Source: a phage
Reading direction: 5' to 3' (one strand)
DNA: 64,000 nucleotides
Sequence record: OZ470804.1
In this document: piece after piece, positions 1-64,000 of the stretch
How the letters are laid out: every line of letters begins with the position of its first letter
Position numbering within the stretch: the stretch's first letter is position 1
Position numbers and translations under genes: made by a program
Notes under the pieces: model-generated
What the model was told of the DNA's origin: nothing
Database searches by the model: none
What the model saw: only the letters and a program-made list of their open reading frames with translations

Positions 1-41
1 TCGTAGATAACTTAGAAAAAGCTTTTAAGGGGGAGAAATAA

Positions 42-407
42 ATGAAGTGGCTAGAGGAAGCTTTTAAAAATAATATTGGTGCAATTGTAGTTGGTATTTT
101 TAGTGTTATTGGGATGTATACCACGATGCAAGTCTCAAGTGGTAAGCAAGAAGTATCTGTCACAACAAAGTTACAGCAGCTAGATAATTATTCCAAAAGT
201 AACTATTCAGCTATTCGTGATTTACAGTCTGACATGAGACTGATTCAGCTAGGGATGGAGAACCAGAAAGTTCAGTTAGAGAATGTTAAGGGTGAAAACG
301 CAAAACTTACTAAAACCCTTGATAAATTCTCTGACAGTGTGAATAATCTGGCTCAATCGGTATCAGCCCTCCAAGCTATTACTGAGAAGAATACAAAAGA
401 ACACTGA
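42..407 (+). CDS. hypothetical membrane-anchored coiled-coil protein
   Basis: ORF with GGGGG RBS 8 nt upstream; N-terminal hydrophobic helix then Q/L-rich coiled-coil; followed by terminator at 421-448. Confidence 0.6.
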   Translation: MKWLEEAFKNNIGAIVVGIFSVIGMYTTMQVSSGKQEVSVTTKLQQLDNYSKSNYSAIRDLQSDMRLIQLGMENQKVQLENVKGENAKLTKTLDKFSDSVNNLAQSVSALQAITEKNTKEH

Positions 408-420
408 AAATAAAATTTTA

Positions 421-448
421 AGGCTCCTTTTTACGGGAGCCTTTTTTG
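421..448. terminator. bidirectional intrinsic terminator
   Basis: hairpin AGGCTCC..GGAGCCT followed by TTTTTT; A-run on the other side serves the convergent minus-strand thyA. Confidence 0.7.
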
Positions 449-451
449 TTT

Positions 452-1351
452 CTACTTACCTACTGACAAAGGTGCTTCAATCTTTCCTGCATGTTGGTAG
501 TTACTAATTCCACCGATAAAGTCACTTGCAGTAAGATGTTTCAGGTCACTTAAAGTATTAAGTTGTAGACCAATCTCAAAAGTTGGTGCATGGAACTCTT
601 CATTGTTCATCAGTTCATAAACCTGCTTCATATGATTCTGATAAATCTGAGTATCTCCAAAGACACCTATCAAGTATCGTGGAGTATACCCAGTCATCTT
701 GCAAAGAACTTCCAGAATAAAACCATAAGATGCAATGTTAAACGGAAGTCCTAAAAAGGTGTCTACAGAACGTTGATACCATTGTAAGTCAACTTCACCT
801 TCGTTAGTGATATAAATCTGAAACAGTACATGGCAAGGTGCTAAAGCCATAGAGTTAGCTGCAATATCTGCTGCATTCCAAGCATTAACAAGCATGTAGC
901 GGTCTGTGATATCACCCTTCATCTTCGTTACTAAGGTCTCTAACTGGTCTACAACACAACCATTATGACCTTCAAAGTTTCTCCACTGAACTCCATAGAT
1001 TCTCCCACCTGCATCCTCTAACCAATCTTGTTCAGAAGAATAATTAGAGCTTAACCAACGTTTAAAATCATCTGACCAGATAGTCCAGCGTTCTCCGTCA
1101 TTTTCACCCCAAGTACGGTAACGAAGTTCACCCAGCTTATTCTCACCATTCAGGAACCATAAAGCTTCCCCAATAACTTGCCGTGTAAACACCTGTTTAG
1201 ATGTTAAGAGTGGGAAACCAGTTCTCATATCAAAACGAAATTGTGGTGGAGCAAATGCAGAGATAACGTCTCCAGTTCGTGTAGTACGCAGTTCACCAAC
1301 GGATAGAACATGGTTCAGAATATTTTTGTAACTTGAATCTGCTTGTGACAT
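452..1351 (-). CDS. thyA: thymidylate synthase
   Basis: RTGFPLLTSK, ALAPCH, YQRSVDTFLGLPFNIASY, GDTQIYQNH motifs match ThyA active-site signature. Confidence 0.9.
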   Translation of the reverse strand: MSQADSSYKNILNHVLSVGELRTTRTGDVISAFAPPQFRFDMRTGFPLLTSKQVFTRQVIGEALWFLNGENKLGELRYRTWGENDGERWTIWSDDFKRWLSSNYSSEQDWLEDAGGRIYGVQWRNFEGHNGCVVDQLETLVTKMKGDITDRYMLVNAWNAADIAANSMALAPCHVLFQIYITNEGEVDLQWYQRSVDTFLGLPFNIASYGFILEVLCKMTGYTPRYLIGVFGDTQIYQNHMKQVYELMNNEEFHAPTFEIGLQLNTLSDLKHLTASDFIGGISNYQHAGKIEAPLSVGK

Positions 1352-1352
1352 A

Positions 1353-1898
1353 TCAAAAGTGTCCTTTTACTTGTGGAACATAAATTTCAAAGGTTGCTTT
1401 ACCATCATCTGAGGGTCTTGACTGCACCTTTGCAAATACACGGCTATCATACAATTTATCGAAGAAGTTTTCAAAAGGTAAATACACAGTGGCCTCTTCA
1501 GTGACTTTATGGAAAACTGTATGGAAAACTACACCAGCATACGGCAAAGCATCGACAAGAACACCTGCACCACCAATTACAAAGACATCTTCATCAATAG
1601 AGCTGTCAAGATACTTCAAAAATGCTCCAAAGGATTCTTTACTAGCCTTAGCATACATTACATCGTCTTTGTCAAAGTCTATACCCAAATATGGAACAGA
1701 GTTCGTTAAGACGAGGTTTGTACGTTCTGGTAATGGTTTACTACCCAGAGTCTTAAAAGTTTCATTACCCATTACTACTAAGTTATCTTTAGTGAGTCTC
1801 TTAAACTCTTGCATATCTTGCTTATGTCGAGGCCACGGCATACCAGTTGGAGTACCAAACTCCCCATTTTCACCACTTGCAAAGATTAATTTAATCAT
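1353..1898 (-). CDS. frd: dihydrofolate reductase
   Basis: MIKLIFA..G.P.GMPW N-terminus and VIGGAGVL.DALPYA motif typical of DHFR; adjacent to thyA. Confidence 0.8.
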   Translation of the reverse strand: MIKLIFASGENGEFGTPTGMPWPRHKQDMQEFKRLTKDNLVVMGNETFKTLGSKPLPERTNLVLTNSVPYLGIDFDKDDVMYAKASKESFGAFLKYLDSSIDEDVFVIGGAGVLVDALPYAGVVFHTVFHKVTEEATVYLPFENFFDKLYDSRVFAKVQSRPSDDGKATFEIYVPQVKGHF

Positions 1899-2155
1899 TT
1901 TGTAAACCCTTTCTTAATAAACCAGTTGATAACATTCTTCACAGCTTTATTGCTATGGTAGATTAGGTGTGGTGTAGGTTGGTATGAACCATAAGCCCAG
2001 AATGATAGCTGCTCACCACAATCAACACATGTCGTACTCTCTTCAGCTATATGACCATTAACAATCACATGAACTTCACCTTGTAAATCTGTACACCCAC
2101 AATGTGGACATCGGATAGGCGTCCCATCAGACTCATAGCAGTGTTCGATTTCCAT
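1895..2155 (-). CDS. zinc-ribbon protein (hypothetical)
   Basis: CPHCGC..CVDCGE cysteine pairs; ORF abuts DHFR. Confidence 0.5.
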   Translation of the reverse strand: MEIEHCYESDGTPIRCPHCGCTDLQGEVHVIVNGHIAEESTTCVDCGEQLSFWAYGSYQPTPHLIYHSNKAVKNVINWFIKKGFTK

Positions 2156-2671
2156 TTACTTAACCTCAAAAACTGGCTCAAGAACCAATATAAAGTCTAC
2201 ACAGTCATCTTCTTCATCCAGAATACCATCAAAGTTCTTAGGAATGAAGTCAAAGAGGCTCATAACAAAACAGTCAGAAGTAACCCTTATAGTTCCTCCC
2301 ATGTTCTCTACAGTTAACACTGTACGACTTTCTTTTACCTCCCTCAGAAGATTACCCACAAAGTCATCTAAGAAGTACTTCATCAATGACTTAAAACCTT
2401 TAGGGTAATCTGTACCAGAGTATGTTTCAATCTGAGGCACAAGCTTAGCATTTATACTAGTCTTTGTTAAGAACGTTTTAGAGAACATACTATCAGGTAA
2501 CTTACAAACAGTCTTTCCAGTACCTTCATGTTCAATCTCAACAAAACCAGCTTCATCGCCACATGTAACTATTTTAAAAGATGCTTCATTCTCATACTGT
2601 GAAGTCATAAACTTTTTAAGCATCTCTTTAAGGAAATCTGCATGAGCATCTTGTAAGTAGATATCAATCAT
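2156..2671 (-). CDS. hypothetical protein
   Basis: 171 aa ORF in co-oriented gene block, start codon at stop of neighbour. Confidence 0.5.
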   Translation of the reverse strand: MIDIYLQDAHADFLKEMLKKFMTSQYENEASFKIVTCGDEAGFVEIEHEGTGKTVCKLPDSMFSKTFLTKTSINAKLVPQIETYSGTDYPKGFKSLMKYFLDDFVGNLLREVKESRTVLTVENMGGTIRVTSDCFVMSLFDFIPKNFDGILDEEDDCVDFILVLEPVFEVK

Positions 2672-2684
2672 AGTTAATCACCTA

Positions 2685-3044
2685 TTATGGGAACAAACAC
2701 TTAATGTCATCGTTTTTGAAAACGAAACTTGTGTAGTTGTGACCATCAACATCTAGCCAAACAGCCTGAACATCTACACCATCAAGATTCTGGTAAAGCT
2801 CTTTGATGAAGTGGTCTTTCACAATCTGGCTACTAGTTGTTTCCAGCTTAATGTTGGAGATTGCTGAACCTACAGCCATATATCCCATGACACGTTTCTT
2901 CTCAGTATGTTTAATCTTACCATCTTTGTAAGCCATAATGAGATTGGAGAGAATCTTCACACCATAATACTTTTCAAGGTGAGTAGGTACACCATAAAAG
3001 CCTAATGCAAAGTTTTCAGAGTGGATAATGTTTTCACGTTTCAT
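2685..3044 (-). CDS. hypothetical protein
   Basis: 119 aa ORF in co-oriented gene block. Confidence 0.5.
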   Translation of the reverse strand: MKRENIIHSENFALGFYGVPTHLEKYYGVKILSNLIMAYKDGKIKHTEKKRVMGYMAVGSAISNIKLETTSSQIVKDHFIKELYQNLDGVDVQAVWLDVDGHNYTSFVFKNDDIKCLFP

Positions 3045-3045
3045 A

Positions 3046-3375
3046 TTAGTCTGCCAACCTTAAATTGAAATTAACACCAAATTTTTCACACACTTCCAAC
3101 ATATACTCAAGGGAAACATTCCCAGTGAGGTGGATTATGTTGGATACACGAGCCTGAGAGATACCACAAATTTTAGCAACTTGCTCTTGAGAAAGACCTC
3201 TGGATTTAATCTCTCTCTTAAAACGATGTGCAACGAAGTCTCTCATTTCGTCTACATCCATTGGACAAATATAACTCTCCATTTCAGCCTCTCTATCAGC
3301 CTCCCAATCATCTTGTGGGGCATAAGGGTCAAAAACCTCATTCATCTTTCTTCTTCCGTTTGCGTGAAGTGTCAA
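3046..3375 (-). CDS. HTH (XRE-like) DNA-binding protein
   Basis: GLSQEQVAKICGISQARVSNIIH helix-turn-helix motif; alternative start at 3345 would remove overlap with next ORF. Confidence 0.5.
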   Translation of the reverse strand: MTLHANGRRKMNEVFDPYAPQDDWEADREAEMESYICPMDVDEMRDFVAHRFKREIKSRGLSQEQVAKICGISQARVSNIIHLTGNVSLEYMLEVCEKFGVNFNLRLAD

Positions 3376-3550
3376 TCAATGAATCTATGTTTGTAGCCCT
3401 AACCTTTTCACGTTCATCGTTAAGATAATCGTCAAGAGCCTTTTCAATCTGTGAATCATCTTGACAGATAACTGTAAAGACTGTAAAGCCGTCTGTATCG
3501 TCAATTATCTTACCATAACCGCTTCTGGGATGTAACTTTTTAAGAGCCAT
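3338..3550 (-). CDS. hypothetical protein
   Basis: 70 aa ORF, basic C-terminus. Confidence 0.4.
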   Translation of the reverse strand: MALKKLHPRSGYGKIIDDTDGFTVFTVICQDDSQIEKALDDYLNDEREKVRATNIDSLIDTSRKRKKKDE

Positions 3551-3551
3551 A

Positions 3552-3935
3552 TCAAATACCTGTGCAGCTTCTGTTTTCTAAGAAATATTCAACACCATAC
3601 ATAGCTTTTTGCATCAAATCTTCTTTAAACTGGATACGATGATTGAGCATAACCTGTACATCAATATCATCATGGTGTTTCTCTTTAATATTTGCAGATT
3701 GCAGGAAATACTCTGCAAGAACGCGATACTGGTAGTCAGTCACCTTATCAGTCATCTCTGTCAAAGACTCTTCAGAGATTGGTTTAAGTAACTCGCCTTT
3801 AGATAGCGCAACACCTTTTACAATCTGGCAAGTGTCTTCTGAAACACCTGATAAGTCCACATTGGGAAGTTCTGTTGCACTAACTGGTAAACTCATTGCC
3901 ATAACCGTTGCAGCAGCTAATAAAATCTTTTTCAT
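3552..3935 (-). CDS. secreted hypothetical protein
   Basis: N-terminal signal peptide MKKILLAAATVMAMSLPVSA. Confidence 0.5.
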   Translation of the reverse strand: MKKILLAAATVMAMSLPVSATELPNVDLSGVSEDTCQIVKGVALSKGELLKPISEESLTEMTDKVTDYQYRVLAEYFLQSANIKEKHHDDIDVQVMLNHRIQFKEDLMQKAMYGVEYFLENRSCTGI

Positions 3936-4297
3936 AATGACCTCAAAGTTATATTAAATTTTGTATTACATTGAGTATAAAAATAAGCTATAACACCTGA
4001 CTTGTCAACAGATTTTATAGCTTATTTGGCAGATTTTTTATAAGGCTACTGCCATCCTTCCATACCGAACCGTGCCTAACCTGACCATGCCACACCTTAC
4101 AATACCAAACATTACTTAAAAACCCTCTTAGAAGACTCTTAAGTGATGTAATCGAATTTTAATGTAGCTCCGATTAACTACCCATACCTGACCAGACCTT
4201 GCCAAACCTTACCTCACCCAACTACACCGAACCTCATTAAAAGACCCTCTTAAAAGACCTTTTAAAAAGGAGCCTCCGAAGAGGCTACCTAGTCAAC
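3936..4297. repeat. structured intergenic leader, copy 1 (paralog of 5344-5772)
   Basis: shares modules GGCAGATTTTTTATAAGGCTACTGCCATCCTTCCATAC, TTTTAATGTAGCT-loop hairpin and C/A-rich G-poor tracts with the second copy. Confidence 0.7.
4262..4287 (-). terminator. intrinsic terminator (minus strand)
   Basis: hairpin AGCCTC-CGAA-GAGGCT with A-run on plus strand (T-run on minus) just downstream of ORF 4298-4738. Confidence 0.55.
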
Positions 4298-4738
4298 TTA
4301 GAAAGGTTTTCTACGTTGCTTGTTAATGTTAGCTTTCATAGCAGCTAAATGGTTTTGCTGTTCAATCAGTCGTGAACGTTCTTGATGACTAAGCGCCATA
4401 GTGTTCACATTCTCAATTGCTTGAGTGGCTTGCTTTAAAGCTCGACCAATCTTACCAGACATTTTGCGTTTTGCAATAGTTGCTTGATGCTTAGGTTCAA
4501 CCACACGATAACCAACACCCATTGAAGCAACCAGATAAATCTTCTCTTCTTTAAGAAGCTTTTCAATAAACTTCTCAAGTCGGTTTAGACGTGTAAGTGC
4601 ATAAGCCTTCATTTCATCTTCGTACTTAACAATGTCGCCTTGATAAGTTGGCTTCACAATACCTAAGAAGGTATCCATCTCAGAGTGTGATACAGTGTCA
4701 CCGTAACTAAACTTTGCTGCTAATGCTTTTGTATTCAT
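4298..4738 (-). CDS. hypothetical protein
   Basis: 146 aa ORF. Confidence 0.5.
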   Translation of the reverse strand: MNTKALAAKFSYGDTVSHSEMDTFLGIVKPTYQGDIVKYEDEMKAYALTRLNRLEKFIEKLLKEEKIYLVASMGVGYRVVEPKHQATIAKRKMSGKIGRALKQATQAIENVNTMALSHQERSRLIEQQNHLAAMKANINKQRRKPF

Positions 4739-4740
4739 AA

Positions 4741-5772
<1,032 letters not shown>

Positions 5773-5961
5773 TCAACAACTTTCTAATAAAGTTTTATGA
5801 AGATTTTGCTTAACGACCCGCCTCACATGCCTGTGCTCTTTCTTAATAAAGAGTGACCTCTTCTTGATAGAGCGCCTATTCTTGTAAGTGTTGCTAGGGT
5901 ACTTATCATGAACCGGACAACAGCCACCCGGATTTGTAAACTTGATAATCTCTCTTTTCAC
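5773..5961 (-). CDS. small basic hypothetical protein
   Basis: 62 aa ORF abutting ligase gene; highly basic, low complexity. Confidence 0.3.
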   Translation of the reverse strand: MKREIIKFTNPGGCCPVHDKYPSNTYKNRRSIKKRSLFIKKEHRHVRRVVKQNLHKTLLESC

Positions 5962-7100
5962 TATTCATAATCCCTAATAACTAGCCCAACAGGGAACTGT
6001 AAAGACCCCTTACGAGTCATCTTCTGGAACTGAACCGTTAAAGGCTTCCCGATAAACTCTTCAGGATGCTCAGCAAGATACTGTTTCTTCTCGTGTGTAG
6101 TTTTCCATGAAACATCTACAAAGACGTTAGGAAGAGTCTCTACAACGAACTTGCCATGACCACGCTTATCAGTCTTTACACCAGTCACTTTAAACTCTTC
6201 AGTGTGCATCTTCTTGTGCTTAATCAAGAAGTATGAACGGTGACAACACTCGTAGAAGGAGTCTTCAGAGATTGAGCGGTACATTGCACCTTCAAACTCA
6301 GCTTCAACCCACTTATCATGAGCTTCATCAAACTCTTCCCAAGAATTTACACGACGAGACTTAACAGGAACAACTTTACAGCCATCTCTAAAGTCATTCA
6401 ATGGTGAAGTCTCAATAATATCTCTACGCTCAGGCCACGTCTTAGTGCTGTCACAGATATCATACCAGTAAAACTTGAGTAAATGTCGGTCAGGATTGTC
6501 TTCATTTTTAATCATGGAGACAATATCTTCTAAATCCAACCCATGAGCATAGATTTCACCATCAAATTCATCAACGTCTTTATGGAGCCTCAACATTGCC
6601 ATAATGTCAGGTATTAGTTCAGTAGGAATTTTATAAATAGTGTTCTCACGAGAATATGCTGTAAATACACTGCCAATACTTAAGTGTCTTGAAATTCTAC
6701 AACGTACACCATCCAGTTTTGGTTGAGCATCAGCAGGGAACTTCAAATACTTTGCATGACTAACCTTTGCAGCATCATGAGCAAGCTGTACACCTACCTT
6801 CTCAGTATTCTGTGCAGACTCTTTTGTGTAAGCATAACCTTTACGGTCAACTTGCTTTTTATACTTAGCAGAAACTTCAAAGAGAGCTTGCTGTTCAGCA
6901 TTACGCTCATTCTTTTTACCGATGTTTTTAGGTTCTGCTGTATACTCTTCAAACATCATCTTGCCATTTTCTTTACCGTAGGTTGTAATAACTTTGTCAC
7001 CTACAGCGACACATGACCAGACGTTGAAAGAACCATCTTTATTTTGTTTGTACAGAATTGTCATTTTTAACCTCTGAGTGATACCAAGTGTAACAAGCAT
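5961..7100 (-). CDS. ATP-dependent DNA ligase
   Basis: motif I PKLDGVRC, motif III FDGEIYA, motif IV EGAMYRS, motif V LIKHKK in order; about 100 aa N-terminal extension before motif I. Confidence 0.8.
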   Translation of the reverse strand: MLVTLGITQRLKMTILYKQNKDGSFNVWSCVAVGDKVITTYGKENGKMMFEEYTAEPKNIGKKNERNAEQQALFEVSAKYKKQVDRKGYAYTKESAQNTEKVGVQLAHDAAKVSHAKYLKFPADAQPKLDGVRCRISRHLSIGSVFTAYSRENTIYKIPTELIPDIMAMLRLHKDVDEFDGEIYAHGLDLEDIVSMIKNEDNPDRHLLKFYWYDICDSTKTWPERRDIIETSPLNDFRDGCKVVPVKSRRVNSWEEFDEAHDKWVEAEFEGAMYRSISEDSFYECCHRSYFLIKHKKMHTEEFKVTGVKTDKRGHGKFVVETLPNVFVDVSWKTTHEKKQYLAEHPEEFIGKPLTVQFQKMTRKGSLQFPVGLVIRDYE

Positions 7101-7257
7101 TACATGCGTAAAGCTCTAAGTCATTTTTATCTGGTTTATGGAAACAGTTTGACCCACAACGACATCGGAATAGTTTACCATCAACACGAAGAATGAATGT
7201 TTCAAGCTCACCATCTTCTGTAAGAACTGCGTTCTTAAATTTATCTTCTACAGTCAT
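7039..7257 (-). CDS. zinc-finger protein (hypothetical)
   Basis: CRCGSNC..CNAC cysteine pairs; overlaps ligase 5' end so one of the two starts is probably shorter. Confidence 0.4.
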   Translation of the reverse strand: MTVEDKFKNAVLTEDGELETFILRVDGKLFRCRCGSNCFHKPDKNDLELYACNACYTWYHSEVKNDNSVQTK

Positions 7258-7460
7258 TTTCTCTTACCACCAATCTCTACGTCAATCACTTGAACATCAC
7301 CAGCAACATCAAACTTATGAATGATGCTTTCCACAGTGTAAGTCCAACCCTCGATGCGAACCAATTCACCTTCTCGTGGAACTATTGGGTTACGTTGGGC
7401 TACGGTTGTAGTGGAGTGAACAACATCATAACAATAGATATAGTTTACTAGGACTTCCAT
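7254..7460 (-). CDS. hypothetical protein
   Basis: ORF-track ORF 7254-7559 trimmed to internal Met to avoid overlap with lipoprotein gene. Confidence 0.35.
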   Translation of the reverse strand: MEVLVNYIYCYDVVHSTTTVAQRNPIVPREGELVRIEGWTYTVESIIHKFDVAGDVQVIDVEIGGKRK

Positions 7461-7470
7461 CGTGAAAACC

Positions 7471-7707
7471 TCACTCAATAACCGTAGTGTGCGATTGACC
7501 ATTTTTGCCATAGCTATAAGATGTTGTTGTTTGAGAGTTTGGACATCTGACAACAACAATATCCCTGCTTATGGCATCACCATGTAACTTATAGACTTTG
7601 CAATCTTGCATCTCTGGTGGGAGGCTATAAGAAGCGTTTTTGTCCTCGTAAGAGGGATTACAGCCAGATAGAAAGATAACACTAAGCACAATTACTACTT
7701 TCCACAT
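7471..7707 (-). CDS. lipoprotein
   Basis: MWKVVIVLSVIFLSGC lipobox signal peptide. Confidence 0.55.
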   Translation of the reverse strand: MWKVVIVLSVIFLSGCNPSYEDKNASYSLPPEMQDCKVYKLHGDAISRDIVVVRCPNSQTTTSYSYGKNGQSHTTVIE

Positions 7708-7894
7708 AATACTTCTCCTATTTACTGTTCACGATGTTCTACTTCTCTGTACGTTCGTCGATAGTTTATAATAAGCTGTGCTAATTCGTTGCTTTTAACA
7801 TCTGAACGTAGCAGTTGCCAATCAAAACCTTTACCGACTCTTCCATATAAACTAAAGAATTTTACTTTGCGTTTCATTTTGGTGTTCCCAATAC

Positions 7895-8122
7895 TCAGAG
7901 GTCAACGCTAATACGTTCACCCTTAAGGACTCCTGTACGGTCTCTTGCAATCTTACCGTCAACAATAAGGATATGCGCAGACTTTAAAGATTCACTATTA
8001 AAACCTTTTACGAACTTACTAGGCATCACCACAATAAGCATCTCTTGAATCAACTCTGGAGTGTAGCAATTATCGTGAAGTTGCTGAATAACGTCTGCAA
8101 GTGTCATTTTTGATGTCTCCAA
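7895..8122 (-). CDS. hypothetical protein
   Basis: 75 aa ORF. Confidence 0.45.
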   Translation of the reverse strand: METSKMTLADVIQQLHDNCYTPELIQEMLIVVMPSKFVKGFNSESLKSAHILIVDGKIARDRTGVLKGERISVDL

Positions 8123-8313
8123 TATTCAATATCAATAAGTTCTTGTGCAATGCTTTTCAGATTACCTTTCAAGAAAACCTTCTCAGAACCTGAAAGAGAT
8201 GAATTGTCAATTAACCTGTTCATTCTCTCAAACAACTTCTGCTTACGGTTCTTGATAGTTTCCTTTGAAGCACCTTTCATCATTGCTGCATGGGTTCTTC
8301 CACGGTGGCTCAT
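8104..8313 (-). CDS. hypothetical protein
   Basis: 69 aa ORF, basic. Confidence 0.4.
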   Translation of the reverse strand: MSHRGRTHAAMMKGASKETIKNRKQKLFERMNRLIDNSSLSGSEKVFLKGNLKSIAQELIDIEYWRHQK

Positions 8314-8364
8314 AAGCCCTCCTATATAAGATATAGTATAAGGTACTCTTCCATGAGAACCTTG

Positions 8365-8868
8365 TCAACTTAGTTTTGCAAACTCTCCGTGGAGTTTTAC
8401 AGCAGCTTCACAGTAAGCTTTATGGGCTTCTTCTGGTGTGTCAAATAAACCAAGTGATGTCCTTTTACCTCTGCATGTTATAGCTGCCCTCCACTTATTA
8501 CAGTCTTTAAAGTAATGTACACCCTTGTAACCTGATTTATTAGTCGTCTGCTTTATTCTATTTTGTGCATTTCCGTATTTATCAGTCTCCCTAAGATTAG
8601 AAATGTGATTATTACTTCTGTTACCATCAATGTGGTCTATCATCTTAGTGGGTTTGTAACCATGTTCGAACCACCAAACGAGGTGATGAATTTTTATTAC
8701 GACATCTTTGAATTTAAGTACTTTGTAACCGTAAGCATCAGCACCTCCTGCAATCTGCCCAGCTTTAGCTTGTCTATTCCTGTCATACTTGTTGTAGAAG
8801 ACCCCTTTGTCGGGGTCGTAAATAAAATTATCCTTGTAATCTTGAAGTGTTAGTGTACGGCGTACCAT
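8365..8868 (-). CDS. HNH homing endonuclease with AP2 DNA-binding domain
   Basis: HNH motif DHIDGNRSNNHISNLRE plus AP2-like SGYKGVHYF..WRAAI; sits immediately downstream of polymerase gene. Confidence 0.75.
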   Translation of the reverse strand: MVRRTLTLQDYKDNFIYDPDKGVFYNKYDRNRQAKAGQIAGGADAYGYKVLKFKDVVIKIHHLVWWFEHGYKPTKMIDHIDGNRSNNHISNLRETDKYGNAQNRIKQTTNKSGYKGVHYFKDCNKWRAAITCRGKRTSLGLFDTPEEAHKAYCEAAVKLHGEFAKLS

Positions 8869-11579
8869 GTCTTACCTACCTTACCAGTGCCTGTAACAAG
8901 CGTCTTACTCTTTAATCCAAGATTTTTTGATGCTTGACCATACATTCTATCAATAATTTCCTTAACATCAGGTACATCTTTGGTTGGAACCTCTAAAGAG
9001 ACCTCATCGTGGTAACTACAGACCCACCTAGCACCAATAGCGGGCTTCCTACCATTTAGAACTGTAAGCTTGCGCTCTGTTAACTCTCTGTTAGCCAAGT
9101 TAATACCCTCATTCTGCACCTGCGCCTCACTGCCCATAAGTGTGTAATTCAATAACTTATGTGGAGATTTACACCATAACCACGCTCCAGCAACTTTGAT
9201 ATAACCACCTTTGGCAATTGCAGAAGTTTTTCCGAAAACCTCTTCAAGTGCTTTCTTAGTTGCTTTGAAGTCTTCCTCTAACCTGTCCAGAAGCTTTTTA
9301 ATCTTAGGCAGACGCACAAAGTAAGTTTGTTTAGTCAATGCACCTTCTTCCGTAGATGATGCCTTGATAGTTTTTGCAAACTTCTCGTCTCCGGCTCCAA
9401 ATAACAGGGCGTAGATACCATTCTTAGCCTTCTTACGGCCTTTTGTAATCTCGTGAAGAAGTTCCTCATCCTGTGTCTCCCTACAAAGAATAATATCCTC
9501 TTCTTTGTTAAGACCAAAGTAAATACTGTTCAGTGTATGCGCATCAGTCCCTGTATAGACTTCATAGAGGTCATTCTCAGCATCATAACGAAGATACTTG
9601 TCAGTTTCTGGGTTAAGATACTTATCAAGATGCTTACAATAGTATCTACCATCCTCTTGCTTAGTGAACTCTACTGACTCTTTGCCCTCAGTGACCGCTT
9701 TAGTGAAGTCTTCATCACCCATAAAGTTACAAAGAAGAACTAGCTGGGCTGAGTTTTGGTCTACGGAGATGATGTCTGTACCATCTTCACAAGTCCACAC
9801 TTCCCTCATAGGCGCTCCATAGACAGCAGCACCAGACGGTACGTTTACAATGCCATATTGTGTCATACGTCCAGTTGAAGTACCAAACACCATTGCACCA
9901 GCACTAAGGCGACCATCTGGACGAATCTGGTTCAACCAACCTTTTTCATCATCCTTTGAGTTCTCAATAGTTCTGCGTCGGTGCATCAAAGTATAGTACT
10001 TAGCAATCTTCTGCCCAAGCTCACCTTCAATCGTATCATAAGATGATTCAGTAAGTTTTGGTGAAGTACGGATTAAGCAAGGTTCAAGCAAATCTGTGTA
10101 TTTCTTCACAGACCAGTTATGCTCGATGTACTGTACACCTTCGTGTTCAACATAACTCAAACCACACCGCTCAACCATTTCCTGCCACTTAGGATGCTTT
10201 GTAATCATCTTTTTATTGTCTTTGAAACGACAAACTTTGACAGGGCGACCATCTGAGTCTTTCTTGTAATTCCAGTCATCTGGAATCCAACCAACTGATT
10301 TCAAGTAGTCTTTAACAACTGCTACCTGAGTCATGCGAGAAACTTCGAACTCAATTGGTGTATATGGTGCATCAATCAAACCTGTGTAGCGACTTGACTC
10401 AAGTTCAAAGTGGTTAACAACATGACTGTTATAGTACTTCACAGTTTTGACTGTTTTTACTGGCTTCCAGTCTTTGCATTTCTTACCAATCTTTGCGTTC
10501 AACTCATTGCAAATTGCACGAGCATCCTTCATTGCTACAAAACCTTCCTTGTACTCTTCACCAGTTACAGAGTTGGTTGGTGTATAGCAATTTCTCTTTT
10601 CAATGTTAAAAATCTTTGTAGTTGGCTTACCAAATGGCTTGATTTCGTATGTCTGCATCTCACCGTTACGCACCTGTTGACGATACTTTGTCTTAGGATA
10701 CTTGGTAATCCTCTTCAGTCCATCTGCATGACCAAATGTTTCAACATACTCATTCCAAGCTTTTGCAAACTCTTCTCCAGTGACTTTACCTTTGGTCTTA
10801 ATAGTTGGAGGAAGGTGTGGTTCAACCTCTGAAGCAAGCTCATTAGTCAACTTGTCAAGTTCCTTTACATGGAACTCCATAAGCTCTTTATCAGCTTTCC
10901 AACCATTGATAGCTTGTTGACTCATCCAGAAAGATGTTTCTTTAGCTCGCATGTAGGTTTCATAAGTGTCTATGCCACACTTCTTAAGCTTGAGATACTC
11001 ATTATCAAGTGCCCGTTTAGTTTTGGCGTTAATACGGATATCTTCTACAACACGAGTGAAGATTTCTGCATTCCACACACCCCAATGTTCAATCTCTGGT
11101 TTACGAACACCAACACGAGCACCCCATGCAGCCAAGCCATGAGCACCTTTATAACCCTTTGGAGTTGGTCTATCCATCCACTGAACACGAGACTGGATAA
11201 GAGAATCCTGAAAGAAATTACTCCACGGCTTACACTTTGGATTATCAAAGTTCCATAAATCCGGTGCAATGTGATTGAAAACCCACCAGTCATAACCTAG
11301 ACCATTATGAATGCAAAGACGTTTTGCCTTTAACGCAAACTCAATACCTTCACGTAAGCCACCCTTAATGTACTTGGTATACTTGTGACCGAGGATAGGC
11401 TCATCTGTAAAGACCCATACAGGTGGCTCTTCATCGTCAGATTTATAGTCTGCGAAAGCCATTACGTGCACTTTAGTGAACTCAAGGAGTAAACCATCAG
11501 TTTCTGTATCACCAACTAAATGTAAGTTTTTAAAATCTACGTTTTCCATTTTTACTCCCTCTAAAATCATTAACCTCAT
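8850..11579 (-). CDS. DNA polymerase, family A
   Basis: exonuclease motif LVGDTETDG, motif B-like KNGIYALLFGAG, motif C YHDEVSLEV; 909 aa. Confidence 0.9.
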   Translation of the reverse strand: MRLMILEGVKMENVDFKNLHLVGDTETDGLLLEFTKVHVMAFADYKSDDEEPPVWVFTDEPILGHKYTKYIKGGLREGIEFALKAKRLCIHNGLGYDWWVFNHIAPDLWNFDNPKCKPWSNFFQDSLIQSRVQWMDRPTPKGYKGAHGLAAWGARVGVRKPEIEHWGVWNAEIFTRVVEDIRINAKTKRALDNEYLKLKKCGIDTYETYMRAKETSFWMSQQAINGWKADKELMEFHVKELDKLTNELASEVEPHLPPTIKTKGKVTGEEFAKAWNEYVETFGHADGLKRITKYPKTKYRQQVRNGEMQTYEIKPFGKPTTKIFNIEKRNCYTPTNSVTGEEYKEGFVAMKDARAICNELNAKIGKKCKDWKPVKTVKTVKYYNSHVVNHFELESSRYTGLIDAPYTPIEFEVSRMTQVAVVKDYLKSVGWIPDDWNYKKDSDGRPVKVCRFKDNKKMITKHPKWQEMVERCGLSYVEHEGVQYIEHNWSVKKYTDLLEPCLIRTSPKLTESSYDTIEGELGQKIAKYYTLMHRRRTIENSKDDEKGWLNQIRPDGRLSAGAMVFGTSTGRMTQYGIVNVPSGAAVYGAPMREVWTCEDGTDIISVDQNSAQLVLLCNFMGDEDFTKAVTEGKESVEFTKQEDGRYYCKHLDKYLNPETDKYLRYDAENDLYEVYTGTDAHTLNSIYFGLNKEEDIILCRETQDEELLHEITKGRKKAKNGIYALLFGAGDEKFAKTIKASSTEEGALTKQTYFVRLPKIKKLLDRLEEDFKATKKALEEVFGKTSAIAKGGYIKVAGAWLWCKSPHKLLNYTLMGSEAQVQNEGINLANRELTERKLTVLNGRKPAIGARWVCSYHDEVSLEVPTKDVPDVKEIIDRMYGQASKNLGLKSKTLVTGTGKVGKTWYAVH

Positions 11580-11609
11580 ACATTACTGCAAAAAATTATA
11601 AAAAGCAAG

Positions 11610-11638
11610 TTGACAATGCACTTGACAAGGTGTTAATC
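11610..11638 (+). promoter_or_regulatory. putative promoter with tandem TTGACA boxes
   Basis: AAAAAGCAAGTTGACAATGCACTTGACAAGGTGTTAATC; A-rich upstream element. Confidence 0.4.
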
Positions 11639-11806
11639 TTTGCGAAGTGGGTTTTTACTTAAAAGGTTACTTAACAGTTTAACTATACAGATACTTTAAA
11701 AGTCTTAAAAGATTATTTAATAGCTTTTAAAAAGCTTTAAAGTATAACGTATAGAATACGTTAAGATAAAAGATTAAAACTTAATAGTTACTTAAAAGAG
11801 GTTTAC

Positions 11807-12229
11807 ATGCAGAAAATGTTTGTTCACCCAGACATAGCTGACTTTGTTAGAGCTTTGCAGAAGTTGGAAGAACTTGACATTGCTGCTCAACGGGAATATG
11901 CTCACCATCACAGGAGAATGGTTGATATACAACATGAAATAGAGTTGTCTGAAAACTATGAAGATGACTTAAAATGCTCTGTATTTGAGCATATGAAAGA
12001 TGTTGCTACAGCGAGACGTAAAGCTAAAGACACAGTTGCTTTACTAGATTCTCTTAAAAAGAGGTTGCAAAGTGGTACAGACCTGTGTAATCTAGCGTCA
12101 CTGATTAACGATGTTGAAACTTCTTGGGATAGGCACTATTATCCACGTTCTGAAAAGACACTTGACTTTTCTTCATCAGAAAACTTAAAATGTTCTAGAA
12201 AGAAACTTAACCAACTGAGAGAGAAATAA
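11807..12229 (+). CDS. hypothetical protein
   Basis: 140 aa ORF with AAAAGAGG RBS. Confidence 0.55.
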   Translation: MQKMFVHPDIADFVRALQKLEELDIAAQREYAHHHRRMVDIQHEIELSENYEDDLKCSVFEHMKDVATARRKAKDTVALLDSLKKRLQSGTDLCNLASLINDVETSWDRHYYPRSEKTLDFSSSENLKCSRKKLNQLREK

Positions 12230-12230
12230 T

Positions 12231-13031
12231 ATGAATACTACTGTAGACCAGATGCTTGAAGAAAAAGGTATTGACGAAGCTTTCTTAATCAATGCCGTAG
12301 AAAGCATGGCTATGATTCTTCGTGGAAACAACTACACAGAACAGTTTATGCCTGCAAGCTATAACCTGCCTAAAGACAAGTCTGATAACGGTGCTTTTGC
12401 AGAACAGGTTAATATGATGTTGACAGACACTACACTTGCTCTAGCATCTATTGCGGTTGGTGTTGATGCACTTGCTGAGTTCATTTTTTATGAAATGCAA
12501 AAGAATGACTATATCAGGATGTCAGACGAAGATAAGGAACTGTTACTGACTAAGGATACTGATTTCATTATTGATACGCTTATCTCATCAACAAGTGCTG
12601 TTATGGCTGTTCTTGAGAAGCGTATGGAAGAGAAACTTTCACGATATGAAAAGCTTGATTGGGGCGTAGAAGAATTAAACCCACGAATCAAAGAGATTAT
12701 CCAGCAAACTAAAGAGTCTTTAGAAGAAGCTGTTGAAAATGACACTGTAGCTGATATAGAACCTCTTCAGGTGAAAGTTGCACTGATGATTCCAGCTATT
12801 TCTACAATGATGAATATCGTTGCACTAATCCAACTTTCACAGATGATGGGTGTGAGTATGGAGTTCATTGAGGAGATGACTGGTGGTGTCAGTATGCAAG
12901 CAATCAATGATGTTTTGGTGAACATTGGTGCTTCAATCATTGAAGAGAAACTACGCATCAACTTCGGTGATGATTTTGTGAAGCAACTCTCAGCTATGGC
13001 TGAAAAAGAGTCTGCCGAGCAACTGCACTAA
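12231..13031 (+). CDS. hypothetical protein
   Basis: 266 aa ORF, start overlaps stop of previous gene. Confidence 0.55.
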   Translation: MNTTVDQMLEEKGIDEAFLINAVESMAMILRGNNYTEQFMPASYNLPKDKSDNGAFAEQVNMMLTDTTLALASIAVGVDALAEFIFYEMQKNDYIRMSDEDKELLLTKDTDFIIDTLISSTSAVMAVLEKRMEEKLSRYEKLDWGVEELNPRIKEIIQQTKESLEEAVENDTVADIEPLQVKVALMIPAISTMMNIVALIQLSQMMGVSMEFIEEMTGGVSMQAINDVLVNIGASIIEEKLRINFGDDFVKQLSAMAEKESAEQLH

Positions 13032-13049
13032 GTCTTTATAAATCTTACA

Positions 13050-13074
13050 AGCCTCCTTAGTTGGGGGCTTTTTA
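13050..13074 (+). terminator. intrinsic terminator
   Basis: AGCCTCC..GGGGGCT hairpin followed by TTTTT. Confidence 0.5.
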
Positions 13075-13092
13075 GTAATTAAGGGAGATAAA

Positions 13093-13836
13093 ATGAGTAA
13101 TATTATTGCATTTACTGGAAAGGCACGCTCTGGAAAAGACACCTCATGTTCTATTGTGAAGAACATCTTAGAGGATGAGTACGGCTACAATGTTGCAGTA
13201 ATGGCCTATGCAGACAACCTTAAGCTATCTGCATCAAAGATATTTGACCTGACTTGGAATGACCTGTATGGTGAAACTAAAGAGACTCCACAGGTTTTTG
13301 ACTTATCATATCCTGAACTGATGTTAAAAGTTACAGAAGCTATGGAGTTCACTTTCAAAGGTGAGCGTTACCATATGGATTTTAAGCTTATGTCAGAGTT
13401 AACCGGACGATTAATCATGGAACTTAAGAAGGTGGCTAAACCGACTCTATTAACACGTCTGGGATTTAGCAAGAAGTATAAATTCTCATCAAGGCAAATT
13501 CAACAGATTTGGGGCACTGAAGTTATCCGTAAAGTTATGGGTGACAAGTTCTGGGCTAAAGACCTCGAAAAACGAATGGTAAATTTCTTTGACGTTTGCT
13601 CACTTAGAAATCAAGAAGGTGTTGTTTTAATCAGTGATTTAAGATTTGACTCTGAAGCTGAGTGGCTGAGTAGATTTGCACACCAAACTATTGAAGTAAA
13701 AAGAGACAATGTGGACAAAGTTTCATCACACGTTTCAGAAAATGGGATTTCTACAAAATATGAGCGTGACATTATTCATAATAATGGTACTCTTGAAGAC
13801 CTTGAAAGCAAGCTAAGAGCTATCCTGAAGATTTAA
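13093..13836 (+). CDS. deoxynucleoside monophosphate kinase
   Basis: N-terminal P-loop FTGKARSGKDT and C-terminal NNGTLEDLESKL resemble T4 gene 1 dNMP kinase. Confidence 0.7.
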   Translation: MSNIIAFTGKARSGKDTSCSIVKNILEDEYGYNVAVMAYADNLKLSASKIFDLTWNDLYGETKETPQVFDLSYPELMLKVTEAMEFTFKGERYHMDFKLMSELTGRLIMELKKVAKPTLLTRLGFSKKYKFSSRQIQQIWGTEVIRKVMGDKFWAKDLEKRMVNFFDVCSLRNQEGVVLISDLRFDSEAEWLSRFAHQTIEVKRDNVDKVSSHVSENGISTKYERDIIHNNGTLEDLESKLRAILKI

Positions 13837-13844
13837 AAGAGAGA

Positions 13845-14045
13845 ATGAAGATGAGAGTAAAAGATAATTTCAAAGTTATTGACCATCGTTTAGTGGAACT
13901 CTCATCTCTTTCCAATGAGGTAATGATTGAACGTCTTAAGAGAGTTGAATCACGAAGGAAAGAGATTGCAGACGAAATTCATGAACTGGACAAGATTGAA
14001 AATGGATTGAAGGCAGAACTACAACGAAGAGGTGCTAATGTCTAA
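13845..14045 (+). CDS. hypothetical coiled-coil protein
   Basis: 66 aa ORF overlapping primase start. Confidence 0.4.
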   Translation: MKMRVKDNFKVIDHRLVELSSLSNEVMIERLKRVESRRKEIADEIHELDKIENGLKAELQRRGANV

Positions 14046-16023
14046 AGGTCGTAAATTGAAAGAGGCTGGTCAGTTTATTGGTCATTGTGCATGTCCACGT
14101 TGTGGTTCATCAGATGCTGGTTCAATCTACCATCATGACGATGATTCTTATTCGATGACTTGCTTTAGTTGTAATAAAGGTTTCCCAGAGTGGGATTTTG
14201 ATAAAGGACAAATCGTGAGCACTTATTCTACTGGTTCAGACAATAAAAACCGTACTTTCCGTGGAATGGATTTAGACGATGTAAAAGAAAACCTAGAAGC
14301 AATGGACTTGAAAGACAGGAAGATTCCTGCAAAAGTCCTTGAACGTTTAGGTATCAAGGTTGACATTGATGGTGACGGTGAAATTGACGCACATTTCTAT
14401 CCAACTTACAAACGTAATGAAGATGGTAAGCTAGAGCACGTCGGTTATCGTGTACGTCACCGTTACCCAGAAGACCACCCAAAAGAACATCTACGCGGTA
14501 AGTTAAAAGACTTTTCAGGTGGTGTTGGGGACATTAAAGGTGAACTGGCAATGTTCGGTTCATGGATTGCTCCAGAAGGTGGTAACCGTCTATTCATTTG
14601 GGAAGGTGAGATGGAATGTGCCACAGCAATCTACATGACTTCTCTGGCGATTAAAGATAAGTCTCGTCGTAAGAATTACTGTCACGTATCTGTTCCATCA
14701 GGTGCAAACATTAAGTCTATCAAAGACAACTATCAGTACATTACATCATTTGATGAGATTTACTTGTGCTTTGATAACGATGAAGCAGGTGCTAAAGCTA
14801 CCAAAGAAGCTGCTGGTATCCTACCTATTGAGAAGGTTCGTTTATTCCAGTATCCAGAAGGTGTAAAAGACCTTAACGAATGGTGGACAAAGTTCTATAA
14901 AGAGAAAGACACAGTTCTGGAAGGATTTAAACAGCGTATCTACAACGCACCTCGTTACTGCCCTGCTGGTATCAAGAACTTCGCAGATGGTTTTGAGGCA
15001 ATGAAGAATCGTGGTCAGATTCCATTGATTCCTTTCCCAGAATCTTTCGGAGATTTGAACAGGTTGACTTATGGTGGTTATGGTTTAGGTGAGATTACAA
15101 CTCTGGCAGCACCATCTTCAGTAGGTAAATCAGCGTACACCCGTGAAATGATTTACACTGCTTGGAAGGAAACTGATTATAATATTGGTGTAATTCCTGT
15201 AGAAGATACCTATGAAGAGTTGATGGAGATGCTCTGTGCAATTCATCTAAGCAAGCAGATTTCTGAGATTCCTTATGATGAACGTGATTGGGATGAATTG
15301 AAGGAAGCACACGCAGAACTATCTAAAGGTCGTCGTATCCATATCGTTGACCATCAAGGGGCAATTGACCAAGATAACCTGCTGGAATTTGTTGACTATC
15401 TTGTTAACAGTTTAGACTGTAAGATTATTATTCTTGACCCTATTACGTTGGCTCTGTCACGTTCAGATACGGATGAAGAGGAAGTTTTATCTGAGCTATT
15501 GCGTCGTTGCAAACGCTACCAGTATGCACAGGTAAACGTATGTCACGTTCGTAAGAGTGCAGGTGGTCAGAAAGCTAACTCTGAAGGTGGAGATATCTCT
15601 GAAGAGGATATTAAGGGTTCTGGTGCATACTTCCAGATTTCCATGAACAACATTCTGTTAATGCGTAACAAGGTTGACCCAGACCCTGTTAAGAAAAACT
15701 TGACAAAAATCAAGTTAACTAAGTGTCGTCGTCATGGTAAGTCAACAGGTATTGCTGGTCATACTTGGTACAATCCAGATACAGGACGTCTTATCAAAGC
15801 TTCTGGATGTGGTGTTGACATTGATGGTGCAGCAGAAAATATTCGTCAACAGTTTGGTATTGGTGAAGCTGAAGACCATTACGATGACTCTTTACCTCAT
15901 TATGAGGATGAAGTGTTTGACCGTGAGACTGGTGAAGTCTATACTGAAGAACAGCGTCAAAGTTCAACAATCCCACCTGTATTAAGCGAGGATGCAGATG
16001 ACTGCCCGTTCGAAACTGAGTGA
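14032..16023 (+). CDS. bifunctional DNA primase/helicase (T7 gp4-like)
   Basis: N-terminal zinc ribbon CACPRCG..CFSCNKGF, DnaB-type Walker A AAPSSVGKSAYT, Walker B IIILDP. Confidence 0.85.
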   Translation: MLMSKGRKLKEAGQFIGHCACPRCGSSDAGSIYHHDDDSYSMTCFSCNKGFPEWDFDKGQIVSTYSTGSDNKNRTFRGMDLDDVKENLEAMDLKDRKIPAKVLERLGIKVDIDGDGEIDAHFYPTYKRNEDGKLEHVGYRVRHRYPEDHPKEHLRGKLKDFSGGVGDIKGELAMFGSWIAPEGGNRLFIWEGEMECATAIYMTSLAIKDKSRRKNYCHVSVPSGANIKSIKDNYQYITSFDEIYLCFDNDEAGAKATKEAAGILPIEKVRLFQYPEGVKDLNEWWTKFYKEKDTVLEGFKQRIYNAPRYCPAGIKNFADGFEAMKNRGQIPLIPFPESFGDLNRLTYGGYGLGEITTLAAPSSVGKSAYTREMIYTAWKETDYNIGVIPVEDTYEELMEMLCAIHLSKQISEIPYDERDWDELKEAHAELSKGRRIHIVDHQGAIDQDNLLEFVDYLVNSLDCKIIILDPITLALSRSDTDEEEVLSELLRRCKRYQYAQVNVCHVRKSAGGQKANSEGGDISEEDIKGSGAYFQISMNNILLMRNKVDPDPVKKNLTKIKLTKCRRHGKSTGIAGHTWYNPDTGRLIKASGCGVDIDGAAENIRQQFGIGEAEDHYDDSLPHYEDEVFDRETGEVYTEEQRQSSTIPPVLSEDADDCPFETE

Positions 16024-16276
16024 TAGTTATAAAAGAGAGGGGTTTATACCCTTCTTTGAAGAAAAAAGTTTAAATAAATTTCAGGAAGAGTGTTTGACAA
16101 AGATTGATAGGTTCTATAGAATGCTCCTCATGAAATGCGATGGGGAGGTTGCTATAAAAGAAGATTCCTACCAAAGCACGATTACAGTCATCATTACACT
16201 GCCTCAGCATAATATTAGTTGGCTGTTTATAATTAAAGAAAATGTGTTTGAATATCAAGTATATCGGAGAATATCA

Positions 16277-16425
16277 TGAAGCACTCTAAAGCATTTGAAA
16301 AAGTTTTTGGGGATTCCTTAAAAGCCACTGCTGGAAAACCAGCAAAATACTATGAAGAAAAACGTGTAAGAACTGGAAAAACTGCACGTAAAGCAGCTTC
16401 TAAAGATAAGCACAACTTCCAGTAA
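16277..16425 (+). CDS. small basic protein (not in ORF track, 49 aa)
   Basis: ATG at 16277, MKHSKAFEKVFGDSLKATAGKPAKYYEEKRVRTGKTARKAASKDKHNFQ, stop 16423-16425. Confidence 0.3.
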
Positions 16426-16432
16426 TTAGTAT

Positions 16433-16461
16433 TTGACAATAGAGTATCAACAAACTAGAAT
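16433..16461 (+). promoter_or_regulatory. sigma70-type promoter
   Basis: TTGACA-17 bp-TAGAAT upstream of SSB-like gene. Confidence 0.55.
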
Positions 16462-16497
16462 TGGTACTCTTCATAAATTGAGATAGAGGTTTAAATA

Positions 16498-17355
16498 ATG
16501 TCTAAAGTTGTTAAAATGAAAGCTCCGGTAGAGAAGTACAACGGTACTGAACGTCAAACTCTGCGTTACCTGCTGAAAGATGTCTGGTTTTATTACCTGA
16601 ACACTTCACCACGTCCGGGAAAAGGTAAGTCTATTGATAAGAAATTCCCAGGCAAAGACTGTAACTACAGCGTATCAATTCTGGCAGAAGACGGTAACAA
16701 ACTGTTTAAAGAGTTTACTAAGTCTAAGAAGAACCCAGAAGGTTGGGATAAAGTTACTACTGAAGCAGTTGATGCAGATGACTTCGAAGAGAAGTTTGGT
16801 TGTAAACCACCTTTTGAAGCAGACACTTACTACATCTTGAAAGTAAGTCGTGCAGCAGCTTATAAAGATGGTGCTGTGTGGACAGCTAAACAGTCATTCC
16901 CTGTAATGCTGATTGAAGAAGTAAATGGTAAGCGTGTAGCTGTTAAACAGCCGATGAAGAAAATCAAAGCTCAAGCATCTGACAAACATGAAGATGACAA
17001 GAACTATGATGTAATTCATCCAGATATTGCAGTTGGTAACGGTTCTTTTGGTAGTGTGATTCTTTCTACTCACTTCTACACTTTTGAGAACAATGTTCTG
17101 ACAAAACCTATTCAGGAACAGTTTATCATCGATACTCTTGTACCTTACACTGGTGGTAATGGTGCTAATGGTGAACCTGAACTGGATGAAGATGAACTGG
17201 CTATGCTTGGTCTTGATGGTGTTGAAGATAACGGTGAAATCACTGAAGAAGACGCAACAGACCACAAACCTTCGAATAATTCTGATGATGGTGACGATGA
17301 AGACTTGCCAGACCCAGATGACGAAGAAGATGAAGACTTCGATACAGAAGACTAA
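16498..17355 (+). CDS. single-stranded DNA-binding protein (putative)
   Basis: strongly acidic C-terminal tail DDGDDEDLPDPDDEEDEDFDTED; position between helicase and flap endonuclease. Confidence 0.5.
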   Translation: MSKVVKMKAPVEKYNGTERQTLRYLLKDVWFYYLNTSPRPGKGKSIDKKFPGKDCNYSVSILAEDGNKLFKEFTKSKKNPEGWDKVTTEAVDADDFEEKFGCKPPFEADTYYILKVSRAAAYKDGAVWTAKQSFPVMLIEEVNGKRVAVKQPMKKIKAQASDKHEDDKNYDVIHPDIAVGNGSFGSVILSTHFYTFENNVLTKPIQEQFIIDTLVPYTGGNGANGEPELDEDELAMLGLDGVEDNGEITEEDATDHKPSNNSDDGDDEDLPDPDDEEDEDFDTED

Positions 17356-17374
17356 TCTCTAAAAGTTACTTTAA

Positions 17375-17402
17375 AGCCCTGTACTTAGTATGGGGCTTTT
17401 TC
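17375..17402 (+). terminator. intrinsic terminator
   Basis: AGCCC..GGGCT hairpin followed by TTTTT. Confidence 0.5.
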
Positions 17403-17417
17403 ATATGGAGAGCCATA

Positions 17418-18464
17418 ATGGAGAAGTACACATTAACAAAACTTCCCGATTCAGTTACACATGTCTTTATTGACTCTGATAGCATTGCCTATAAAGGTGC
17501 TTGTGTAGTTGAGAAAGCAAAATATAAATATGTCAATAAACTCACAGCAGAAGAATCTGAACCATTTGATAATGCAAAAGATGCTGCAAGATGGTTAGCA
17601 GACCAGAGAATCCTTGTAGAAGAGCTTGGACTGACATTTGATGAAGATGAATGGGAAAGACAGACTTGGAAAGAAGCTAAGAGTGAAAAAGAAGCTATCA
17701 TGGCTACTCAGCAGGTTCTTCAGGAATGGCTTAAGGTTGTTGGTAAAGAAAGAACTTGGGTAGGTTATTTAACAGAGAAAGGTGTGCATAAACATAAAGA
17801 CATTAAAGGTCTTGAGCACCAATATCAAGGTAACCGCAAAGATGCTGTCACACCAACACACTTAGTTGCTTGTCGTGAGTATCTTCTGTCAAGGCCAGAG
17901 TTCAAATTGATTCTTGATGGATTTGAAGCTGACTCTATCGTTATTGCTAAAGCTGAAAAGATGGGTAAAAAGGCTGCCTTAATGAGTATTGATAAAGACC
18001 TTCGCCAAGCTGAAGGGACTTACTGCATTGATATGACCTATGAAAAGTCGCCTTTGATTTTCATTGCTGATAACAACGTTGGTGAAATTTGGGATTGTCC
18101 AATAAAATCGACACCAAAAGCTAAGAAGACAGTTGGGGTAGGTTTTAAATTTCTTTGTTACCAAGCTGTGGCTGGTGATAATGCGGATAATTATTTTGGT
18201 TTAAAGGGTGTTGGTAAGGTTACTATAATGAAAGCCCTTGAAGGTAAAACCACCTACAAAGAGTGTCTTGATGCAATTTATGAGCTTTATGCTAAGAAAG
18301 AGTCATACACTTATGTCTCGTGGGATGGTCAAACAATTACCAGAACACCTTTAGAGTTAATGCAGCAACACTTTTTCTTAGCTTATCAGGAAAGAAACAA
18401 GAAAGACGATTTCACTTTTGATAAGTATGGGTGGACACCAAATGTTAACTCAACAAACTCTTAA
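17418..18464 (+). CDS. 5'-3' exonuclease / flap endonuclease
   Basis: helix-3-turn-helix motif GLKGVGKVTIMKALEG and acidic metal-binding residues. Confidence 0.75.
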   Translation: MEKYTLTKLPDSVTHVFIDSDSIAYKGACVVEKAKYKYVNKLTAEESEPFDNAKDAARWLADQRILVEELGLTFDEDEWERQTWKEAKSEKEAIMATQQVLQEWLKVVGKERTWVGYLTEKGVHKHKDIKGLEHQYQGNRKDAVTPTHLVACREYLLSRPEFKLILDGFEADSIVIAKAEKMGKKAALMSIDKDLRQAEGTYCIDMTYEKSPLIFIADNNVGEIWDCPIKSTPKAKKTVGVGFKFLCYQAVAGDNADNYFGLKGVGKVTIMKALEGKTTYKECLDAIYELYAKKESYTYVSWDGQTITRTPLELMQQHFFLAYQERNKKDDFTFDKYGWTPNVNSTNS

Positions 18465-18942
18465 AGAATACCTGCACTATGACCCCGAAACAGGGGTCTT
18501 TACTTGGTTAGTTGGTAGAAAAGGTAAGGCCAAAGCTGGCTCAGTAGCAGGTCTTAAACATCATAGTGGTTATATTTATATAAAACTCTTCGGAAAAAGA
18601 TATGCAGCACACAGACTGGCATTCTTGTATATGAAAGGATACCTCCCAAAATTTGTTGACCACAAGAATGGTATCAGGCACGACAACTGGTTCGACAATT
18701 TGAGAGAGTGTAGCAGGTCAGACAACAACTGCAATGCAGTCAAAAGAAAAGATAATAAGTCTGGTGTGAAGGGTGTATATTACCACAAGCAAAGGGGTAG
18801 GTGGGCTGCACAAGTCAAGCATAATAAAGTATGCTACCATCTAGGTTTATTTGACTCTATCACTGAGGCTGAATCAGTTGTCAAAAAGAAAAGAGAAGAA
18901 CTCCATAGAGAGTTTACAAATCACGGAGAAGCTCATGAATGA
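18442..18942 (+). CDS. HNH homing endonuclease with AP2 domain
   Basis: FVDHKNGIRHDNWFDNLRE and SGVKGVYYHKQRGRWAAQV; paralog of 8365-8868. Confidence 0.7.
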   Translation: MLTQQTLKEYLHYDPETGVFTWLVGRKGKAKAGSVAGLKHHSGYIYIKLFGKRYAAHRLAFLYMKGYLPKFVDHKNGIRHDNWFDNLRECSRSDNNCNAVKRKDNKSGVKGVYYHKQRGRWAAQVKHNKVCYHLGLFDSITEAESVVKKKREELHREFTNHGEAHE

Positions 18943-19439
18943 TTAAAGTTAAAGGTTTTGGGAGTTGTCCAACTTATGGTCACTGGATTTCACTATGTGG
19001 TGAAGTTGACCCAGCAAAGCACTTTGGTTTTGTCTACCTAGTGTACTGCAAAAAGACTGGACAGTACTATTTGGGTAAGAAACAGCTTAACAGTGTGACA
19101 AAAAGAAAAGTTGCCGGTAAGACTCGGAAGAAGGTAGTCACTAAGGAGAGTGATTGGATGACTTATGAGACTTCTTCTGAGTATATTAAAAAAGATATTG
19201 AGAGCTTTGGAAAAGAATTTTTTGACTTTTACATTATTCAGACCTACTACACAAAAGGTGGCCTAGTCTATGGTGAAGCAAACCTTCAACATAAATTCGA
19301 TGTAATGACAAAAAGGATTGACTCGAAGCTCAGACTCTTCTACAATGCCAATATTGCAGCAATTAAGTTTATTACTAAAGAAACTTATGAAGATGCTGAA
19401 AAAAGAATCCATAAGGTAATGAAAGCAAATTGTGCTTGA
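18939..19439 (+). CDS. hypothetical protein
   Basis: 166 aa ORF. Confidence 0.5.
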   Translation: MIKVKGFGSCPTYGHWISLCGEVDPAKHFGFVYLVYCKKTGQYYLGKKQLNSVTKRKVAGKTRKKVVTKESDWMTYETSSEYIKKDIESFGKEFFDFYIIQTYYTKGGLVYGEANLQHKFDVMTKRIDSKLRLFYNANIAAIKFITKETYEDAEKRIHKVMKANCA

Positions 19440-19445
19440 TAACTA

Positions 19446-19691
19446 TTGAGAGAGAATAAAATGTTTAACAAAAGCAAAGCTGTGAGTCATGTAGCAAAAG
19501 TTGACAGTAAGATTGAAGAACTTGAGCGCATTCTTGCAAATGCTAAAGAGTCAATAATTAAAGAAGTTGAAGCTGTTGAATCTCAAATGCAGCACCTAAT
19601 GCTTAAACGCCAAGAGCTACGTGAGCATCTGGAATATATTGAAACACGAGAGCTAAAGGTTAACAGATTTTTAAGGAGTCCAAATGTTTAA
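19446..19691 (+). CDS. hypothetical coiled-coil protein
   Basis: 81 aa ORF. Confidence 0.45.
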   Translation: MRENKMFNKSKAVSHVAKVDSKIEELERILANAKESIIKEVEAVESQMQHLMLKRQELREHLEYIETRELKVNRFLRSPNV

Positions 19692-20439
19692 CTCAAGAGA
19701 AGCAGTAAAAAACTGGAATCTTCGTTGTGGAAACACTCAAAAGCAACCTTACAGTGATGAGTATTGGGAATCTTTAAAATCCCAGTCTCTGTGTATGCTT
19801 GAAGAAGCAAAAGAGCTTGTAAAAGCAATTGAAGAGAAAGACCCCATTGAGACACTGGATGCTCAGGCAGATTTGCAATATGTTCTTGATGGTCTGATTT
19901 ATCTGTCACAACATGACCATAACGGTGCTATGAAAGCTGTTTGCCATAATAATGACCTGAAGTACACAGATGACTATGAAGAGGCTTTAAAACGTCTTGC
20001 AGACATTGAAAAGCGTACTGGTCAAGAGTGTATCATCAGAATGTCAGTGGTTGATGGTAAAGAGTGGTATGCGATTGTCCGTGCAGCCGATGGGAAGATT
20101 ATGAAGCAATCAAATCTCCCTAAAGTACAGCTTGGTGAATACATTGTAGAACTTGAAAGCCAAGAACTTTTTGTGGTAGTATCTGAGACATGCGTTATCT
20201 GCAAAGGTATTGTAGGTAGCTTAAAGGATTTGGGTGTAGATGGTTTTGTAGAAGTTAATCCAATTACCTCTAAAGCAGATAAAGATTTCTGTAAAGAGAA
20301 TGGACTATGGATTGCAGATATTGTCTACTATGATGGTGAGCAGTTCCATGTAACCTCATACCCGAAACTGAATTATGATGCTAATAACCTGAAGTGCTGG
20401 TTAAAAGGGGTTGGTTATAATGGATTCACAGAACATTAA
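19684..20439 (+). CDS. hypothetical protein
   Basis: 251 aa ORF. Confidence 0.5.
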   Translation: MFNSREAVKNWNLRCGNTQKQPYSDEYWESLKSQSLCMLEEAKELVKAIEEKDPIETLDAQADLQYVLDGLIYLSQHDHNGAMKAVCHNNDLKYTDDYEEALKRLADIEKRTGQECIIRMSVVDGKEWYAIVRAADGKIMKQSNLPKVQLGEYIVELESQELFVVVSETCVICKGIVGSLKDLGVDGFVEVNPITSKADKDFCKENGLWIADIVYYDGEQFHVTSYPKLNYDANNLKCWLKGVGYNGFTEH

Positions 20440-20743
20440 TAAAGAGGGTGTGGCTCAGAAGAGCCACTTCTCAAACTACAATATTTCTATGACGGTGTTT
20501 ATGAATGACCCGTTACTAGAAAAATATGGTGAGACTCCAGATACACTTCTGGACAATGAACAAGTTTTAAAAGCAGTCCTGTACAAATATGGGATTGATA
20601 TTGAGAAAGAGTATTCTTTTGAAATCTGTCAACACAGGAATACTTTCGGTAAAGTTGTGATGGCTCCGCTCTTTATTGGTGTAGAAAGGACTGACTATGG
20701 TTGGTTGTATCTGAAAAGAAACTTGGAGAAATACCGTGTTTAA
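20411..20743 (+). CDS. hypothetical protein
   Basis: 110 aa ORF. Confidence 0.45.
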   Translation: MVIMDSQNINKEGVAQKSHFSNYNISMTVFMNDPLLEKYGETPDTLLDNEQVLKAVLYKYGIDIEKEYSFEICQHRNTFGKVVMAPLFIGVERTDYGWLYLKRNLEKYRV

Positions 20744-21074
20744 AGCAAAGAAGTTAGATTACGATGCCATTATCTCTGGTGCTAAGTTAGGTGTTGATAG
20801 TATCGGACAAGATGTTAAGCACGGGGACACAGTTATGTACTGTGATGACCGAAGAGGCAGAAGTGCAATCTTGTTTGGGAGAATTGTTTGCAAGATGCGA
20901 GGTAATTACGTTGTTGCAGACATGGATGTGAACGTTACACAAAAACTTGAAACACTTATGGATGATAATACATCATCATGGTTCTCCCTGAATTGTATGC
21001 ACACTTCTTCAGTCACAAAAGTAAGTGATAAGTTTTACGATATGTGGCAGAATGAGCAAATTTTCAAGATTTAA
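20736..21074 (+). CDS. hypothetical protein
   Basis: 112 aa ORF followed by terminator. Confidence 0.5.
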   Translation: MFKAKKLDYDAIISGAKLGVDSIGQDVKHGDTVMYCDDRRGRSAILFGRIVCKMRGNYVVADMDVNVTQKLETLMDDNTSSWFSLNCMHTSSVTKVSDKFYDMWQNEQIFKI

Positions 21075-21077
21075 ACT

Positions 21078-21104
21078 AGGGAGCCTCTTCGGAGGCTCTT
21101 TTCA
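21078..21104 (+). terminator. intrinsic terminator
   Basis: GAGCCTC-TTCG-GAGGCTC hairpin followed by TTTT. Confidence 0.7.
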
Positions 21105-21120
21105 TCTGTAGGATTCAAAA

Positions 21121-23355
21121 ATGATTAAGACAATTAAAAAATCAAACGGTACAGTAGTAAACTTTGACCCAGAAAGATTGAATAAGTGGGCATCATGGGC
21201 AGATAAGCGTGGAATTATCTGGTCAGAAGTCACTATGGAAGCCATGAAACGTGTCTATGAAGGTTGCACTACAAAAGAGATGCACCAAGCCATGATTGAT
21301 GTTTGTGTTGATAAGCAAACTCAAGAGTACTCAGACATGGCTGGACGGCTACTTCTGGGAATTATCTACAAAGAAGCCTTTGGAGGCTTTACTAAGGTTC
21401 CTACGCTGGTTACCTTCGTTAAAAATATGGAGAGAGCAGGACTTTGGGAGAAGATGGACTATTCTCAGGAAGAGCTTGAATACCTGCAAGGGTACATTGT
21501 GCACTCAAAAGATATCTCTTATGGTTATGCAGTCCTGAAACAGTTTAGAGACAAGTATGGTATCCGTGATATTAAAACGGGAAGACTTTTTGAGTCACCA
21601 CAGTTTATGTTTATGGGTATGGCTATGAAAGCCTTTGAGAAGCAACCAAAGCACCGTAGACTGCAAGATATTATCAAACTGTACACTTACCTATCTGACC
21701 TGAAGATTAATGCTCCTACGCCTTATCTGAATGGTTTAAGAGCTACTAAATCAGGTTATGCGTCATGCTGTTTGATTAAGGCGAATGATACTGCTGAATC
21801 ACTTGGTATCGCTGCAAAGGTTGCTTATGATATGACTACAAAGCAAGCTGGTATTGGGATGCTGATGGAGACTCGTACTATTGGTGATGGTATCCGTCAA
21901 AATACTATTGAGCACATGGGTAAGCTGCCTTATTACAAGCTTGTACGTTCATCTGTAGAGGCAAACAAACAAAAGAGCCGTGGTGGTTCAGCTAACAACT
22001 TCTACACTGCTCTAGACCCGCAGATTGAAGATTTACTGCGTTTGAAGCACCCTACAACGGTTCCTTCGAAACGTATTAACGAGATGGACTACTCGTTTGG
22101 TACAAATGATTATTTCTGGCAGTGTGTTCAATATGATACAGACTGGTTGCTATTCTCTTACAAGGACGCACCAAAGCTCTATGACATGTTCTACACAGCA
22201 TCTGCTGATGAGTTTGCTATGGCAGTTGGTCACGCAGTCCATTCAGGTGTTAAGCACAGACGAGTAAAGGCTCGTGAAATTGCTAAACTGTTTATCCAGC
22301 AGCGTTATGCAACAGGCCGTGTGTACCCATTCTTCACGAATAATGCAAACACACATACACCATTTAAAGAACCTTTGAAGATGTCAAATCTTTGTATGGA
22401 AATTGTGTTGCCAGTGTACGGCTTTGAGAAAGAGACAGACCTTTACAGAGACGATGCTGTGAAAGAGGATGGTGAGGTAGCTCTTTGCTTCCTAGCTAGT
22501 TTGGTTGCAGGGAGAATTTCAGAAGATGAATACGCTGACGTTGCTTATTATGCTCTTGCAATGGTTGACTCCGTTATTGACCTTATGGATTATCCGTATC
22601 CGTCGATGCGCAACCATGTTCAGAAGCGTCGTTCTGTTGGGATTGGCCTTACAAATGTGGCTCATTACCTTGCAAAAAACTACGTGAACTACTCTTCAAG
22701 AGCAGGTAAGACGAAGCTTCATGAGCTTGCTGAAATGCACTCTTACTACTTACACGAAGCTTCTTTAAGACTTGCTAAAGAACGTGGTGTACCTGAGTAT
22801 ATGCAGTTCACTAAGTATCCTGAAGGTTGGGTTCCTCCGAAGACAGCTAACAGGAAGATTGATGAGAAGCATGATGCAAAACTTCGTTATGATTGGGATG
22901 ACTTAGCACAACGTATTAAAGAAAATGGTGGAATCCGTAACTCTGTATTAGAAGCTTACATGCCTAATGAGAGTTCTTCACTGGCAACTAATACGACAAA
23001 TGGCTTGTATCCAATTCGTGACTTTATTTTAACTAAAAAGTCTGCAACTGGTAACGTACTGTTTATTGTTCCAGATTACGAAGAGTTGAAGTATGTCTAT
23101 GAAATTGCTTGGGATATTGACACCTTTGACCTGATTGATTGCTATGCAATTGTTCAAAAGTTCACTGGTCAAGCTATCTCTTCAGATTTCTATGTTGACT
23201 ACGCAAAAGCTAAGAAGGTATCATTGGCTCAAGCTTTGAAGTACATGATTTATGCCAACTCAGTAGGTATGAAAACCATGTACTACCTTAACAGCCGCAT
23301 TGGTGTAGGTAAATCTGCACTACAAGATGCTTATTGCGAGGGTTGTGGTGTTTAG
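21121..23355 (+). CDS. nrdA: ribonucleotide reductase class Ia alpha subunit
   Basis: 744 aa; N-terminal ATP-cone-like region, C-terminal CEGCGV tail. Confidence 0.85.
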   Translation: MIKTIKKSNGTVVNFDPERLNKWASWADKRGIIWSEVTMEAMKRVYEGCTTKEMHQAMIDVCVDKQTQEYSDMAGRLLLGIIYKEAFGGFTKVPTLVTFVKNMERAGLWEKMDYSQEELEYLQGYIVHSKDISYGYAVLKQFRDKYGIRDIKTGRLFESPQFMFMGMAMKAFEKQPKHRRLQDIIKLYTYLSDLKINAPTPYLNGLRATKSGYASCCLIKANDTAESLGIAAKVAYDMTTKQAGIGMLMETRTIGDGIRQNTIEHMGKLPYYKLVRSSVEANKQKSRGGSANNFYTALDPQIEDLLRLKHPTTVPSKRINEMDYSFGTNDYFWQCVQYDTDWLLFSYKDAPKLYDMFYTASADEFAMAVGHAVHSGVKHRRVKAREIAKLFIQQRYATGRVYPFFTNNANTHTPFKEPLKMSNLCMEIVLPVYGFEKETDLYRDDAVKEDGEVALCFLASLVAGRISEDEYADVAYYALAMVDSVIDLMDYPYPSMRNHVQKRRSVGIGLTNVAHYLAKNYVNYSSRAGKTKLHELAEMHSYYLHEASLRLAKERGVPEYMQFTKYPEGWVPPKTANRKIDEKHDAKLRYDWDDLAQRIKENGGIRNSVLEAYMPNESSSLATNTTNGLYPIRDFILTKKSATGNVLFIVPDYEELKYVYEIAWDIDTFDLIDCYAIVQKFTGQAISSDFYVDYAKAKKVSLAQALKYMIYANSVGMKTMYYLNSRIGVGKSALQDAYCEGCGV

Positions 23356-23410
23356 TTTTAATAACTATGAGGGTCGTAAAAGACCCTCTAAAATTAACTT
23401 TGGAGAAACT

Positions 23411-23668
23411 ATGAAAGACTTAATAGAAAAACATGAGAGACCAATATACTTGTTCTACAAACCCCGCAAAACATTATACTACGTGAGCAGCACAGGCATC
23501 ATGATAAAGCAGAATGACGACTTATGGGTCACTGGAGCCTCTTACATCTCTACAGCAGATGGTAAAATCTACGCAAGACCTTATGAGATGTTCAATGAAG
23601 AAAATTGGGAAGTTTTAGACAGAAAACAAGCCTTAGAGATGATAAAGAAAGGAGAAATCACGCTATGA
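23411..23668 (+). CDS. hypothetical protein
   Basis: ORF-track ORF trimmed to Met with GGAG RBS; ATGA overlap with nrdB start. Confidence 0.4.
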   Translation: MKDLIEKHERPIYLFYKPRKTLYYVSSTGIMIKQNDDLWVTGASYISTADGKIYARPYEMFNEENWEVLDRKQALEMIKKGEITL

Positions 23669-24738
23669 TTAACCAACACCCAATCTTTTTAGGTGGTGAG
23701 AGAAAAACATTCGACTCACTTAATAAGCACTACCCAAAAATCTTTGAGCTATATAAACAACAAAAAGCACAAGACTGGTCAGAAGATGAGTTCCCTTTTG
23801 AACAATCACGTCTTGATTTTGAGAGTGTACCAGCATCAATGTCAGGTGTAATGCTTGAGATTCTTAAGTGGCAATGGGAAGCAGATACCCAAGTTGCTAA
23901 GAGCTTAGCGTTTGCCTTTGCGCCATTCATCTCTGATGACATTTATGCAACTGCAATTATGAAGCAGTCTGAGATTGAAAACCTACATGCTCTTACTTAC
24001 TCGGAGATTGTAAGACAATGTATTAAAAACCCTGAAACAATCTTAGATGAGATTAACCAGAACATTGCTGTACAAGACCGATTAAAAACTGTGAATCGCG
24101 TTCTTGAAGAATTGCTGGACGAAGGCATAAACTATCGGCTGAGCTATGTCCGTGACTCGCTTCTGGACAAAGACCCTTTACACTTCCATAAAGTGATTCT
24201 AAAAGGTCTATTTGCAGTTACTGCACTTGAAGGTATTTCTTTTATGGCATCCTTTGCATGTACTTTTGCACTTGATGCTCAAGATAAATTTCAAGGTATT
24301 GCTCAAGCTGTCCAGAAAATTATGCTTGACGAAATCCTTCACACTAAAATTGATATTGAAGTTTTAAAAGAAACTCTAAGAGATGATGAGTGGCAAAAAG
24401 CTTTCCAACAAATTCTTCCAGAGATTAAAGTAATCTTAGATGAAGTAGTTGAAAGTGAAGAAAAATGGTCGTATTATATCTTCTCCGAAGGACGTGCTGT
24501 AGTTGGGTTGAATACAAAGCTTCTTCATGAGTGGGTTTACTATAATGCTGCCCCACTGTATGATATGTTTGGCATTCCCAGAGATTTTGTAGCTCCTAAA
24601 GAACCACCTTTGAAGTATATGATTAAGAAGATGGAAATTGATAAAGAGCAGAATGCTAATCAGGAGCAACAGAACGGTGCGTATTTATTGAATACTGTTG
24701 TCGATGATTTGAATAGTGGATTTTTAGAGGTTCCTTAA
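23665..24738 (+). CDS. nrdB: ribonucleotide reductase class Ia beta subunit
   Basis: start taken at MINQHPIF with AAAGGAG RBS; di-iron ligand region and position after nrdA. Confidence 0.8.
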   Translation: MINQHPIFLGGERKTFDSLNKHYPKIFELYKQQKAQDWSEDEFPFEQSRLDFESVPASMSGVMLEILKWQWEADTQVAKSLAFAFAPFISDDIYATAIMKQSEIENLHALTYSEIVRQCIKNPETILDEINQNIAVQDRLKTVNRVLEELLDEGINYRLSYVRDSLLDKDPLHFHKVILKGLFAVTALEGISFMASFACTFALDAQDKFQGIAQAVQKIMLDEILHTKIDIEVLKETLRDDEWQKAFQQILPEIKVILDEVVESEEKWSYYIFSEGRAVVGLNTKLLHEWVYYNAAPLYDMFGIPRDFVAPKEPPLKYMIKKMEIDKEQNANQEQQNGAYLLNTVVDDLNSGFLEVP

Positions 24739-24980
24739 TGACTTATGTAATTTACTCCAAAACTGGATGCCCTCAGTGTGAGACTGCAAAGAATTTTGCA
24801 AAAGCTCGTGGTATTGACCATGTTGTGAGAATGTTAGGGCAGGATTATGAACTGTCAGACCTGATGGATATTGCACAGATGCCAGTTCGTCAGATGCCAT
24901 TCATCATGAAAACTGATGGTCAAAATCTAAAACCTGTTGGAACGCTACAGAATTTTATGGCAGAGGTGAATAATGCTTAA
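24738..24980 (+). CDS. glutaredoxin-like protein (NrdC/NrdH type)
   Basis: CPQC active-site motif near N-terminus, 80 aa, directly downstream of nrdB. Confidence 0.7.
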   Translation: MTYVIYSKTGCPQCETAKNFAKARGIDHVVRMLGQDYELSDLMDIAQMPVRQMPFIMKTDGQNLKPVGTLQNFMAEVNNA

Positions 24981-25179
24981 ACGCCTTTGGGAAGGCTTGG
25001 TTGTTGATGCACCAGCCATTGTGATTGGTATGCTTATTGTTAACCTATTTACTGATTTTGAACAAGGTTCATTGTTTGGAGCCATGTTACTATGGGTTAT
25101 CTTTGAAATATTAGAGATACAGCTAGGCATCACTGAAAAACTAAGAAAACTCGTTTCAAAGTTTTCTAAAAAGATTTAA
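24973..25179 (+). CDS. small membrane protein
   Basis: two hydrophobic segments. Confidence 0.4.
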   Translation: MLKRLWEGLVVDAPAIVIGMLIVNLFTDFEQGSLFGAMLLWVIFEILEIQLGITEKLRKLVSKFSKKI

Positions 25180-25186
25180 AATGAAA

Positions 25187-25208
25187 GGGTCTCTTCGGAG
25201 ACCTTTTT
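25187..25208 (+). terminator. intrinsic terminator
   Basis: GGTCTC-TTCG-GAGACC hairpin followed by TTTTT. Confidence 0.7.
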
Positions 25209-25227
25209 AGCATGTAAAGGGGCAATA

Positions 25228-27372
25228 ATGAACAAAGTACAGATTATTAAAAAGAATGGCTCACTTGAAGAACCTGATATCAAAAAAGTTTTAGCAGCAG
25301 TAACTAAGTCAGCTAACAGGGTTGGGTATAAAGAACTTCCACCAGATGTTATCCAAGCTCTTGAGTCAGCATTTATGAGGATTCTGGTAAAGTCCACTAA
25401 GCAGAATAATTTGCTCATCTCGGTAAATGACATTCACAGTATTGTTGAGGGTGCTTTGGCAGAAGTCAATCACGAGATTTATGAGTCTTACTCAACATAT
25501 AGAAATTACCGTAAAGAGGTTGCTCAAAATTGGGATGAGCTTTACCAAAAGACTAAAGACACACTCTTCTTAGGTGACCGTGAAAATGCTAACTTTGACA
25601 GCAGTTTAATTTCTACAAAAGGTTCAATTATTCGTGGCTATCTGACTAAAGAAATCTTTAAACAATACCATTTAACACCAGAGGAACTCGAAGCCATTGA
25701 AAAAGGGTTTATCTACATCCATGACTTAAGAGACCTAATTTTTGGTGGTATCAACTGTTGCCTGTTTGACATCGGTAAAGTACTGAAAGGTGGCTTTGAA
25801 ATGTCTGGCATTGAATACTGTGAACCGAAGTCTGTGCTGTCAGCCTTACAGGTTATTGGTGATGTAGTTCTTTCAGCAACTGCACAGCAATTTGGTGGAT
25901 TTACTTTAGCAGAGATTGATAAGGTGCTTGTACCGTATGCTAAGAAGTCTCTACGCTATCATGCTGAGAAAGCAGCATCTTACGGTATTCCTAAAGAACA
26001 TTACCATAACTATGTCATGGAGCAGCTACAGATTGAATTAACTCAAGGCTTCCAGTCACTAGAGATGAAGCTAAATACTGTACCTTGTAGCCGTGGTGAT
26101 TTCGCATTCACAACTTTAACATTTGGTTTACTTGACTCAGATATGTCTAATGAAGACAACCGACTACAATACATGATTGCAAACACTATTCTTGATGTTC
26201 GCATGAATGGGCAAGGTAAGAGTAAGAAGCCCGTTGTATTCCCTAAACTGGTTTATATTCATGACCAGAAGAGACACGATGAGAATATCTGTCAAGGCCA
26301 ACTGTACAGTAAAGCTATTGAGTGTTGCTCTAAAGCTATGTATCCAGATTTCTTAAGTGTATCTGGTCACGGTGCTGTAGCAGAGGCTTTTGAGCGTTCT
26401 GGCAAGGTAATTTCACCGATGGGTTGCAGAGCTTTCTTATCCCCATATCTTAACGAGAATGGAGAAGAGTTCTACGTTGGTCGTGCTAACATTGGTGCTG
26501 TATCTTTGAACTTACCAATGATTTACCAGTATTCTAAAGAGAATGGTTTAGATTTCTGGAAAGAGCTTGATAAGTACCTAGAAATGATTCGCAGCTTCCA
26601 TAAGAAACGTTACGAAATGATTGCCAATATGCCAGCAAGTTCTAACCCTCTTGCATTCACACAAGGAGGATTGTACAAAGGAACTAAGAAACCTACTGAC
26701 AAGGTTGGTTGGGATATCGTGAAGTCCTTCACAGCTTCTTTTGGGGTTACTGCTCTTGATGAGTTATCTGTTCTTGCTGAAGGTAAACGACTTCATGAAG
26801 TTGGAAGTTCTAGTTTTGCATACGATGTTCTAGCATACATTAACATGAAAACTGAAGAGTTTAAGAATGAAGATGGCTTCCTGTATGCAGTATATGGCAC
26901 TCCAGCAGAGTCATTGTGTGGAACTCAGCTAAAACAGTTCAGAGATATGTTTGGTGTTATTAAAGGAGTTTCTGACAAGGAATATTTTACAAACAGTTTC
27001 CATATGAATGTTGCAGCAGATATCTCACCATTTGAGAAGCAGGACTTAGAAGAGCCATTCTTCCATATCTGTAGAGGCGGCAGAATCCAGTATGTGAGAG
27101 TAGCTAACCCAGAAAACTTACCAGCACTTAAAAGTTGTATTACAAGAGGGATGTTGAAGGGTTTTTATCAGGGACTTAACTTTGACTTAGCAATCTGTGA
27201 ACATTGTGGTAACAGGCCAAAGGCTGATGTTGAAGAATGTGAGGTTTGCCATTCACATGATATCTCTGTGATTAACAGAGTGTGTGGGTATCTTGGGTGG
27301 ACTAAGATTAAAGGTGAATCCCGAATGAATGATGCAAAAATTGCTGAGATTCGTGACAGGGTTTCTATGTAA
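25228..27372 (+). CDS. nrdD: anaerobic ribonucleotide reductase large subunit
   Basis: C-terminal zinc ribbon CEHCGN..CEVCHS and glycyl-radical motif RVCGYLG. Confidence 0.85.
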   Translation: MNKVQIIKKNGSLEEPDIKKVLAAVTKSANRVGYKELPPDVIQALESAFMRILVKSTKQNNLLISVNDIHSIVEGALAEVNHEIYESYSTYRNYRKEVAQNWDELYQKTKDTLFLGDRENANFDSSLISTKGSIIRGYLTKEIFKQYHLTPEELEAIEKGFIYIHDLRDLIFGGINCCLFDIGKVLKGGFEMSGIEYCEPKSVLSALQVIGDVVLSATAQQFGGFTLAEIDKVLVPYAKKSLRYHAEKAASYGIPKEHYHNYVMEQLQIELTQGFQSLEMKLNTVPCSRGDFAFTTLTFGLLDSDMSNEDNRLQYMIANTILDVRMNGQGKSKKPVVFPKLVYIHDQKRHDENICQGQLYSKAIECCSKAMYPDFLSVSGHGAVAEAFERSGKVISPMGCRAFLSPYLNENGEEFYVGRANIGAVSLNLPMIYQYSKENGLDFWKELDKYLEMIRSFHKKRYEMIANMPASSNPLAFTQGGLYKGTKKPTDKVGWDIVKSFTASFGVTALDELSVLAEGKRLHEVGSSSFAYDVLAYINMKTEEFKNEDGFLYAVYGTPAESLCGTQLKQFRDMFGVIKGVSDKEYFTNSFHMNVAADISPFEKQDLEEPFFHICRGGRIQYVRVANPENLPALKSCITRGMLKGFYQGLNFDLAICEHCGNRPKADVEECEVCHSHDISVINRVCGYLGWTKIKGESRMNDAKIAEIRDRVSM

Positions 27373-27526
27373 AACTTGACAAGGTGGTGTGAGTCTTGAT
27401 AGGCTTACATCATCTTTTTTATTGGATGTTAGATATGGCAGAGAGCATCATTGGCCTGTTCATAGGTTCTGTTTTACTAGGGTTCTTTTTAGGACTCTCT
27501 TATTGTGAGTTGAGAGATAAGTTAAA

Positions 27527-27727
27527 ATGTTTAAAATATCAAAAACATTGATATACATACTCCACATTCTAATCTTCTTCTTTGGGGTTAGTGTTATGGT
27601 ATGGGGTTTTTCAGACCCACAATGGAGTTTCGCATATCATGGTCAGATGGATTTATGGTCATGCTTCAAACCATTTTTAGGGTTAGCTATAGCATTCAGT
27701 GCATTACCAACTAAGGTGAAATTATGA
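27527..27727 (+). CDS. small membrane protein
   Basis: hydrophobic 66 aa ORF. Confidence 0.4.
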   Translation: MFKISKTLIYILHILIFFFGVSVMVWGFSDPQWSFAYHGQMDLWSCFKPFLGLAIAFSALPTKVKL

Positions 27728-28119
27728 TTAAGCTCAACCAGAAACAGTTAGAGTGGATTAAAGATTATGCCTCAGAGTGTGGCTCTTGTGAGAAGAATCA
27801 CGTAAGGTACTCAACATTCCATACAGTTTTCACATTGTATATCAGTGACAACGTTCTAAGTGATTCCGTAGAAGACGGTGTAGCGTTACCTAATGAATTA
27901 CTTGACAAATTAGCTGTAGTCACTGGAACTTGGTCTGAAGAAGATGGTCATGAACTATCTGGTGATGTTGTCTTCTACACCCTTGAAAACATCATGAATC
28001 CAGAGTACATTATGCTAATGACTTGTGCACAAGACTGTGTGCCACTACAGGACTTCATTAAAGAACACTGTGAAGAATTTATTACTAAACAGGTTCCTTG
28101 TCAGGTGGTGTTTGAATAA
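27724..28119 (+). CDS. hypothetical protein
   Basis: 131 aa ORF, Cys-rich. Confidence 0.45.
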   Translation: MIKLNQKQLEWIKDYASECGSCEKNHVRYSTFHTVFTLYISDNVLSDSVEDGVALPNELLDKLAVVTGTWSEEDGHELSGDVVFYTLENIMNPEYIMLMTCAQDCVPLQDFIKEHCEEFITKQVPCQVVFE

Positions 28120-28154
28120 GTAAAAGGTTTAAATAATATTGGTGAGGTAACGAG

Positions 28155-28640
28155 ATGAATTACATGGAGATTCGACCATTTGACACAGCTAATGGTGAAG
28201 GGGTTCGTGTAAGCCTCTTCGTAGCTGGCTGTAAACATCACTGTGAAGGCTGCTTTAACAGGGAGTCTTGGAAGTTTAATGCTGGTAAAGAGTTTACTTA
28301 TGCAAATCTCTACGGCATCATTAAGTTAATGGATGATGAGGCCATCAGTGGGTTGTCAATACTTGGTGGAGAGCCTCTTGATGATAGAAACATTCAAGAG
28401 GTCACTAACATATGTAAACGTATTAAAACTGTTTACCCAGAAAAATCTATCTGGCTCTGGACAGGTTTTCAGTTACACGAAAAAATCCACCTAGAGGTGA
28501 TGAAATATGTTGACGTGGTGATTGATGGTAAGTATGATTCTTCTAAACCAACAGTTAAACCATATCGTGGTTCTGATAACCAAAACCTCTGGAGAAAAGA
28601 GTATGGGTGGCAAGGTGACTGCCAATGGCGAGCAGAGTAG
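28155..28640 (+). CDS. nrdG: anaerobic ribonucleotide reductase activating enzyme (radical SAM)
   Basis: CKHHCEGCFN radical-SAM cysteine motif; 161 aa. Confidence 0.8.
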   Translation: MNYMEIRPFDTANGEGVRVSLFVAGCKHHCEGCFNRESWKFNAGKEFTYANLYGIIKLMDDEAISGLSILGGEPLDDRNIQEVTNICKRIKTVYPEKSIWLWTGFQLHEKIHLEVMKYVDVVIDGKYDSSKPTVKPYRGSDNQNLWRKEYGWQGDCQWRAE

Positions 28641-28872
28641 TATAGCAGGGCTATACATATACAACAGTGAGTTATTAGATGAGTGGACTAAGTTTACATC
28701 TGATAACCACGGGAAGGATGGTTTAGAATCTCTTGCTTGTATAGTTGGAGCAGGTGTATTTCTAGTCTTAGATGAAAAGTTTGGAGAGTACTACAAAACA
28801 AACCTCTTTTGTGGAATGTGGAGAGTCGGTATTACTCCAGAAGAGTTAATCAACTTCTGTATAAAAGTTTGA
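28603..28872 (+). CDS. hypothetical protein
   Basis: ORF-track ORF trimmed to Met after GGAG RBS; overlaps nrdG 3' end. Confidence 0.3.
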   Translation: MGGKVTANGEQSSIAGLYIYNSELLDEWTKFTSDNHGKDGLESLACIVGAGVFLVLDEKFGEYYKTNLFCGMWRVGITPEELINFCIKV

Positions 28873-28883
28873 GAGATAGTGAA

Positions 28884-29141
28884 ATGGGAATCTGGAATAG
28901 TTTTAAATCAAAAGTAAAAGCAGCATTGGCATCATTAGGTATGCTCACTGGTGTTGATGTGACCCATCTTATGCAAAACTTCAAGATGGATGAGAATCTG
29001 GCTAATGAGATTATGAAAAGCATCTACGTAGGTCGTGGTAAAGGTGGTAAGAAACAAGCACATCGACCAACTGGTGCAGCAGCAATTAAACGTGCAGCTA
29101 AAAAAGCTCGTAACCGTAAACGTAACAAGAAGGCTAAATAA
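28884..29141 (+). CDS. hypothetical protein with basic C-terminal tail
   Basis: C-terminus KRAAKKARNRKRNKKAK; start chosen at MGIWNSF. Confidence 0.4.
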   Translation: MGIWNSFKSKVKAALASLGMLTGVDVTHLMQNFKMDENLANEIMKSIYVGRGKGGKKQAHRPTGAAAIKRAAKKARNRKRNKKAK

Positions 29142-29143
29142 TC

Positions 29144-29455
29144 ATGAGCAAAGTTTATAACACTCGTAAAATTCAGATTTCTGTTCTGTGTCAGTTTATG
29201 GCTGATAAACACAATTCACATTATTGTGGCACAGGTTTCCTTACTCTTGGTGGCGGTTACATTAGCTTCAAAGAGGCTGTAAAGATGTACAATGAGCACC
29301 CTGAAGATGATAAAGAGCTGAAGCAGCTTAAACTCTCTTATGATAAGAAACGTAAGAAAATAATCTGCTTGAACAACCTTATCAAGCCAACTGAAAAGGT
29401 TTATGATGCAATTGGCGAAGAAGGTTTCTTCAAAGTATTGAAATTAGTTCAGTAA
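29144..29455 (+). CDS. hypothetical protein
   Basis: 103 aa ORF followed by terminator. Confidence 0.45.
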   Translation: MSKVYNTRKIQISVLCQFMADKHNSHYCGTGFLTLGGGYISFKEAVKMYNEHPEDDKELKQLKLSYDKKRKKIICLNNLIKPTEKVYDAIGEEGFFKVLKLVQ

Positions 29456-29468
29456 GAGTCTATGATTA

Positions 29469-29494
29469 GGGAACTGTAAAGGTTCCCTTTTTTA
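29469..29494 (+). terminator. intrinsic terminator
   Basis: GGGAAC..GTTCCC hairpin followed by TTTTTT. Confidence 0.7.
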
Positions 29495-29507
29495 TTTTGG
29501 AGATAAT

Positions 29508-30023
29508 ATGTACCTGTCAAACCTGAAACGTTCGGCTGCAATGTCAGTGTTAAGGCTCAGCTTTGAGGAACGTCAAGAGTTCATTGACTCCCACCAATAC
29601 GACCCTTCTAACTCAAATCACATGATTCTCTGGAATCGTGATAACTTCCGTGAAAGAGCACTTGTCCGTTATTACCCACACTACACAATAGATAACCTGT
29701 ATGAATGGTGTGTTGTGAAGAACACTATTGCAACACTTAACAATCTTTGCAGGTATACAGGCAAGCAAACATTTACACTAGGTCACCACAAGCCTGTTAC
29801 AAAAGGTGGTGAACATCACTGTGCAAACTGGTTTATCCAAACTAAAGCTGATAACCAGAAGCAAGGAGATAGACTCCTAAGCATCCCTAAGATGACCTAT
29901 GAAGAGCAAGAGAAATATATCAAAAATAATATGCCAGATGTGCTTGACAACAACTATACAGATTTGGCAATATCTCTCCTGTTGAAGTTTGAGACAGTTT
30001 ATAGGGCAACTTACAATGGCTAA
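29508..30023 (+). CDS. hypothetical protein, possible HNH-type nuclease
   Basis: LGHHKPVTKGGEHHCANWFIQTKADNQKQ resembles an HNH core. Confidence 0.35.
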   Translation: MYLSNLKRSAAMSVLRLSFEERQEFIDSHQYDPSNSNHMILWNRDNFRERALVRYYPHYTIDNLYEWCVVKNTIATLNNLCRYTGKQTFTLGHHKPVTKGGEHHCANWFIQTKADNQKQGDRLLSIPKMTYEEQEKYIKNNMPDVLDNNYTDLAISLLLKFETVYRATYNG

Positions 30024-30294
30024 AGCAGATTGGGAAATAAAAGACCTAATAAGTGATGCTGGAAATGGTTGTGAGATGTATATGATTCGTGGTCATGTAC
30101 CAGACCCATTAGCTCTTGAGATGATTGACCATCACACAAATGGATTCTACAAAGAACTAGGTGAACCAAATGTTGAACGCACTTGGACAAAACCAGTACC
30201 AGATAGCACAGGCAACTGTTCAGTCCTCTATCACATTGTGAATCCACAAAAATGCAAAACAGCTATGGCTGTGACATTCGTAACTTTTGATTGA
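30016..30294 (+). CDS. hypothetical protein
   Basis: start taken at MAKADWEIK. Confidence 0.4.
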   Translation: MAKADWEIKDLISDAGNGCEMYMIRGHVPDPLALEMIDHHTNGFYKELGEPNVERTWTKPVPDSTGNCSVLYHIVNPQKCKTAMAVTFVTFD

Positions 30295-30306
30295 GAGAGA
30301 AAAACT

Positions 30307-31188
30307 ATGAAAACATCTATCCGTGTTATAATTCATTCACCGACAAAAGGGTCTCATGAAGAAGAGTTTAACATCATCCAGTTCCCTTCTGGTGAGATTG
30401 GTGGACACTTTTCACAAGAGCTTGTTGACTTTACTGCTCACGCAGCATCATCCATCAACAATGTGATTATGATTGTAAAAGGCTATGATAAAGACACATT
30501 GTTTGCTGTGGCACTTGCTAAAGAAGCAATTGATGATTTAGTTCCTCATGAATATGCCTTAAAGACTGTCATCTTTTACTACTTACCAAATGCACGATAT
30601 GACCGTCACATGTTTAAAGGTGATGCAGCAGCTTTGAAGGTTTTTGCTAAACAGGTTAATGCAATGGGGTTTGGTGCGGTCTGTGCAGTTGACCCTCACA
30701 GTTATGTGCCAGATAACCTGTTTAACTGCTTCCAAAGTATTCCTCAAAATGAAATTGCAGTCCACTATGCAAATGACCCACTGGTTGATTACTTAGTAGC
30801 CCCAGATGCAGGTGCTTCTAAGAAGATTGCAGAGACTGCTAAAGAGGTGGATAAACCATACATCACAATGTCTAAAGTACGTAACCTTCAGACTGGTGAA
30901 ATTACTGGTATGCGAATCCTTGATGATGTGGATTTGACAGATAAAACTGTCATGATTCTTGATGATATCTGTGATGGTGGTCGAACCTTCATAGAAGCAG
31001 CTAAACATCTTCGTGAAGCAGGTGCAAAACGTGTGGAACTCTATGTAACACATGGTATCTTCTCTAAAGGTGTTGAAAACCTTCTTGACAATGGTATTGA
31101 CCACATCTACACTACAAACTCTTTAGGGGAAGCTAAAGACCGTGGTTTAACACATTATGGTCAAGTTACTGTAGCAAACCTTGATTAA
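30307..31188 (+). CDS. ribose-phosphate pyrophosphokinase (Prs) family protein; candidate ADPR-pyrophosphate synthetase
   Basis: PRPP-binding loop VMILDDICDGGRT and HGIFS flexible-loop motif. Confidence 0.7.
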   Translation: MKTSIRVIIHSPTKGSHEEEFNIIQFPSGEIGGHFSQELVDFTAHAASSINNVIMIVKGYDKDTLFAVALAKEAIDDLVPHEYALKTVIFYYLPNARYDRHMFKGDAAALKVFAKQVNAMGFGAVCAVDPHSYVPDNLFNCFQSIPQNEIAVHYANDPLVDYLVAPDAGASKKIAETAKEVDKPYITMSKVRNLQTGEITGMRILDDVDLTDKTVMILDDICDGGRTFIEAAKHLREAGAKRVELYVTHGIFSKGVENLLDNGIDHIYTTNSLGEAKDRGLTHYGQVTVANLD

Positions 31189-31197
31189 AACTTTATA

Positions 31198-31218
31198 GGG
31201 GGCTTTTAAGCCCCATTT
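31198..31218 (+). terminator. intrinsic terminator / attenuating hairpin
   Basis: GGGGCTTTTAAGCCCC hairpin followed by ATTTT. Confidence 0.5.
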
Positions 31219-31235
31219 TGAGAGAGATTAAAAAG

Positions 31236-33017
31236 ATGACTAAATCACTTTATGCAGTGCCAGCAGGTTTAAACGCAGATGCTTACAAATCTGGTCACAT
31301 TTACCAGTACCCTAGTGCAACAGAGTACTTAATGTTTAACCTGACACCACGTAGTGACAAATGGTTTAACAGTCCCTTAGCAATTGATGGTGTAGTTGCT
31401 TTTGGTATTCAACGTTTTGTTAAAGATTACTTGATAGACCACTGGAACGCCACCTTTTTTGAACGTGACAAAAAAGAAGCAATTGATGAAATCTTAGAAG
31501 TCATGAACGGTGTTCTGGGTAAAGATGCTATTGGTCGAGAGCATTGGGAAGCACTTCATGACTTGGGTTATCTACCAGTTGAAGTATACGCTGTAGAAGA
31601 AGGAACAGTTGTCCCTATGCGTGTACCAATGGTTGTCTTCCAGAACACTGTTTCAGGTTTCCATTGGGTAGCGGGGTATCTGGAAGATGCTTTCTCTGCT
31701 GAGATTTGGAAGGCTTGTACCATTGCAACTATTGCATTGCACTACAAACGTATCTGTAAGAAGTGGGCTGACCTTACTTGTGACAACGACTTGCATTTAC
31801 CTTATCAGTGCCATGACTTTGCTATGCGTGGTATGTCCGGCTTTACTGATGACGCATTTAACGCTGTAGGCCACTTAACCAGCTTTAAAGGGACTGATAG
31901 CTTCCCTGCTGTATATACAGCTAAACGCATCTACGGTCAGTCCTACCCAATCTCTGATATTGGTAGCTCTGTACCAGCCACTGAACACTCTGTAATGTGT
32001 GCAAACATTGCTTGGGAAGGTGGTAATGAGTTGATTGAAGAAGAAAGACGCTTCAAAGGTGAGTTACAAACCTTCCGTCGCTTCTTAACAGAAACTTACC
32101 CAACTGGTATTGCAAGTGTTGTTTCAGATACTTATAATTTCTGGAGAACTGTATCAGTCATATTGCCAGAACTCCGTAAAGAGATTATGGAACGAAATGG
32201 CAAACTGGTAATTCGTCCTGATTCTGGAGACCCTGTACATATTGTCACAGGTTATAAAGCAATTCACTTAGAGTGTGCTAAAAAGGCTTATTATGAACAC
32301 CTAAGCAAGCTGGAAGCCAGCGACACAATGTTGAATGCTGTTCTGAACATGAAGCTTGAAAACATCAATTATGGTATTGCTGGATGGCTACTGTTAGAAG
32401 GCTATGAGATGGTTGTTGACAGAGAAGACTTTGAAGTTGCTGATACAGTGATGTTGAAAAATGCTTATATGGTTGGTTCTGCAAACGTTGTAACACGTCC
32501 TGTAGCAGAGATTGATGGAGCTATTAAGACCCTGTATAACATCTTTGGAGGGACTATTAACTCTAAAGGTTTTAAGGTACTGGATGAGCACATTGGCCTT
32601 ATTTATGGCGACTCTATCACGTTGGAACGTGCAAATGAAATACTGAAGCGTTTGTATGAAATGGGTTTTGCAAGCTCTAACGTAGTGTTTGGTGTAGGTT
32701 CTTACACTTACCAGTACATGACTCGTGACACCTTTGCATTTGCTGTCAAAGCAACCCTTGCAAGCATTGGTGGTAAAGAGATTATGCTTGCAAAAGACCC
32801 TAAAACAGATAGTGGTGTTAAGAAGTCTGCTTTTGGTGGTGTAGCACCTATGTGGGATGGTGAAAATCTGAAAGCTGTAGATGGCTATGGGTTCCAGAGC
32901 TTTGCAGATGCACTTGAACATCCAGCTTGTGCTTTACGTCTAGTCTTTAGCGACTCTGAGCAGTTCGGCTACACAACTCTTGGTGATATTCGAAATAATA
33001 TTGACAAGCAGCTTTAA
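31236..33017 (+). CDS. nicotinamide phosphoribosyltransferase (Nampt) family protein; candidate Namat
   Basis: ADAYKSGHIYQYP, SSVPATEHSVM and IRPDSGDP motifs match Nampt; about 100 aa longer than typical Nampt. Confidence 0.7.
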   Translation: MTKSLYAVPAGLNADAYKSGHIYQYPSATEYLMFNLTPRSDKWFNSPLAIDGVVAFGIQRFVKDYLIDHWNATFFERDKKEAIDEILEVMNGVLGKDAIGREHWEALHDLGYLPVEVYAVEEGTVVPMRVPMVVFQNTVSGFHWVAGYLEDAFSAEIWKACTIATIALHYKRICKKWADLTCDNDLHLPYQCHDFAMRGMSGFTDDAFNAVGHLTSFKGTDSFPAVYTAKRIYGQSYPISDIGSSVPATEHSVMCANIAWEGGNELIEEERRFKGELQTFRRFLTETYPTGIASVVSDTYNFWRTVSVILPELRKEIMERNGKLVIRPDSGDPVHIVTGYKAIHLECAKKAYYEHLSKLEASDTMLNAVLNMKLENINYGIAGWLLLEGYEMVVDREDFEVADTVMLKNAYMVGSANVVTRPVAEIDGAIKTLYNIFGGTINSKGFKVLDEHIGLIYGDSITLERANEILKRLYEMGFASSNVVFGVGSYTYQYMTRDTFAFAVKATLASIGGKEIMLAKDPKTDSGVKKSAFGGVAPMWDGENLKAVDGYGFQSFADALEHPACALRLVFSDSEQFGYTTLGDIRNNIDKQL

Positions 33018-33031
33018 AAGTATATGATAAG

Positions 33032-33054
33032 AGGCTCCTACGGGAGCCTTTTTA
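33032..33054 (+). terminator. intrinsic terminator
   Basis: AGGCTCC-TAC-GGGAGCCT followed by TTTTT. Confidence 0.7.
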
Positions 33055-33070
33055 ATTTCTGGAGAAGATT

Positions 33071-33406
33071 ATGAAAATCAAAGAAATGAACATCAACATT
33101 GTCTTAGAAGAACGCTGGGAGAACATCAAGAAGCCTGAAAATGGTCATAAGTTCCTCAACAAAATCTTAGTAGCAGCTAAAGAAGAACTGACTGGCAAGG
33201 TTGCAGCAGCAATCACAATAAAGGTGTGTGTAAAGGGTCTTCCAGACAATCACCAATTTGCACTTGACGAGTTTAAAGAAAGCTTCTACAATCCAAACAA
33301 ACAGATGCTTGAAAGTAACTTTGCAGTGTCTACAAGTATCGTCCATGACAGAAGCTTTATCCTTTACAAGAATATGAGAGGTGAGTCATGCAAGCATATT
33401 GGATAG
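33071..33406 (+). CDS. hypothetical protein
   Basis: 111 aa ORF. Confidence 0.45.
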   Translation: MKIKEMNINIVLEERWENIKKPENGHKFLNKILVAAKEELTGKVAAAITIKVCVKGLPDNHQFALDEFKESFYNPNKQMLESNFAVSTSIVHDRSFILYKNMRGESCKHIG

Positions 33407-33564
33407 AAATTTTACTGTCACTTGGTAGTGTAGCAGTATTTGTCTACCTCCTTTGCAAGTACTTTGCAGAGCACAAAAAATGTGACTACTGTAATGGAGA
33501 GGGGTACATAATGGCAGGATGTTGCCCTATGTGTGGTGGTTCTGGTAAAATGTTTAATAAGTAA
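33388..33564 (+). CDS. membrane-anchored zinc-ribbon mini-protein (58 aa, not in ORF track)
   Basis: MQAYWIEILLSLGSVAVFVYLLCKYF then CDYCNGEG..CPMCGGSG. Confidence 0.4.
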   Translation: MQAYWIEILLSLGSVAVFVYLLCKYFAEHKKCDYCNGEGYIMAGCCPMCGGSGKMFNK

Positions 33565-33592
33565 TTTAACAGTAAACTGAGAGGAAAGTATT

Positions 33593-35959
33593 ATGCGCAT
33601 GGTAAACGACCACGCAGAAGTGATTAAGAGTTCAACTTCTTTAGAGACGTCTCAAGCACAGATTACAATGACACCTGAAATGTTCAGCCTTTTGAGTTCT
33701 GGTGTATATACCTTTAAAGAAAGGGCAGTGATTCGTGAACTGTCATGTAACGCAGTAGATGCTCAGAAAGAAGCTGGAAAAGAGAATATCCCGTTCCATG
33801 TGCATTTACCTACTCGTTTTGAGCCTTACTTTGAAGTCCGTGATTTTGGAACTGGATTGACTCATGACAAAGTAATGAGTTTGTATCTGAACTATGGGGC
33901 TTCTACGAAGAATGACTCTAATGATTACATTGGTGCAATGGGTATCGGCTCAAAATCCCCATTTGCAATTGCTCAGTCATTCACAGTGTCTAGCTATGTT
34001 GATGGTGTTGTTAATAAGTACTCTGTTTACCTTGAGAATGGTATCCCTCAAGTAACTAAGCTGACTACCAACCCAACAAAGGAACCTAATGGCTTAGCTG
34101 TACGTGTAGCAGTTGCTGACCATCGTATCTCAAAATTCTTTGAAGAAGCTGGTCACGTATACTCATACTTTTCTGTAAAACCAGAGAGTAATGTGGAGTA
34201 TAATGATATATTAGCAGATATGGATGTGATTGCTCGTGAAGAAGGTGTCTATGATGCCATGACTCATAAGCATAGCTGGCGTTCAAGCAGCAATAGAACA
34301 GAGTTTAACGTGGTTATGGGCAATATTGCCTACCCAGTTAATATGGAGGCATTACTTGGTGATGATTTCTTCAAAGTATTACCAGAATTTTTCCGCAGGA
34401 GCATAGACCTTGTAAACATCTACATGCCTATTGGTTCAGTTGCTATTGCAGCTTCTCGTGAAGCATTGCAGATGAATGACACGACAAAAAATGTTATCAT
34501 CGAGGCTACTAAAAAGATAACTGAAGCAATTACAAAGGATGTTATCAAGAAAGTTAATAGTCAACCTACACTCATGGATGCTGCACAGGCTTATGCTGAG
34601 TTACGCTTGAACTCACGAGAGATGTTTAATGTTGTGTGTCCAAAGCTAGAGTGGGGAGGTGTTAAGCTTGATTCTCTGGAAGAAGAATTACTAAACATTC
34701 GTCGTGGAATTATCTACGCAGAGGACGGCTCAGTCATCTATGAACGTGACGGCAAAGGTAATATTAAGGTTGACAGTAAAGGAAACAACATTCCTAAAGT
34801 GGACTACCTATACAATCCAGTTGCTTATGTTAAGTTCAACTCTTTAGAGAGTAAGATTCGTGCAACAGCACTTTCCTACACTCAAGAGGCGAGCATGTTC
34901 AATATCTTTGGTGCAATGCGTAAAAGCCAAATTGAACAGTTTTTGTTCGTGATTAATGACCGTCGCAATAAAAACGGTACTGAAAAGACTGTAGGCCGCA
35001 ATCAGATTCTGCGTGGTGCATGTCGAGACTACGCCAGTGAGTCAAGTCTGTTTCACAGATATAATGGTATTGTGTTTGTATTCTCGACTGAAAAAGAGTT
35101 AGACGACCTAATCAATCTACACAAACTTGATAAAAGCTTGTTAAAGATTGTGAAGATGTCTGATAAGGAACATCACTATCAGCGTAAAGAAGCTGTAAGG
35201 GGTGTTGTAAAACTCTGGAAAGCTGTTCCAGCAGAAGGTGTAGCTTCCTATAAAGAGGTTTCAGAGGACTTCGATACAATTGAAGAACCTCAGCTTTACA
35301 TTAAGGCAGTTGGTGATACAGTTGATGGCGAATGTTTTTGCTCATCTCCAGAAGATGTAGCCAAGTCAGTTGCTAATGTTACAGGGAAGACAGTCTATGT
35401 TTTCCGAAAAGCAAATTGGAAAAAGATACCAGAAGACTGGATTGAAGTAGATGAGAAGCTCTTGAACGACAGCTTAACTGATGTTCACTGGATTAATCAT
35501 AACAGGTATATGACACGTATCTATATGAATGGTGTTCTTGACCTTACAAGCAGTTGGATTATCGCCAGAAACTTTACATTCAATAACAGGAAGATTTCTC
35601 GTGGTTATTGCTATTCACGAGATACTAACAAAACTATCTTCCTAGAAGGCAATGAAGATGCTGTAGAGGCAATGTTCGGTAAAATCCAATACGTTGCTGC
35701 ACCATTTGCATACACTTATACTGTTAGTGTATTGAAAACTTTGAAAGACTGTCTTGACAATGATACAAAGCTTTACAAGAAAATTAAGAAAGCTGGTGAC
35801 CGCATGGTCATTAAGGTGACAAACTACCTTTCAAAAAGAAAACAAGAAAACTTCTTGCTTTCTCATTTAGATTGGAATAAAGTGTCACCTATCGAAGTGA
35901 GTAAGTTCTTAGGCTTTGATGTGAAGTGTGTTCCAGAAGGGACTACAATTTACGATTAA
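33593..35959 (+). CDS. rIIA-like protein with N-terminal GHKL ATPase domain
   Basis: Bergerat-fold motifs RELSCNAVDA, VRDFGTGL and GAMGIGSKS; 788 aa; followed by a co-transcribed partner. Confidence 0.55.
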   Translation: MRMVNDHAEVIKSSTSLETSQAQITMTPEMFSLLSSGVYTFKERAVIRELSCNAVDAQKEAGKENIPFHVHLPTRFEPYFEVRDFGTGLTHDKVMSLYLNYGASTKNDSNDYIGAMGIGSKSPFAIAQSFTVSSYVDGVVNKYSVYLENGIPQVTKLTTNPTKEPNGLAVRVAVADHRISKFFEEAGHVYSYFSVKPESNVEYNDILADMDVIAREEGVYDAMTHKHSWRSSSNRTEFNVVMGNIAYPVNMEALLGDDFFKVLPEFFRRSIDLVNIYMPIGSVAIAASREALQMNDTTKNVIIEATKKITEAITKDVIKKVNSQPTLMDAAQAYAELRLNSREMFNVVCPKLEWGGVKLDSLEEELLNIRRGIIYAEDGSVIYERDGKGNIKVDSKGNNIPKVDYLYNPVAYVKFNSLESKIRATALSYTQEASMFNIFGAMRKSQIEQFLFVINDRRNKNGTEKTVGRNQILRGACRDYASESSLFHRYNGIVFVFSTEKELDDLINLHKLDKSLLKIVKMSDKEHHYQRKEAVRGVVKLWKAVPAEGVASYKEVSEDFDTIEEPQLYIKAVGDTVDGECFCSSPEDVAKSVANVTGKTVYVFRKANWKKIPEDWIEVDEKLLNDSLTDVHWINHNRYMTRIYMNGVLDLTSSWIIARNFTFNNRKISRGYCYSRDTNKTIFLEGNEDAVEAMFGKIQYVAAPFAYTYTVSVLKTLKDCLDNDTKLYKKIKKAGDRMVIKVTNYLSKRKQENFLLSHLDWNKVSPIEVSKFLGFDVKCVPEGTTIYD

Positions 35960-35964
35960 AGTGT

Positions 35965-35994
35965 TTGACAAGGGGCTTCAAAACCCCTTAGAAT
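35965..35994 (+). promoter_or_regulatory. sigma70-type promoter with spacer hairpin
   Basis: TTGACA-18 bp-TAGAAT; spacer contains GGGGCTTCAAAACCCC palindrome. Confidence 0.55.
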
Positions 35995-36038
35995 AGCATC
36001 ACAAAATGATTTATTAACTAACAAGAGAGAGTAATAAG

Positions 36039-37148
36039 ATGACTACCAAAACTAAAGCACAGATTGACGCAGAAATTTACAAACTGGTTAAAGAAGGTAA
36101 GTTGACTAAAACAGCTATTGCACAGAAATTTAATACTTCAACCCGTTCAGTCGGTCGTGCTGTAGAGCGTCATGAAGCAACCTTAAAAGGGAATAAGAAG
36201 GCAACTTCTACACCAGCTACGAAGACTTTGAAGCAAGTTGCTAAGACCTTTAAAAAGAAAGCTGACAAACCAGTTGAAAAGGTTGTTAAAGATGCTGTAC
36301 AGAAAGCTCCGGTAAATAAACTGCATGAAGCTATGCAGAAAGATGACAAGATTGAGTACATGATTACTGGTGACTCTGTAATTATGACTTATGGTTCAGA
36401 ATCTGAAATTGTTGAGTCTACTCATCCGAACTATCAAGAGATTGTAGTTCATGTTGTGAAAGGTGAGTTCAAAAAAGCCTTTGAATTGATGAACATTCGT
36501 AAGTCTATCGAAAACTTCACTCAGGGCGCTATCACAATCAAAGGTGACAAGTTATTCTACGGTGCTGTTGAGATGCGTTCTACTCTGGTTGACCGTATTC
36601 TTCACATGATGAAGACTGGAGATAAAGGTTTCGAACGCCTTGTGATGTTCTTCGAAAAACTGATGGAAAACCCATCTAAAGACTCTGTAGAACAACTTTG
36701 GGGCTTCGTATCTCACCTTGATGTTGAAATTGATGAAGAAGGCTACATCATTGGTTGGAAGAAAGTATCTACTCGTGAAGGCAAGCTGGTTGACTCCCAC
36801 ACCTACAGAGTACCTAATGATTTGGGTAACATTGTAGAAATGCCACGTTGGATGGTTGATAATAACCGTAACGTGACTTGCTCTCAAGGTCTTCATGTTG
36901 GTGCTTGGGATTATGTTCGTTGCTTCTCAGGTGATACAATTCTGAAGGTTCGTGTCCATCCACGAGACGTTGTATCCGTACCAACTGATTACAACGATAT
37001 GAAGATGCGCTCGTCTCGTTATGAAGTTACAGCAATCGTTGATAATCAACGTAAAGTACTGAAAGCATGGGATGGCAAGACTGAAGCTTTGCATGTCATC
37101 GTTGGCACTGCTGGGGAACTTATCTCTCAGCGTAAACGTGAAATCTAA
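36039..37148 (+). CDS. rIIB-like protein (putative)
   Basis: 369 aa ORF immediately downstream of rIIA-like gene; assignment by context only. Confidence 0.35.
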   Translation: MTTKTKAQIDAEIYKLVKEGKLTKTAIAQKFNTSTRSVGRAVERHEATLKGNKKATSTPATKTLKQVAKTFKKKADKPVEKVVKDAVQKAPVNKLHEAMQKDDKIEYMITGDSVIMTYGSESEIVESTHPNYQEIVVHVVKGEFKKAFELMNIRKSIENFTQGAITIKGDKLFYGAVEMRSTLVDRILHMMKTGDKGFERLVMFFEKLMENPSKDSVEQLWGFVSHLDVEIDEEGYIIGWKKVSTREGKLVDSHTYRVPNDLGNIVEMPRWMVDNNRNVTCSQGLHVGAWDYVRCFSGDTILKVRVHPRDVVSVPTDYNDMKMRSSRYEVTAIVDNQRKVLKAWDGKTEALHVIVGTAGELISQRKREI

Positions 37149-37164
37149 TAAGTAATTTCTTAAA

Positions 37165-37188
37165 AGGCTGCTTCGGCGGCCTTTTTTA
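37165..37188 (+). terminator. intrinsic terminator
   Basis: AGGCTGCTTCGGCGGCCT followed by TTTTTT. Confidence 0.7.
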
Positions 37189-37248
37189 TTTGTATTTTGT
37201 GCAGAGTGCTGTATAATTGTTTTCACGATAAACTAAACAGGAGAACCA

Positions 37249-37797
37249 ATGAAGAAATTGATTCTAGGTTTGTGCTTAATGTTTACAGCACACTTATCTT
37301 ATGCAGTTGACTGCCCAGAGCTATCAATTAGCCAAAAAGTAAACATGTTAAAAGCTTACCAGTATGGTGAGAATAACATGGGTAAAGGTTGGGGTATCAC
37401 TCTAGCTGCTATAGCCTTACAAGAGTCAGAGTTAGGTCTGAAGGTAGAGAATAAAAAGACCCATGACTATGGTATCTTCCAGAATCACTTGAAGACTGTT
37501 GTAAAGCGTAACAAAATTAGTCCTAATGTGGCTAAAAAGAAACTCTTAAAAGACTTTGACTATGCTGCGAAGGAAACTCACAAAGAGCTTGAGTTTTGGA
37601 CAAAGGTGCATGGTCAGCCAAAGTCAAAGAAGACTTTACAAAAAGTTTTAGCATCATATAATGCTGGGTATTCGTACAGAATCCCTAAAGCTAAGAAATA
37701 TTCTCAAGATGTCTATAACAACATGAAAGTTATTGCTCAATGTGAATTTGCAACAAACATTTCTAAGGTAAACCATGAAAAAATTAAAAAAGTCTGA
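37249..37797 (+). CDS. secreted protein, possible lytic transglycosylase
   Basis: signal peptide MKKLILGLCLMFTAHLSYA; ALQESELG..YGIFQ resembles the SLT catalytic motif. Confidence 0.4.
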   Translation: MKKLILGLCLMFTAHLSYAVDCPELSISQKVNMLKAYQYGENNMGKGWGITLAAIALQESELGLKVENKKTHDYGIFQNHLKTVVKRNKISPNVAKKKLLKDFDYAAKETHKELEFWTKVHGQPKSKKTLQKVLASYNAGYSYRIPKAKKYSQDVYNNMKVIAQCEFATNISKVNHEKIKKV

Positions 37798-38470
37798 TGA
37801 AGTACTGTGTCATGCTTACGACTTACATCCTCATGAGTTAGGTCTTGATTCCTGTGTATGGACTCCAGAACAGTGTAGGGATTTTGAAGACACTGCAAGA
37901 GAAGTTGTATGTTCACTCGAAGAGTTCCACACATCAGAACCAATTGTGAATGTTGTAGATAAAGAGACTGGACAAACTATAGGTGTAAGTCGTGATAGCT
38001 TAGTCATAGTCAATAAAGACCTTGTAGAAAAAGGGAATCTCATCTTAGCAGATATTGATGGTGTTCTTACAAATTTTAATCACGAAGATTGTTCAACGGA
38101 ATTGACTGACGGTTCATTCTCGCAGTACACTAATCTTCTTGACTCTGTAAGAGCAAAACCAACGTATGTTTTCAATATCATTGATGCAATTGCTAATCAT
38201 GCTGCTGTTGGACTCTTGACAGCGAGAGGTGAATCTCAGAGAATACCTACTGAGATGTTTTTAAGGCATAACACAGAGCATGACTACATGCTTTTTATGC
38301 GTGGTTTTGGGACTAACTCTATAAGCGCAGAAAGTTTGAAAGTGAGGATGATTCAGTCTTGCATTCTGCCTTACTTTAATATAGTATGTTTTATAGAAGA
38401 CACAGAGAAGAATGTGCAGAAGGTGAACAGAATCCTTCCACACATTAAAACCATGTTAGTTAAACATTGA
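37775..38470 (+). CDS. hypothetical protein
   Basis: 231 aa ORF. Confidence 0.5.
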   Translation: MKKLKKSDEVLCHAYDLHPHELGLDSCVWTPEQCRDFEDTAREVVCSLEEFHTSEPIVNVVDKETGQTIGVSRDSLVIVNKDLVEKGNLILADIDGVLTNFNHEDCSTELTDGSFSQYTNLLDSVRAKPTYVFNIIDAIANHAAVGLLTARGESQRIPTEMFLRHNTEHDYMLFMRGFGTNSISAESLKVRMIQSCILPYFNIVCFIEDTEKNVQKVNRILPHIKTMLVKH

Positions 38471-38480
38471 GAGAAAACTT

Positions 38481-38945
38481 ATGAACAATATCATTACGGT
38501 AGCACTGGACGATACGGTAAACAAATCTGCAATAGTTCGTAAAATGATTCAAGGTAACTTTGAAGGTAAAATTTTTCGTGCTGTTAATGTAAAAGCTGAT
38601 GGCAGCATTCGTGAATATCGTGCATTATTGAATGTTAAAAAACACGTAAAAGGTGCTGGTTCAACGACTGCACACAAAGAAAACCTGATGACTATCTATG
38701 ATATGGGTAAGGCTTCAGAGTTAGGTGCTGAAGGTATCGTTAAAGAAGGTGCTCCGTATCGCTCTTTCAATCTGGAAACTACTCTTATGCTTTCCTTTAC
38801 AAGTGGTTCTAAAACAATCACTTATCTCTTTACTGATGCTGCAACGGTATCTGCTATTAAGGATAGCACTGTCAAAGCTGGCGTAGTTGCTGCTGCAAAA
38901 GCTTCTTCGATGGCTGCGAATATCCTTGCTAAAGTCCTCGGTTAA
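38481..38945 (+). CDS. hypothetical protein
   Basis: 154 aa ORF, strong RBS, terminator downstream. Confidence 0.55.
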   Translation: MNNIITVALDDTVNKSAIVRKMIQGNFEGKIFRAVNVKADGSIREYRALLNVKKHVKGAGSTTAHKENLMTIYDMGKASELGAEGIVKEGAPYRSFNLETTLMLSFTSGSKTITYLFTDAATVSAIKDSTVKAGVVAAAKASSMAANILAKVLG

Positions 38946-38956
38946 GGTTAAGATAC

Positions 38957-38980
38957 AGGCTCCTTCGGGAGCCTTTTTCA
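38957..38980 (+). terminator. intrinsic terminator
   Basis: AGGCTCCTTCGGGAGCCT followed by TTTTT. Confidence 0.7.
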
Positions 38981-38997
38981 TTTTAGGAGATTGTTAA

Positions 38998-39345
38998 ATG
39001 ACATTTAAAGAGTTCTGTCAAGCTACTTTCATAATTGTTTTCTTAGTTGGTGCAGGTGTCTGGGGAGGATACTCTTACAGAGACTACCAAGTTGCTGAAA
39101 CTGAGCTAAATAATGAGAAGCTGATAAGTGTTGCTAAAGATGCTTATCAGGAAGGATTAGTCACACTGAGCACCAATTACAAAAATGATTTGAAAGATGT
39201 GCTTGCTAAGAATAAGCATACAAAAGAGGTACTAACATATGAAAAAACTAAGCCAGAGTTTTATAATGTTTGTGTTACTGATAACTATGTCAGGGTGTTC
39301 AACGAACAAAGTGAGCAGTACATTCAAAAACTCCCAAGTAAGTGA
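38998..39345 (+). CDS. i-spanin-like protein (Rz-like)
   Basis: N-terminal transmembrane helix then charged helical region; AGGAGA RBS. Confidence 0.4.
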   Translation: MTFKEFCQATFIIVFLVGAGVWGGYSYRDYQVAETELNNEKLISVAKDAYQEGLVTLSTNYKNDLKDVLAKNKHTKEVLTYEKTKPEFYNVCVTDNYVRVFNEQSEQYIQKLPSK

Positions 39346-39508
39346 GAGTGATAAGTACACTCAAGAAGAATCACGGTATATCATCAAAGGTAACACAGGC
39401 AGTGATGTAGCAGCAGCCCTTGAGTTCTATCGTGACGGCTTTTACCAGTGCACAATCAAAGCTAACAACCTTATTGACATGATTTTATTAGGGAATAAGC
39501 AGCAATGA
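39239..39508 (+). CDS. o-spanin-like lipoprotein (Rz1-like)
   Basis: starts inside 3' end of previous gene in another frame; lipobox LITMSGC. Confidence 0.4.
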   Translation: MKKLSQSFIMFVLLITMSGCSTNKVSSTFKNSQVSESDKYTQEESRYIIKGNTGSDVAAALEFYRDGFYQCTIKANNLIDMILLGNKQQ

Positions 39509-39774
39509 CAGAGAATCAAGACACTTTCTATGTAGAAGGTTACTTACTGTTGCCACGACCAAAAGAAACTTATATGCGAATTGATTTCTTACCAACCATT
39601 ATGGATAATGTGATGTGCCATATCTTTATGCAAGGTGTCACAGCACAGCTTAAGCATGTTGGTAAAGAGTGCAAAATAAAGGTTGACACTCATCCAGAAA
39701 TCAAAGAGAATCACTACACATGGTTCTTACCAGACTCTAAAGAAATCTTAGCAGTTCTTAAAACGAGGAAGTAA
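39505..39774 (+). CDS. hypothetical protein
   Basis: 89 aa ORF. Confidence 0.45.
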   Translation: MTENQDTFYVEGYLLLPRPKETYMRIDFLPTIMDNVMCHIFMQGVTAQLKHVGKECKIKVDTHPEIKENHYTWFLPDSKEILAVLKTRK

Positions 39775-39776
39775 CT

Positions 39777-40100
39777 ATGCAGATTAATGGAAGAGACTTT
39801 GTAGCCGTTTACTACGAGAAAGGTAAAGAAGTTGGCGTAGCACAAGTATCTTATGGCAATGGTAAGTGGCTATATGGAACAATCGCAGTAGTAGGCACAA
39901 GAAGTGATACAAAAACTTTTAAAGATTGTGTTGAACTTCTTGAAGAATCCATTCAGAACCATTGGTGTCTGATATGGATGACTGACAACGAAGTGATAGA
40001 ACGTTTCAAAAAGATTGACATCAACATTGACAGTATTGAGCATGTTGATTTATATGAGCTAACTGAGAAGGTAAACTATGAAAGCTCTAGAGGTAATTGA
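39777..40100 (+). CDS. hypothetical protein
   Basis: 107 aa ORF. Confidence 0.45.
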   Translation: MQINGRDFVAVYYEKGKEVGVAQVSYGNGKWLYGTIAVVGTRSDTKTFKDCVELLEESIQNHWCLIWMTDNEVIERFKKIDINIDSIEHVDLYELTEKVNYESSRGN

Positions 40101-40305
40101 TAAAGACACTGGAGAAGTTACATCAGCATGTGTTTTCGTTAGTAACGACACAGTGATACCATTTTACAATCTCGATAGTTTTAGTTTTACAGGGACAACT
40201 CCAGAGGAATACTTTGAAGACCTCACCTTTGCCAGAATCTCTATAGATACATTCTATAAATGCTTCTATGATGAAGGTAAAGAATTACGAGAAACCGAAC
40301 TATAA
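40078..40305 (+). CDS. hypothetical protein
   Basis: 75 aa ORF. Confidence 0.4.
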   Translation: MKALEVIDKDTGEVTSACVFVSNDTVIPFYNLDSFSFTGTTPEEYFEDLTFARISIDTFYKCFYDEGKELRETEL

Positions 40306-40317
40306 GGTGTATATTAT

Positions 40318-40518
40318 ATGGCTGACTTCTGCAAAGACTGTTCTATCGAAATGTTTGGACGTGATACAGGTGACTTAAAAGGTCTTATCACTGAAGATGA
40401 CTTTAAAGCTGGCTATGCAATGCCAGTAATCTGTGAAGGCTGTGGGTGCATCTGGGTAGACCATGAAGGGCAACGTGTAAAACCTTCAGAAGATAAAGAA
40501 TCTTGGGAGAGATGTTAA
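40318..40518 (+). CDS. Cys-rich small protein
   Basis: CKDC..CEGCGC pairs, 66 aa. Confidence 0.45.
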   Translation: MADFCKDCSIEMFGRDTGDLKGLITEDDFKAGYAMPVICEGCGCIWVDHEGQRVKPSEDKESWERC

Positions 40519-41304
40519 ATGGGTATTGTAAAAATCATCAAAGGCGATATCTTTGACGCCTTTGATAAAGGTAAGTTTGATATCATTGGGCATGGTTGCA
40601 ACTGTATGAATTTCATGGGTGCAGGTATTGCAGCAACTATTTCTAAGCGTTATCCAAAAGTGTATGATACTGACACAGAAGTTTACCTGTTTGCAGGTGG
40701 CATCCGTCACAAACCCTGTGAGAATTTACTAGGTAATTTCTCTGTAGCACGCTTAAAACAAGGTCGTATAGCTAACCTTTACACCCAACTTCATACTGGT
40801 AAAGATGCCCGATACAGTGCTTTAGAGTCATCTTTGAAACAACTTAACAGATACTGTGAAGTTAACCAGTTGAAGAAAGTCGGTCTGCCTATGATTGGTG
40901 CAGGTATCGGTGGACTTGACCCTCAAGCTGTCACAGTTATCATCAATCAGGTTATGAAGAGCGTAGATGTTTATCTGTATGTCTATGAAGCAAAAATGTA
41001 TAATGAGTTACACTCAGGTTGGAAGAACTACTGTGAACCAGAATACTTTGCAGGTGTAGCAGTGTTCATAGATAACGCAGTTACCCTCTTCAGACGAAGA
41101 AAAGGTAAGATACATCAAAGTAACCCTCCGGTTGAAAAGATGTCTCTAAGTAACGCTCTAGTTACCCACCTGTCAAAGAGCAATCACAGAATTGCAGTAA
41201 CATTTGGAAGTGATGCAGATGCTTATATCTATGCAAGAACTGATGAGGATATCGAGACGGTTTTCTCTTCACCAGAGCTTACCTTCTTAGACGCAAAGAA
41301 CTAA
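40519..41304 (+). CDS. macro-domain (ADP-ribose binding/processing) protein
   Basis: IKGDIF..FDIIGHGCNCMNFMGAGIAATISKRYP and VGLPMIGAGIGGLDP match macro-domain signature; about 110 aa C-terminal extension. Confidence 0.65.
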   Translation: MGIVKIIKGDIFDAFDKGKFDIIGHGCNCMNFMGAGIAATISKRYPKVYDTDTEVYLFAGGIRHKPCENLLGNFSVARLKQGRIANLYTQLHTGKDARYSALESSLKQLNRYCEVNQLKKVGLPMIGAGIGGLDPQAVTVIINQVMKSVDVYLYVYEAKMYNELHSGWKNYCEPEYFAGVAVFIDNAVTLFRRRKGKIHQSNPPVEKMSLSNALVTHLSKSNHRIAVTFGSDADAYIYARTDEDIETVFSSPELTFLDAKN

Positions 41305-41369
41305 GAAACTTCGTAGTATATTCACAATAGACTAAGCCTTTCTTATCTGGTAAATTTTTCAGGTAAGGA

Positions 41370-41600
41370 GGGCTTTTTCATTTCAGAATTGTGCAGGTAT
41401 ATTTCTATAGAGAAATCTGTAGAGGAAATTTTGAACTCCAAAGAGAAAATTCATTTTCAAACTGTGCAGATAATCTCCAAAGGACTTTTTCATTTTCAAA
41501 ACGTGCAGACCCCGCTCAGGTCGGGCAAGAAAAATCATTTTAGAATTGTGCAGGTAGGTGGGTGCAGGTGTGGATGTCGCCATTTCTCACAAGGCTACCA
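41370..41600. repeat. iteron-like array (4-5 copies of TCATTTTCARAAYTGTGCAGRT)
   Basis: copies near 41380, 41450, 41495, 41540 plus GGGTGCAGGTG; about 45-55 bp spacing. Confidence 0.6.
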
Positions 41601-41733
41601 CATCTGAAAAGAAAAGTCAACAGAAAAATTTGTAGCGGATTGAAAAATAATTCTTGATTGTAGTTCTGTTTTGTGGTAGTCGCGTGCGCCCGTTTCATTA
41701 CAGTTTTTTGCAAAAATATTTTTAAAATTCCTA

Positions 41734-41762
41734 TTGACTCTCTGACTATGGTTATTTAGTAT
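41734..41762 (+). promoter_or_regulatory. sigma70-type promoter
   Basis: TTGACT-17 bp-TAGTAT in AT-rich region upstream of first small gene. Confidence 0.55.
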
Positions 41763-41812
41763 TTGCATCAGACAGGCAAACAAGCCTACTTCCTAAACTG
41801 GAGATTTAAAAA

Positions 41813-42019
41813 ATGATTTACAGCCGTGAATTGATGGTTACAACCAACGTTAATACAAAGGTAAAACGTTTTTACATGCAAGTGTGCGGCGCATGGCGTA
41901 GAATATCAGAAGCTGATTATTGCAACTATGTAGAAACGGCAATCAATTCTAATTGCTACCTTACGAAGAATACAAAGCGACATATAAAACAGACAGCGGT
42001 TTACTATTACGATATATAA
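41813..42019 (+). CDS. small hypothetical protein (array gene 1)
   Basis: 68 aa ORF preceded by conserved TAAACTGGAGATT RBS block. Confidence 0.5.
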   Translation: MIYSRELMVTTNVNTKVKRFYMQVCGAWRRISEADYCNYVETAINSNCYLTKNTKRHIKQTAVYYYDI

Positions 42020-42020
42020 A

Positions 42021-42109
42021 AAGTACTTTACAGGGGGCTTAAAAGCTGATATCTTAAGCCCCAGATAAAGAGCTTTACTAAATTAACCCTTAAACTAGGA
42101 GATTCAAAA
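42021..42109 (+). promoter_or_regulatory. leader cassette type A, copy 1
   Basis: AAGTACTTTACA, GGGGCTT..AAGCCCC hairpin, AGATAAAGAGCTTTAC, TAAACTAGGAGATTCAAAAATG. Confidence 0.65.
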
Positions 42110-42493
42110 ATGGCTTATCGTGCACCTAAATTCATCAACAAAGACAACTTTCGCAACGCACTGGAGAAGTCACTTGATGAAAATTTTAAAGGTAACATTA
42201 TCGTTGTTCACGCATTCAATTTTAAGTATGATGTAAACGGGAATAGAATCAACCATTACACAGCAACCATGTTAGATGGTACGCTATCAAGTGAAAAAGC
42301 TGTACTGAATGCACTTGCAGGACGTGGTAAAAACCTGATAAGATGCGATAAGAGACGTTATCAGGGTGGCGCATATGGTTATGATGATGCTGTTTACCAT
42401 CTTGAAAATATGGGCTATCAAGTAGAAAAAGCTGGAGCATCACAAATCATCGGCAGCGATGGTTATGTAACTATCTTCAAAATTAACAAATAA
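42110..42493 (+). CDS. small hypothetical protein (array gene 2)
   Basis: 127 aa ORF driven by type A cassette. Confidence 0.55.
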   Translation: MAYRAPKFINKDNFRNALEKSLDENFKGNIIVVHAFNFKYDVNGNRINHYTATMLDGTLSSEKAVLNALAGRGKNLIRCDKRRYQGGAYGYDDAVYHLENMGYQVEKAGASQIIGSDGYVTIFKINK

Positions 42494-42579
42494 AGTACTT
42501 TACAAGGGGCTTATAGTTCGATAAAGTAAGCCCCAGATAAAGAGCTTTACCACTCAATCCTAAATTGGAGAACTTAAAA
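42493..42579 (+). promoter_or_regulatory. leader cassette type A, copy 2
   Basis: same cassette with compensatory stem variant GGGGCTTAT..TAAGCCCC. Confidence 0.65.
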
Positions 42580-42837
42580 ATGGCTATTATCAAAAACGTT
42601 GTAATTACTGCAAAGACTCGTGATGACGCTCGCGTTATGGCTAAAAAGTTATGCGGGAAAGTGGTTGACAACGGAAAACAATCCGCTGTAAGGTGGAACG
42701 TGAAGTCGGATAAGCAATTAACCTTAAAACGTAATTCAAACAACCTTTTTAAAGGTGTAAAATCACTCGGTAAAGTGAACGTGTTTACCAAAAAAGGCTA
42801 TAAAATGCACTTATCATTAACTGGCAATTTAATCTGA
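42580..42837 (+). CDS. small hypothetical protein (array gene 3)
   Basis: start set to ATG 42580 by analogy with other cassettes; ORF-track start 42565 is TTG. Confidence 0.5.
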   Translation: MAIIKNVVITAKTRDDARVMAKKLCGKVVDNGKQSAVRWNVKSDKQLTLKRNSNNLFKGVKSLGKVNVFTKKGYKMHLSLTGNLI

Positions 42838-42839
42838 TA

Positions 42840-42925
42840 AAGTACTTTACAAGGGGCTTAAAAGTTGGTATCTTAAGCCCCAGATAAAGAGCTTTACCAC
42901 TAAATCCTAAACTGGAGATTCTAAA
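42840..42925 (+). promoter_or_regulatory. leader cassette type A, copy 3
   Basis: TTTACA-17 bp-TATCTT promoter-like spacing overlapping the hairpin. Confidence 0.65.
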
Positions 42926-43222
42926 ATGAAATTATCGAATAAAGTTCGTGAAAATCTAAGCAAGTTACTCAACAAAATTGATTTTATCGAGACATCAAGA
43001 AATAGTCATGATGTTATGGAATGGTTACACGGCAAAATAAAAGGCCGTCGTGTAGTGATTTGCTTATGGAATAGTTGCAGGGAATATAAAAAACCTGTAT
43101 TGCAAGTTAATATTTATGATGATACTTTTAAAAGTCCTGTAAAGTCTAAAAGCGATTTATTAGAATCCTATGAGATAACTGTAAATGGCAAAGTGTCACG
43201 TAAAGAGGAAACACCATGTTAA
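42926..43222 (+). CDS. small hypothetical protein (array gene 4)
   Basis: 98 aa ORF. Confidence 0.55.
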   Translation: MKLSNKVRENLSKLLNKIDFIETSRNSHDVMEWLHGKIKGRRVVICLWNSCREYKKPVLQVNIYDDTFKSPVKSKSDLLESYEITVNGKVSRKEETPC

Positions 43223-43548
43223 TGACTGGTATCACTGCAATCATTGCCATTTTCGCGCTATATAAGGCATATAAAGCCTATAATCTAGCAAATAAGGCAA
43301 TCACACAGCAGGTTAGCAATAACCTTGTAGAAAGCTTTCTAGGGCGTCTCAGTGATGAGCAAATAAAGCGGTTAGAAATGAGCTTCAGATTTCAATCAAA
43401 AACTTATCAAATCAGCGACATTTTCAAAGATGATTTTCAGCTAGTCGATGATTATAATGCTCTGATAAATGCTTTAAATGTCAGTGACTTAAAAGACTAT
43501 TACGCTGTAATTGTTCAAGAATTAAGCAAACGAAAAAATTTCTCTTGA
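43216..43548 (+). CDS. small membrane protein (array gene 5)
   Basis: N-terminal TM helix MLMTGITAIIAIFALY. Confidence 0.5.
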   Translation: MLMTGITAIIAIFALYKAYKAYNLANKAITQQVSNNLVESFLGRLSDEQIKRLEMSFRFQSKTYQISDIFKDDFQLVDDYNALINALNVSDLKDYYAVIVQELSKRKNFS

Positions 43549-43638
43549 TTTTAGTTTTAAAAACAAGTAAATTATCAATCAACGGGGAGGGAATGACCTT
43601 CCCCACTAAGTAAAGTCCTTAAACTAGGAGATTCAAAA
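43545..43638 (+). promoter_or_regulatory. leader cassette type B, copy 1 (promoter + leader hairpin + RBS)
   Basis: TTGATT-17 bp-TAAATT then GGGGAGGGAATGACCTTCCCC hairpin then TAAACTAGGAGATTCAAAAATG. Confidence 0.65.
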
Positions 43639-43911
43639 ATGTATACTACTAACAACGGTCGCACTCTAAACGTAACCCTACGCCACTATGTGAACGGTGT
43701 AATGCACTTCGAGGATTTACAAGCTGAACAGCACATTTTGGATTGGCAACTTGCAGGACTCCAAAAAACTGCTACCGGATACGGGAAAAAGATTCCAACT
43801 AGCTGGAAAGTATACTACGAAGGACGTTTGCGCAGAATTTATCAGGATGTATATAGCAATAGCGCAACAAGTTACATCATGGTAAAAGGTAAAAAATTAC
43901 ACTTAGTATAA
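43639..43911 (+). CDS. small hypothetical protein (array gene 6)
   Basis: 90 aa ORF. Confidence 0.55.
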   Translation: MYTTNNGRTLNVTLRHYVNGVMHFEDLQAEQHILDWQLAGLQKTATGYGKKIPTSWKVYYEGRLRRIYQDVYSNSATSYIMVKGKKLHLV

Positions 43912-43996
43912 AGTACTTTACAAGGGGCTTATAGTTCGATAAAGTAAGCCCCAGATAAAGAGCTTTATCACTCAATCCTAAATTGGAGATTCTAAA
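43911..43996 (+). promoter_or_regulatory. leader cassette type A, copy 4
   Basis: near-identical to copy 2. Confidence 0.65.
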
Positions 43997-44401
43997 ATGG
44001 CTATTAATAATCGTGAGTTATCAATCTTAAAAGCACGTTTGACCGTTAACCGGATTAATGTTATTACGTCGTCAGCACCTGATGAGACATTGCACAACAT
44101 TATCGGGAAGATTCAAAGTGTTATCTTAGACGTTGAAAGCGTAAAAAACTCATTGGCTGACGTTGCAGCAGGTATCACGCTAGACGGTGCACAATATGAA
44201 ATGGCTGACATGTTAGGCAAATCTAAGGTAATGAATAAAGAGCTTGATTTAAAAATGTTCCGCTTTGCCGTGAAAGTGTGGCTATCTGTCGAGTATGACG
44301 CAAATTTTGCAATCGCTGACTTTTTCGCAACATGGTTGCAACGTAATTTGACAAATCACGATTTTCGTGATGTCTGTGATGCAATTTATGCAGAACTCTA
44401 A
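43997..44401 (+). CDS. small hypothetical protein (array gene 7)
   Basis: 134 aa ORF. Confidence 0.55.
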   Translation: MAINNRELSILKARLTVNRINVITSSAPDETLHNIIGKIQSVILDVESVKNSLADVAAGITLDGAQYEMADMLGKSKVMNKELDLKMFRFAVKVWLSVEYDANFAIADFFATWLQRNLTNHDFRDVCDAIYAEL

Positions 44402-44410
44402 AAAATTTTG

Positions 44411-44502
44411 TTGACACTGGTTTTTAGATAGATTAAATTACACATCAACGGGGAGGGAATGACCTTCCCCACTAAATAAAGTCCTAAACTGGAGATTCTA
44501 AA
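44411..44502 (+). promoter_or_regulatory. leader cassette type B, copy 2
   Basis: TTGACA-17 bp-TAAATT then GGGGAGGGAATGACCTTCCCC. Confidence 0.65.
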
Positions 44503-44700
44503 ATGGCTATTATTAACGGTTTAACCATTGAAACTACACACATCAAAGATATCAAAGTTGGCGATATAGTCCTTTCCCACGGCGTAGAAAAAACTGTCAC
44601 TGCAAAGGATATCAAAGAGGATTCTTTCATGGGTAGAACTCTCTTCGGTGATTCTTATTGCTTAGGTTATCTTGCAGTTTTAAAAGTTGTCAAAAATTAA
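44503..44700 (+). CDS. small hypothetical protein (array gene 8)
   Basis: 65 aa ORF. Confidence 0.5.
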   Translation: MAIINGLTIETTHIKDIKVGDIVLSHGVEKTVTAKDIKEDSFMGRTLFGDSYCLGYLAVLKVVKN

Positions 44701-44706
44701 GTAATA

Positions 44707-44792
44707 AAGTACTTTACAAGGGGCTTAAAAAGTTGGTATCTTAATCCCCAGATAAAGAGCTTTACACAGTCCTTAAACTAGGAGATTAAAAA
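44707..44792 (+). promoter_or_regulatory. leader cassette type A, copy 5
   Basis: GGGGCTTAAAAAGTTGGTATCTTAATCCCC variant. Confidence 0.6.
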
Positions 44793-45041
44793 ATGATGAA
44801 TTATTTAAACATTCCCGACACTTGCAAACTGTTAACGCAACCAGAAAATTTAGGTAAGGCTTACCTATACCATATGCCAAATAATACGGCAAAAACTTAT
44901 AGTTACACTGTTAACCGATTCACGGCATACGCTGCAAAAAACGGTTACAAGGTTGTTACTCAAAAAGTAACACTGTTTACAACTGTTGAGGAACTCCCCA
45001 CGGTTGCAGTTAAACTGATTTTTTCAAAGAAAACTAAATAG
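44793..45041 (+). CDS. small hypothetical protein (array gene 9)
   Basis: 82 aa ORF. Confidence 0.5.
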   Translation: MMNYLNIPDTCKLLTQPENLGKAYLYHMPNNTAKTYSYTVNRFTAYAAKNGYKVVTQKVTLFTTVEELPTVAVKLIFSKKTK

Positions 45042-45126
45042 ATTTCTTTACACGGGGTTATCAAGCTGATAAGATAGCCCCAGATAAAGAAATTTATCAA
45101 ATAAATCCTAAACTGGAGATTCAAAA
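45041..45126 (+). promoter_or_regulatory. leader cassette type A, copy 6 (diverged)
   Basis: GGGGTTATC..GATAGCCCC stem keeps pairing despite sequence change. Confidence 0.55.
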
Positions 45127-45669
45127 ATGAAATGTTTTCACGGTACTACTCAAGAAAACTTTATCAACCTGATTAATAACGGTGATAAACCATCAGGCGC
45201 ATGGAATTGTTCTGATATGGATGGGAATTTTTACGTTTACCCAGAGAATAAAATCTATGGCGACGATGAGGAAGAAATAATCTTTGAAGGTATCCAGCAA
45301 GCTCTGGGCAATGCCACTATCACCGCAGCTTTTCAGATGAAAACTCAAAACATTGTTATCTTGGAACTTGAGATTCCAGAAGATGAGCTAAACGATGATT
45401 ATTCTTGTGATAATATGTCGAGCGTGGCAAGTTTTACAGAATATTTCGATTTAAATTGGATTAAAAAGGTTTACATCACTGAATTTAATGCTATGTATTC
45501 GCCTTTTTGTCTTCCTTCACTGGATAACCCAAATATGAATTATCTTGATGAGACATTAGAACTACTTGCTAAAAGTGTTCAACAATCGGACAGTATTCAG
45601 GTTTTTTGTGACATCATGGACACACTAACGGAAAACATCGCAGAAGAGGATTTAAAGAGCTTTTTCTAA
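45127..45669 (+). CDS. hypothetical protein (array gene 10)
   Basis: 180 aa acidic ORF followed by terminator. Confidence 0.55.
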   Translation: MKCFHGTTQENFINLINNGDKPSGAWNCSDMDGNFYVYPENKIYGDDEEEIIFEGIQQALGNATITAAFQMKTQNIVILELEIPEDELNDDYSCDNMSSVASFTEYFDLNWIKKVYITEFNAMYSPFCLPSLDNPNMNYLDETLELLAKSVQQSDSIQVFCDIMDTLTENIAEEDLKSFF

Positions 45670-45701
45670 AAACCTATGCAATCACATTATAAACACTATT
45701 C

Positions 45702-45721
45702 AGCCCCTTGTAGGGGCTTTT
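45702..45721 (+). terminator. intrinsic terminator
   Basis: AGCCCC-TTGT-AGGGGCT followed by TTT. Confidence 0.55.
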
Positions 45722-45735
45722 AAGAGGCTTAAATC

Positions 45736-45969
45736 ATGCTTACAACCGTTTATCTTATCCTTTCTATATGTAATGGTCATTCATGCGATTTTAAAGGGCT
45801 TGAAGAGTTTACAGGAAGTAAAGAAAATGCTATTCAAGTTTGCCAGATAGCGAGACAAGACTATCCCGCAAGTGATGATATTCAGTGTTACTTTAAGACA
45901 GAAGATGAAGACGGTATCTATTTTGACAGTGTAGATGGTCAGTATGAAATTATCATTGAAAAAGACTAG
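45736..45969 (+). CDS. small hypothetical protein (array gene 11)
   Basis: 77 aa ORF. Confidence 0.5.
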   Translation: MLTTVYLILSICNGHSCDFKGLEEFTGSKENAIQVCQIARQDYPASDDIQCYFKTEDEDGIYFDSVDGQYEIIIEKD

Positions 45970-46058
45970 ACAAGCCTGATAAAAATCTGTAAATTGTCAA
46001 TCAACGGGGAGGGGATGACCTTCCCCACTAAATAAAATCCTAAACTGGAGATTCAAAA
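45967..46058 (+). promoter_or_regulatory. leader cassette type B, copy 3
   Basis: TAGACA-17 bp-TAAATT then GGGGAGGGGATGACCTTCCCC. Confidence 0.65.
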
Positions 46059-46400
46059 ATGGCTTATGTAACCGTAATTACCGATAAAGCTGGCGCATCT
46101 TGGTCAACTCAAGTAAGCGATAAGATGTCACCTATGCAGTGCCTAAAATACTTTGAGCAATGGAACAAAGGCGAGGATGTCAGCCCCTTTCAAGTAATGC
46201 AGATTATCCATACAGATAACGAAGGGAAGAAAACTGTTTTGAATAGTGAGTACTACGCAACCAGATTTGAAACGAGATGTAAAGCAATGAAGCTCTTGCG
46301 TGAGTCTGGTTATTCTCATATTGCGGCAATAATCTGGGATGACTTGCTAAAAAGTCAGCGTATCAGCTATGTAAAACCTGAAAAAATATTCATCAGTTAA
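46059..46400 (+). CDS. small hypothetical protein (array gene 12)
   Basis: 113 aa ORF. Confidence 0.55.
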   Translation: MAYVTVITDKAGASWSTQVSDKMSPMQCLKYFEQWNKGEDVSPFQVMQIIHTDNEGKKTVLNSEYYATRFETRCKAMKLLRESGYSHIAAIIWDDLLKSQRISYVKPEKIFIS

Positions 46401-46432
46401 TCAATAACTTACAAAAAACTTTTAAAAAAGTG

Positions 46433-46461
46433 TTGACAATGCCCCTTGACATTGGTAACTT
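46433..46461 (+). promoter_or_regulatory. putative promoter with tandem TTGACA boxes
   Basis: AAAAAGTGTTGACAATGCCCCTTGACATTGGTAACTT. Confidence 0.4.
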
Positions 46462-46529
46462 TGTTCGAGGGGGTTTATCTAAAAGGGATTAACTTAAAAG
46501 ATTCTTTATAGATAAACTTAAAAAATTGC

Positions 46530-46622
46530 TTGCAATCAGATATCAAAACAAGTAAATTACTAATCAACGGGAGGCGATAACCTCCCCACTAAGTAAAGTC
46601 CTTAAACTAGGAGATTCAAAAA
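46530..46622 (+). promoter_or_regulatory. leader cassette type B, copy 4
   Basis: TTGCAA-17 bp-TAAATT then GGGAGGCGATAACCTCCCC variant hairpin. Confidence 0.6.
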
Positions 46623-47153
46623 ATGAACAAGTTCAAAGCTATCAACTTCATTCGTTCAAATAGTGTTATGTCAAAGCCTGTTAAAGACACCTATGAATTT
46701 CGTTGTAATGGTGTACATTTTGCAACAATCACCAAATCAGAAAACGGGGCTTATTACGTCCATCGTCGTAATGTTTCTACTGTTGTAGTTTCTCACTTTA
46801 TGCAAGCTGTCGCGGAACTTCTCCCGATGTTTTTAGGTCTTTACTTAGATGAGTGTAAAAACGTTTACAATCACGTTAAAAACCTTTTAAACAGTTATAA
46901 AATGGCTTACGAACGCTCTATCAAGTCCTTAAACAAGTTCTATAAAGCCCCTGCAAATACTGTATCAATGGCCTATGGCGTAGGTGGCTGGACTTTTAAC
47001 CTTTCCCTAGTGGAAGAAATCGAGCTTTATGATTTACGTCCTAATGGTTACTCTAAGACACTGGGAGAAGGTTTAACGTTCAATATCAAAAACTTAGAAA
47101 AAACTTTAAAAGATATTGAAAAAGATATTGACGAAACAATCAAAAACCTGTAA
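46623..47153 (+). CDS. hypothetical protein (array gene 13)
   Basis: 176 aa ORF. Confidence 0.55.
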   Translation: MNKFKAINFIRSNSVMSKPVKDTYEFRCNGVHFATITKSENGAYYVHRRNVSTVVVSHFMQAVAELLPMFLGLYLDECKNVYNHVKNLLNSYKMAYERSIKSLNKFYKAPANTVSMAYGVGGWTFNLSLVEEIELYDLRPNGYSKTLGEGLTFNIKNLEKTLKDIEKDIDETIKNL

Positions 47154-47243
47154 TTTGTCAATCAACGGGGAGGGAATGACCTCCCCCCACTACATAAAAC
47201 CCTTAAACTAGGAGATTCAAAAATGGTGATAAGAAAGAAGTAG
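47128..47243 (+). promoter_or_regulatory. leader cassette type B, copy 5 (orphan, drives only a 6-codon ORF)
   Basis: TTGACG-17 bp-TAATTT then hairpin then RBS then ATGGTGATAAGAAAGAAGTAG. Confidence 0.55.
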
Positions 47244-47245
47244 TG

Positions 47246-48110
47246 ACCATGTTAATAGCTTGTTAAAAAGATTAGACACTTGTTAGGAACTTGTTAATTA
47301 TCTTAACAAAATAACTCTTAAAAATTAACTTGTTAGCTCTTGTTAGTCATCTGTTAAGATTCTGTAAAGCCTATTCAGCACTTGTTAAGAAACTGTTAAA
47401 GCCTTGTTAGTTCTGTTAAGAATCTGTTAAGACCTTTGAAGAGTTGTTAAGAAGATGTGAGAGCTGTTAAGAGATTGTTAAGGATATTTTAAAATTTTGC
47501 AAAGGGGATGTTACAGGGATGTTAAGGGCTACCAAGCAGATATACATCTTCTACAGATATTTTTGAGTTCCTTCAAAGACCCTAAAAAATGACTTGATAG
47601 TCCTATTTTATAAAAATTTTAAAATTCTGAATAATTACCTAGACAGTCTTTTAAAAATACAGGTAGAAACAGGCTTATAAGATACCTTGTTAGTACCGTG
47701 TTAGACCTTGTGAGATAAGGTCTGTGAAGATATTCCTGTTAAGTTTGTTAAAACAGTCTATATAGAGGCTTAGTAATACCTAGTGAACACCTATAGAGAG
47801 TCACATAGCTTACATAGAGATTAAGAGGTGTATAGGAGCTTCTAAGAGTGTGTAGAGAGATGGTTAAGATGATTGTATAGGTTGTTTAGAAGGCTTGTTA
47901 GAAGAGTGTTTAGATGGCTATTTAGAAGGGCTATACAGAGGGCTATTAAGACCACTAGATAGTTACTAAGATACTATATAGTACTATATAACTATATAGA
48001 GAGTAAGATTAAGAAGGTTGTTAAGAAGGATAGATATTTTATTCACATATGATGGTGACCCAGAGGTTGGGACAACCGATAAAATTTTATAAAAAATATA
48101 AATTTCGTAA
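47246..48110. repeat. non-coding block of degenerate ~11 bp periodic repeats (YTGTTAAG / TTGTTAG / TATAG units)
   Basis: more than 20 copies of CTGTTAAG-like units between 47270 and 47480, further TAGAG/TTAAG/TATAG units to 48050; no ORF longer than 60 codons. Confidence 0.7.
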
Positions 48111-48137
48111 ATTTTACTCAATAAAAAGCCCCCGATT
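48110..48137 (-). terminator. intrinsic terminator (minus strand)
   Basis: AGCCCCC..GGAGGCT hairpin with plus-strand A-run, downstream of ORF 48158-48751. Confidence 0.45.
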
Positions 48138-48157
48138 AAGGAGGCTCTTAAGATATT

Positions 48158-48751
48158 TTAAATCAGTGTTTCCAGAACTGTTTTTAATGATGACTTGGTT
48201 GTCTGATAAAAATGAGTAAATCCATTGTTGTTATCAAATACCTGCATCATGATATCATCTCCCTTGATTGGGTACACTCGGATATCATAGTGAAAACCAT
48301 TAAAGACACAAGAACCACTACAGAATGCTCTAAAGTCATCCACTGAGATATACTCTTCATGACCTGTGATTTTTATACAAACACCTTTACTCGGTCTCTT
48401 AGGGTTGATATCTTCCATCACAGACATACTCTGTCCACCAAGAGATACCATAGTGACTACTTTACGGTTCTTCTGTCTAAAGTACATCTTAACTTTCTGT
48501 AAAGTGTCTTCATAGAACGGATAAGACTTCTCTACAAAGATTCCTTCAAGTGGCTCTTTACCATTTTTAACTTCTCTGTAACCACGTACTGCAAAAACAA
48601 TCTGTTTTAATCTGTCAAGACTTTCTTCAGAGAGTGCTTCTTGAGCATCACTCCAGTCAAGGACTAGATAGTTACCTTCAACATCTTTTAAGTTATCTTT
48701 TTCCATAACTATCACACCATTATCGTAAAACTTGGTAAGCTGGAACTGCAA
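48158..48751 (-). CDS. hypothetical protein
   Basis: 197 aa ORF. Confidence 0.5.
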   Translation of the reverse strand: MQFQLTKFYDNGVIVMEKDNLKDVEGNYLVLDWSDAQEALSEESLDRLKQIVFAVRGYREVKNGKEPLEGIFVEKSYPFYEDTLQKVKMYFRQKNRKVVTMVSLGGQSMSVMEDINPKRPSKGVCIKITGHEEYISVDDFRAFCSGSCVFNGFHYDIRVYPIKGDDIMMQVFDNNNGFTHFYQTTKSSLKTVLETLI

Positions 48752-49184
48752 ACTTGTTGCCGTTGTTCTTAATGAGGTCTTCTTCTGTTACTAAGAATGT
48801 AATCCCACACAAGTGTGTGTAGTGGCTATCATACTCAAATATTTTAAGTAAGTATTTACCGTCGTGATAAACAGATTCTACTACACCTTTTGCAACAATC
48901 TTTCCAGTCTTGAAATCTTTAAGAGGGTATACATTACCAACTTTAGGGACTGTTTTCATCTCAGGTTCTTTTAGCTTCTCACCAGCTTCTACATCACCTA
49001 GTAAGTGAGAACTTTCAAACGCTACATATTGCATATAAGCCTCTGAGCATTCCCAGATAAAACAATGTACAAGAACCTTAGCAGCATGTCTTGAACAATT
49101 CAACTTATCACAAATTTCTTTATACATTTCATCTTTAGTTGAGTTGTCAAGCATTGCTCTTTGCACTACTTCTTTAATTTTCAT
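48720..49184 (-). CDS. hypothetical protein
   Basis: 154 aa ORF. Confidence 0.5.
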   Translation of the reverse strand: MKIKEVVQRAMLDNSTKDEMYKEICDKLNCSRHAAKVLVHCFIWECSEAYMQYVAFESSHLLGDVEAGEKLKEPEMKTVPKVGNVYPLKDFKTGKIVAKGVVESVYHDGKYLLKIFEYDSHYTHLCGITFLVTEEDLIKNNGNKFAVPAYQVLR

Positions 49185-49602
49185 AAGCTCTCCGAATAAC
49201 CCTATTAAGCATCTCTAAAGTCAGCTTTCCAGATTCTAAATGTGGCATAACAAGCTTTAAAGCTTTTTCAACATCATGCACAACATCTATTATACCTTCT
49301 GCATAGGCTTCTACAAGGATATCTTTTACATTTTGTGATTTACCTTTTTGTGGTATCACTAGATGCATATCAAACTCATTTGCTTGAGGATGGTTCTTAC
49401 CACGCCAGAAACCGTCCTTATCAAAGCTTATAAAGTTATCCTCATTAAAATTAATACCACAAACCTTAAACTTATCTAAAACTATGCAGTTGAGAGGGTA
49501 ATCATCACTTGCATCATTCATTCCAAGAAACTTAACAGTAGCTATATACCTCTGTGTCTTTGCATCTACAACGTCAAGCTCTTTACCTATAAGCTCTTTC
49601 AT
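49174..49602 (-). CDS. hypothetical protein
   Basis: 142 aa ORF. Confidence 0.5.
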   Translation of the reverse strand: MKELIGKELDVVDAKTQRYIATVKFLGMNDASDDYPLNCIVLDKFKVCGINFNEDNFISFDKDGFWRGKNHPQANEFDMHLVIPQKGKSQNVKDILVEAYAEGIIDVVHDVEKALKLVMPHLESGKLTLEMLNRVIRRAYEN

Positions 49603-49654
49603 TTCGCTACCTTCTAAGTTCCTACAAAGGGGCTATCAAGTAACCCCTAAGTTA

Positions 49655-49879
49655 TTACTCAGACTTTTCAGTCTTCTTATCGGATTTCTTACTAGTCTTC
49701 TTCTCAGCTTTCTGTTCAGGTTCCTTCTCAGAAGTTGCCTTGATAACCATGTCAAGAAGCTCTGATAAGTCACTCTTCAGCAGAGTAACAGGCTGCTCAT
49801 TGTAGAAGTTTTTGTCAAGATAAACTTTGAACTCTTCAATAGATGGAAATCCAAAAATTGGTACAGGTGTCTTAATCAT
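49655..49879 (-). CDS. hypothetical protein with lysine-rich C-terminus
   Basis: 74 aa ORF. Confidence 0.4.
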   Translation of the reverse strand: MIKTPVPIFGFPSIEEFKVYLDKNFYNEQPVTLLKSDLSELLDMVIKATSEKEPEQKAEKKTSKKSDKKTEKSE

Positions 49880-49955
49880 TACTTAGTCTCTCCATAGGCA
49901 TCTTTCAAGATTGCCTTGTTAATCATTTCAGCGATTGCAAAACGAACACATACAG

Positions 49956-50489
49956 CTATAATTGTAGGTTGCATTCTTTACTTACCTCTTCAAGTTTAAC
50001 CTCAGAATCCTTAAGTCGTTTCTTATGAACTCTGAATCTTAGTAGTGAGATGATGATACCAGCTAAAGGAACAGCATACAAGTACCAAACATCATATACC
50101 TTTGCGGTAATCTGTGTAATGGTCAAGTCTTGAGCTATGGAGCTGATTGCTGATACGGCTAGTAATGTTGCTAAGAAGAAAACCAGTATCATAGCAATAT
50201 TCAGACAACCTCTGGCATGGTATTCATGCTTAATGCACTTATTCTTCTCTTCAACAACCCTGTTGTAGTCATTTGTAAAGTCTCTGTAGAAAGCTTTCAG
50301 GTATTCTTGAGTGTAGCCTTCAAAGCAACCTGTACCGTACCAATAATCACCACCAAAGTGTGCTATGATACCGGTATCTCCATTTGGTTTGGTTACTCTC
50401 AAAGAAGTATGATGACGCGTATCCTGATAATCTATCTTATATCTTTCTTCGTAAATCATTTTCCAACCCCTCTCAATCGTTTGTTCCAC
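49956..50489 (-). CDS. membrane protein
   Basis: two predicted TM helices in C-terminal half. Confidence 0.5.
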   Translation of the reverse strand: MEQTIERGWKMIYEERYKIDYQDTRHHTSLRVTKPNGDTGIIAHFGGDYWYGTGCFEGYTQEYLKAFYRDFTNDYNRVVEEKNKCIKHEYHARGCLNIAMILVFFLATLLAVSAISSIAQDLTITQITAKVYDVWYLYAVPLAGIIISLLRFRVHKKRLKDSEVKLEEVSKECNLQL

Positions 50490-50674
50490 TCAAGGTCAAC
50501 AAGCCTTTGCAGGACTTTCCCTCTAGGTGTTACACCTTTTAAATCTGCATCGTAGCAATGGTAAAAGTCACCTTCAGCGTGTTTACCATAGCATTTTCTG
50601 ATATTCTGACTTCTACGATATTGTTCTAATAGGGACAGCTTGTAGTAATCTTCAACTGTAGTTAGCTTTTTCAT
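50456..50674 (-). CDS. hypothetical protein
   Basis: 72 aa ORF. Confidence 0.4.
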   Translation of the reverse strand: MKKLTTVEDYYKLSLLEQYRRSQNIRKCYGKHAEGDFYHCYDADLKGVTPRGKVLQRLVDLEWNKRLRGVGK

Positions 50675-50757
50675 TCTTTCACCACGAATCCTCTTAAGAA
50701 ACTAAAAAGGGAACTACCTCTCGATAGCTCCCATCATAGTTAACATTGTATACTCGG

Positions 50758-51339
50758 TCAAGAGTATTTTTTAGGCAGTAATGCGCTACGTTTGTTACTC
50801 TCTTCACTCAACAGTGCGATGAAGTCATCACCTTTGCCTTTCCACGGGCTGAATGAAGGGATATGCTCACGAATAGCTTCAATCACTGTCTTAAGTGCTG
50901 TATTTTTCATCCACCAATCAGAATCTGCTAATGCCACTACGTAGTATCCACCTTCATCAGTCAGAATAGGTTCTGAGATACATGGTGAAATCACAGTGGT
51001 AATGACTGAACCATTGTTCATGTAGTATGTACGCTTAATAACTTTTTCAAGAAGCTTGTGAAGGTCACCAAACAGTGTTACAAGCTCTTTGTGGTCAATG
51101 TCTTTTTCGAGATTTGCTCGATACTTCAAAAGTGCAGCATCAACTTCTCTGTCATTAAACTTGAAGTACTGAACTTCCTCAACAAGACAAACACTGATGT
51201 TGTTGACATTCATAGTCAACTTGCAAACTTTTGCAGGAGAATTGATATTTGGTTGAAAAAGTGCAATACACCCTTCGATGTTTCCAAAATGTTGTACTAA
51301 TGTCACTTGTGGAGTGATACTCTGTTGCTCTTCGGACAT
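50758..51339 (-). CDS. hypothetical protein
   Basis: 193 aa ORF. Confidence 0.5.
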   Translation of the reverse strand: MSEEQQSITPQVTLVQHFGNIEGCIALFQPNINSPAKVCKLTMNVNNISVCLVEEVQYFKFNDREVDAALLKYRANLEKDIDHKELVTLFGDLHKLLEKVIKRTYYMNNGSVITTVISPCISEPILTDEGGYYVVALADSDWWMKNTALKTVIEAIREHIPSFSPWKGKGDDFIALLSEESNKRSALLPKKYS

Positions 51340-51683
51340 TACAGTTTCCTCATTAAATACTTTTTAAGTTGTGTGTTAGGTTTCTCAAAAACTTCTATAG
51401 AAGATATCTTGACAGATTCACCACGCATACCTGTATGTTTGAATATATAGTACTCTAACATCCCTATATACTTTGCTGGTAAGTCATGCTTGACATACAC
51501 CGTTACAGAATCTTCAAATTCAACAACCTTTGTACCATCTTTGTAGTTAAACTCTTTAGGATGGTTATAGTTGTCAATATCGTACATTAAAAAGAGTCTT
51601 TTCCGTTGCATATCAAGCTTATTGGTTAAAGACTCTTTGATGTCTGAGAAGTTTTTATACACTGTGACATGGAGCTTACTCAT
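51339..51683 (-). CDS. hypothetical protein
   Basis: 114 aa ORF. Confidence 0.5.
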   Translation of the reverse strand: MSKLHVTVYKNFSDIKESLTNKLDMQRKRLFLMYDIDNYNHPKEFNYKDGTKVVEFEDSVTVYVKHDLPAKYIGMLEYYIFKHTGMRGESVKISSIEVFEKPNTQLKKYLMRKL

Positions 51684-51969
51684 CGTTAAACTCTCTGACG
51701 AAGAAATAGTTGACTTTATTATTACCTACCATAAGGTCAAAGCAGGTGTTCTCAAAAGGTTTGTTGTAGGCATCATATGAAGTGTACGTATCAGCTACTT
51801 GTTTGGTGTTGAGCTTTTTACTTGATGGATTTAAGAGGCCACCATACAGTTTCTTGATAGCCTCTTCTACAACAGACCAGATGATTTCGTCAGTAATTTC
51901 TTCGTACAGGTCAAGTTCACGCTCTAGTGAGAAGTCACAAATTGGGAAAATAACCTGTACTTTACTCAT
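51676..51969 (-). CDS. hypothetical protein
   Basis: 97 aa ORF. Confidence 0.45.
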   Translation of the reverse strand: MSKVQVIFPICDFSLERELDLYEEITDEIIWSVVEEAIKKLYGGLLNPSSKKLNTKQVADTYTSYDAYNKPFENTCFDLMVGNNKVNYFFVREFNDE

Positions 51970-52388
51970 TAACGAATAACCTGTGAGACTTGAATTGCTT
52001 CAGTTACTGATAAGTCACCCACTTTCTCTTCTTTGATAAAAGTGAAGGTGAGTTCAACAGGCTCTTGCTCTTCTTGCTCAACCGGAACACCGTTAAGCTC
52101 ATCAAAGATTGATTGAGTTGTCCAGTCTTCTCCACCATCTGGATAGTGGATGGCATAAAGAGGGAACTCTAAATTATACCAAGCAAAAACAGGGCAACCA
52201 TCTGCATCATCTCGGCATCTGTGGAGATATGTGTTTGTACCTTCAAAATGCAAATGGAGATTACCATTCTTCTCAAAAAGAAGAGCATCTTGCAGGTCTA
52301 GTTCCTCATTTTCACTGTAACGGCTGACATCGACTTTAACGTGAATATGACTGTTATTATTCATAAAAACCTCTCTCTGCTTGTTCAA
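51969..52388 (-). CDS. hypothetical protein
   Basis: 139 aa ORF. Confidence 0.5.
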   Translation of the reverse strand: MNKQREVFMNNNSHIHVKVDVSRYSENEELDLQDALLFEKNGNLHLHFEGTNTYLHRCRDDADGCPVFAWYNLEFPLYAIHYPDGGEDWTTQSIFDELNGVPVEQEEQEPVELTFTFIKEEKVGDLSVTEAIQVSQVIR

Positions 52389-52755
52389 TTTTTTCTCTTA
52401 AAATTTCGCAATGTTGTAAATGGTAGTTAGCTTCTTGTTCATGTGTTGCTAACTGCCTTTCAAGAACAGTTTTATAATAACTTGCAAGTTGCTCTTTTGT
52501 CAACGGGTGTTCTGAAATAATATCAAGTCCACTTTCACCAAGAGGGTTGAATTGTCCATGTTCATTGACATTGTAAGTCTCAAACTTGAACAGGCCATTG
52601 TTCACAGACTCAATAGGTGACAGCTCAACAAGCTCTACAGTAAACCGTGTATACACCTTGTCGCCTCTTGAAACCACATTGTTTCCAACAATTCGTACAA
52701 GAGAACCATTACGAGTGTACTTAAAAGTCCCAAAGTCACTAGCCCAAAGCTTCAT
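52357..52755 (-). CDS. hypothetical protein
   Basis: 132 aa ORF. Confidence 0.5.
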   Translation of the reverse strand: MKLWASDFGTFKYTRNGSLVRIVGNNVVSRGDKVYTRFTVELVELSPIESVNNGLFKFETYNVNEHGQFNPLGESGLDIISEHPLTKEQLASYYKTVLERQLATHEQEANYHLQHCEILREKIEQAERGFYE

Positions 52756-52769
52756 AGTTTTCTCCTTAG

Positions 52770-52796
52770 AAAATAAAAAAGGCTCCCGAAGGAGCC
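52770..52796 (-). terminator. intrinsic terminator (minus strand)
   Basis: GGCTCC-CGAA-GGAGCC hairpin with plus-strand A-run. Confidence 0.65.
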
Positions 52797-52806
52797 TATG
52801 AAGATA

Positions 52807-53271
52807 TTACTTTGGATATACACTGTCAAGATAAATGTCAGCTTCCATTCTACGTCTGTTTTTCAGACCGTTTGAAGTGACCTTCTTACCTTTGACTGTA
52901 ACCTTGTTCCACCACTGCATAGCTTCTGCACAACCTACCTTATTACCAGCGTTGTGGCGCTTGATAAATGTAGAATCCTGCATAGCTGTGATACCGATGT
53001 TGTATGTTTCACTTACAAGTGCATCGAACTCATTCTGAGAGGTTGGAACCTTGATAGCTTTATTCACTGCTGCAACGAACTTCTCAACATCTGCAAGAAG
53101 ATACTGTTCAGCTTGTTCAGCAGTAATTTTCATACCCATCTTAACAGGTTTTCCGTCAATACGGATTGTACCATACCCGATTGTTGGGATTCCGGCAGAG
53201 TCTTCGTAAGCCTCTAACTTCAGACCTTCAAAGAACTTAATAGCTTCTAAACCTTTTCTTGAGAGTTGCAT
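52807..53271 (-). CDS. endolysin, GH24 lysozyme
   Basis: catalytic E..D..T spacing in FEGLKLEAYEDSAGIPTIGYGT. Confidence 0.85.
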   Translation of the reverse strand: MQLSRKGLEAIKFFEGLKLEAYEDSAGIPTIGYGTIRIDGKPVKMGMKITAEQAEQYLLADVEKFVAAVNKAIKVPTSQNEFDALVSETYNIGITAMQDSTFIKRHNAGNKVGCAEAMQWWNKVTVKGKKVTSNGLKNRRRMEADIYLDSVYPK

Positions 53272-54404
53272 TATGCCTCCCCTGCTGGGTTAACTGTAAC
53301 TGTTGCCGCATTAGATGTCACAGAGCCACCTGCACCAGTAACTACACAAGTGTAGCTTCCTGCATCAGCAGTGGTTGCACCTTCTTTGGTGTAAGTTGCA
53401 GCAGTTGCGTCTGGGATGACTTCCTCACCCTTCTTCCACTGATAACCTGTTGCACCAGTAGCCACAACATTCAGCGTTAAGGTCTCACCTTCAGTGATTT
53501 CTTGATTGGCTGGCTGTTGAGTGATAACTGGTAAAGCATTTACCGTGATTGTTGCAGGGTTAGAAGTAACAGAACCTCCAGCACCTGTTACAACGCAAGT
53601 ATATGAACCTGCATCTGCTGGCAGTGCACCAGACTTGCTATAGGTGGCGTTTGTAGCTGAAGGGATGTCAGAACCATCTTTCTTCCACTGGTAACCTGTT
53701 GCGCCTGTTGCAGTCACTGCTAGACTGATGTTTCCACCTTCATTAATGGTCTGGCTAGAAGGTTGCTGTGTAATCACTGGCAAGGCGTTCACAGTCACTG
53801 TTGCTGCATCTGAGGTGACACTTGTCCCACCCTCTCCAGATACAACACAAGTGTATGAACCAGCGTCAGAAGGTGCTACGGATTGTTTTGTGTAAGTTGC
53901 AGAAGTGGCACTAGGGATGTCCTCACCATCCTTCTTCCACTGATATCCAGTGGCGTTAGTTGCTAGAACACTTAGAGTAAGTGTGCCACCCTCATTGACT
54001 GTTTGACCTGTTGGTTGCTGAGTAATTGCTGGTGGCTTAATAGCATCCTTCAACTTAGCATTCAACATTGAGAACGGTTTAACTCTTGCCAACCATTCAC
54101 AGTAAATTGTGTCAACATCTTTACCGTTGATAATTGCATACTGTAAATCCATGAAGAAATCAGCAGTTCTCATCTGTGCACCAACGCTGTAAAGAAGTTC
54201 ATCACTAAATGGAACTTTGTAGTCTGGTTTGTAGTCAAACTTCGCAACCTCTGCAATATCAGCTTCAGGCCAATATGAGCTATAGGTGAGCGGTAAAATA
54301 GCTTCTTGATATGTTCTAAAATCATATCTCTTACCAGCCTTTACATTTGCAACGAAACCCTTTACAAATTCTTTGAAGTCTGGGTAAGTCTTTGCTTTAA
54401 TCAT
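53271..54404 (-). CDS. Ig-like repeat protein (N-terminal domain + three tandem Ig-like domains)
   Basis: three ~85 aa repeats each with ATGYQWKKDG and GSYTCVV; N-terminal ~125 aa homologous to next ORF. Confidence 0.65.
   Translation of the reverse strand: MIKAKTYPDFKEFVKGFVANVKAGKRYDFRTYQEAILPLTYSSYWPEADIAEVAKFDYKPDYKVPFSDELLYSVGAQMRTADFFMDLQYAIINGKDVDTIYCEWLARVKPFSMLNAKLKDAIKPPAITQQPTGQTVNEGGTLTLSVLATNATGYQWKKDGEDIPSATSATYTKQSVAPSDAGSYTCVVSGEGGTSVTSDAATVTVNALPVITQQPSSQTINEGGNISLAVTATGATGYQWKKDGSDIPSATNATYSKSGALPADAGSYTCVVTGAGGSVTSNPATITVNALPVITQQPANQEITEGETLTLNVVATGATGYQWKKGEEVIPDATAATYTKEGATTADAGSYTCVVTGAGGSVTSNAATVTVNPAGEA
53285..54045 (-). repeat. three tandem ~255 bp coding repeats
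   Basis: direct DNA repeats encoding the Ig-like units. Confidence 0.65.
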
Positions 54405-54772
54405 TTCTTTTTAGCCTCTAAACGTGCGTTTAATCTAAAATAGCCTTTATGTTGTGGAGACACATCACTAACAACAATGCCTTCAACTTTATAACCCTTA
54501 CCAATTACATACTGGATATCCATAAGAAACGTACCAAGCCCAACAATGTGGAACATTGGGTATAGCAACTTATCTGAATCTGGGAGTTTAATTTCTGGGT
54601 TATAGGTGGGTTGTTCGGCAGTTGGTGTAATATCCTCTTCAGGCCATTTACTCATTCTCCATGTTAAAGGTGTTGGGATAACATCGTTAAGATTGTATCT
54701 TTCACCATTCTCCACGGAGTGGATATAGGATTGTAGGAAGCAATAAAAGTCTTTTGCACTCTTAGCCTTCAT
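54401..54772 (-). CDS. paralog of the N-terminal domain of the Ig-like protein
   Basis: shared KDFxxFLQSY..ERY..LLY..F.MD.QY.I..G pattern, no Ig repeats. Confidence 0.55.
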   Translation of the reverse strand: MKAKSAKDFYCFLQSYIHSVENGERYNLNDVIPTPLTWRMSKWPEEDITPTAEQPTYNPEIKLPDSDKLLYPMFHIVGLGTFLMDIQYVIGKGYKVEGIVVSDVSPQHKGYFRLNARLEAKKK

Positions 54773-54785
54773 TAAATATCCTTAT

Positions 54786-54812
54786 AAACAGATAAAGGGG
54801 CATCAGCCCCTG
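54786..54812 (-). terminator. intrinsic terminator (minus strand)
   Basis: AGGGGC-ATCA-GCCCCT hairpin with plus-strand A-rich run. Confidence 0.45.
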
Positions 54813-54819
54813 TTTATAC

Positions 54820-55410
54820 TTAAGCTTTGGTCTTAAGTAGGTTCTTAAGTTTTTTGAGATTCATGCTCTCGTCAAACTTAAAACCAAATCCATTGACATA
54901 ATCAATGAACTCGGATTTCTTACTAAGTGATAGTGCGTAACTCATATCAAAGTTATTACTTGTTTCTGCGTCTGGACTAGAGTTCACATCAAATGAAATT
55001 TCTGTAGGCTCTTGCTTGCTACTTCTCATATTATCAATCAATAGACAGGTGTAGTTCGCTGGATAGAAGTTAACACTCCCATCAACATACCCATACTTAT
55101 TATTGTGAATAAGGCTGGAAAATACCTTAAGAAATGTTTCTGAGTCGTGGCATACAAGTTTGAATTGACTGCATTCCCCAAGAGCCACTAAAGAGTAAGG
55201 GCTTTCACTATCAATGTCATAGTTTGGATTTGATGTTGTAACCGTCACACGCATCAAGTTATTAGCAATAGTCTTCTGCTTGAAAGAATTTGGGACATAG
55301 TGAAGACCTCTATCACACTGATTAACTAGCTCTTTAAGTAGGTCGTTTGCATATGGTGAATTAATTGATACAGAGCCATCACTATTATAATTAAAACTTA
55401 CTGTTAACAT
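54820..55410 (-). CDS. hypothetical protein
   Basis: 196 aa ORF. Confidence 0.5.
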   Translation of the reverse strand: MLTVSFNYNSDGSVSINSPYANDLLKELVNQCDRGLHYVPNSFKQKTIANNLMRVTVTTSNPNYDIDSESPYSLVALGECSQFKLVCHDSETFLKVFSSLIHNNKYGYVDGSVNFYPANYTCLLIDNMRSSKQEPTEISFDVNSSPDAETSNNFDMSYALSLSKKSEFIDYVNGFGFKFDESMNLKKLKNLLKTKA

Positions 55411-55637
55411 TTTTCAGTTCTCCTGCGATTTATGATTTTGCTGCAATAGAGAAACGAAGTAAACTCACTGGAAGAAACCATTAAGTGTTGTTCACTAGAT
55501 TGAGCCATTGCCCTGAAATACATTCCAGTCAAAGCATCGTAGTGACTATTCTTTCCAATTGAGGTTATATAGCCATGACTCTTTGCAGTTTTATATAAAT
55601 CTATAATATCTGCGATTTCTAATTGGGAACTACACAT
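55404..55637 (-). CDS. hypothetical protein
   Basis: 77 aa ORF. Confidence 0.4.
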   Translation of the reverse strand: MCSSQLEIADIIDLYKTAKSHGYITSIGKNSHYDALTGMYFRAMAQSSEQHLMVSSSEFTSFLYCSKIINRRRTEKC

Positions 55638-55879
55638 AGATAATCCTCTTGTCTTCTGTAATTTTGAAAGAACAGGTACAGACCAATTTCAGAGGATGAA
55701 TAGTAGAGTAACTCTACCCTTTTTGATTCCTTACAGTGATTGGTATTTTTACCTTTCTTCGGGTTGTTTGATTTTCTCATTAAGTCTCCTTTGTAGAACA
55801 AGGCAGACCTACAGCTTTAAGTAAGATGGTACAGTAATCCATACAACAAGTCAAGAACTATTGCAAGTTAAAAAAGTTG

Positions 55880-55920
55880 TTGACAAAGTACTTGACAAGG
55901 TGTAGCCTTATAAATACTTA
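55880..55920 (+). promoter_or_regulatory. putative promoter with tandem TTGACA boxes
   Basis: AAAAAGTTGTTGACAAAGTACTTGACAAGGTG; -10 element not resolved. Confidence 0.35.
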
Positions 55921-56029
55921 GAAGATAACTTAAAAGGTTCCTCTAAAAAGGCTATTTAAACAGATATCTTTCTGGATATCTATCTTTTATCTTAAAAGCC
56001 TTTTAAGAGGTCTTATAAGAGGCATACCA

Positions 56030-56401
56030 ATGAAAAACAGAACAAACAAAGGCCAGTTTAAAAAAGGCCAGTCTGGAAACCCATCTGGAAGACCAAAAGG
56101 CTCTCGTAACAAAAGTTCACTCGTAAAAGCTCAACTGACCATTGATAATTCTGCTGAGTTTGCTGCAAAGTTGTTTGAAGCGATTGTTACAAGGGACGCT
56201 GCTAAGCTTGCAGAGTTTGGGTTAAACACAGACGACGTAACCATCAAGAGCATGATTGAGGTCGGTAAAACTATCATGACCCACTCAGCAGGTGAGATGA
56301 AAGCAATTGCAGCAGACACTAAGAAGACTCCTGATAATGGTGGTCAGTCTCAGACAGATAACAAACCAACGTTCTCTGCTGTAGCGACTCTCAAAAAATA
56401 A
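56030..56401 (+). CDS. hypothetical protein with GQSGNPSGRPKG motif
   Basis: 123 aa ORF; motif is common in phage proteins of unknown function. Confidence 0.5.
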   Translation: MKNRTNKGQFKKGQSGNPSGRPKGSRNKSSLVKAQLTIDNSAEFAAKLFEAIVTRDAAKLAEFGLNTDDVTIKSMIEVGKTIMTHSAGEMKAIAADTKKTPDNGGQSQTDNKPTFSAVATLKK

Positions 56402-56483
56402 TTTTAAAAGGTGTTGACAGGCTCTACAAAGTTGCTCTAAAGTCTGTCACATCAACAAACAAAATGAGAGAAGAGAGTAAAAT

Positions 56484-63980: not shown

Positions 63981-64000
63981 TTCTATTTGCGGAGGTGCTT

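Follow-up and report, generated by a model that had tools for sequence, protein, structure and literature searches.

The stretch of DNA analysed here (sequence record OZ470804.1, 64,000 nucleotides, hereafter called the window) is the genome of a Felixounavirus (Felix O1-like) phage. A 2.1-kb query around the ligase gene matched 260 phage records at 80-99% identity, nearly all of them from Felixounavirus or close relatives, with Escherichia, Salmonella, Shigella and Citrobacter as hosts. The ligase gene lies on the minus strand, where its maximal ORF covers positions 5961-7100 (379 aa), and a small cysteine-rich ORF of zinc-finger type overlaps its upstream end. The features of the locus are collected in Table 1.

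Table 1. Features of the ligase locus, with positions in the window and the basis of each assignment.
Feature	Position	Strand	Basis or remark
ATP-dependent DNA ligase CDS, 367 aa	5961..7064	-	Stop codon 5961-5963 included; most likely form
C-terminal OB-fold domain, aa 286-367, motif VI-like QFPVGxxxR	5964..6209	-	PF14743, AF2 beta-strands
Nucleotidyltransferase (adenylation) domain, aa 94-284, motifs I, III, IV, V	6213..6785	-	PF01068 and invariant residues
Motif I KLDGVR	6702..6719	-	K116 is the predicted adenylated lysine; invariant in the alignment
N-terminal domain (NTD), aa 1-85, WGR-fold, AsfvLIG-NTD-type, putative DNA-binding	6810..7064	-	
12 in-frame codons MLVTLGITQRLK from alternative ATG 7100-7098	7065..7100	-	Probably untranslated as part of the ligase
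Shine-Dalgarno GAGG	7071..7074	-	6-nt spacer to ATG 7064-7062; read from the sequence
Cysteine-rich ORF, 72 aa, CxCx3C...Cx2C	7039..7257	-	PHROG 5768 (no assigned function), E 1.3e-40
HNH endonuclease gene	8365-8868	-	PHROG 99, E 1.2e-62
DNA polymerase gene	8850-11579	-	3' end overlapped over 19 nt by the HNH gene

Downstream of the ligase gene there is a spacer of about 620 nt (5344-5960) with few ORFs. It contains degenerate tandem repeats at 5575-5647 (about 3.7 copies of the 20-nt unit CCTTACCATACCGTACTTTA), a near-palindrome at 5680-5718 and, on the minus strand at 5776-5749, a strong sigma-70-like promoter match (TTGACA-16-TATACT, 11/12). Rfam, tandem-repeat and promoter scans of the spacer gave no Rfam family and no terminator-like site. 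On the other side of the locus, the counterpart of the HNH gene in phage RP3 matches Pfam HNH_3 and AP2, and the records of pinkbiff and BPS17W1 show, at the equivalent position, a homing endonuclease and an HNH endonuclease, respectively. Since fjerdesal and Mijalis have no endonuclease there, the HNH gene probably represents a mobile insertion. The plus strand carries 22 clustered tRNA genes at 58065-63555.

The original prediction of an ATP-dependent DNA ligase at 5961-7100 is confirmed by matches in Pfam and PHROG; the strand, left unstated there, is the minus strand. The 379-aa ORF matches PHROG 114 'ATP-dependent DNA ligase' over residues 9-379 (E 4.5e-95), and its first 118 residues alone match the same family (E 4.5e-23). 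Pfam PF01068 (DNA_ligase_A_M) is recognised at residues 106-296 of this ORF with 30.5 bits (cutoff 26.2), and PF14743 (DNA_ligase_OB_2), which is recorded in most relatives of the phage ligase, at residues 316-376 with 25.5 bits, just below its cutoff of 28. The gene is already known, since many of the matching phage records call it 'DNA ligase', and is an ordinary replication-module enzyme of a Felix O1-like phage. A search of the literature found no characterised member of this phage ligase family and no published assay of any ligase belonging to it.

The protein was aligned with 33 relatives, mostly 29-38% identical and 337-437 aa long. In the numbering of the 367-aa protein, the residues K116, D118, G119, R121, D168, G169, E170, E258, G259, K282 and K284 of the adenylation domain are invariant; in the QFPVGxxxR region P358 is invariant, while F357, G360 and R364 are kept in at least 90% of the sequences. 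The AF2 model of the full protein (pLDDT 92.7, pTM 0.83) predicts a C-terminal domain of the beta-barrel type, which superposes on ligase OB domains, and an N-terminal domain confidently packed against the core. The adenylation-domain motifs, together with a C-terminal OB fold with motif VI, place the protein among the ATP-dependent DNA ligases. Motif I (KLDGVR) occupies residues 128-133 of the 379-aa ORF, in agreement with its expected position about 130 residues from the N-terminus, and residues 116-121 of the 367-aa protein. In T7 ligase (1a0i), which has no N-terminal domain, the same profile region, containing motif I, aligns from chain residue 30. For this reason the excess of about 85-100 residues obtained by profile alignment is real, and the N-terminal extension had been correctly sized at about 100 aa. 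Relatives of 430-437 aa (P0033, P0046 and others), from phages of about 143-149 kb such as Escherichia phage 4MG and Klebsiella phages KpS8 and KB57, have about 55 additional residues inserted into the adenylation domain a little past motif III (alignment columns 237-290), a segment that is missing from the Felixounavirus ligase.

The small cysteine-rich ORF overlaps the ligase ORF on the same strand, as noted originally, by 62 nt with respect to the maximal ORF and by 26 nt with respect to a start at 7064; these last 26 nt are read in a different frame. Its own start and the stop of the ORF before it overlap in the sequence ATGA, and this suggests that the small genes form a translationally coupled chain. 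In BPS17W1 the homologue ends in TAA 1 nt before the ligase ATG (GAGGAATAAAATG), at a position where the window has GAGGTTAAAAATG; the 26-nt overlap is therefore explained by the loss of the TAA stop, which adds eight unconserved codons. A search of 5.8 billion proteins returned nine homologues, all at least 74% identical and 42-72 aa long, restricted to Felixounavirus-like phages; none of the nine is fused to a ligase. The ORF is missing upstream of the ligase of Citrobacter phage Mijalis (Mooglevirus). In BPS17W1, which has two paralogous copies, and in RP3, a copy is parted from the ligase by another gene. Judging from this distribution, the cysteine-rich ORF is an independent, lineage-restricted and dispensable gene. 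It was also considered as a partner of the ligase, and a functional link is unsupported, given the variable position, the absence upstream of the Mooglevirus ligase and the lack of fusions.

Several GenBank entries give this ORF the label 'DNA ligase' (pinkbiff_124, fjerdesal_96, BPS17W1_66 and _68, GSP193) in spite of its having no ligase similarity. The mislabelled loci lie at 2530-2748 in L001, at 1504-1722 in L006, and at 1342-1545 and 1870-2061 in L005, and the label appears to be a propagated mis-annotation. In one 62-aa sequence (P0127, from a contig of about 90 kb) the ORF is apparently frameshifted before the CxxC and reads into the ligase-upstream frame (...HVMLAILGITQRLK), with loss of the C-terminal zinc ligands; this would fit a dispensable ORF, or it may be a sequencing error.

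The upstream region of the ligase ORF contains two in-frame ATGs, at 7100 and at 7064. Inspection of the sequence found no Shine-Dalgarno before the first, whereas GAGG precedes the second, and the Mijalis record marks a ribosome-binding site at the corresponding position. A gene of 1104 nt, equivalent to 5961-7064, is annotated in pinkbiff, BPS15Q2 and PK6. In Mijalis a stop codon lies six codons upstream of the same MTILYK ATG, and nucleotide homology between this phage and the window sets in near query position 232-235 (about 7066-7069), a few nucleotides before ATG 7064. Moreover, all 33 of the aligned distant relatives begin 0-12 residues ahead of a conserved L-Y motif. Considering the GAGG, the record annotations, the Mijalis stop and homology limit, and the N-termini of the relatives, we conclude that translation almost certainly starts at ATG 7064, giving a protein of 367 aa, and not at 7100. 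Initiation at 7100, which would yield a 379-aa ligase with 12 extra N-terminal residues, is quite improbable, even if this is the earliest ATG in the ORF, the long form of 1140 nt is annotated in fjerdesal (and in no other record), and the LY motif is preceded by up to about 12 residues in some distant relatives. All five Felixounavirus genomes compared (the window and four other loci) keep this ATG in frame, but the 36 nt at 7065-7100 also encode, in another frame, the conserved CxxC of the zinc-finger ORF, a constraint that would explain its retention; in addition, the stop of the Mooglevirus orthologue falls within the equivalent stretch, and three records against one have the 367-aa form. 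Even less probable, to a degree that makes it hardly credible, is a Lig3-like ZnF-ligase fusion produced by programmed frameshifting from the zinc-finger ORF into the ligase frame. The two ORFs do overlap on the same strand; no stop interrupts the ligase frame in the 17 codons ahead of 7064, and the junction contains an A-run. However, the zinc-finger ORF is absent before the Mijalis ligase; in BPS17W1 it stops 1 nt short of the ATG, and in RP3 another gene lies between it and the ligase; its homologues are all short, unfused proteins, and the simple change from GAGGAATAAAATG to GAGGTTAAAAATG yields the overlap. With the start at 7064, the suggestion that the true start is further downstream holds for a shift of 12 codons and fails for a start near motif I: the 5961-7100 span is the longest ORF, the likely CDS is 5961-7064, and the trimming of 12 residues leaves the extension intact.

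The comparison with phage ligases that had been proposed as a check shows the N-terminal 85 or so residues fused to the core and among the best-conserved parts of the alignment of the 33 relatives. Eight of them are invariant (G30, K46, N47, G49, N52, Q59, A60 and Y77), and L4, G11, W16, G34, T54 and E63 are kept in at least 90% of the sequences; the consensus reads LY..DK.G....W......G....V.HG..GGK.Q.....PKNIGK.NETT.EQQA..EA.SKY.KQ.DKGY. The domain is made up of a four-stranded sheet (aa 2-42), a loop (K46-N47-x-G49-K-K-N52) and a long helix (aa 56-73) with Q59 and A60. The extension had been described as having no recognisable motif. In fact, it carries a strongly conserved signature, KNxGKxNxT...QQA, and matches the solved N-terminal domain of the ASFV ligase (AsfvLIG). 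The signature probably went unseen because Pfam and NCBIfam, run on the full protein, recognise the catalytic core and give no match within residues 1-90. A profile of the NTD alone, searched against 1.84 billion cluster representatives, matched 4,773 proteins at E<=1e-3, a lower bound on the number of ligase-family clusters (clustered at 50% identity), and 3,168 at E<=1e-10. Among the best 150 of the 4,773, the NTD match nearly always starts at residues 1-16, and the proteins are about 345-400 aa long.

On the evidence of these alignments, the extra 90 or so N-terminal residues are a real conserved domain and not a mis-called start or a separate gene. The latter had been the condition set for refuting the extension: translation would start near motif I, the upstream part would be a separate small gene and the ligase a minimal enzyme of the Chlorella-virus or LigE kind. 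Such two-domain ligases do exist, and they align from about residue 90 on. Yet in the window, as in each of the 33 relatives, the frame runs from the NTD into the catalytic domain without a stop codon, and no ATG occurs from residue 38 to motif I; the fusion is kept across the inspected matches from thousands of clusters, the one short NTD-only match that was traced to its contig is a contig-end fragment, and the pTM of 0.83 goes with an NTD confidently packed on the core. We therefore regard a split gene as highly improbable and retain the NTD as part of the ligase. Two kinds of apparent exception were examined and rejected. The 246-aa ligase call in RP3 is not a natural short form, as it sits at the cut end of a linear record. 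The longer relatives are not other NTD fusions and are instead intein carriers: six metagenomic ligases of 590-785 aa (P0133, P0157, P0162, P0183, P0222 and P0261) are interrupted about 10-15 residues past motif I by an intein that contains a LAGLIDADG homing endonuclease (roughly aa 126-485). A further sequence (P0245, 513 aa) keeps only an intein-splicing remnant.

When the single sequence was compared with solved structures, its best relative was AsfvLIG (6IMJ, E 3.2e-5), with an alignment spanning from the NTD through the core. The NTD-only profile matched AsfvLIG residues 60-112 (E 2.5e-6), the runner-up being 2ra8 (E 0.088), which we take to be a WGR protein. The whole-family profile matched AsfvLIG in one stretch, residues 60-402, with an E-value of 1.6e-50, as compared to 5e-40 for the next ligase and about 1e-36 for the Chlorella virus ligase. 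A Foldseek search with the AF2 model gave a consistent picture: closed AsfvLIG:DNA complexes ranked at the top, with TM 0.79-0.81 over about 410 columns, and two-domain or helical-DBD ligases reached only 0.56-0.63. In the HMMER alignment K85-N86-L-G88-K89-K90-N91 and Q98-A99 of AsfvLIG correspond to K46-N47-I-G49-K50-K51-N52 and Q59-A60 of the phage protein, and these phage residues are invariant across the family except for K50 and K51. The residues of AsfvLIG that contact DNA (K89-K90-N91 and Q98) thus align with K50-K51-N52 and Q59, of which N52 and Q59 are invariant. As in AsfvLIG, a mixed alpha/beta NTD, with a flat sheet on one long helix, takes the place of the helical DNA-binding domain. 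Taken together, the sequence profiles and the predicted fold indicate that the phage NTD is homologous to the NTD of AsfvLIG and of WGR fold.

The two enzymes also differ in several respects. AsfvLIG (NP419L; PDB 6IMJ/6IMK/6IML/6IMN) is only about 20% identical to the phage ligase and about 50 residues longer; its NTD, about 120 residues in length, includes additional elements at the N-terminus, and the first 24 or so residues of the phage NTD do not align with it at the sequence level. AsfvLIG serves base-excision repair in a eukaryotic nucleocytoplasmic virus, whereas the phage ligase belongs to the replication module of a tailed phage. In motif I, AsfvLIG has Asn153 (KRNG) where the phage enzyme has the canonical Asp118 (KLDG), so that error-prone behaviour, low fidelity being documented for AsfvLIG only, should not be assumed for the phage enzyme. 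Asn153 is one of four unusual residues of AsfvLIG at the nick site. Of the other three, Leu211 corresponds to Leu178 and is common to both enzymes. Leu402 and Gln403 fall where the profile alignment stops (at Leu402); the sequence there is PQFP in the family and LQFP in the window protein, which leaves the register ambiguous.

The fold of the phage NTD matches the WGR domains of PARP1 and PARP3. At the level of Pfam, WGR (PF05406) was the only family matched by more than one of 26 NTD sequences, with weak, sub-threshold matches in 4 of the 26 (best E 0.015), and the NTD of the window had no match to it at E<=10. PARP1/2/3 and bacterial WGR domains have the W-G-R motif, whereas in the phage family the signature Trp and Arg are not conserved: the triad position reads H/Y-G-x, where only the Gly (G30) is invariant and the flanking positions are Y/H and K/x. 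The phage NTD therefore has the WGR fold without the W-G-R triad and without membership of Pfam WGR. Bacterial ATP-dependent ligases of NT-OB_2-WGR arrangement have been noted in a review (PMC7470946). In the literature searched, no paper linked the AsfvLIG NTD to WGR domains or to phage ligases; structure-classification databases may record such a link. It seems rather probable, on balance, that the AsfvLIG NTD, published as a unique and novel fold, is a divergent WGR-fold domain shared with a tailed-phage ligase family of at least 4,773 clusters, of which the ASFV ligase would be a member or sister. The WGR-like nature of this NTD and its wide occurrence in phage ligases together make up one modest new point.

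Among the other known ligases, the nearest relatives of the core after AsfvLIG are the minimal enzymes (Chlorella virus PBCV-1; LigE, 4D05, 6GDR and 8U6X), with E-values of 5e-40 to 1e-34 for the family profile. These share with the phage ligase an OB domain of the OB_2 type and align only from about profile position 88-95 on; instead of an N-terminal DNA-binding domain, they rely on a latch or on embedded basic residues (PMC7470946). The ligases of T4, T7, Rhizobium phage P10VF and Prochlorococcus marinus have the same catalytic motifs as the phage ligase. According to PMC7470946 and PMC12121391, the N-terminal DNA-binding domain of the enzymes of T4, P. marinus (Pmar-Lig) and P10VF is all-helical; it is unrelated to the alpha/beta NTD of the phage protein.

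The structural work on AsfvLIG gives an indication of what the NTD may do. There the domain sits where human ligase 1 has its helical DNA-binding domain; the long helix alpha3 follows the major groove and bonds to the broken strand through Gln98 and Ser105, and the beta7-alpha3 loop (Lys89, Lys90, Asn91) fits the template strand (PMC6344480). Replacement of this loop lowers the affinity, and removal of the NTD abolishes both DNA binding and ligation (PMC6344480). By analogy, the NTD of the phage ligase would replace the helical DNA-binding domain of larger ligases, with the KNxGKxN loop and the long QQA helix contacting the duplex beside the nick, and the NTD, adenylation and OB domains together would encircle the nicked DNA. 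K116 in KLDGVR would be the adenylated lysine, and removal of the NTD would be expected to leave an enzyme with poor DNA binding and no ligation. The original idea of an added DNA-binding module is thus borne out as regards a conserved domain homologous to the AsfvLIG NTD, and the DNA binding itself is probable by analogy. It is unlikely that the domain is mainly a nick or 5'-end sensor, like the WGR domains of the PARPs, or a protein-interaction module of the replisome, rather than a surrogate of the generic duplex clamp. The resemblance to PARP1 and PARP3, whose WGR domains read DNA breaks, would speak for such a role; on the other hand, the family-invariant residues correspond to backbone and groove contacts of AsfvLIG, away from the nick itself, and the signature Trp and Arg are not conserved. 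A clamp of the AsfvLIG kind remains the preferred function of the NTD. The DNA polymerase gene lies on the same strand, about 1.8 kb upstream of the ligase gene; this arrangement fits a role in sealing Okazaki fragments and the nicks of repair and recombination during phage replication, which we consider its likely task. Overall, the gene at 5961-7064 very probably encodes the phage's three-domain ligase, composed of a WGR-fold DNA-binding NTD acting as an AsfvLIG-like clamp, a nucleotidyltransferase domain and an OB domain, with its start at ATG 7064 and with the upstream cysteine-rich ORF as an independent gene.

These results settle the annotation of the window: the CDS is 5961-7064 on the minus strand, its long N-terminus is a domain and the zinc-finger ORF is a separate gene. 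An architecture solved only in the ASFV ligase is the standard one in a very large family of phage ligases, which tempers the claims that the ASFV domain, proposed also as a virus-specific drug target, has no relatives; the understanding of ligase chemistry is unchanged. If the proposed relationship is true, the ASFV ligase is no orphan, and there is an evolutionary link between the ligases of phages and those of nucleocytoplasmic viruses. Many tractable phage enzymes would then be available for studying DNA encirclement of the AsfvLIG kind. The ASFV structures provide a mechanistic template for thousands of unannotated ligase N-termini, and the phage enzymes, easily expressed, could show how a WGR-type domain substitutes for a helical DNA-binding domain.

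Follow-up and report, generated by a model that had tools for sequence, protein, structure and literature searches.

Why does a phage genome carry four HNH endonuclease genes, two of them at the ends of replication genes and two inside its tRNA gene cluster? The window analyzed here is a stretch of 64,000 nucleotides from the phage sequence record OZ470804.1. It is a Felix O1-like myovirus of the genus Felixounavirus. GenBank comparison shows that Felixounavirus genomes are 95–98% identical to the window, and a T5-like identity, at which the gene content hinted, was rejected for this reason. A sequence-only reading had proposed four open reading frames, and all of them are confirmed at 8365–8868 (HEG1), 18442–18942 (HEG2), 59572–59919 (HNH3) and 60509–60961 (HNH4). 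The ORF map separates each of these frames from the neighboring genes. The four genes are very probably free-standing homing endonuclease genes (HEGs), namely compact selfish cassettes that occupy fixed positions by or in conserved genes of Felix O1-like phages. Each cassette is little more than one ORF, and each of the four proteins has an intact HNH nuclease motif. A tblastn search of the window for extra copies of the four genes found none and returned only a meaningless 26-bit match at 25047–25232.

HEG1 (minus strand, a 167-aa allele) and HEG2 (plus strand, cassette at about 18440–18934) consist of an N-terminal HNH_3 domain and a C-terminal AP2 domain, so that the label HNH-AP2 is more accurate than AP2-HNH. 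Pfam places HNH_3 at residues 60–98 of HEG1 (E=9.6e-12, 44.8 bits; cut-off 24.8) and AP2 at residues 112–161 (E=1e-9, 39 bits; cut-off 33.3). In a structure search with HEG1, I-HmuI (1U3E) is the best solved structure, matching residues 56–109 (E=3e-4), and the C-terminal part matches plant AP2/ERF domains in the PDB. The HNH_3 domain of HEG2 is recognized by Pfam at E=1e-12. Its AP2 domain (E=2.6e-7, 31.3 bits) scores slightly below the 33.3-bit cut-off and aligns with HEG1 throughout. The two proteins are 37% identical over 161 aa (E=1e-28) and both match phrog_99. They had been called paralogous, and they are indeed homologous. However, the term is loose, because they represent one mobile family that occupies different sites with several alleles at each.

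AP2 is known from plant transcription factors, as the PDB matches illustrate, and the domain is mentioned repeatedly in a preprint of 2026 about anti-CRISPRs of phages that bind DNA and thereby silence the transcription of cas genes. The AP2 proteins might accordingly act mainly as sequence-specific DNA-binding regulators of their neighbors, with a vestigial HNH domain. However, D78, H79, N87, N91, L92, R93 and N103 (motif D-H...N...NLR...N) are invariant across six divergent AP2-HNH alleles, the genes are dispensable in most relatives and a conserved operator was not found, which makes such a regulatory role extremely unlikely.

Both genes begin inside the preceding ORF, as the sequence-only reading had noted. 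The ATG of HEG1 (8868–8866) lies 19 nt inside the DNA polymerase ORF, which stops at 8852–8850, and that of HEG2 lies 23 nt inside the 5'-3' exonuclease (flap endonuclease) ORF, which stops at 18462–18464. No promoter signal of its own was found for either gene. Together with the internal starts, this suggests that translation of HEG1 and HEG2 is probably coupled to that of the polymerase and the exonuclease. ATG 18442 is the right start of HEG2 because every allele at the exonuclease site opens with MLTQQ, and a longer ORF with a TTG start (18418–18942) was rejected on the same ground. On the other side of HEG1, an intergenic conserved element, TTGACAAGGTNCTCA...TATAGGAGG (8316–8368, minus strand), bounds all cassettes of the polymerase site on their right-hand side. 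The TGA stop of HEG1 lies within TTGACA of this element, which occurs once in the window. The element was considered as a sigma-70 promoter or terminator and rejected, as the scan called neither.

The distribution of the four genes was determined in about 260 Felixounavirus records of GenBank and in IMG/VR loci (28 for the exonuclease site, 9 for the polymerase site and 21 for HNH3 and HNH4). The relatives vary in which of the four genes they carry, contrary to the uniform presence that would have refuted the sequence-only reading: any one gene occurs in just 10–43 of the GenBank genomes. The full-length window allele of HEG1 is found in 18 records and that of HEG2 in 43, and full-length HNH3 and HNH4 in 28 and 10, respectively. 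In IMG/VR, the polymerase site is empty in 1/9 loci and holds two other alleles in 5/9; the alternative alleles found there in relatives encode 177 aa and 170 aa. Of the 28 loci with the exonuclease site, 16 are empty and 12 are occupied by three allele classes. HNH3 and HNH4 are present in 2/21 and 1/21 loci, respectively. Junction alignments show that the same flanks are joined within 4–6 nt at the empty sites, and the HEG2 cassette substitutes for 4 nt of its empty site. The alleles at the two AP2-HNH sites are 37–57% identical, with site-specific termini. This sporadic presence and these precise junctions, together with the HEG-linked haplotype tracts described below, support the interpretation as free-standing homing endonucleases that had been drawn from the window by itself.

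HEGs commonly decay after fixation, and decayed copies exist in this genus. The HEG2 copy of a relative (L012) is frameshifted by a 1-nt deletion, and HEG2 is annotated in two pieces in the GenBank record H116. The four genes might thus be inactive relics of former homing endonucleases, which no longer cut and hitch-hike with their flanks. However, the copies in the window are full-length and retain all catalytic motif residues. Furthermore, the AP2-HNH alleles of the window are under purifying selection, with a pN/pS of 0.06 for HEG1 and 0.21 for HEG2. HNH4 is 100% identical in phage ECML-1 and 95–96% identical in four other phages, two of which are Salmonella phages, and such near-identity across phages suggests a recent spread. 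Relic status of the window copies is therefore very unlikely. Under the selfish-cassette interpretation, the frameshifted HEG2 copy is what the life cycle of a HEG leads one to expect.

A SegE-type GIY-YIG gene (18939–19439, plus strand; Pfam PF19835, E=9e-27, 94 bits against a cut-off of 25), which the sequence-only reading does not mention, abuts HEG2. Its ATG overlaps the HEG2 stop as ATGA, in an arrangement of translational coupling to HEG2. At least 80% of the gene is covered in 262 records, including those of other Ounavirinae genera (Erwinia and Hafnia phages), and it is complete in 27 of 28 loci, L035 alone giving a partial match. Its pN/pS is 0.10 at a pS of 0.45. It is not sporadically distributed and behaves as a core gene, not as a mobile one. 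No relative of the protein was found in the PDB.

Nuclease domestication thus appears to have occurred in this lineage, and the four nucleases might likewise be kept because they benefit the phage and not through selfish spread. They could exclude the markers of co-infecting relatives, attack satellites or the host genome, or aid replication and recombination. The pN/pS of HEG1 is as low as that of the exonuclease gene (0.04), the genes are positioned at both ends of the replication module, and HEG domains have been discussed in conflicts between phages and satellites (PMC10448857). However, most relatives lack each gene, so none is required for growth, and interchangeable alleles and frameshifted copies better match selfish turnover. 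We regard benefit to the phage as an unlikely main reason for their maintenance, although it is not fully separate from selfish spread, since marker exclusion is the homing mechanism seen from the side of the phage.

Homing would leave traces in the flanking genes, and cassette-linked haplotypes span 150–600 nt of the adjacent polymerase, exonuclease and GIY-YIG genes. At the polymerase site, the tract linked to the HEG1 allele covers the 3' end of the gene (8850–9300, minus strand), the last 19 nt of which (8850–8868) overlap the start of HEG1. Along most of the polymerase gene, genomes that hold a different allele or none at this site match the window at 95–99% identity, but identity drops to about 75% at 9300–9101, and at 9100–8901 these genomes are either unalignable or about 62% identical. 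The divergent haplotype comprises the last ~450 nt of the gene. An unoccupied group I intron site lies nearby in polymerase motif B (9400–9415, minus strand; ...AKNGIYA/LLFGAGDEKF..., where "/" is the site), and the polymerase ORF of the window is continuous across it. A group I intron occupies this site in two relatives, L009 and L008 (Rfam 62.1 bits; cut-off 50), and the intron of L008 contains an Endonuclease_7 ORF. This intron site could contribute as much to the polymerase tract as HEG1.

At the exonuclease site, the divergent haplotype linked to HEG2 is about 600 nt of the exonuclease gene. Between empty-site and occupied genomes, identity over its 3' end (17900–18439, plus strand) falls from 91–93% to 85, 83, 80 and 75%, whereas it holds at 84–89% among empty-site genomes only. 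In L031, whose exonuclease site is empty, the haplotype switches about 25 nt from the site. The linked tracts at HEG1 and HEG2 are clear, and together with an allele substitution at HNH4 they may reflect co-conversion, but this evidence is correlational. Mosaicism is widespread in the genus, and comparable divergence spikes are found at positions that have no endonuclease gene, such as 16100–16299, 6500–6700 and 7100–7300. The proposal that the genes mark recombination hot spots is therefore supported only in part: breakpoints do coincide with both AP2-HNH sites, but comparable spikes arise where no endonuclease gene is present.

The other two HNH genes lie among tRNA genes, as had been proposed, and an Rfam search of the tRNA region of the window found no match to an intron RNA. 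HNH3 (59572–59919, plus strand) is a zinc-finger HNH endonuclease gene, whose cassette (about 59562–59917) is inserted in AATTT^AGTTAG. The protein matches a PHROG HNH family (E=2e-41) and retains an intact CxxC...HH...N...CxxCH motif; its Pfam HNH score of 17 bits is below the 21.4-bit cut-off. GGAG is located at 59563–59566 upstream of the ATG, and a promoter-like TTGACA-17-TATAGT lies further upstream (59241–59269). A longer ORF with a GTG start (59521–59919) was rejected in favor of ATG 59572, because its upstream part belongs to a tRNA-like RNA.

This RNA gene (59476–59557, plus strand) encodes an 82-nt tRNA(UCU)-like RNA without a D arm, and the HNH3 cassette begins 4 nt past its CCA. 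The D arm is cut to 4 nt, and there is a variable insertion of about 20 nt. The RNA is rejected by ARAGORN and reaches 31.2 bits with the Rfam tRNA model RF00005 (cut-off 29) under lax filters only. Covariation supports its acceptor, anticodon and T stems: 99.5% of cells are paired, 9/20 pairs are changed on both sides, and 0/500 shuffles score as high. The RNA is present in 263 phage records of many genera, which range from Felixounavirus to jumbo phages, and annotations hardly ever include it. Its identification as a tmRNA was rejected, as Rfam tmRNA matches are far under the threshold, and so was that as an alanine-accepting mimic, since G3.U70 is replaced by G-C in 4/10 homologues. The "tRNA-TERM" call in the record of phage 7t3 was not reproduced by the mitochondrial mode of ARAGORN.

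HNH3 occurs only beside the D-arm-less gene, which alternates with a canonical tRNA-Arg(UCU) gene at one locus. In three phage groups, unrelated HNH families are inserted after the same tRNA-like gene. The RNA and HNH3 do not form a single mobile unit, because most phages with the RNA have no adjacent HNH gene and because the adjacent HNH gene, where present, is of a different family.

HNH4 (60509–60961, plus strand), a second zinc-finger HNH endonuclease gene (Pfam HNH 23.2 bits, cut-off 21.4; phrog_10822, E=4e-66), lies in a disrupted tRNA-Leu(UAG) gene, and a complete, different gene for tRNA-Leu(UAG) comes after it. Alignment with empty-site genomes shows that the 11-nt remnant GGGAGATTGAC (60496–60506, plus strand) derives from the 5' end of the 78-nt tRNA-Leu(UAG) allele, which is the common one; its GGGAG occupies the position expected of the HNH4 ribosome-binding site. 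The stop codon of HNH4 lies within an 8-nt repeat, GATTTAAT (60955–60962), of the sequence that precedes the tRNA gene, GGTTTAAT (60488–60495). The complete gene, a 77-nt allele recognized by ARAGORN and Rfam (60963–61039, plus strand), starts 1 nt after this stop and differs greatly from the 78-nt allele that most relatives have. Since genomes without HNH4 also commonly carry the 77-nt allele, the cassette does not strictly include it.

One may tentatively propose, as a possibility of well under even chance, that the endonuclease cassettes of the tRNA cluster are tied to non-orthologous tRNA gene replacement. HEGs would cause one isoacceptor tRNA allele to be exchanged for another, as every cassette brings along a substitute that resists cleavage, and, as part of the same joint proposal, the D-arm-less tRNA(UCU)-like RNA would represent a functional, undescribed family.

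The free-standing homing endonuclease interpretation implies the following cycle. During a mixed infection, the enzyme would nick or cut the cassette-free allele near the insertion point, and recombinational repair from the cassette-bearing genome would copy flanking markers along with the cassette. A resident genome would be protected because its own flanks differ from the target; the protecting differences may be the substitute tRNA allele or the divergent 3' end of the polymerase or exonuclease gene. The analysis did not yield a target sequence for any of the four proteins. For phylogenetic work in Felixounavirus, the 3' ends of the polymerase and exonuclease genes cannot be relied on as markers. 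Genomes whose sites are naturally empty (EC6-like for the polymerase, UAB_Phi87-like for the exonuclease, and most of the genus for HNH3 and HNH4) could be used directly as substrates in cleavage assays and as partners in homing crosses. The replacement of tRNA alleles next to HEGs and the D-arm-less RNA could interest the field of phage tRNAs and the evasion of host anticodon nucleases.

The phenomenon itself is already known, as HNH genes of Felix O1, AP2-HNH endonucleases and HEGs that bracket replication genes (2023) have all been published. Six HNH homing endonuclease homologues have been described in Felix O1 (Whichard et al. 2010, PMC3185647). ORF95 (NP_944955), ORF106 (NP_944978) and ORF45 (NP_944866) of Felix O1, all annotated as "HNH endonuclease", correspond in position to HEG1, HEG2 and HNH3, with 99.4%, 94.8% and 92% aa identity, respectively. 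The neighbors also match: polymerase, exonuclease, tRNA cluster and a "NAD synthetase", which is the GIY-YIG gene. Felix O1 alone has ORF44, ORF47 and ORF128, which have no counterpart in the window, and the window alone has HNH4. The sites of these three ORFs and the polymerase intron site are HEG sites of the genus that are empty in the window. With three of the four genes already in the Felix O1 reference annotation, and with textbook selfish elements in a well-studied genus, little is at stake; the empty sites and alleles mapped here are not part of the Felix O1 paper (PMC3185647).

AP2-HNH endonucleases of Felix 01, RB49, Trichodesmium and Tetrahymena are quoted in PMC4237383. HEGs with HNH and AP2 domains in Vibrio phage ICP1 and others have been named "IPA-HNH" (Barth et al. 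2023, PMC10448857). They often lie beside the DNA polymerase gene and bracket blocks of essential genes; cognate HEGs are unstable and can be divergent homologues at one position, and HEGs are found at boundaries of genetic exchange (PMC10448857). By the published description, HEG1 and HEG2 resemble those of ICP1 in their N-terminal HNH, C-terminal AP2, polymerase adjacency and bracketing. However, the ICP1 proteins do not score with Pfam HNH_3 (PMC10448857), whereas HEG1 and HEG2 do.

The nuclease part of HEG1 resembles I-HmuI (PDB 1U3E) from the DNA polymerase intron of Bacillus phage SPO1 over about 55 residues only, and a phage DNA polymerase gene is the associated gene in both cases. The SPO1 enzyme is encoded within the intron, nicks a single strand and has another DNA-binding region. 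In contrast, HEG1 and HEG2 are free-standing and use AP2. In phage T5, the F-Tfl HNH nicking enzymes are located in the tRNA gene region. T4 SegB, a GIY-YIG enzyme, is cited in PMC10448857 as an endonuclease of the phage tRNA gene region. With SegB and F-Tfl in this location, the tRNA region is inherited preferentially. The zinc-finger HNH proteins HNH3 and HNH4 are of the PF01844 type and are set beside SegB and F-Tfl by their gene setting: as free-standing genes interspersed among tRNA genes, they may be their analogs.

By its sequence relationships, the phage is a Felixounavirus. About 260 phage records, nearly all from Felix O1-like myoviruses of Escherichia, Salmonella, Shigella and Citrobacter, match two regions of the window at 90-98% identity (megablast), and its gene order is collinear with that of the Felix O1 reference. 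These matches and the collinearity rule out a T5-like phage. The segments 4149-5678, 5787-5961, 28640-28862, 40085-40317, 42113-42836, 44518-45954 and 49186-49596 have no blastn match in Felix O1 and represent accessory or replaced regions, the first of which includes a 200-aa ORF (4741-5343).

The sequence-only reading described two HNH-AP2 genes that overlap the ends of replication genes and two HNH genes among tRNA genes, and all four ORFs are confirmed. HEG1 (8365-8868, minus strand) and HEG2 (18442-18942, plus strand) start at ATGs 19 nt and 23 nt within the polymerase and exonuclease (flap endonuclease) ORFs, respectively, and HNH3 (59572-59919) and HNH4 (60509-60961), both on the plus strand, lie in a cluster of 22 tRNA genes (ARAGORN). 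HEG1 matches HNH_3 (E=9.6e-12) and AP2 (E=1e-9), both exceeding the Pfam cut-offs, and HEG2 matches HNH_3 (E=1e-12) and AP2 (E=2.6e-7; 31.3 bits, slightly under the 33.3-bit cut-off). The nuclease is N-terminal and AP2 C-terminal in both proteins, which match PHROG 99 'HNH endonuclease' (E=1e-62 and E=3e-75) and are 37% identical over 161 residues (E=1e-28). Because MLTQQ opens every allele at the exonuclease site, HEG2 starts at ATG 18442; this N-terminus rules out TTG 18418. HNH3, preceded by GGAG, and HNH4 encode zinc-finger HNH proteins with PHROG matches of E=2e-41 and E=4e-66, the Pfam HNH match of HNH3 being marginal, and their likeness to each other is confined to the HNH core. No additional copies of the four genes were found within the 64,000-nt window.

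The relatives show presence/absence variation for every one of these genes. When a gene is counted in a GenBank phage record if at least 80% of it is covered, the window allele of HEG1 is found in 18 records, that of HEG2 in 43, HNH3 in 28 and HNH4 in 10 (the copy of phage ECML-1 being 100% identical), so that each occurs in 10-43 of the ~260 records. IMG/VR loci agree with this pattern at nucleotide resolution: of 21 loci, two carry HNH3, one copy being interrupted by a contig end, and one carries HNH4. Empty genomes have the same flanks without the inserted cassette, and in the tRNA cluster the flanks of HNH3 and of HNH4 lie within a few nucleotides of each other. Such sporadic presence and joined flanks support the interpretation of the four genes as homing endonuclease genes (HEGs). 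In within-allele comparison HEG1 has a pN/pS of 0.06 and HEG2 one of 0.21, the value for the exonuclease gene being 0.04. The D-H...N...NLR...N motif is unchanged in all six alleles compared; the HEG2 copy of one related locus, L012, is frameshifted by a 1-nt deletion, and one GenBank record annotates HEG2 as two pieces. Copies that are intact, decaying or absent, as seen in this genus, mark the usual stages of the homing endonuclease life cycle. The window is empty at the sites of three further HNH genes of Felix O1: ORF44, flanked by tRNA-Lys and tRNA-Ile; ORF47, flanked by tRNA-Gly and tRNA-Thr; and ORF128, a third HNH-AP2 gene, which lies between prs and nadV.

The exonuclease site is empty in 16 of 28 IMG/VR loci and occupied by an HNH-AP2 gene in 12, with three allele classes showing about 95-98%, 57% and 54-56% amino acid identity to the window. 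The empty site reads ...TGGGAGCC-GTGT-ATGAATGAAGATTAAAGG, and the start of the downstream GIY-YIG gene encloses the exonuclease stop. UAB_Phi87 and REP12 are phages with an empty exonuclease site. At occupied sites, ~495 nt stand in place of the central 4 nt, giving the exonuclease a new C-terminus (PNVNSTNS vs PCMNED) and restoring an ATGA overlap with the GIY-YIG gene. The polymorphic site falls exactly on the start codon of this SegE-type gene (18939-19439, plus strand), which the sequence-only reading missed and whose start overlaps the HEG2 stop. The GIY-YIG gene, often labelled 'NAD synthetase' in GenBank, is found at at least 80% coverage in 262 records from Felixounavirus and related genera, among them Erwinia and Hafnia phages of other Ounavirinae genera, has a pN/pS of 0.10, and is a conserved core gene and not a mobile element. 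No DNA-binding domain is obvious in its protein, for which no PDB relative was found; the EC6-like locus L035 matches only the C-terminal half of the gene.

At the polymerase site, nine loci comprise three with the 167-aa window allele, three with a 177-aa allele, two with a 170-aa allele and one that is empty (EC6-like). In the empty site TTAGTA is all that lies between the polymerase stop and a conserved TTGACAAGGTGCTCA... element, and in all occupied sites the endonuclease TGA stop lies inside TTGACA of that element. The last ~23 residues (EEAHKAYCEAAIKLHGEFAKLS) and the matching ~70-190 nt are common to all alleles, the middles of which are merely 35-57% identical; at the exonuclease site the alleles have in common their first ~22 residues and the very end of the C-terminus, with middles again 35-57% identical. 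Because the alleles at each site have common ends and divergent middles, the cassette ends act as part of the site. This pattern is as expected if alleles swap through recombination in their common ends. Just downstream of HEG1, a 69-aa ORF (8104-8313, minus strand) is present or absent among relatives; in the loci L005, L007, L008 and L009 it is absent, and the next gene directly follows the conserved intergenic element. In some Felixounaviruses, polymerase motif B is interrupted by a group I intron (Rfam 62 bits, cut-off 50), at L009:4332-4615 and L008:3195-4001, corresponding to window position ~9400-9415 on the minus strand, and the L008 intron contains an Endonuclease_7-type ORF. Motif B is intron-less in the window and in Felix O1, for which no introns were reported in 2010 (PMC3185647).

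Recombination hot spots had also been proposed, and at both HNH-AP2 sites the flanking haplotypes are linked to the cassette. Upstream of ~17900, occupied and empty genomes are 91-93% identical and empty genomes ~88% identical to one another, so that HEG2-bearing genomes lie inside the diversity range of empty-site genomes. In the final ~600 nt of the exonuclease gene, HEG2-bearing genomes form a separate haplotype (85, 83, 80 and 75%, vs 84-89% among empty-site genomes), and so they do in the initial ~150 nt of the GIY-YIG gene, where identity is 82.5% between occupied and empty genomes and 87.5% among empty ones. The haplotype switches ~25 nt from the site in the empty-site genome L031. The change is sharper at the polymerase site, where the polymerase gene of genomes with another allele or an empty site is mostly 95-99% identical to the window, ~75% at 9300-9101 and hardly alignable below 9100. 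However, the genus is generally mosaic, and comparable divergence spikes occur without an endonuclease gene at 16100-16299, 6500-6700 and 7100-7300. The hot-spot claim is therefore consistent with the data and statistically not established. The patch at 6500-6700 in the DNA ligase gene (5961-7100, minus strand) shows 72-73% identity in 6 of the 8 relatives whose sequence covers it and 90-92% in the other two, with 94-98% on either side and no endonuclease gene nearby.

In the tRNA cluster, HNH3 starts 14 nt past the end of an 82-nt D-arm-less tRNA(UCU)-like element (59476-59557, plus strand), which ARAGORN misses; in about half of the genus a canonical tRNA-Arg(UCU) takes its place. The empty-site junction of HNH3 joins the element to AGTTAGCAG. 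Matches to the element come from 263 phage records, 252 of them near full-length, covering Felixounavirus, Justusliebigvirus (phi92), Vequintavirinae, Asteriusvirus jumbo phages, T5-like Klebsiella phages and Kolesnikvirus, with a weaker match in a Streptomyces phage; it is confined to tRNA clusters and almost never annotated. The acceptor, anticodon and T stems are paired in 99.5% of cells among ten diverse copies. Nine of 20 pairs are altered on both sides, and 0 of 500 shuffles matched the observed covariation. Neither the loop CUUCUAA nor two single-stranded blocks vary. The Rfam tRNA model gives 31.2 bits with lax filters (cut-off 29), missing the element under default filters, and aligns it with a D arm shortened to 4 nt and a variable insertion of ~20 nt. 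A possible 3-bp helix, CUC (11-13) with GAG (40-42), round the anticodon arm has compensatory support from a single case, CGC/GCG in Streptomyces phage BoomerJR. In three unrelated phage groups an HNH endonuclease, from a different family in each group, comes next after the element, and in seven other phages examined none does; its 3' flank is therefore a repeatedly used HEG landing site. The same observations rule out the element as part of the cassette.

In most relatives the HNH4 site holds a 78-nt tRNA-Leu(UAG) starting GGGAGATTGACGG, of which just the first 11 nt are left in the window (60496-60506) and in the related locus L042; GGGAG of this stump lies 8 nt upstream of the HNH4 ATG. The 3' end of HNH4, GATTTAAT, is an 8-nt repeat of GGTTTAAT upstream of the tRNA, placing repeats at both insert ends. 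A complete 77-nt tRNA-Leu(UAG), very unlike the 78-nt allele and found also without the cassette, begins 1 nt after HNH4, the span from stump to tRNA being 60496-61039 (plus strand). In the simplest reading, the cassette would have inserted close to the D arm of the 78-nt gene and would now be linked to the substitute 77-nt allele, which would account for the immunity of the resident genome. Elsewhere in the cluster (58643-59230 and 61618-61638), three tRNAs of most relatives are missing from the window: tRNA-Asp(GUC), a second tRNA-Met(CAU) and tRNA-Arg(ACG). A 73-nt 'tRNA-Lys(UUU)' (59076-59148), with an oddly placed anticodon and no gap to the adjoining tRNA-Ile, may be a deletion product across the missing tRNA-Met. 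Two non-coding stretches between tRNA genes on the plus strand, 59920-60152 (233 nt) and 60243-60508 (266 nt), are conserved within the genus at 91-100% identity. At the end of the first (~60060-60140) are features resembling the acceptor and T arm of a tRNA, with a terminal CCA and no tRNA called. These tRNA-related observations may merit separate study.

This analysis adds a site-level map and natural empty-site substrates to a phenomenon that is already known. Six HNH homing endonuclease homologues have been described in Felix O1 (Whichard et al. 2010, PMC3185647), the plant AP2/ERF literature has long cited an HNH endonuclease of Felix 01 for its AP2 domain (PMC4237383), and HEG number differs from genome to genome in a Felixounavirus comparison (PMC8300805). 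HEGs combining HNH and AP2 often lie beside DNA polymerase genes; HEGs bracket essential gene blocks and occupy genetic-exchange boundaries, and cognate HEGs are unstable (Barth et al. 2023, PMC10448857). The HEG finding is therefore correct but not new.

Follow-up and report, generated by a model that had tools for sequence, protein, structure and literature searches.

Three rightward promoters of the Felix O1-like phage analyzed here carry the hexamer TTGACA twice. These sites are very probably sigma70 promoters in which the upstream copy (box 1) serves as the -35 element, and the downstream copy (box 2), which lies within the spacer, behaves across genera as a separately selected cis-element. 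The doubled -35 box is conserved and represents an apparently undescribed sigma70 promoter variant. The window, that is, the whole stretch of 64,000 nucleotides under analysis (record OZ470804.1), was assigned to Felixounavirus on the basis of a 4-kb piece around the boxes, which shows 97% identity to many genomes of that genus. Members of Felixounavirus are Felix O1-like myophages with Escherichia and Salmonella as hosts. The genes of the window fall into four blocks (Table 1), and the three sites are predicted to head the rightward transcription units that run from gene 97 onward (site 1), from gene 22 onward (site 2) and from gene 41 onward, including the tRNA cluster (site 3). The operons served by these promoters are rich in intrinsic terminators, and an Rfam scan returned only tRNAs from the window and nothing from four loci of the T4-like phages described below.

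The initial annotation had reported tandem TTGACA boxes following an A-rich tract at 11610, 46433 and 55880, and direct reading of the sequence confirms them, with the second hexamer at 11622-11627, 46446-46451 and 55892-55897 and offsets of 12, 13 and 12 bp, respectively. The base preceding box 1 is G and that preceding box 2 is C at all three sites, and the A-rich tracts upstream of sites 1, 2 and 3 contain AAAAAATTATAAAAAG, AAAAACTTTTAAAAAAG and TTAAAAAAG. Same-strand pairs of exact TTGACA hexamers no more than 40 bp apart occur in the window at offsets of 12 (three pairs) and 13 (one pair) and at no other, so that four pairs are observed at offsets of 11-13 versus 0.043 in a null of 1000 block shuffles. 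The pattern TTGACA-N6-TTGACA, with at most one mismatch, was found seven times in the window against an expectation of 1.02, and seven occurrences were reached in none of 100 shuffles. The fourth exact pair (40015) and a near-match triple at 31073-31102 lie inside ORFs and are attributed, from a reading by hand, to Ile/Leu-Asp codons recurring every fourth residue. In a complete relative genome, that of ASO1A (87.6 kb), the non-coding tandem sites are limited to the same three.

Table 1. Gene blocks, promoter elements and related features of the window
Feature	Position	Strand	Sequence and evidence
Leftward replication block	DNA polymerase gene last, start ~11549-11579	-	
Long rightward block	11807-47153	+	
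Second leftward block	48158-55779	-	
Second rightward block		+	With 22 tRNA genes
Candidate trans-factor, HTH_3 (Cro/CI-type) DNA-binding protein	3046..3375	-	Pfam HTH_3, E = 6e-10
Putative leftward DNA polymerase operon promoter	11580..11608	-	TTGCTT (plus-strand 11603-11608)-N17-TAATGT (11580-11585)
Site 1 A-rich UP-like tract	11590..11604	+	From sequence; AAAAAGCAAG portion invariant across genera
Site 1 box 1, TTGACA, probable -35	11610..11615	+	18 bp 5' of TAATCT; invariant, 33 sequences (8 distinct)
Site 1 box 2, CTTGACA in spacer	11621..11627	+	About -25 to -19; invariant; 4/6 inter-box bases vary
Site 1 putative extended -10, TGT-TAATCT	11631..11639	+	TGG-TAGTCT in Mooglevirus; T, A and final T kept, middle varies
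Site 1 predicted transcription start	11645..11647	+	6-8 nt past -10; CGAAG context, compare CGAGG at site 2
Site 2 A-rich UP-like tract	46414..46429	+	From sequence
Site 2 box 1, TTGACA, probable -35	46433..46438	+	17 bp 5' of TAACTT; invariant, 28 sequences (14 distinct)
Site 2 box 2, CTTGACA in spacer	46445..46451	+	Offset 13; TTGACA invariant, preceding base C or A
Site 2 putative -10, TAACTT	46456..46461	+	TAGATT/TACATT in other genera; TAnnTT kept, middle varies
Putative leftward promoter near site 3	55826..55854	-	TTGACT-N17-TACCAT, with TTGCAA another 12 bp upstream
Site 3 A-rich tract, TTAAAAAAG	55868..55876	+	From sequence
Site 3 box 1, TTGACA, probable -35	55880..55885	+	17 bp 5' of TAGCCT; invariant, 33 sequences (11 distinct)
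Site 3 box 2, CTTGACA in spacer	55891..55897	+	Offset 12; TTGACA invariant; 6/6 inter-box and 3/5 post-box bases vary
Site 3 putative -10, TAGCCT	55903..55908	+	Relatives TAGGCT, TAAGTT, TAGTGT; TAnnnT kept
Single box, non-member	27376..27417	+	TTGACA-N18-TAGGCT over nrdD terminator hairpin (AAGGTGGTGT...ACATCATCTT, then T run)
Single box, non-member	35965..35994	+	TTGACA-hairpin AGGGGCTTCAAAACCCCT-TAGAAT, between rIIA and rIIB; promoter in ASO1A annotation
Look-alike 5' of tRNA cluster	57913..57946	+	TTGACA-N17-TAATAT; second box TTGATA = hairpin 3' arm (GGGTATTGACA...TTTGATACCC)

Homologues of the three sites were gathered with anchors placed outside the boxes, both from IMG/VR contigs and from the GenBank genomes of Felixounavirus, Suspvirus and Mooglevirus, and yielded 33, 28 and 33 sequences for sites 1, 2 and 3, with 8, 14 and 11 distinct core-region variants, respectively. 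Throughout these 94 sequences both boxes read TTGACA at every site, and no indels are seen among box 1, box 2 and the -10 element. Variation in the whole region is greatest between the boxes (the bases there include, at site 3, AAGTA, AAGGA, AATGA, TTCCT, AAGCA, AGCCT and AGGGG), and the four bases from box 2 to the -10 element of site 2 all vary. When the spacer positions are taken together, none of the 18 that belong to box 2 varies versus 23 of the other 34 (Fisher p = 8.8e-7). The proposal of a single promoter family with a duplicated box is hence borne out by two hexamers that are invariant across three genera amid spacer bases that change.

A TAnnnT hexamer lies 17-18 bp past box 1 at all sites, and its T, A and final T are kept across Felixounavirus, Suspvirus and Mooglevirus as the middle bases change (Table 1), which points to box 1 as the -35 element. 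The putative -10 hexamers are weak, with 3-4 of 6 matches to TATAAT, and at sites 1 and 2 they mostly have TGn directly 5' of them. This is a standard sigma70 layout, and the tandem-box promoters do not form a class outside sigma70. Box 2 occupies about -24 to -18, ends 6, 4 and 5 bp before the -10 element of sites 1, 2 and 3, respectively, and stands at distances from box 1 and from the -10 element that each change by 1-2 bp. The predicted starts of sites 1 and 2 would fall in CGA(A/G)G. Site 1 stands back to back with the putative leftward promoter of the DNA polymerase operon, the -35 element of which lies 1 bp from box 1 and the spacer of which doubles as the A-rich tract; across four genera the -10 of this leftward promoter is TAATGT, TAGGGT or TAGTGT, keeping T, A and GT, and AAGCAA is invariant. 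Site 3 is likewise back to back with a putative leftward promoter, 25 bp away, for which no footprint can be drawn because the sequence there does not change from genus to genus; at site 2 the arrangement is not divergent.

The same architecture is found in T4-like phages. When IMG/VR was scanned with the pattern TTGACA-N5/6-CTTGACA-N4/6-TAnnnT, 63 of 110 among the matches listed, Felix-like contigs aside, adjoined a gene whose product resembles gp55, the late sigma factor of T4. A further 80 loci were then fetched by means of the gp55-like protein and not of the motif, avoiding ascertainment bias, and provided 70 distinct upstream regions from environmental T4-like contigs, 68 of which present the tandem boxes in the form TTGACA-N4/5-CTTGACA-N5/6-TAnnnT. 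In these 68 regions box 1 reads TTGACA in all but one (67/68) and box 2 in 62, with one mismatch in the others; among the variants of box 2 (TTGCCA, TTGCCG, TTGCCT, TTAACA and TTGACG) TTG is kept better than ACA. The spacer is of 17 bp throughout and the offset is 12 in 52 regions and 11 in 16; since the base lost between the boxes is matched by one gained between box 2 and the -10 element, box 2 floats inside a fixed spacer, a trait common to the T4-like and the Felix-like sites. The -10 element of the T4-like regions is good, mostly TATAGT and usually with TGn, and the promoter is directed away from gene 55 and would read into the preceding gene at its 3' end. Among cultured phages, the nearest relatives are T4-like phages of marine and freshwater origin, such as Melnitz, in which box 1 reads TTGCTT. 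When the T4-like consensus was compared by BLAST with 50,697 phage records, site 3 of Felixounavirus was the only match, with up to 27 of 27 nucleotides identical (AAAAAGTTGTTGACAAAGGGCTTGACA). A hairpin between the G-rich inter-box sequence of the T4-like set and a downstream C run was considered and set aside, as no covariation is apparent by eye.

Within the Ounavirinae, doubling stops at the more distant phages of Erwinia and Pectobacterium, which have single-box promoters at the two places checked, those corresponding to sites 1 and 3. Ahead of the gene 97 homologue, Pectobacterium phage Arno162 carries CTTGACA-N17-TAGGCT, and Erwinia phages Coenus and Prophecy carry CCTTGACA-N17-TACATT. 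Upstream of the gene 41 homologue, Pectobacterium phage Wc4-1 shows CTTGACA-N17/18-(A)TACCC(T), in which N18 leads to TACCCT, and Erwinia phage phiEa104 shows CTTTACA-N17-TACACT. The doubling would therefore be derived in the clade of Felixounavirus, Suspvirus and Mooglevirus. When the -10 and start region is aligned (TACATTCTTTTCGCC versus TTAATCTTTGCGAAG), box 1 falls where the ancestral -35 stood, and box 1 of site 1 is the positional homologue of the single -35 of the Erwinia and Pectobacterium relatives. The flanks of box 2, however, with C before and (A)GGTG after, look closer to those of the ancestral box, so that more than one route to the doubling is conceivable.

In the GenBank records of ASO1A and AYO145A all three sites carry sigma70-like promoter annotations that were assigned by pattern match. 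Site 3 appears in the Felix O1 paper as P41, a sigma70-like promoter assigned in the same manner (PMC3185647). Neither those two records nor the Felix O1 paper mentions the doubling of the box, and a literature search for "two -35 elements" gave nothing usable. The published RT-PCR on Felix O1 reports a peak at 5 min for ORF22, which lies 3' of site 2, and at 25 min for ORF41/42/44 and ORF97-99 (PMC3185647); a common timing of the three promoters is not shown by these data. Temporal control in Felix O1 is described in the genome paper as unknown, with no polymerase-modifying proteins evident (PMC3185647). The searched literature contained no start-site mapping or RNA-seq for Felix O1 or the Ounavirinae, and promoter activity and start points are for this reason inferred.

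The best explanation as a whole, which we advance tentatively, is that the three sites are strong host sigma70 promoters in which box 2 provides a second docking site for sigma70 region 4; the narrower proposition that region 4 is what reads box 2 is put forward more guardedly still. As the sequence and its comparison across genera show, each site combines a UP-like A-rich tract with a consensus -35 in box 1, a spacer of 17-18 bp and a weak TAnnnT -10. Box 2, one helical turn downstream of box 1, would receive region 4 when the polymerase advances by some 12 bp at promoter escape. Alternatively, box 2 might act as a second capture register. Its effect would be to tune the initiation or escape kinetics of very strong promoters. 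The layout is shared with unrelated T4-like phages of different gene content, which argues for a common reader, most likely region 4 of the sigma70 of the host polymerase. The preference of the T4-like box 2 variants for TTG, which resembles that of sigma70 for its -35, likewise makes region 4 the simplest reader, and a phage-specific factor, as raised in the initial annotation, is possible. We know of no biochemical precedent for region 4 on a -35-like hexamer at -24 to -18 of its own promoter, the nearest precedent for a second -35-like box being the second TTGACT of lambda PR'. The float of box 2 by 1-2 bp is loose for a stereospecific contact and counts against docking of region 4. In addition, the identity of 25-27 nt to the T4-like element might stem from a cassette passed on horizontally and not from a shared reader, and the co-occurrence of a helix-turn-helix protein with the tandem boxes in the Ounavirinae fits an operator better than a docking site. 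A wider claim, that the tandem boxes represent a distinct promoter architecture recurring in virulent myophages, both Felix O1-like and T4-like, with box 2 read by region 4 in a second register and the module perhaps spreading as a cassette of about 45 bp, seems to us unlikely. Under that claim the hand-off would take place at the forward move of about 12 bp or after a phage factor repositions region 4, and, if so, a single promoter could remain active or be re-timed through polymerase takeover.

A doubtful but possible alternative to docking is that boxes 1 and 2 are the half-sites of an operator for a dimeric helix-turn-helix repressor, namely the HTH_3 protein of the phage itself, binding of which would shut off or balance the three rightward promoters and, at site 1, free the abutting leftward promoter of the DNA polymerase. 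The boxes, 12-13 bp apart, resemble dimer half-sites because TTGACAA is nearly self-complementary (TTG-A-CAA) and the center is variable and would be left uncontacted, giving a quasi-palindromic layout (TTGACAA-N-TTGACAA) with two invariant blocks around 4-6 freely varying bases; the back-to-back promoters at sites 1 and 3 would also suit a switch. Homologues of the encoded HTH_3 protein occur in 261 phage records, all of them in the tandem-box clade except for 2 weak Zymomonas matches, and none was found in the single-box Erwinia and Pectobacterium relatives. This phyletic link, however, amounts to one clade split, and many genes share such a distribution. Furthermore, the T4-like phages show the architecture and no HTH_3 homologue was found there among cultured phages, the spacing varies (12 or 13 here, 11 or 12 in the T4-like phages), and the conservation of box 1 is already accounted for by its role as -35.

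Three other readings are less likely than either docking of region 4 or an HTH_3 operator. Quite improbable is a promoter of two registers, in which box 1 would be used early by unmodified host polymerase and box 2 later by a polymerase in which a phage protein that targets the beta-flap or region 4 itself has moved region 4 to a new position, the promoter staying active through polymerase takeover. Sigma region 4, once detached from the beta-flap, can use abnormally spaced -35-like elements, as with lambda Q and in early elongation, and this counts for such a reading, as do the conservation of both boxes, the fixed placement of box 2 at 4-6 bp from the -10 element, the peak at 25 min of the genes 3' of sites 1 and 3 in spite of the early, host-type look of their promoters and the recurrence of the architecture in a second family of virulent myophages. 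No candidate polymerase-modifying protein was identified here, and the Felix O1 paper reports none (PMC3185647). With still lower probability, each box might be the -35 of a separate promoter, the two overlapping at an offset of 12 bp and each using a -10 and a start of its own. Tandem promoters are common, Felixounavirus site 3 does have TACTTA 17 bp past box 2, and a Pectobacterium relative (CTTGACAGGTG...TACCCT) aligns loosely with box 2 and TACTTA. Yet TACTTA has no final T and becomes CACTTA in Suspvirus and Mooglevirus, the hexamers 16-19 bp past box 2 at sites 1 (GAAGTG, AAGTGG, AGTGGG) and 2 (GGGGGT) are G-rich, invariant and unlike a -10, and the T4-like set presents TGTCCC or TGTAGC at that distance. 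Box 2 thus does not look like the -35 of a second promoter, and yet is conserved as strictly as a real one. Least probable, and by our estimate barely credible, is that the doubling is a functionless accident of history, that is, a 12-bp duplication or a recombination joint of promoter cassettes copied thrice. The extended similarity among the sites, above all between sites 1 and 2, and the 27 nt in common with the T4-like element would agree with it, as would the mobility in T4-type phages of promoter cassettes such as the promoter-early/stem-loop cassettes, or PeSLs (PMC2839356, PMC4122927). The invariance of box 2 over genus-level divergence, amid flanking bases saturated with changes, and its retention in 62 of 68 diverse T4-like sequences argue against it.

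Among the closest known systems are the strong early sigma70 promoters of virulent coliphages such as T4 and T5, which, like the proposed docking promoters, are read by unmodified host polymerase, stand at the head of early or middle operons and combine an A-rich upstream tract with a near-consensus -35 and a spacer of 17-18 bp. They differ in that the Felix-like -10 is weak, and to our knowledge no second conserved -35 hexamer is found in the spacer of the T4 and T5 promoters. The lambda late promoter PR' has a Q-binding element in its spacer and a second -35-like hexamer, TTGACT, that is used by sigma region 4 in a paused early-elongation complex. It resembles the present sites in having that hexamer downstream of the true -35 in one promoter region and in the many intrinsic terminators of the operons; in PR', however, the second hexamer abuts the -10 and start and acts together with Q and a -10-like pause element that spans +1 to +6. 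Visual inspection of the leaders of sites 1-3 revealed no conserved A...T pause hexamer. The lambda CII promoters (PRE, PI and PaQ; TTGC-N6-TTGC) share a direct TTG-containing repeat about one helical turn apart in the -35 region, but theirs are 10 bp apart around a poor -35, whereas here a perfect -35 is itself the first repeat, the repeats are offset by 12-13 bp, and in this virulent phage a CII homologue was not noted. A CII-type promoter was ruled out by the offset and the perfect box 1, and the sole HTH protein examined is of the HTH_3 type. In the T4 middle promoters, which depend on MotA/AsiA sigma appropriation, a phage-specific box combined with a sigma70 -10 marks a temporal class, as could be the case here, but the MotA box (TGCTTtA, at -30) stands in for the -35 at 11-13 bp from the -10, whereas here the -35 is kept and box 2 lies at 4-6 bp; no MotA box was found on the plus strand at sites 1-3.

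Several other readings of the boxes were rejected. For box 2 as the -35 of a host alternative sigma factor, inspection by eye revealed no downstream element fitting sigma32 (CTTGAAA-N13-15-CCCCATnT), sigma-E, sigma28 or sigma54. Read on the minus strand, the boxes give TTGTCA, a 5/6 match to a -35, but CTTTTT or TTTTGC stands at 17 bp, and the distance to the TATAAT at 11595-11600 is 10 or 22 bp. Sites of the pho-box, OmpR or PhoP type were set aside as well: the minus-strand TGTCA core resembles an inverted pho box, but at a spacing of 12-13 and not 11 and in the wrong orientation, and the two phage groups presumably have different hosts, judging from the marine and freshwater relatives of the T4-like set.

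Felix O1-like phages are in wide use for Salmonella typing and biocontrol. Box 2 is as conserved as the -35 itself, is located where base-specific contact by the polymerase is not expected and is common to unrelated T4-like phages, and it offers a concrete and cheap handle, with one hexamer to mutate in three promoters. Such mutation work could reveal a new regulator-operator pair or an unrecognized use of DNA by sigma70 region 4 in initiation or escape, and the tandem-box element might be useful as a compact strong-promoter design.

Finally, some sequences resemble the tandem promoters without belonging to them. The initial annotation had added single boxes at 27375 and 35965. TTGACA is indeed present at both, and the 12-mer CTTGACAAGGTG occurs exactly at 11621, 27375 and 55891, but the box at 35964/35965 reads TTTGACAAGGGG, with two mismatches to that 12-mer, and neither locus is a member of the tandem family. 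A site at 57918 (TTGACAatgtgtTTGATA) was discarded as a fourth member, since its -35 box lies in a terminator hairpin and its second box reads TTTAATA in Felix O1; the Felix O1 paper assigns this region to the bidirectional terminator t42/t43 (PMC3185647). One IMG/VR match is near-identical to site 3 but seems to fall within coding sequence; its hand translation, VDKALDKV, matches no protein of the window, and it was treated as chance. At the two single boxes the bases that follow TTGACA, AAGGTG and AAGGGG, respectively, form the 5' arm of a hairpin, and no inverted repeat pairing with AAGGTG is found at sites 1-3. At 27375 this hairpin is the nrdD terminator, with TAGGCT in its loop 18 bp from the box; the changes in its arms in ASO1A preserve pairing, and the terminator is annotated in that genome. 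The same construction recurs in the CTTTACAAGGGG repeats at 42020-45126, and all of these loci can be read as promoter and stem-loop composites akin to PeSLs, which they resemble as short, repeated, near-consensus sigma70 modules that may be mobile. The tandem-box promoters differ from PeSLs in having no stem-loop and, as second element, a -35 hexamer in place of a hairpin.

The AT-rich leaders that follow the three tandem promoters, each of which carries a TTGACA box as its -35 element and a second such box in the spacer, are conserved across genera. CT(T)AAAAGG opens every one of them, at roughly +10 to +20, and further copies of CTTAAAAG, CTTTAAAG or CTTATAAGAGG are found within them. The CTTAAAAG form is present in 18 sense and 6 antisense copies and could be a protein-binding or an antitermination (nut-like) element. 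The leader of site 1, the tandem promoter at 11610, also contains a palindrome, ACGTATAGAATACGT (11747-11761), the Mooglevirus counterpart of which is ATGTATAACATACAT. Two pairs of the palindrome are altered on both sides in Mooglevirus with pairing kept, so the palindrome must form a hairpin or else bind a dimer. Site 1 is moreover divergent from the inferred DNA polymerase promoter, and simultaneous occupancy of the two is probably not possible.

Promoter-proximal and repeated elements in the window
Feature	Coordinates	Strand or orientation	Description
Inferred DNA polymerase promoter	11580-11608	minus	-35 TTGCTT, separated by 1 bp from site 1 box 1
Leaders of tandem promoters	11646-11806, 46468-46622, 55915-56029		AT-rich, 115-160 nt, one after each promoter
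(C/T)TGTTAAG repeats	47154-48157	both	at least 11 copies in a 1-kb non-coding stretch
TCATTTTCA(G/A)AA(T/C)(T/G)GTGCAGG	41380-41570		4 spaced copies in a 500-bp non-coding region
Related non-coding regions (n=2)	3936-4297, 5329-5960	minus	
CTTTACA(A/G)GGGGCTTA...TAAGCCCCAGATAAAGAGCTTTA repeats	42020-45126		at least 7 copies, between small early ORFs
caATCAACGGGGAGGGAATGACCTTCCCCACTAA(A/G)TAAAG hairpin element, repeated	43570-43610, 44440-44480, 46000-46040, 46560-46600, 47154-47195		

The reverse complement of the (C/T)TGTTAAG repeat, CTTAACAG, is present in the tandem-promoter leaders too. The stretch in which these repeats accumulate separates convergent gene blocks and may act either as an origin or as an array bound by protein. 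The copies of TCATTTTCA(G/A)AA(T/C)(T/G)GTGCAGG look like iterons. Long periodic GGT-rich stretches (ggtaaggtttggcaaggtctggtcaggtatgggtag...), with TCTT(T/C)TAAGAGGG motifs on their flanks, are common to the two related non-coding regions, the first of which also harbors a TTGACA-N17-TATTTT promoter ahead of the operon that includes the HTH_3 (Cro/CI-type) protein gene.

Among the small early ORFs, each CTTTACA(A/G)GGGGCTTA...TAAGCCCCAGATAAAGAGCTTTA repeat consists of a promoter (TTTACA-N17-TATCTT or TAAAGT) inside a stem-loop. These elements, which are given only as 57-bp repeats in the Felix O1 paper (PMC3185647), resemble in their stem-loop-wrapped promoter the promoter-early/stem-loop (PeSL) cassettes of T4-type phages (PMC2839356, PMC4122927). 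The caATCAACGGGGAGGGAATGACCTTCCCCACTAA(A/G)TAAAG hairpin lies directly 5' of the ribosome-binding sites of several small ORFs.

TTGAxA boxes at 12-nt intervals are likewise found within ORFs, at 31073-31102 and 40015-40032. They were attributed, on reading by hand, to (Val/Leu/Ile)-(Asp/Glu) codon pairs at every fourth residue, and call for caution, since coding sequence yields the motif by chance. In an unrelated viral contig (L195, IMG/VR contig 3300...), four consecutive CCTTGACAAAGA units spaced about 12 bp apart and then a TTACAT hexamer occur on the minus strand at about 1250-1300 of the locus; this run is the doubled box in array form.

A near-invariant tandem-box promoter, TTGACA-AAGGG-CTTGACA-N5-TATAGT, is found in environmental T4-like phages, within the roughly 90 nt that precede gp55-like genes (IMG/VR loci L209-L288). 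Located about 20 nt away from the late-sigma gene start and followed by a conserved CGGTGT/CTATGT, this promoter reads in the opposite direction to the late-sigma gene, entering the end of the gene that precedes it. It could serve for antisense RNA production, for interference with read-through into gene 55 or for replication priming.

Follow-up and report, generated by a model that had tools for sequence, protein, structure and literature searches.

A Felixounavirus adps-namat gene pair very probably encodes the NARP1 pathway of NAD+ reconstitution

The question raised by the locus at 30307-33017 (+ strand) is whether a Prs-family gene and the Nampt-family gene directly downstream of it encode canonical NAD+ salvage or a pathway that rebuilds NAD+ from ADP-ribose (ADPR), as the preliminary description had proposed in naming the pair a NARP1-type counter-defence module. 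The window, that is, the whole stretch of DNA analysed, covers 64 kb out of a genome of roughly 88 kb. The pair is very probably the NARP1 operon of a Felixounavirus, with an activity predicted from orthology to the pair of phage Bas63 and from homology to that of phage SPbetaL1. The NARP1 proposal was borne out by Bas63 orthology, the occurrence of the window adps allele in Table S1 of Osterman et al., the Namat signature and the lack of an Nmnat match in the scanned ORFs. Identity, orthology, catalytic and specificity residues, fold and this lack of an Nmnat match in the scanned ORFs were established here, and the features are listed in Table 1.

Table 1. Features of the adps-namat region and of the distal Macro-domain gene in the window.
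Feature	Coordinates	Strand	Evidence or detail
Terminator-like hairpin followed by T-run (TTTTTTATTTT tail), 8-bp stem	29468..29488	+	dG -12.0, z -2.6
RBS-like motif TTGAGAGAGA, ends 6 nt before adps ATG	30291..30300	+	motif scan
adps, predicted ADPR-pyrophosphate synthetase, Prs-family, 293 aa, ATG start	30307..31188	+	profile matches, Bas63 orthology, Table S1
Adps K190 codon (= SPbetaL1 Adps K162)	30874..30876	+	alignment
Adps LDDICDGGRT loop (aa 218-227), PRPP-synthetase-type ribose-phosphate binding loop	30958..30987	+	alignment
Intergenic GC hairpin GGGGCU-UUUA-AGCCCC, then AUUUUG, between adps and namat	31199..31214	+	centroid dG -11.4, z -2.0
RBS-like motif TTGAGAGAGA, ends 8 nt before namat ATG; includes TTG 31218	31218..31227	+	motif scan
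namat, predicted nicotinamide ADPR-transferase, Nampt-family, 593 aa, ATG start	31236..33017	+	profiles, Bas63 97%, AF2, Foldseek
Selectivity-clamp loop region PRSDKWF	31347..31367	+	S40-D41-K42-W43 same as in Bas63
PATEHS motif (aa 247-252), catalytic histidine H251	31974..31991	+	alignment
Short, variable stretch of about 15 aa (aa 258-272) inserted relative to SPbetaL1 Namat	32007..32051	+	alignment
IRPDSGDP motif (aa 326-333); R327 = SPbetaL1 R306, D329 = D308	32211..32234	+	alignment
Large insertion, aa ~340-427, about 77-88 residues	32253..32516	+	alignment with SPbetaL1; AF2
Selectivity-clamp helix motif (SCH) GSYTYQYMTRD, aa 488-498; Y490, Y494 = adenine-stacking F392, Y396	32697..32729	+	alignment
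Intrinsic terminator 3' of namat, 10-bp stem	33029..33052	+	dG -16.6, z -3.3; 0/200 shuffles fold as well
Gene for 261-aa Macro-domain protein, candidate accessory	40519..41304	+	Macro Pfam 5e-7, phrog_335

The order of a Prs-family gene directly upstream of a Nampt-family gene was confirmed by the ORFs and by Pfam and PHROG matches far beyond chance (Adps: Pribosyltran 1.9e-11, Pribosyl_synth 2.7e-9 and PHROG 619 at 5e-97; Namat: NAPRTase 2.6e-34 and PHROG 448 at 9e-202). All motifs quoted in the preliminary description were present, namely LDDICDGGRT and THGIFS (aa 248-253) in Adps and DAYKSGH (aa 15-21), PATEHS and IRPDSGDP in Namat. Both genes lie on one strand, with namat beginning 47 nt past the end of adps, the published NARP1 criterion being a distance within 10 genes. 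The region was matched by 257 phage records, nearly all of Felixounavirus type and from E. coli, Salmonella and Shigella, with EF202P1 as the top match (99.2%), and synteny with Bas63 was observed for NrdD, NrdG, small ORFs, adps, namat, rIIA and rIIB.

In canonical salvage, a true Prs would make PRPP, a true NadV/Nampt would make NMN, and host NadR or PncC would complete NAD+. This is the pathway suggested by the Pfam, PHROG and GenBank labels of the two proteins, 'ribose-phosphate pyrophosphokinase' and 'nicotinamide phosphoribosyltransferase', which is also the function given in most GenBank records. The window Adps, however, was 77% identical to Bas63 Adps and shared more residues with SPbetaL1 Adps (30% identity) than with E. 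coli Prs (24%), and SPbetaL1 Adps yielded no product in an assay built to test Prs activity. Sequence comparison thereby places the window protein with the phage Adps clade and not with cellular Prs, a membership that rests on orthology and not on an ADPR-versus-R5P specificity signature. In addition, window-type Adps proteins ('MKTSIR...'), including the representative of the EF202P1 cluster, were flagged as Namat-associated in Table S1 of Osterman et al., and the exchange K162A in SPbetaL1 Adps, at the position of the conserved catalytic lysine K190 of the window protein, abolished NAD+ reconstitution (Osterman et al., bioRxiv 10.1101/2024.02.11.579819).

In its N-terminal ~180 aa, the window Adps represents an allele unlike that of Bas63, with about 66% protein identity in this part and a DNA identity of 47-82% per 60-nt block over 30319-30798 (the 5' part of adps); the C-terminal ~100 aa were about 97% identical. 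Because the N-terminal ~180 aa differ from those of Bas63, the allele tested in vivo is not the allele of the window. The window allele was the commoner one, found in 151 phage records at an identity of at least 90%, whereas the Bas63-type allele accounted for 97 records (60-80% identity). Purification of Bas63 Adps did not succeed (Osterman et al., bioRxiv 10.1101/2024.02.11.579819).

For namat, the mechanical ORF list gave 31218..33017 (+) with a TTG start and 599 aa. The TTG at 31218 was rejected as the start because the RBS-like motif TTGAGAGAGA begins with it and the Bas63 gene is annotated from the ATG; the start is most likely the ATG at 31236, giving 593 aa. The protein is thus ~100 aa longer than SPbetaL1 Namat, HdNadV and human Nampt (480-500 aa), as had been noted before, and was 97% identical to Bas63 Namat over 593/593 aa. 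The AF2 model reached a pLDDT of 93, and the nearest solved structures were those of SPbetaL1 Namat (9w5w/9w5x; sequence E 2e-127, Foldseek E 1e-54, TM 0.95 on target), which ranked ahead of HdNadV and human Nampt in both the sequence and the Foldseek comparison. The core residues D15, Y17, F195, R198, D221, H251, R327 and D329 were all conserved in the alignment, with the SPbetaL1 equivalences D215/D221, F189/F195 and R306/R327 and with H251 as the catalytic His; R306G/A makes SPbetaL1 Namat an inactive enzyme.

Two properties of Namat are in line with canonical salvage: HdNadV is only moderately more distant than SPbetaL1 Namat (E 6e-105 vs 2e-127), and Namat still makes NMN from PRPP in vitro, so that some canonical Nampt-like flux may be possible. 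The window Namat nevertheless bears, judging from the alignment, the published ADPR-PP selectivity-clamp signature that separates Namat from Nampt. Tyr occupies both stacking positions of the SCH motif (counterparts: GSFTYQYNTRD in SPbetaL1, GAQTYQRNTRD in HdNadV and GGALLQKVDRD in Xcc), whereas canonical Nampt/NadV lack these aromatics, which argues against canonical salvage. The clamp loop fits the published pattern (third residue Arg, or Lys/Tyr followed by a stacking residue), and a stacking role is predicted for it; Bas63 is the Lys case of the NAR paper, in which the fourth clamp-loop residue was reported to stack on adenine.

The extra ~100 aa of Namat are accounted for by two insertions, both also observed in Bas63 Namat. 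The large insertion, which is missing from SPbetaL1 Namat, bacterial homologues and Nampt, was modelled as a small α/β subdomain with a pLDDT of 93-97 over the segment in the AF2 model of Namat; when aa 335-432 were folded alone from the single sequence, the pLDDT was 58, and <50 over the C-terminal 38 residues. The subdomain (aa ~340-427) could serve regulation or partner binding, and the structural paper contains no discussion of it for this lineage.

In the proposed mechanism, a host defence (SIR2-HerA, type I Thoeris, DSR or Kongming) would cleave NAD+ into ADPR and nicotinamide. Adps would then pyrophosphorylate the free ribose of ADPR in an ATP-driven reaction to form ADPR-PP, and with Namat nicotinamide would displace the pyrophosphate of ADPR-PP to give NAD+ directly, with no NMN intermediate, and the refilled NAD+ pool would make phage replication possible. 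Both reactions and the anti-defence phenotype are predicted for the window pair from Bas63 genetics and metabolomics and from SPbetaL1 biochemistry and crystal structures. With the SPbetaL1 enzymes, the Adps reaction (ADPR + ATP to ADPR-PP) and the Namat reaction (ADPR-PP + nicotinamide to NAD+) were obtained in vitro. In Bas63, NARP1 was defined by deletion of genes 79-80, which caused about 20-fold sensitisation to SIR2-HerA; ADPR-PP was seen only when wild-type phage infected defence-carrying cells, and neither pncC nor nadR of the host was required for the counter-defence (bioRxiv 10.1101/2024.02.11.579819). That a pair 97% (Namat) and 77% (Adps) identical to that of the window works without host pncC and nadR, with ADPR-PP detected in vivo, speaks further against canonical salvage, which is considered very improbable here.

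A NARP2-type pathway, known from Vibrio phage KVP40, in which PRPP, nicotinamide and ATP are turned into NAD+ by Nampt and a bifunctional Nmnat/Nudix enzyme, would also involve a Nampt-family gene such as the one present. No CTP_transf_like (Nmnat) or NUDIX Pfam match was found in the scanned ORFs of the 64-kb window (ORFs of at least 45 aa, minus the DNA polymerase and NrdA ORFs), in agreement with the earlier remark that no NMN adenylyltransferase is visible nearby, and these ORFs also gave no Pfam match to the RyR domain, by which RyDEP-associated NARP1 is recognised. This lack of an Nmnat, Nudix or RyR gene argues against NARP2, as do the adps gene directly upstream of namat and the label 'Adps-associated' given to the Namats of Bas63, wV8 and Felix O1 in the published Namat table, so a NARP2-type pathway has a negligible probability.

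The preliminary description had also placed the pair between two terminators. A strong terminator was indeed found after namat, but the nearest terminator-like site upstream lies before two small ORFs (29508-30023 and 29989-30294) that stand between it and adps, and a further hairpin splits the gene pair; a strict terminator-bracketed two-gene unit was therefore rejected. The intergenic hairpin, whose stem is kept in Bas63, was not scored as a terminator in the terminator scan; it could terminate weakly, act as an attenuator or stabilise the RNA. Because it lies between both genes, adps and namat may not be strictly co-transcribed. The motif TTGAGAGAGA with at most one mismatch had 18 matches compared with 7.7 expected, several of them just 5' of start codons.

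A gene for a Macro-domain protein is located 7.5 kb downstream of namat, past 12 ORFs that include rIIA and rIIB. It encodes the only Macro protein among the scanned ORFs of the window, and no Macro match was found among the ten ORFs neighbouring NARP1. Its Pfam match (5e-7) was above the gathering score; the protein was 28% identical to the validated Adpp of Vibrio phage Gary over the full Adpp length (E 6e-15), and both belong to phrog_335 (1e-113 and 1e-50, respectively). Membership in a NARP1-AP operon was rejected, since the gene lies outside the operon and many phages not known to carry NARP1 have members of its family.

It was also considered that the Macro protein (bas63_0095 in Bas63) might extend NARP1 in trans, acting as an ADPR-1''-phosphate phosphatase that supplies ADPR to Adps and providing NARP1-AP capacity against aRES-type defences. 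Besides the Macro domain, the full-length similarity to Adpp and the shared PHROG, this reading is favoured by the conservation of the protein in Bas63 (92% identity) and by the position of its gene on the strand of namat behind the same RBS-like motif TTGAGAGAGA; moreover, the published survey covered only two genes on either side of NARP1, and its list includes no Escherichia or Salmonella phage. Against it, the protein has a higher identity to T4-type proteins, 33-36%, compared with 28% to Adpp, its closest solved relatives are OARD1/TARG1-type deacylases, it carries an extra C-terminal 100 aa, and the 12 ORFs with rIIA and rIIB separate its gene from namat. The Macro family was also present in 3,017 phage records, Tequatrovirus T4-labelled and other T4-like E. 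coli phages among them, and T4 is not known to encode NARP1. A role in trans is thus rather unlikely; if it were true, NARP1-AP capacity would be commoner than the published 15%, for which only Macro genes within two genes were counted.

NARP1 is an important recent discovery, by which phages rebuild NAD+ and defeat a whole class of defences. The system has already been described, and the present copy holds no novelty because it is of the type lineage of the published NARP1 and the window adps allele is already in the discoverers' table. The practical value lies in annotation: in the majority of the 257 GenBank records that match, the genes are called 'ribose-phosphate pyrophosphokinase' and 'nicotinamide/nicotinate phosphoribosyltransferase', names that misstate the substrates of Adps and Namat.

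Compared with known systems, the window pair shares its folds with the cellular enzymes E. coli Prs, Haemophilus ducreyi NadV (9ke8) and human NAMPT, together with the predicted chemistry of pyrophosphoryl transfer to ribose C1 and of nicotinamide transfer with a phospho-histidine. Identity to cellular enzymes was 24% both for Adps (E. coli Prs) and for Namat (human Nampt, Foldseek alignment), and the adenine-stacking aromatics of the window SCH motif are absent from the canonical enzymes. NARP2 of KVP40 likewise raises NAD+ during infection via a Nampt-family enzyme, but it needs Nmnat, has no Adps and starts from PRPP, whereas the window carries a pair predicted to work from ADPR, with no Nmnat match in the scanned ORFs. 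The Adps and Namat core recurs in the NARP1-AP system of Vibrio phage Gary (Adps-Adpp-Namat; bioRxiv 10.64898/2026.01.28.702374), and a member of the Adpp PHROG is encoded in the window as well. In Gary, however, the Macro phosphatase gene lies between adps and namat, whereas in the window none lies between them or within two genes on either side, and the product of the Macro gene 7.5 kb away has the additional C-terminal ~100 aa relative to Gary Adpp.

The SPbetaL1 pair (Bacillus phage; Adps WIT26982.1; Namat PDB 9w5w/9w5x) is the biochemically and structurally characterised NARP1 and shares the two-gene order, the catalytic residues and the type of SCH motif with the window, at identities of 30% (Adps) and 37-38% (Namat). 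Its Namat lacks the two window insertions (about 15 aa and about 77-88 aa), and its clamp loop has R40 where the window has K42-W43. Bas63 (JohannRWettstein, MZ501086.1; bas63_0079 adps, bas63_0080 namat; Osterman et al., bioRxiv 10.1101/2024.02.11.579819) shares genus, gene order and neighbours with the window; its nrdD is split by a homing endonuclease, whereas that of the window is uninterrupted. Both Namat insertions, both clamp elements, the intergenic hairpin and the downstream terminator are common to Bas63 and the window.

A Prs-family gene (adps) was found directly 5' of a Nampt-family gene (namat), the two open reading frames being separated by 47 nt. The first protein, Adps, matched Pfam Pribosyltran (1.9e-11), Pribosyl_synth (2.7e-9) and PHROG 619 (5e-97), and the second, Namat, matched NAPRTase (2.6e-34), NAMPT_N (2.7e-5) and PHROG 448 (9e-202); chance does not explain the family assignment of either protein. 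The ORFs and these matches agree with the gene order given in the preliminary description, and the motifs quoted there were all present at their positions. A mechanical ORF list had started namat at TTG 31218 (599 aa), a candidate that was rejected. The start was taken at 31236 because this TTG lies inside the motif TTGAGAGAGA, of which 31218 is the first base, and because the orthologue in Escherichia phage JohannRWettstein (Bas63) is annotated from the matching ATG. With at most one mismatch, TTGAGAGAGA has 18 matches in the window versus 7.7 expected, and copies stand 6-10 nt 5' of the starts of adps, namat, a Macro-domain gene and several others, so the motif is probably a ribosome-binding context favoured by the phage.

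Features of the adps-namat region and of the rest of the window
Feature	Position	Strand	Remarks
adps	30307-31188	+	ATG start, 293 aa
namat	31236-33017	+	ATG start, 593 aa
TTGAGAGAGA sites	30291-30300; 31218-31227; 40503-40512; 19446-19455; others		first three at adps, namat and Macro gene
Adps allelic region	30307-30850		5' two-thirds of adps; 5' as far as about 30200
Terminator-like site	29468-29488		nearest 5' of adps
GC-rich hairpin	31199-31214		in adps-namat gap; then AUUUUG
Sigma-70-like site	33001-33028		11/12; overlaps namat end
Intrinsic terminator	33029-33052	+	3' of namat; strong; dG -16.6 kcal/mol, z -3.3
Namat short insertion	aa 258-272		about 15 aa, after HSVMCANI; versus SPbetaL1 Namat
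Namat large insertion	32253-32516		aa ~340-427 (structural segment); between RPDSGDPV...G and GAIKTLYNIFGG helix
Macro-domain protein	40519-41304	+	261 aa; Pfam PF01661 5e-7, 30 bits (gathering score 22)
nrdD	25228-27372		uninterrupted
Homing-endonuclease-like ORF	8365-8868	-	among replication genes
Homing-endonuclease-like ORF	18418-18942	+	among replication genes
Homing-endonuclease-like ORF	18939-19439	+	among replication genes
DUF5681 protein	56030-56401		precedes DUF2828/DUF7788 protein
DUF2828 + DUF7788 protein	56484-57899	+	471 aa; just 5' of tRNA block
tRNA genes (22)	58065-63555	+	mixed with small ORFs
HNH-type ORFs (2)	59521-59919; 60509-60961		within tRNA cluster

The pair is supported as orthologous to the type NARP1 operon, that of Bas63; the system is already known. 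Without gaps and end to end, Adps is identical to bas63_0079 at 227 of 293 positions (77%) and Namat to bas63_0080 at 578 of 593 (97%). In the discovery study (Osterman et al., bioRxiv 10.1101/2024.02.11.579819), deletion of Bas63 genes 79-80 reduced plating about 20-fold on SIR2-HerA, only the wild-type phage kept NAD+ up, host pncC and nadR were dispensable for the counter-defence, and ADPR-pyrophosphate (ADPR-PP) was detected only in wild-type-phage infection of defence-carrying cells. The biochemistry there was performed with homologues from Bacillus phage SPbetaL1: Adps makes ADPR-PP from ADPR and ATP and gave no product in an assay built to test Prs activity, Namat forms NAD+ from ADPR-PP and nicotinamide, with ADPR-PP preferred to PRPP, and Adps K162A and Namat R306G are inactive (bioRxiv 10.1101/2024.02.11.579819). 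From close orthology to these experimentally characterised proteins, we infer that the window pair would act by the same mechanism. The N-terminus of the window Adps (MKTSIR...) occurs 92 times in the Adps table of that paper, flagged as Namat-associated in all among the entries listed, including the EF202P1 cluster representative OP172796_00123, so the module, allele included, has already been catalogued as NARP1. The NARP1-type reading first proposed for the pair is therefore supported by Bas63 orthology, the published table and the Namat clamp signature.

Namat structures ranked above Nampt by both sequence and fold. Against solved structures, the Namat sequence matched 9w5w/9w5x best (E 2e-127), which Foldseek describes as crystal structures of Namat containing NAD or nicotinamide, followed by HdNadV (6e-105), Xanthomonas Nampt (4e-51) and mammalian Nampt (about 1e-41 to 1e-38). 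An AlphaFold2 model from a 34-sequence alignment (pLDDT 93, pTM 0.91) retrieved Namat chains first in the Foldseek PDB search (E 1e-54 to 1e-51, TM 0.93-0.95 on target), with HdNadV next and the human and mouse Nampts after it. A two-part selectivity clamp has been defined for Namat, one part being a variable loop that gives a third stacking residue, and the Bas63 loop is cited as an example of the type in which Lys is followed by a stacking fourth residue (PMC12774641). The window Namat carries the same loop as Bas63 Namat (S40-D41-K42-W43) and the clamp motif GSYTYQYMTRD (aa 488-498; GSFTYQYNTRD in SPbetaL1), whereas the canonical enzymes lack its aromatic residues (GAQTYQRNTRD in HdNadV, GGALLQKVDRD in Xcc). 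The catalytic core is complete (D15, Y17, F195, R198, D221, A248, H251, R327, D329, G458, D459), most of these residues being invariant in the 34-sequence alignment. A canonical Prs and NadV pair, as most GenBank records annotate these genes, is contradicted by this signature and by the Bas63 genetics and metabolomics, and is considered very unlikely; the residual NMN synthesis documented for Namat in vitro may be a side activity. Chromosomal Namat-like proteins of 495-496 aa with a GSYTYQYNTRD-type motif were also observed in Klebsiella, Cronobacter, Kosakonia, Erwinia and Phytobacter, in agreement with the bacterial NARP1 homologues that have been reported.

NARP2, which needs an Nmnat, has a negligible probability here. 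Ten neighbouring ORFs were scanned one by one and the other ORFs of at least 45 aa as concatenates, the DNA polymerase and NrdA ORFs being left out because they match Bas63 genes so annotated. The scanned ORFs, from the 64 kb of the window in a genome of roughly 88 kb, gave no match to CTP_transf_like, NUDIX or RyR, in line with the earlier remark that no Nmnat is visible nearby. Furthermore, the whole-genome annotation of Bas63 has no gene named Nmnat, and the Bas63, wV8 and Felix O1 proteins are labelled "Adps-associated" in the published Namat table.

The NARP1 assignment of Adps draws on other evidence. Adps is 30% identical to SPbetaL1 Adps versus 24% to E. coli Prs, its K190 pairs with SPbetaL1 K162 in the alignment, and among solved structures it is closest to archaeal Prs enzymes (E 5e-18). 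The published literature yielded no structural determinant of specificity for ADPR versus R5P, so membership is based on orthology, Namat adjacency and the published table rather than on a specificity motif. The N-terminal ~180 aa occur as two alleles among Felixounavirus-type phages, the window type (151 records, with identity of 90% or more) and the Bas63 type (97 records, 60-80%), both of which keep the RxDR, DPHS, APDAGA and DDICDGGRT elements; between the two types, identity is about 97% in the C-terminal ~100 aa and in Namat. In 60-nt blocks, the DNA is 47-82% identical to Bas63 over 30319-30798; identity climbs to about 88-93% near 30800 and is about 83-100% beyond, which suggests a recombination junction within adps.

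The greater length noted for the Nampt homologue is due to two insertions relative to SPbetaL1 Namat, both nearly identical in Bas63 Namat. About 77 residues of the larger (aa 351-427) were unmatched in the HMMER alignment; its length differs among phage Namats, and it is missing from the 495-aa bacterial homologues, SPbetaL1 Namat and Nampt. In the full-length model it is confidently predicted as a small alpha/beta subdomain (three helices, two strands, helix, strand; pLDDT 93-97); folded by itself without an alignment it reached pLDDT 58. The word "insertion" is absent from the main text of the Namat structural paper (PMC12774641).

The pair had been described as bracketed by terminators, which holds on the 3' side, where a strong one follows namat. 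Upstream, the nearest terminator-like site lies before two small ORFs of 171 aa (phrog_3500, weak HNH-like match) and 101 aa (phrog_4726), so the transcription unit may take in both. A hairpin, its stem conserved in Bas63, lies between the genes and may act as an attenuator or make the transcript more stable, so adps:namat expression may depart from a simple 1:1. In one related record, a promoter is annotated beneath the Namat match.

By megablast, 257 phage records matched the 2.7-kb region, 227 of them along 80% or more of it. Nearly all the records are from Felix-O1-like myoviruses that infect E. coli, Salmonella, Shigella and Citrobacter; Escherichia phage EF202P1 was closest (99.2%). The gene order is that of Bas63 (Felixounavirus), with nrdA, nrdB, glutaredoxin, nrdD and nrdG 5' of the pair and rIIA and rIIB 3' of it, and the window also encodes thymidylate synthase, DHFR, ligase, DNA polymerase, primase-helicase, endolysin and an Ig-domain protein. 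Bas63 has a similar tRNA cluster. A homing endonuclease interrupts the Bas63 nrdD, unlike that of the window. The homing-endonuclease-like ORFs among the replication genes comprise two of HNH_3 + AP2 type and one SegE-type GIY-YIG.

Remaining interest lies in the Adps allelic mosaic, the Namat insertion and the distal Adpp-like Macro gene, 7.5 kb 3' of namat. The aRES/NARP1-AP survey covered ±2 genes around NARP1, a range in which this Macro gene does not fall, and its tables contain no Escherichia or Salmonella phages (bioRxiv 10.64898/2026.01.28.702374). The Macro family was found in 3,017 phage records, some of them labelled Tequatrovirus T4 and others from further T4-like E. coli phages. 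T4 is not known to encode NARP1. A functional link between the Macro gene and NARP1 is offered as a hypothesis, and a rather doubtful one, because the family is this wide and the protein is nearer to T4-type proteins (33-36%) than to Adpp. The protein has a C-terminal extension of ~100 aa, and its Bas63 counterpart (bas63_0095, 92% identity) is annotated "putative phosphatase"; with Adpp of Vibrio phage Gary, a validated ADPR-1''-phosphate phosphatase, it has phrog_335 in common and 28% identity (E 6e-15).

Follow-up and report, generated by a model that had tools for sequence, protein, structure and literature searches.

rIIA and rIIB in a Felix O1-like phage, a probable two-gene counter-defence module

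The rII locus and its surroundings

The stretch of phage DNA considered here (sequence record OZ470804.1; 64,000 nucleotides, hereafter the window) carries two neighbouring open reading frames whose coordinates and lengths, 788 and 369 amino acids, are exactly those given in a first-pass annotation made from the sequence. Their sequences identify them as an ordinary rIIA-rIIB pair, such as Felix O1-like phages carry (Table 1). The window belongs to the genus Felixounavirus, with Escherichia phage Andreotti at 97% nucleotide identity, and the rIIA-rIIB stretch is present in more than 200 near-identical records, in which the genes are named rIIA and rIIB wherever they have been annotated. The pair is therefore already known, both from these annotations and from genetic tests of its orthologues in the phages Bas63 and SUSP1.

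The two genes lie on the same strand with rIIA directly upstream of rIIB and a 79-nt spacer between them, an arrangement that is also found in Bas63, SUSP1 and T4, and the two co-occur: rIIA-like matches occur in 2926 phage records and rIIB-like matches in 2911, with equal counts per genus. The order of genes is Prs, NAMPT, small ORFs, rIIA, rIIB, an ORF and Pnk. Apart from differences in homing endonucleases and small ORFs, Bas63 and SUSP1 show identical synteny; SUSP1 has the same order as the window, but a homing endonuclease sits between Prs and NAMPT. The small ORF upstream of rIIA was considered as a counterpart of T4 rIIA.1 and rejected, as the T4 protein offers no cysteines, hydrophobic segment or similarity to compare.

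The first-pass annotation had also credited the partner gene with a promoter of its own. What stands of this claim is a candidate sigma-70-like site in the spacer, recognised by consensus match only and conserved, together with the hairpin within it, in Bas63 and SUSP1. The notion that the spacer represents a repeated family of promoter/stem-loop cassettes was dropped, since no second copy of its sequence occurs in the window; when every TTGAC[AT]-N16-19-TAxxxT site of either strand was scanned, one other stem of five pairs came to light, located on the minus strand within a coding region.

Table 1. Coordinates of the rII genes, their domains and motifs, and flanking features in the window
Feature	Position (nt)	Strand	Remarks
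rIIA gene	33593..35959	+	788 aa; ORF; phrog_612; named rIIA in near-identical records
rIIA Bergerat-fold (GHKL) ATP-binding domain	33665..34117	+	about aa 25-175
rIIA motif I, E49/N53/D56	33737-33763	+	ELSCNAVDA = aa 49-57
rIIA motif II, D84-x-G86-x-G88	33842-33859	+	DFGTGL = aa 84-89
rIIA motif III, G114/G117/G119/K121	33941-33958	+	GIGSKS = aa 117-122
rIIA second, 'transducer/middle' domain of GHL-type ATPases	34118..34567	+	about aa 176-325
rIIA invariant S288-R289-E290-x-L292 loop of second domain	34454-34468	+	
rIIA C-terminal region, Felix O1-like clade-specific	34568..35956	+	about aa 326-788
Promoter-like site for rIIB, TTGACA-18-TAGAAT	35965..35994	+	11/12 matches, sigma-70-like; consensus match only
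GC hairpin AAGGGG/CCCCTT inside promoter-like spacer	35970-35989		
rIIB gene	36039..37148	+	369 aa; ORF; phrog_609 and phrog_3803; T4 rIIB homology
rIIB N-terminal helix-turn-helix	36054..36191	+	about aa 6-51
rIIB Lys/Ala/Thr-rich linker, predicted disordered	36195..36311	+	aa 53-91; pLDDT <50
rIIB conserved core	36318..37145	+	about aa 94-369
Terminator-like hairpin and T-run directly 3' of rIIB	37162..37185	+	10-bp stem, 5 GC pairs, then TTATTT; consensus match only
Spanin genes	38998..39508		about 2 kb downstream of rIIB; by synteny with Bas63

rIIA: a conserved ATPase module with a clade-specific C-terminal region

Profile and BLAST searches place the first protein in the RIIA family and the second in the RIIB family, in agreement with the first-pass reading. 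For rIIA, the match to phrog_612 ('RIIA'; E 6.7e-189) spans nearly the whole protein, aligning aa 1-770 with profile positions 1-716 of 725, and six more RIIA PHROGs match at 1e-22 to 1e-54. The protein is 97.2% identical to Bas63 gp84, which is likewise 788 aa long, and 63% identical to rIIA of SUSP1. Its relationship to the founding member, the 725-aa rIIA of T4, is confined to one part of the protein: BLASTP gave 31% identity over aa 24-317 (E 4e-37) and a profile alignment with hhalign a probability of 100% over aa 1-328 (E 6e-56), whereas neither method detected similarity between the C-terminal ~460 aa and T4 rIIA, whose own C-terminal ~400 aa are equally without counterpart here. The homologous N-terminal ~310 aa include all of the GHKL motifs and the SREAL loop. 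The description of the protein as being like rIIA of T-even phages thus holds for the N-terminal ~40% but not for the C-terminal ~460 aa, which by their sequence are specific to the Felix O1-like clade. Such divergence is normal for the family, for which a C-terminal domain of high variability has been described (Iyer et al. 2021, PMC7824862).

A Pfam-A search, with a copy of the database without PF26926, gave no family above cut-off for either rIIA or rIIB (HATPase_c at E 0.22, and weak helix-turn-helix matches), and a single-sequence search of the PDB with rIIA gave no match. Annotation of rIIA as a defence-system gene was rejected, PADLOC having returned only a GHKL-domain match to TmtA for rIIA and none for rIIB.

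The three motifs reported at first pass, ELSCNAVDA, DFGTGL and GIGSKS, are all present at GHKL positions. In an alignment of 81 homologues, extending down to 22% identity, the residues E49, N53, D56, D84, G86, G114, G117, G119, K121, R289 and E290 are invariant, and it is this invariance that marks the nucleotide-motif residues as family-defining positions and not as chance strings. The nucleotide-binding motifs of the N-terminal GHKL (Bergerat) domain are intact. The AF2 model of rIIA has a pLDDT of 88, and the rIIA profile matches TRAP1/Hsp90 and HtpG; the N-terminal part forms an ATPase module with two domains, like those of gyrase/Hsp90/MutL/MORC. From fold and motifs, rIIA would be expected to hydrolyse ATP.

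The likeness to Hsp90 deserves some care. The SRExL loop has the same sequence as the catalytic loop of Hsp90/HtpG, but the profile alignment with HtpG ends before the middle domain, hhalign with the E. coli protein covering only aa 16-182 and stopping at HtpG residue 182. As hhalign finds no Hsp90 similarity in the middle domain, the correspondence of the two loops is one of motif, and it may be convergent. Against the NCBIfam HSP90 model PRK14083 the protein scored 42.5 bits, in the N-terminal part only, where the cut-off is 455, and no match to the Hsp90 C-terminal dimerisation domain was found in rIIA. It thus falls far below the cut-off for the family (TRAP1, HtpG, Grp94), the likeness being confined to the N-domain profile and the SRExL motif. 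rIIA would work in the manner of an Hsp90/GHL-type ATPase module without belonging to the Hsp90 family, and nothing points to a chaperone activity.

This bears on the suggestion that the 788-aa protein is some other GHKL enzyme (MORC-, topoisomerase- or MutL-like, or a true Hsp90) followed by an unrelated gene, an explanation to which we give almost no credence. MORC, SMCHD1, MutL and type II topoisomerases do resemble rIIA, but at the level of fold only, in the shared ATPase module. Searches of Pfam, NCBIfam and PHROG gave no match to the MORC, type II topoisomerase or MutL families, and the accessory domains that distinguish these proteins (CW or coiled coil in MORC, Toprim in topoisomerases, the S5-MutL and C-terminal endonuclease parts of MutL) are absent from rIIA, as is the C-terminal domain of Hsp90. 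Membership in these families is accordingly rejected. At the level of sequence the best families are, by far, RIIA, and the downstream partner is unambiguously rIIB; the best homologues are thus not MORC proteins or topoisomerases, nor is the partner without rIIB similarity.

rIIB: a helix-turn-helix protein with an orphan core

The first-pass annotation had assigned the second gene by its position only. The assignment is now grounded in sequence, as the protein matches five RIIB PHROGs (phrog_609, 8.4e-89; phrog_3803, 1.1e-49; phrog_36818, 2.1e-34; phrog_2886, 9.2e-30; phrog_11221, 1.4e-25) and T4 rIIB (BLASTP, 42% identity over 261 aa, aa 81-339, E 3e-60). The tblastn matches to rIIB genes of T-even phages cover 88-89% of the query at 35-38% identity, and close homologues bear the precomputed Pfam accession PF26926. 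Identity is 82.3% to Bas63 gp85 and 79% to rIIB of SUSP1.

The protein has the layout expected of RIIB, that is, a helix-turn-helix at the N-terminus followed by a conserved C-terminal core, and it is homologous to the 312-aa T4 rIIB over both. It differs from the T4 protein in having a C-terminal extension of ~30 aa and a longer Lys-rich linker; 14 lysines fall within aa 46-100, and the linker varies within the genus. The helix-turn-helix resembles DNA-binding domains of sigma region 4, DeoR and LuxR. All invariant alignment columns lie within aa 204-328, with G235, V273, C281, G284 and P308 invariant and H286, D310, D317, K322 and R324 nearly so. The core is without a solved structural relative: PDB searches with the single sequence returned noise, and those with a profile only weak helix-turn-helix matches. 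Folds and motifs suggest that rIIB may bind DNA and that rIIA and rIIB may contact each other. No transmembrane helix is predicted in rIIA or rIIB (maximum Kyte-Doolittle 19-mer values of 1.31 and 0.69).

A probable role in evading host defence

The proposal that the pair serves exclusion or defence evasion finds support in published genetics on close orthologues. In Bas63 (Escherichia phage JohannRWettstein, MZ501086), which shares genus and gene order with the window, deletion of g84 or g85 lowers plating 10^4-10^5-fold on hosts with QatABCD, complementation restores it, and each gene is individually required, so that the two form a co-essential pair on such hosts (bioRxiv 10.1101/2024.10.10.617714). 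Knock-down of rIIA/rIIB in SUSP1, T4, MM02, EdH4 and N4 lowered plating on lambda RexAB only (PMC11879866). phiSUSP1 (Ounavirinae, Suspvirus, KT454805) belongs to a different genus and has full-length orthologues of both proteins, rIIA being considerably diverged. By analogy with these phages, rIIA/rIIB is very probably a two-gene counter-defence module that is dispensable on naive hosts and permits growth despite certain abortive-infection systems. The range of systems may not be the same, however: the rIIB of the window (369 aa, against 368 aa in Bas63) differs from the tested protein at ~18% of positions, clustered in aa 41-120 (the linker), 241-280 and 321-369 (the C-terminal tail), so that specificity could differ.

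How such a module might operate can be framed on the basis of its domains. rIIA would act as an ATP-driven dimerising clamp, like other GHL ATPases, and rIIB would recruit or partner it through the helix-turn-helix and the basic linker, on nucleic acid or on a nucleoprotein intermediate located where the membrane faces the cytoplasm. The pair would then stop the signal of infection from activating the defence sensor, with no single defence protein being inhibited; blocking the trigger in this manner would explain how one module copes with two unrelated systems. Taken as a whole, this scheme is put forward tentatively, at somewhat less than even chances.

A more specific version, which we regard as rather unlikely though worth stating, views rIIA as a phage-specific offshoot of the Hsp90 branch of GHKL proteins that acts, with its HTH-bearing partner, on a shared upstream signal of infection. 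The N- and middle-domain clamp would have kept the catalytic-loop arginine of the invariant SRExL, and the partner would contribute a conserved core containing Cys281 and His286. A shared upstream signal would account for the defeat of both RexAB and QatABCD, mechanistically unrelated as they are, and the same module would itself be sensed by gasdermin/CARD systems, with the C-terminal domain of rIIA and the fast-evolving patches of rIIB setting which systems are evaded or triggered.

Alternatively, rIIA and rIIB could act downstream, at the cytoplasmic membrane, by preserving ion balance or potential after RexB or the proposed QatB pore has opened, a possibility to which we attach a minor share of probability. 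The rII proteins of T4 are recovered in the membrane fraction, and 'membrane integrity protector' is the database label in the T4 and Bas63 records. RexAB has been described as acting by membrane depolarisation (PMC11879866), and the PhageMaP authors propose a membrane logic for QatABCD as well (bioRxiv 10.1101/2024.10.10.617714), although the membrane role of QatB is a proposal only. Neither protein has a predicted transmembrane segment, and a GHL-type ATPase clamp and a helix-turn-helix are typical of machines that handle nucleic acids or client proteins, not of membrane stabilisers. Action at the trigger and action at the membrane are both compatible with the data here; the PhageMaP authors favour the membrane, as does the classical view.

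Two further explanations carry less weight. That rIIB is mainly a transcription factor tuning phage genes, with rIIA as its ATPase partner and resistance to abortive infection as an indirect outcome, is improbable; the resemblance of its helix-turn-helix to sigma region 4, DeoR and LuxR speaks for it, and rIIB is listed among phage transcription factors by Iyer et al. (2021, PMC7824862), but the family's conserved part is the C-terminal core rather than the helix-turn-helix, and plating is unaffected by knock-down or deletion where a defence system is lacking. Moreover, RIIB of T6, which alone is toxic to E. coli, triggers a gasdermin system by itself, with the phage genome absent. It is very improbable indeed that the pair is a lysis-timing module, as database names imply (PHROG category 'lysis'; product 'RIIA/RIIB lysis inhibitor'), in spite of the spanin genes nearby. 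The name 'lysis inhibitor' is historical and derives from the rapid-lysis plaque phenotype; the proteins themselves lack signal and transmembrane segments as well as any features of a holin, antiholin or endolysin, Bas63 has its endolysin gene at another place (bas63_0123), and the five phages examined by knock-down had no plating phenotype when RexAB was absent (PMC11879866).

Implications

The rII pair of the window does not constitute a new kind of system, but it touches on the 70-year-old question of how rII proteins work, for which the Hsp90-like two-domain ATPase with its SRExL loop and the helix-turn-helix and orphan core of rIIB provide hypotheses and not answers. For the annotation of the window, two genes are settled as rIIA and rIIB, very probably a counter-defence module, which along with the NAD+-salvage genes Prs/NAMPT a short way upstream would form part of the phage's anti-defence repertoire. 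This bears on the prediction of host range for Felix O1-like phages used in the typing and therapy of Salmonella and E. coli.

The rIIA-rIIB locus

Two consecutive ORFs on the same strand, separated by 79 nt, encode rIIA and rIIB proteins with exactly the coordinates and lengths proposed in the first-pass annotation. Compared as DNA, the 4.8 kb surrounding them match Escherichia phage Andreotti at 97.3% identity and many Felixounavirus records at 95-97%; 211 records span 80% or more of this query, and wherever matching records are annotated the features under the match are named rIIA and rIIB. Because of these matches (95-97.3%), the phage is, as judged from its DNA, a Felix O1-like myovirus (Ounavirinae, Felixounavirus), and its tRNA block agrees with those annotated in two relatives, Escherichia phage JohannRWettstein (Bas63) and the Suspvirus phiSUSP1 (SUSP1). 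The pair is already known, being annotated in near-identical public genomes and functionally tested in phages of the same genus and the same subfamily.

Features of the rII region and other landmarks in the window
Feature	Coordinates	Strand	Remarks
Ribose-phosphate pyrophosphokinase-like gene	30307..31188	+	upstream of rII unit; phrog_619, E 5e-97
Nicotinamide phosphoribosyltransferase (NAMPT) gene	31218..33017	+	upstream of rII unit; phrog_448, E 3e-202
Promoter-like site after NAMPT	33001..33028	+	TTGACA-16-TATGAT, near-consensus
Terminator-like hairpin after NAMPT	33029..33052	+	with T-run
58-aa ORF	33388..33564	+	immediately upstream of rIIA
rIIA ORF	33593..35959	+	788 aa
Candidate sigma-70-like promoter site for rIIB	35965..35994	+	TTGACA-18 nt-TAGAAT, 11/12 matches
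GC-rich hairpin	35970..35989	+	AAGGGG-loop-CCCCTT; fills -35/-10 spacer of rIIB promoter-like site
rIIB ORF	36039..37148	+	369 aa
Terminator-like hairpin after rIIB	37162..37185	+	with T-run
Gene after rIIB	37249..37797	+	182 aa; phrog_600 (function unknown)
Pnk	37775..38470		
Overlapping ORF pair	38998..39345 and 39239..39508	+	i-spanin/o-spanin counterparts, by position relative to bas63_0089 and bas63_0090
tRNA block	58065..63555	+	22 genes

Family identity of the two proteins

The pair has every feature of rIIA/rIIB family membership that can be tested in silico. The rIIA-like assignment is borne out by a full-length match to the PHROGs family phrog_612 'RIIA' (E 6.7e-189, aa 1-770), by matches to six further RIIA families, and by BLASTP similarity to T4 rIIA (NC_000866; 31% identity, aa 24-317, E 4e-37). 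A profile built from 81 homologues recovered T4 rIIA with 100% probability (E 6e-56), with only aa 1-328 aligned. Since just 37 of the 120 listed homologues (P0001-P0037) reach at least 97% query coverage, the C-terminal region is specific, as far as alignment coverage indicates, to the Felix O1-like clade, in agreement with the published description of the family as an 'N-terminal GHKL plus highly variable C-terminal domain' (PMC7824862).

The rIIB call, which had been made on position, is now backed by sequence matches to phrog_609 'RIIB' (E 8.4e-89), phrog_3803 (E 1.1e-49) and three further RIIB families, by 42% identity to T4 rIIB over 261 aa (E 3e-60, BLASTP), and by 35-38% identity to T-even rIIB genes over about 89% of the query (tblastn). 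PF26926 is precomputed on nearly all listed homologues. In the AlphaFold2 model (pLDDT 84.2), three helices form the N-terminal domain (aa 6-51), the Lys-rich linker is disordered (aa 53-91, pLDDT under 50), and the core is a confidently modelled alpha/beta fold, in which G235, C281, G284, H286, P308, D310, D317, K322 and R324, among others, are invariant or nearly so. HTH families in Pfam match about 20 of 104 homologues, and T4 rIIB can be aligned across the HTH as well as the core. A transmembrane-compatible hydrophobic stretch was sought in both rIIA and rIIB and found in neither.

Within the 1055-position phrog_609 profile, rIIA matches positions 31-299 and rIIB positions 755-1048; the sequences behind the family appear to include rIIA-rIIB fusions or concatenations, a composition that can lead to rIIA genes being mislabelled rIIB.

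An Hsp90-like ATPase module in rIIA

The Bergerat-fold motifs proposed for rIIA (ELSCNAVDA, aa 49-57; DFGTGL, aa 84-89; GIGSKS, aa 117-122) were all located, and they coincide with invariant columns of the 81-sequence alignment, in which identity to the query falls to 22%: E49, N53 and D56 in motif I, D84 and G86 in motif II, and G114, G117, G119 and K121 in motif III. Among PDB entries the profile picks out the N-domains of TRAP1/Hsp90 (E 2e-5), and it aligns to aa 16-182 of E. coli HtpG (probability 94.5%, E 7.8e-8). AlphaFold2, given this alignment, models the protein with confidence (mean pLDDT 88.1). A search of a local copy of Pfam returned nothing above threshold for rIIA (HATPase_c, E 0.22); PF13589 is precomputed on many homologues in a large protein collection, and sub-threshold NCBIfam matches include an HSP90-family model (E 2.9e-11, aa 30-134) and the sacsin ATP-binding domain.

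The alignments extend over 250-311 residues, and the similarity therefore takes in not only the ATP-binding fold but also the second domain (called 'transducer' or 'middle'), with which GHL-type ATPases detect the gamma-phosphate. Here R289-E290 is invariant and the flanking S288 and L292 nearly so, and the loop AASREALQ (APSREALS in T4) matches in sequence NVSREILQ, the HtpG loop that contains R336, an arginine that in Hsp90 belongs to the catalytic loop and contacts ATP. We hypothesize that R289 is its equivalent. Membership of rIIA in Hsp90, MORC, topoisomerase or MutL, whose ATPase modules are built alike, was rejected on thresholds and accessory domains. With best homologues that are neither MORC proteins nor topoisomerases, and a partner that does resemble rIIB, the first-pass interpretation is supported.

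Genetic context

The spacer between the genes holds a candidate sigma-70-like site, as expected from the proposal that rIIB has its own promoter. Both this site and the hairpin within it are kept in Bas63 (8-bp stem) and SUSP1; the hairpin would be present in rIIA read-through transcripts and absent from those starting at the rIIB site. A second copy of this cassette was not found as a repeated element within the window. A similar layout follows NAMPT, where a promoter-like site abuts a hairpin at which upstream transcripts could end, while promoter-started ones would carry only part of it.

The 58-aa ORF has a strongly hydrophobic N-terminal segment (aa 5-23, Kyte-Doolittle 2.11) followed by two CxxCxGxG motifs, the signature of DnaJ-type zinc fingers; its match to Pfam DnaJ_CXXCXGXG stays below cut-off at E 9.5e-4. 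Bas63 has a counterpart of the ORF (bas63_0083), and so does SUSP1, where one motif is canonical; the ORF is unrelated to T4 rIIA.1. A putative membrane-anchored DnaJ-like zinc finger beside an Hsp90-like ATPase is suggestive of a functional link. The gene after rIIB has a sub-threshold SLT transglycosylase match (E 9e-4) and a signal-peptide-like N-terminus, and is named 'putative lysin' in some records.

The two enzyme genes directly upstream of the rII unit have counterparts in Bas63, g79 and g80, which were shown to rebuild NAD+ and in this way to overcome Sir2-HerA and, in part, retron Ec86 and hhe. The stretch from the pyrophosphokinase-like gene through NAMPT, rIIA and rIIB to Pnk looks like a counter-defence neighbourhood.

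Function and proposed mechanism

Genetics of orthologues supports a probable role in defence evasion, as had been suggested. PhageMaP (bioRxiv 10.1101/2024.10.10.617714) studied the Felixounavirus Bas63 (MZ501086, in which bas63_0084 is annotated as rIIA and bas63_0085 as rIIB), whose proteins share 97.2% and 82.3% identity with those described here; deletion of g84 or g85 reduced plating on a QatABCD host 10^4-10^5-fold and was largely complemented (bioRxiv 10.1101/2024.10.10.617714). The same text credits the Bas63 proteins with 'high sequence homology (>80%)' to T4 RIIA/B, whereas BLASTP puts rIIA at 32% identity over 306 aa and rIIB at 36%; by these values the homology is real but distant. 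In CRISPRi-ART, knock-down of rIIA or rIIB in T4, MM02, EdH4, SUSP1 and N4 lowered plating on lambda RexAB hosts and had no effect on Rex-free hosts (PMC11879866). The SUSP1 (Ounavirinae) proteins are 63% (rIIA) and 79% (rIIB) identical to ours over their full length, and its gene order is the same except for a homing endonuclease between Prs and NAMPT. HIDEN-SEQ confirmed that T4 rIIA and rIIB are conditionally essential with RexAB (bioRxiv 10.1101/2025.11.20.689424).

Like other GHL ATPases, rIIA would act as an ATP-driven dimerising clamp, which rIIB may bring or partner through its HTH and basic linker. RexAB and QatABCD have unrelated components, yet both are overcome by this module; it is therefore more likely to act on an infection signal upstream of both, or on a physiological consequence that they share, than to inhibit a single defence protein. 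That the module prevents defence activation is plausible, if short of an even chance; that it protects the membrane downstream seems slightly less likely. We lean slightly towards prevention of activation since both recognisable domains are DNA- or client-handling.

The two genes form a pair across phages: 2926 phage records contain rIIA-like sequences and 2911 contain rIIB-like ones, with matching counts per host genus, and the order rIIA then rIIB is common to this phage, T4, Bas63 and SUSP1. Within Felixounavirus, rIIB varies far more than rIIA: identity to the Bas63 protein is 82% against 97%, and by tblastn rIIB spreads over 80-99% whereas almost all rIIA fall at 95-99%. The differences in rIIB are concentrated in aa 41-120, 241-280 and 321-369. 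When expressed alone, T6 RIIB is toxic in E. coli and sets off a Lysobacter gasdermin/CARD system (Wein et al., bioRxiv 10.1101/2023.05.28.542683), and rIIB can therefore itself be sensed by defence. The variability of rIIB may be due to diversifying pressure, since some defence systems sense the protein.
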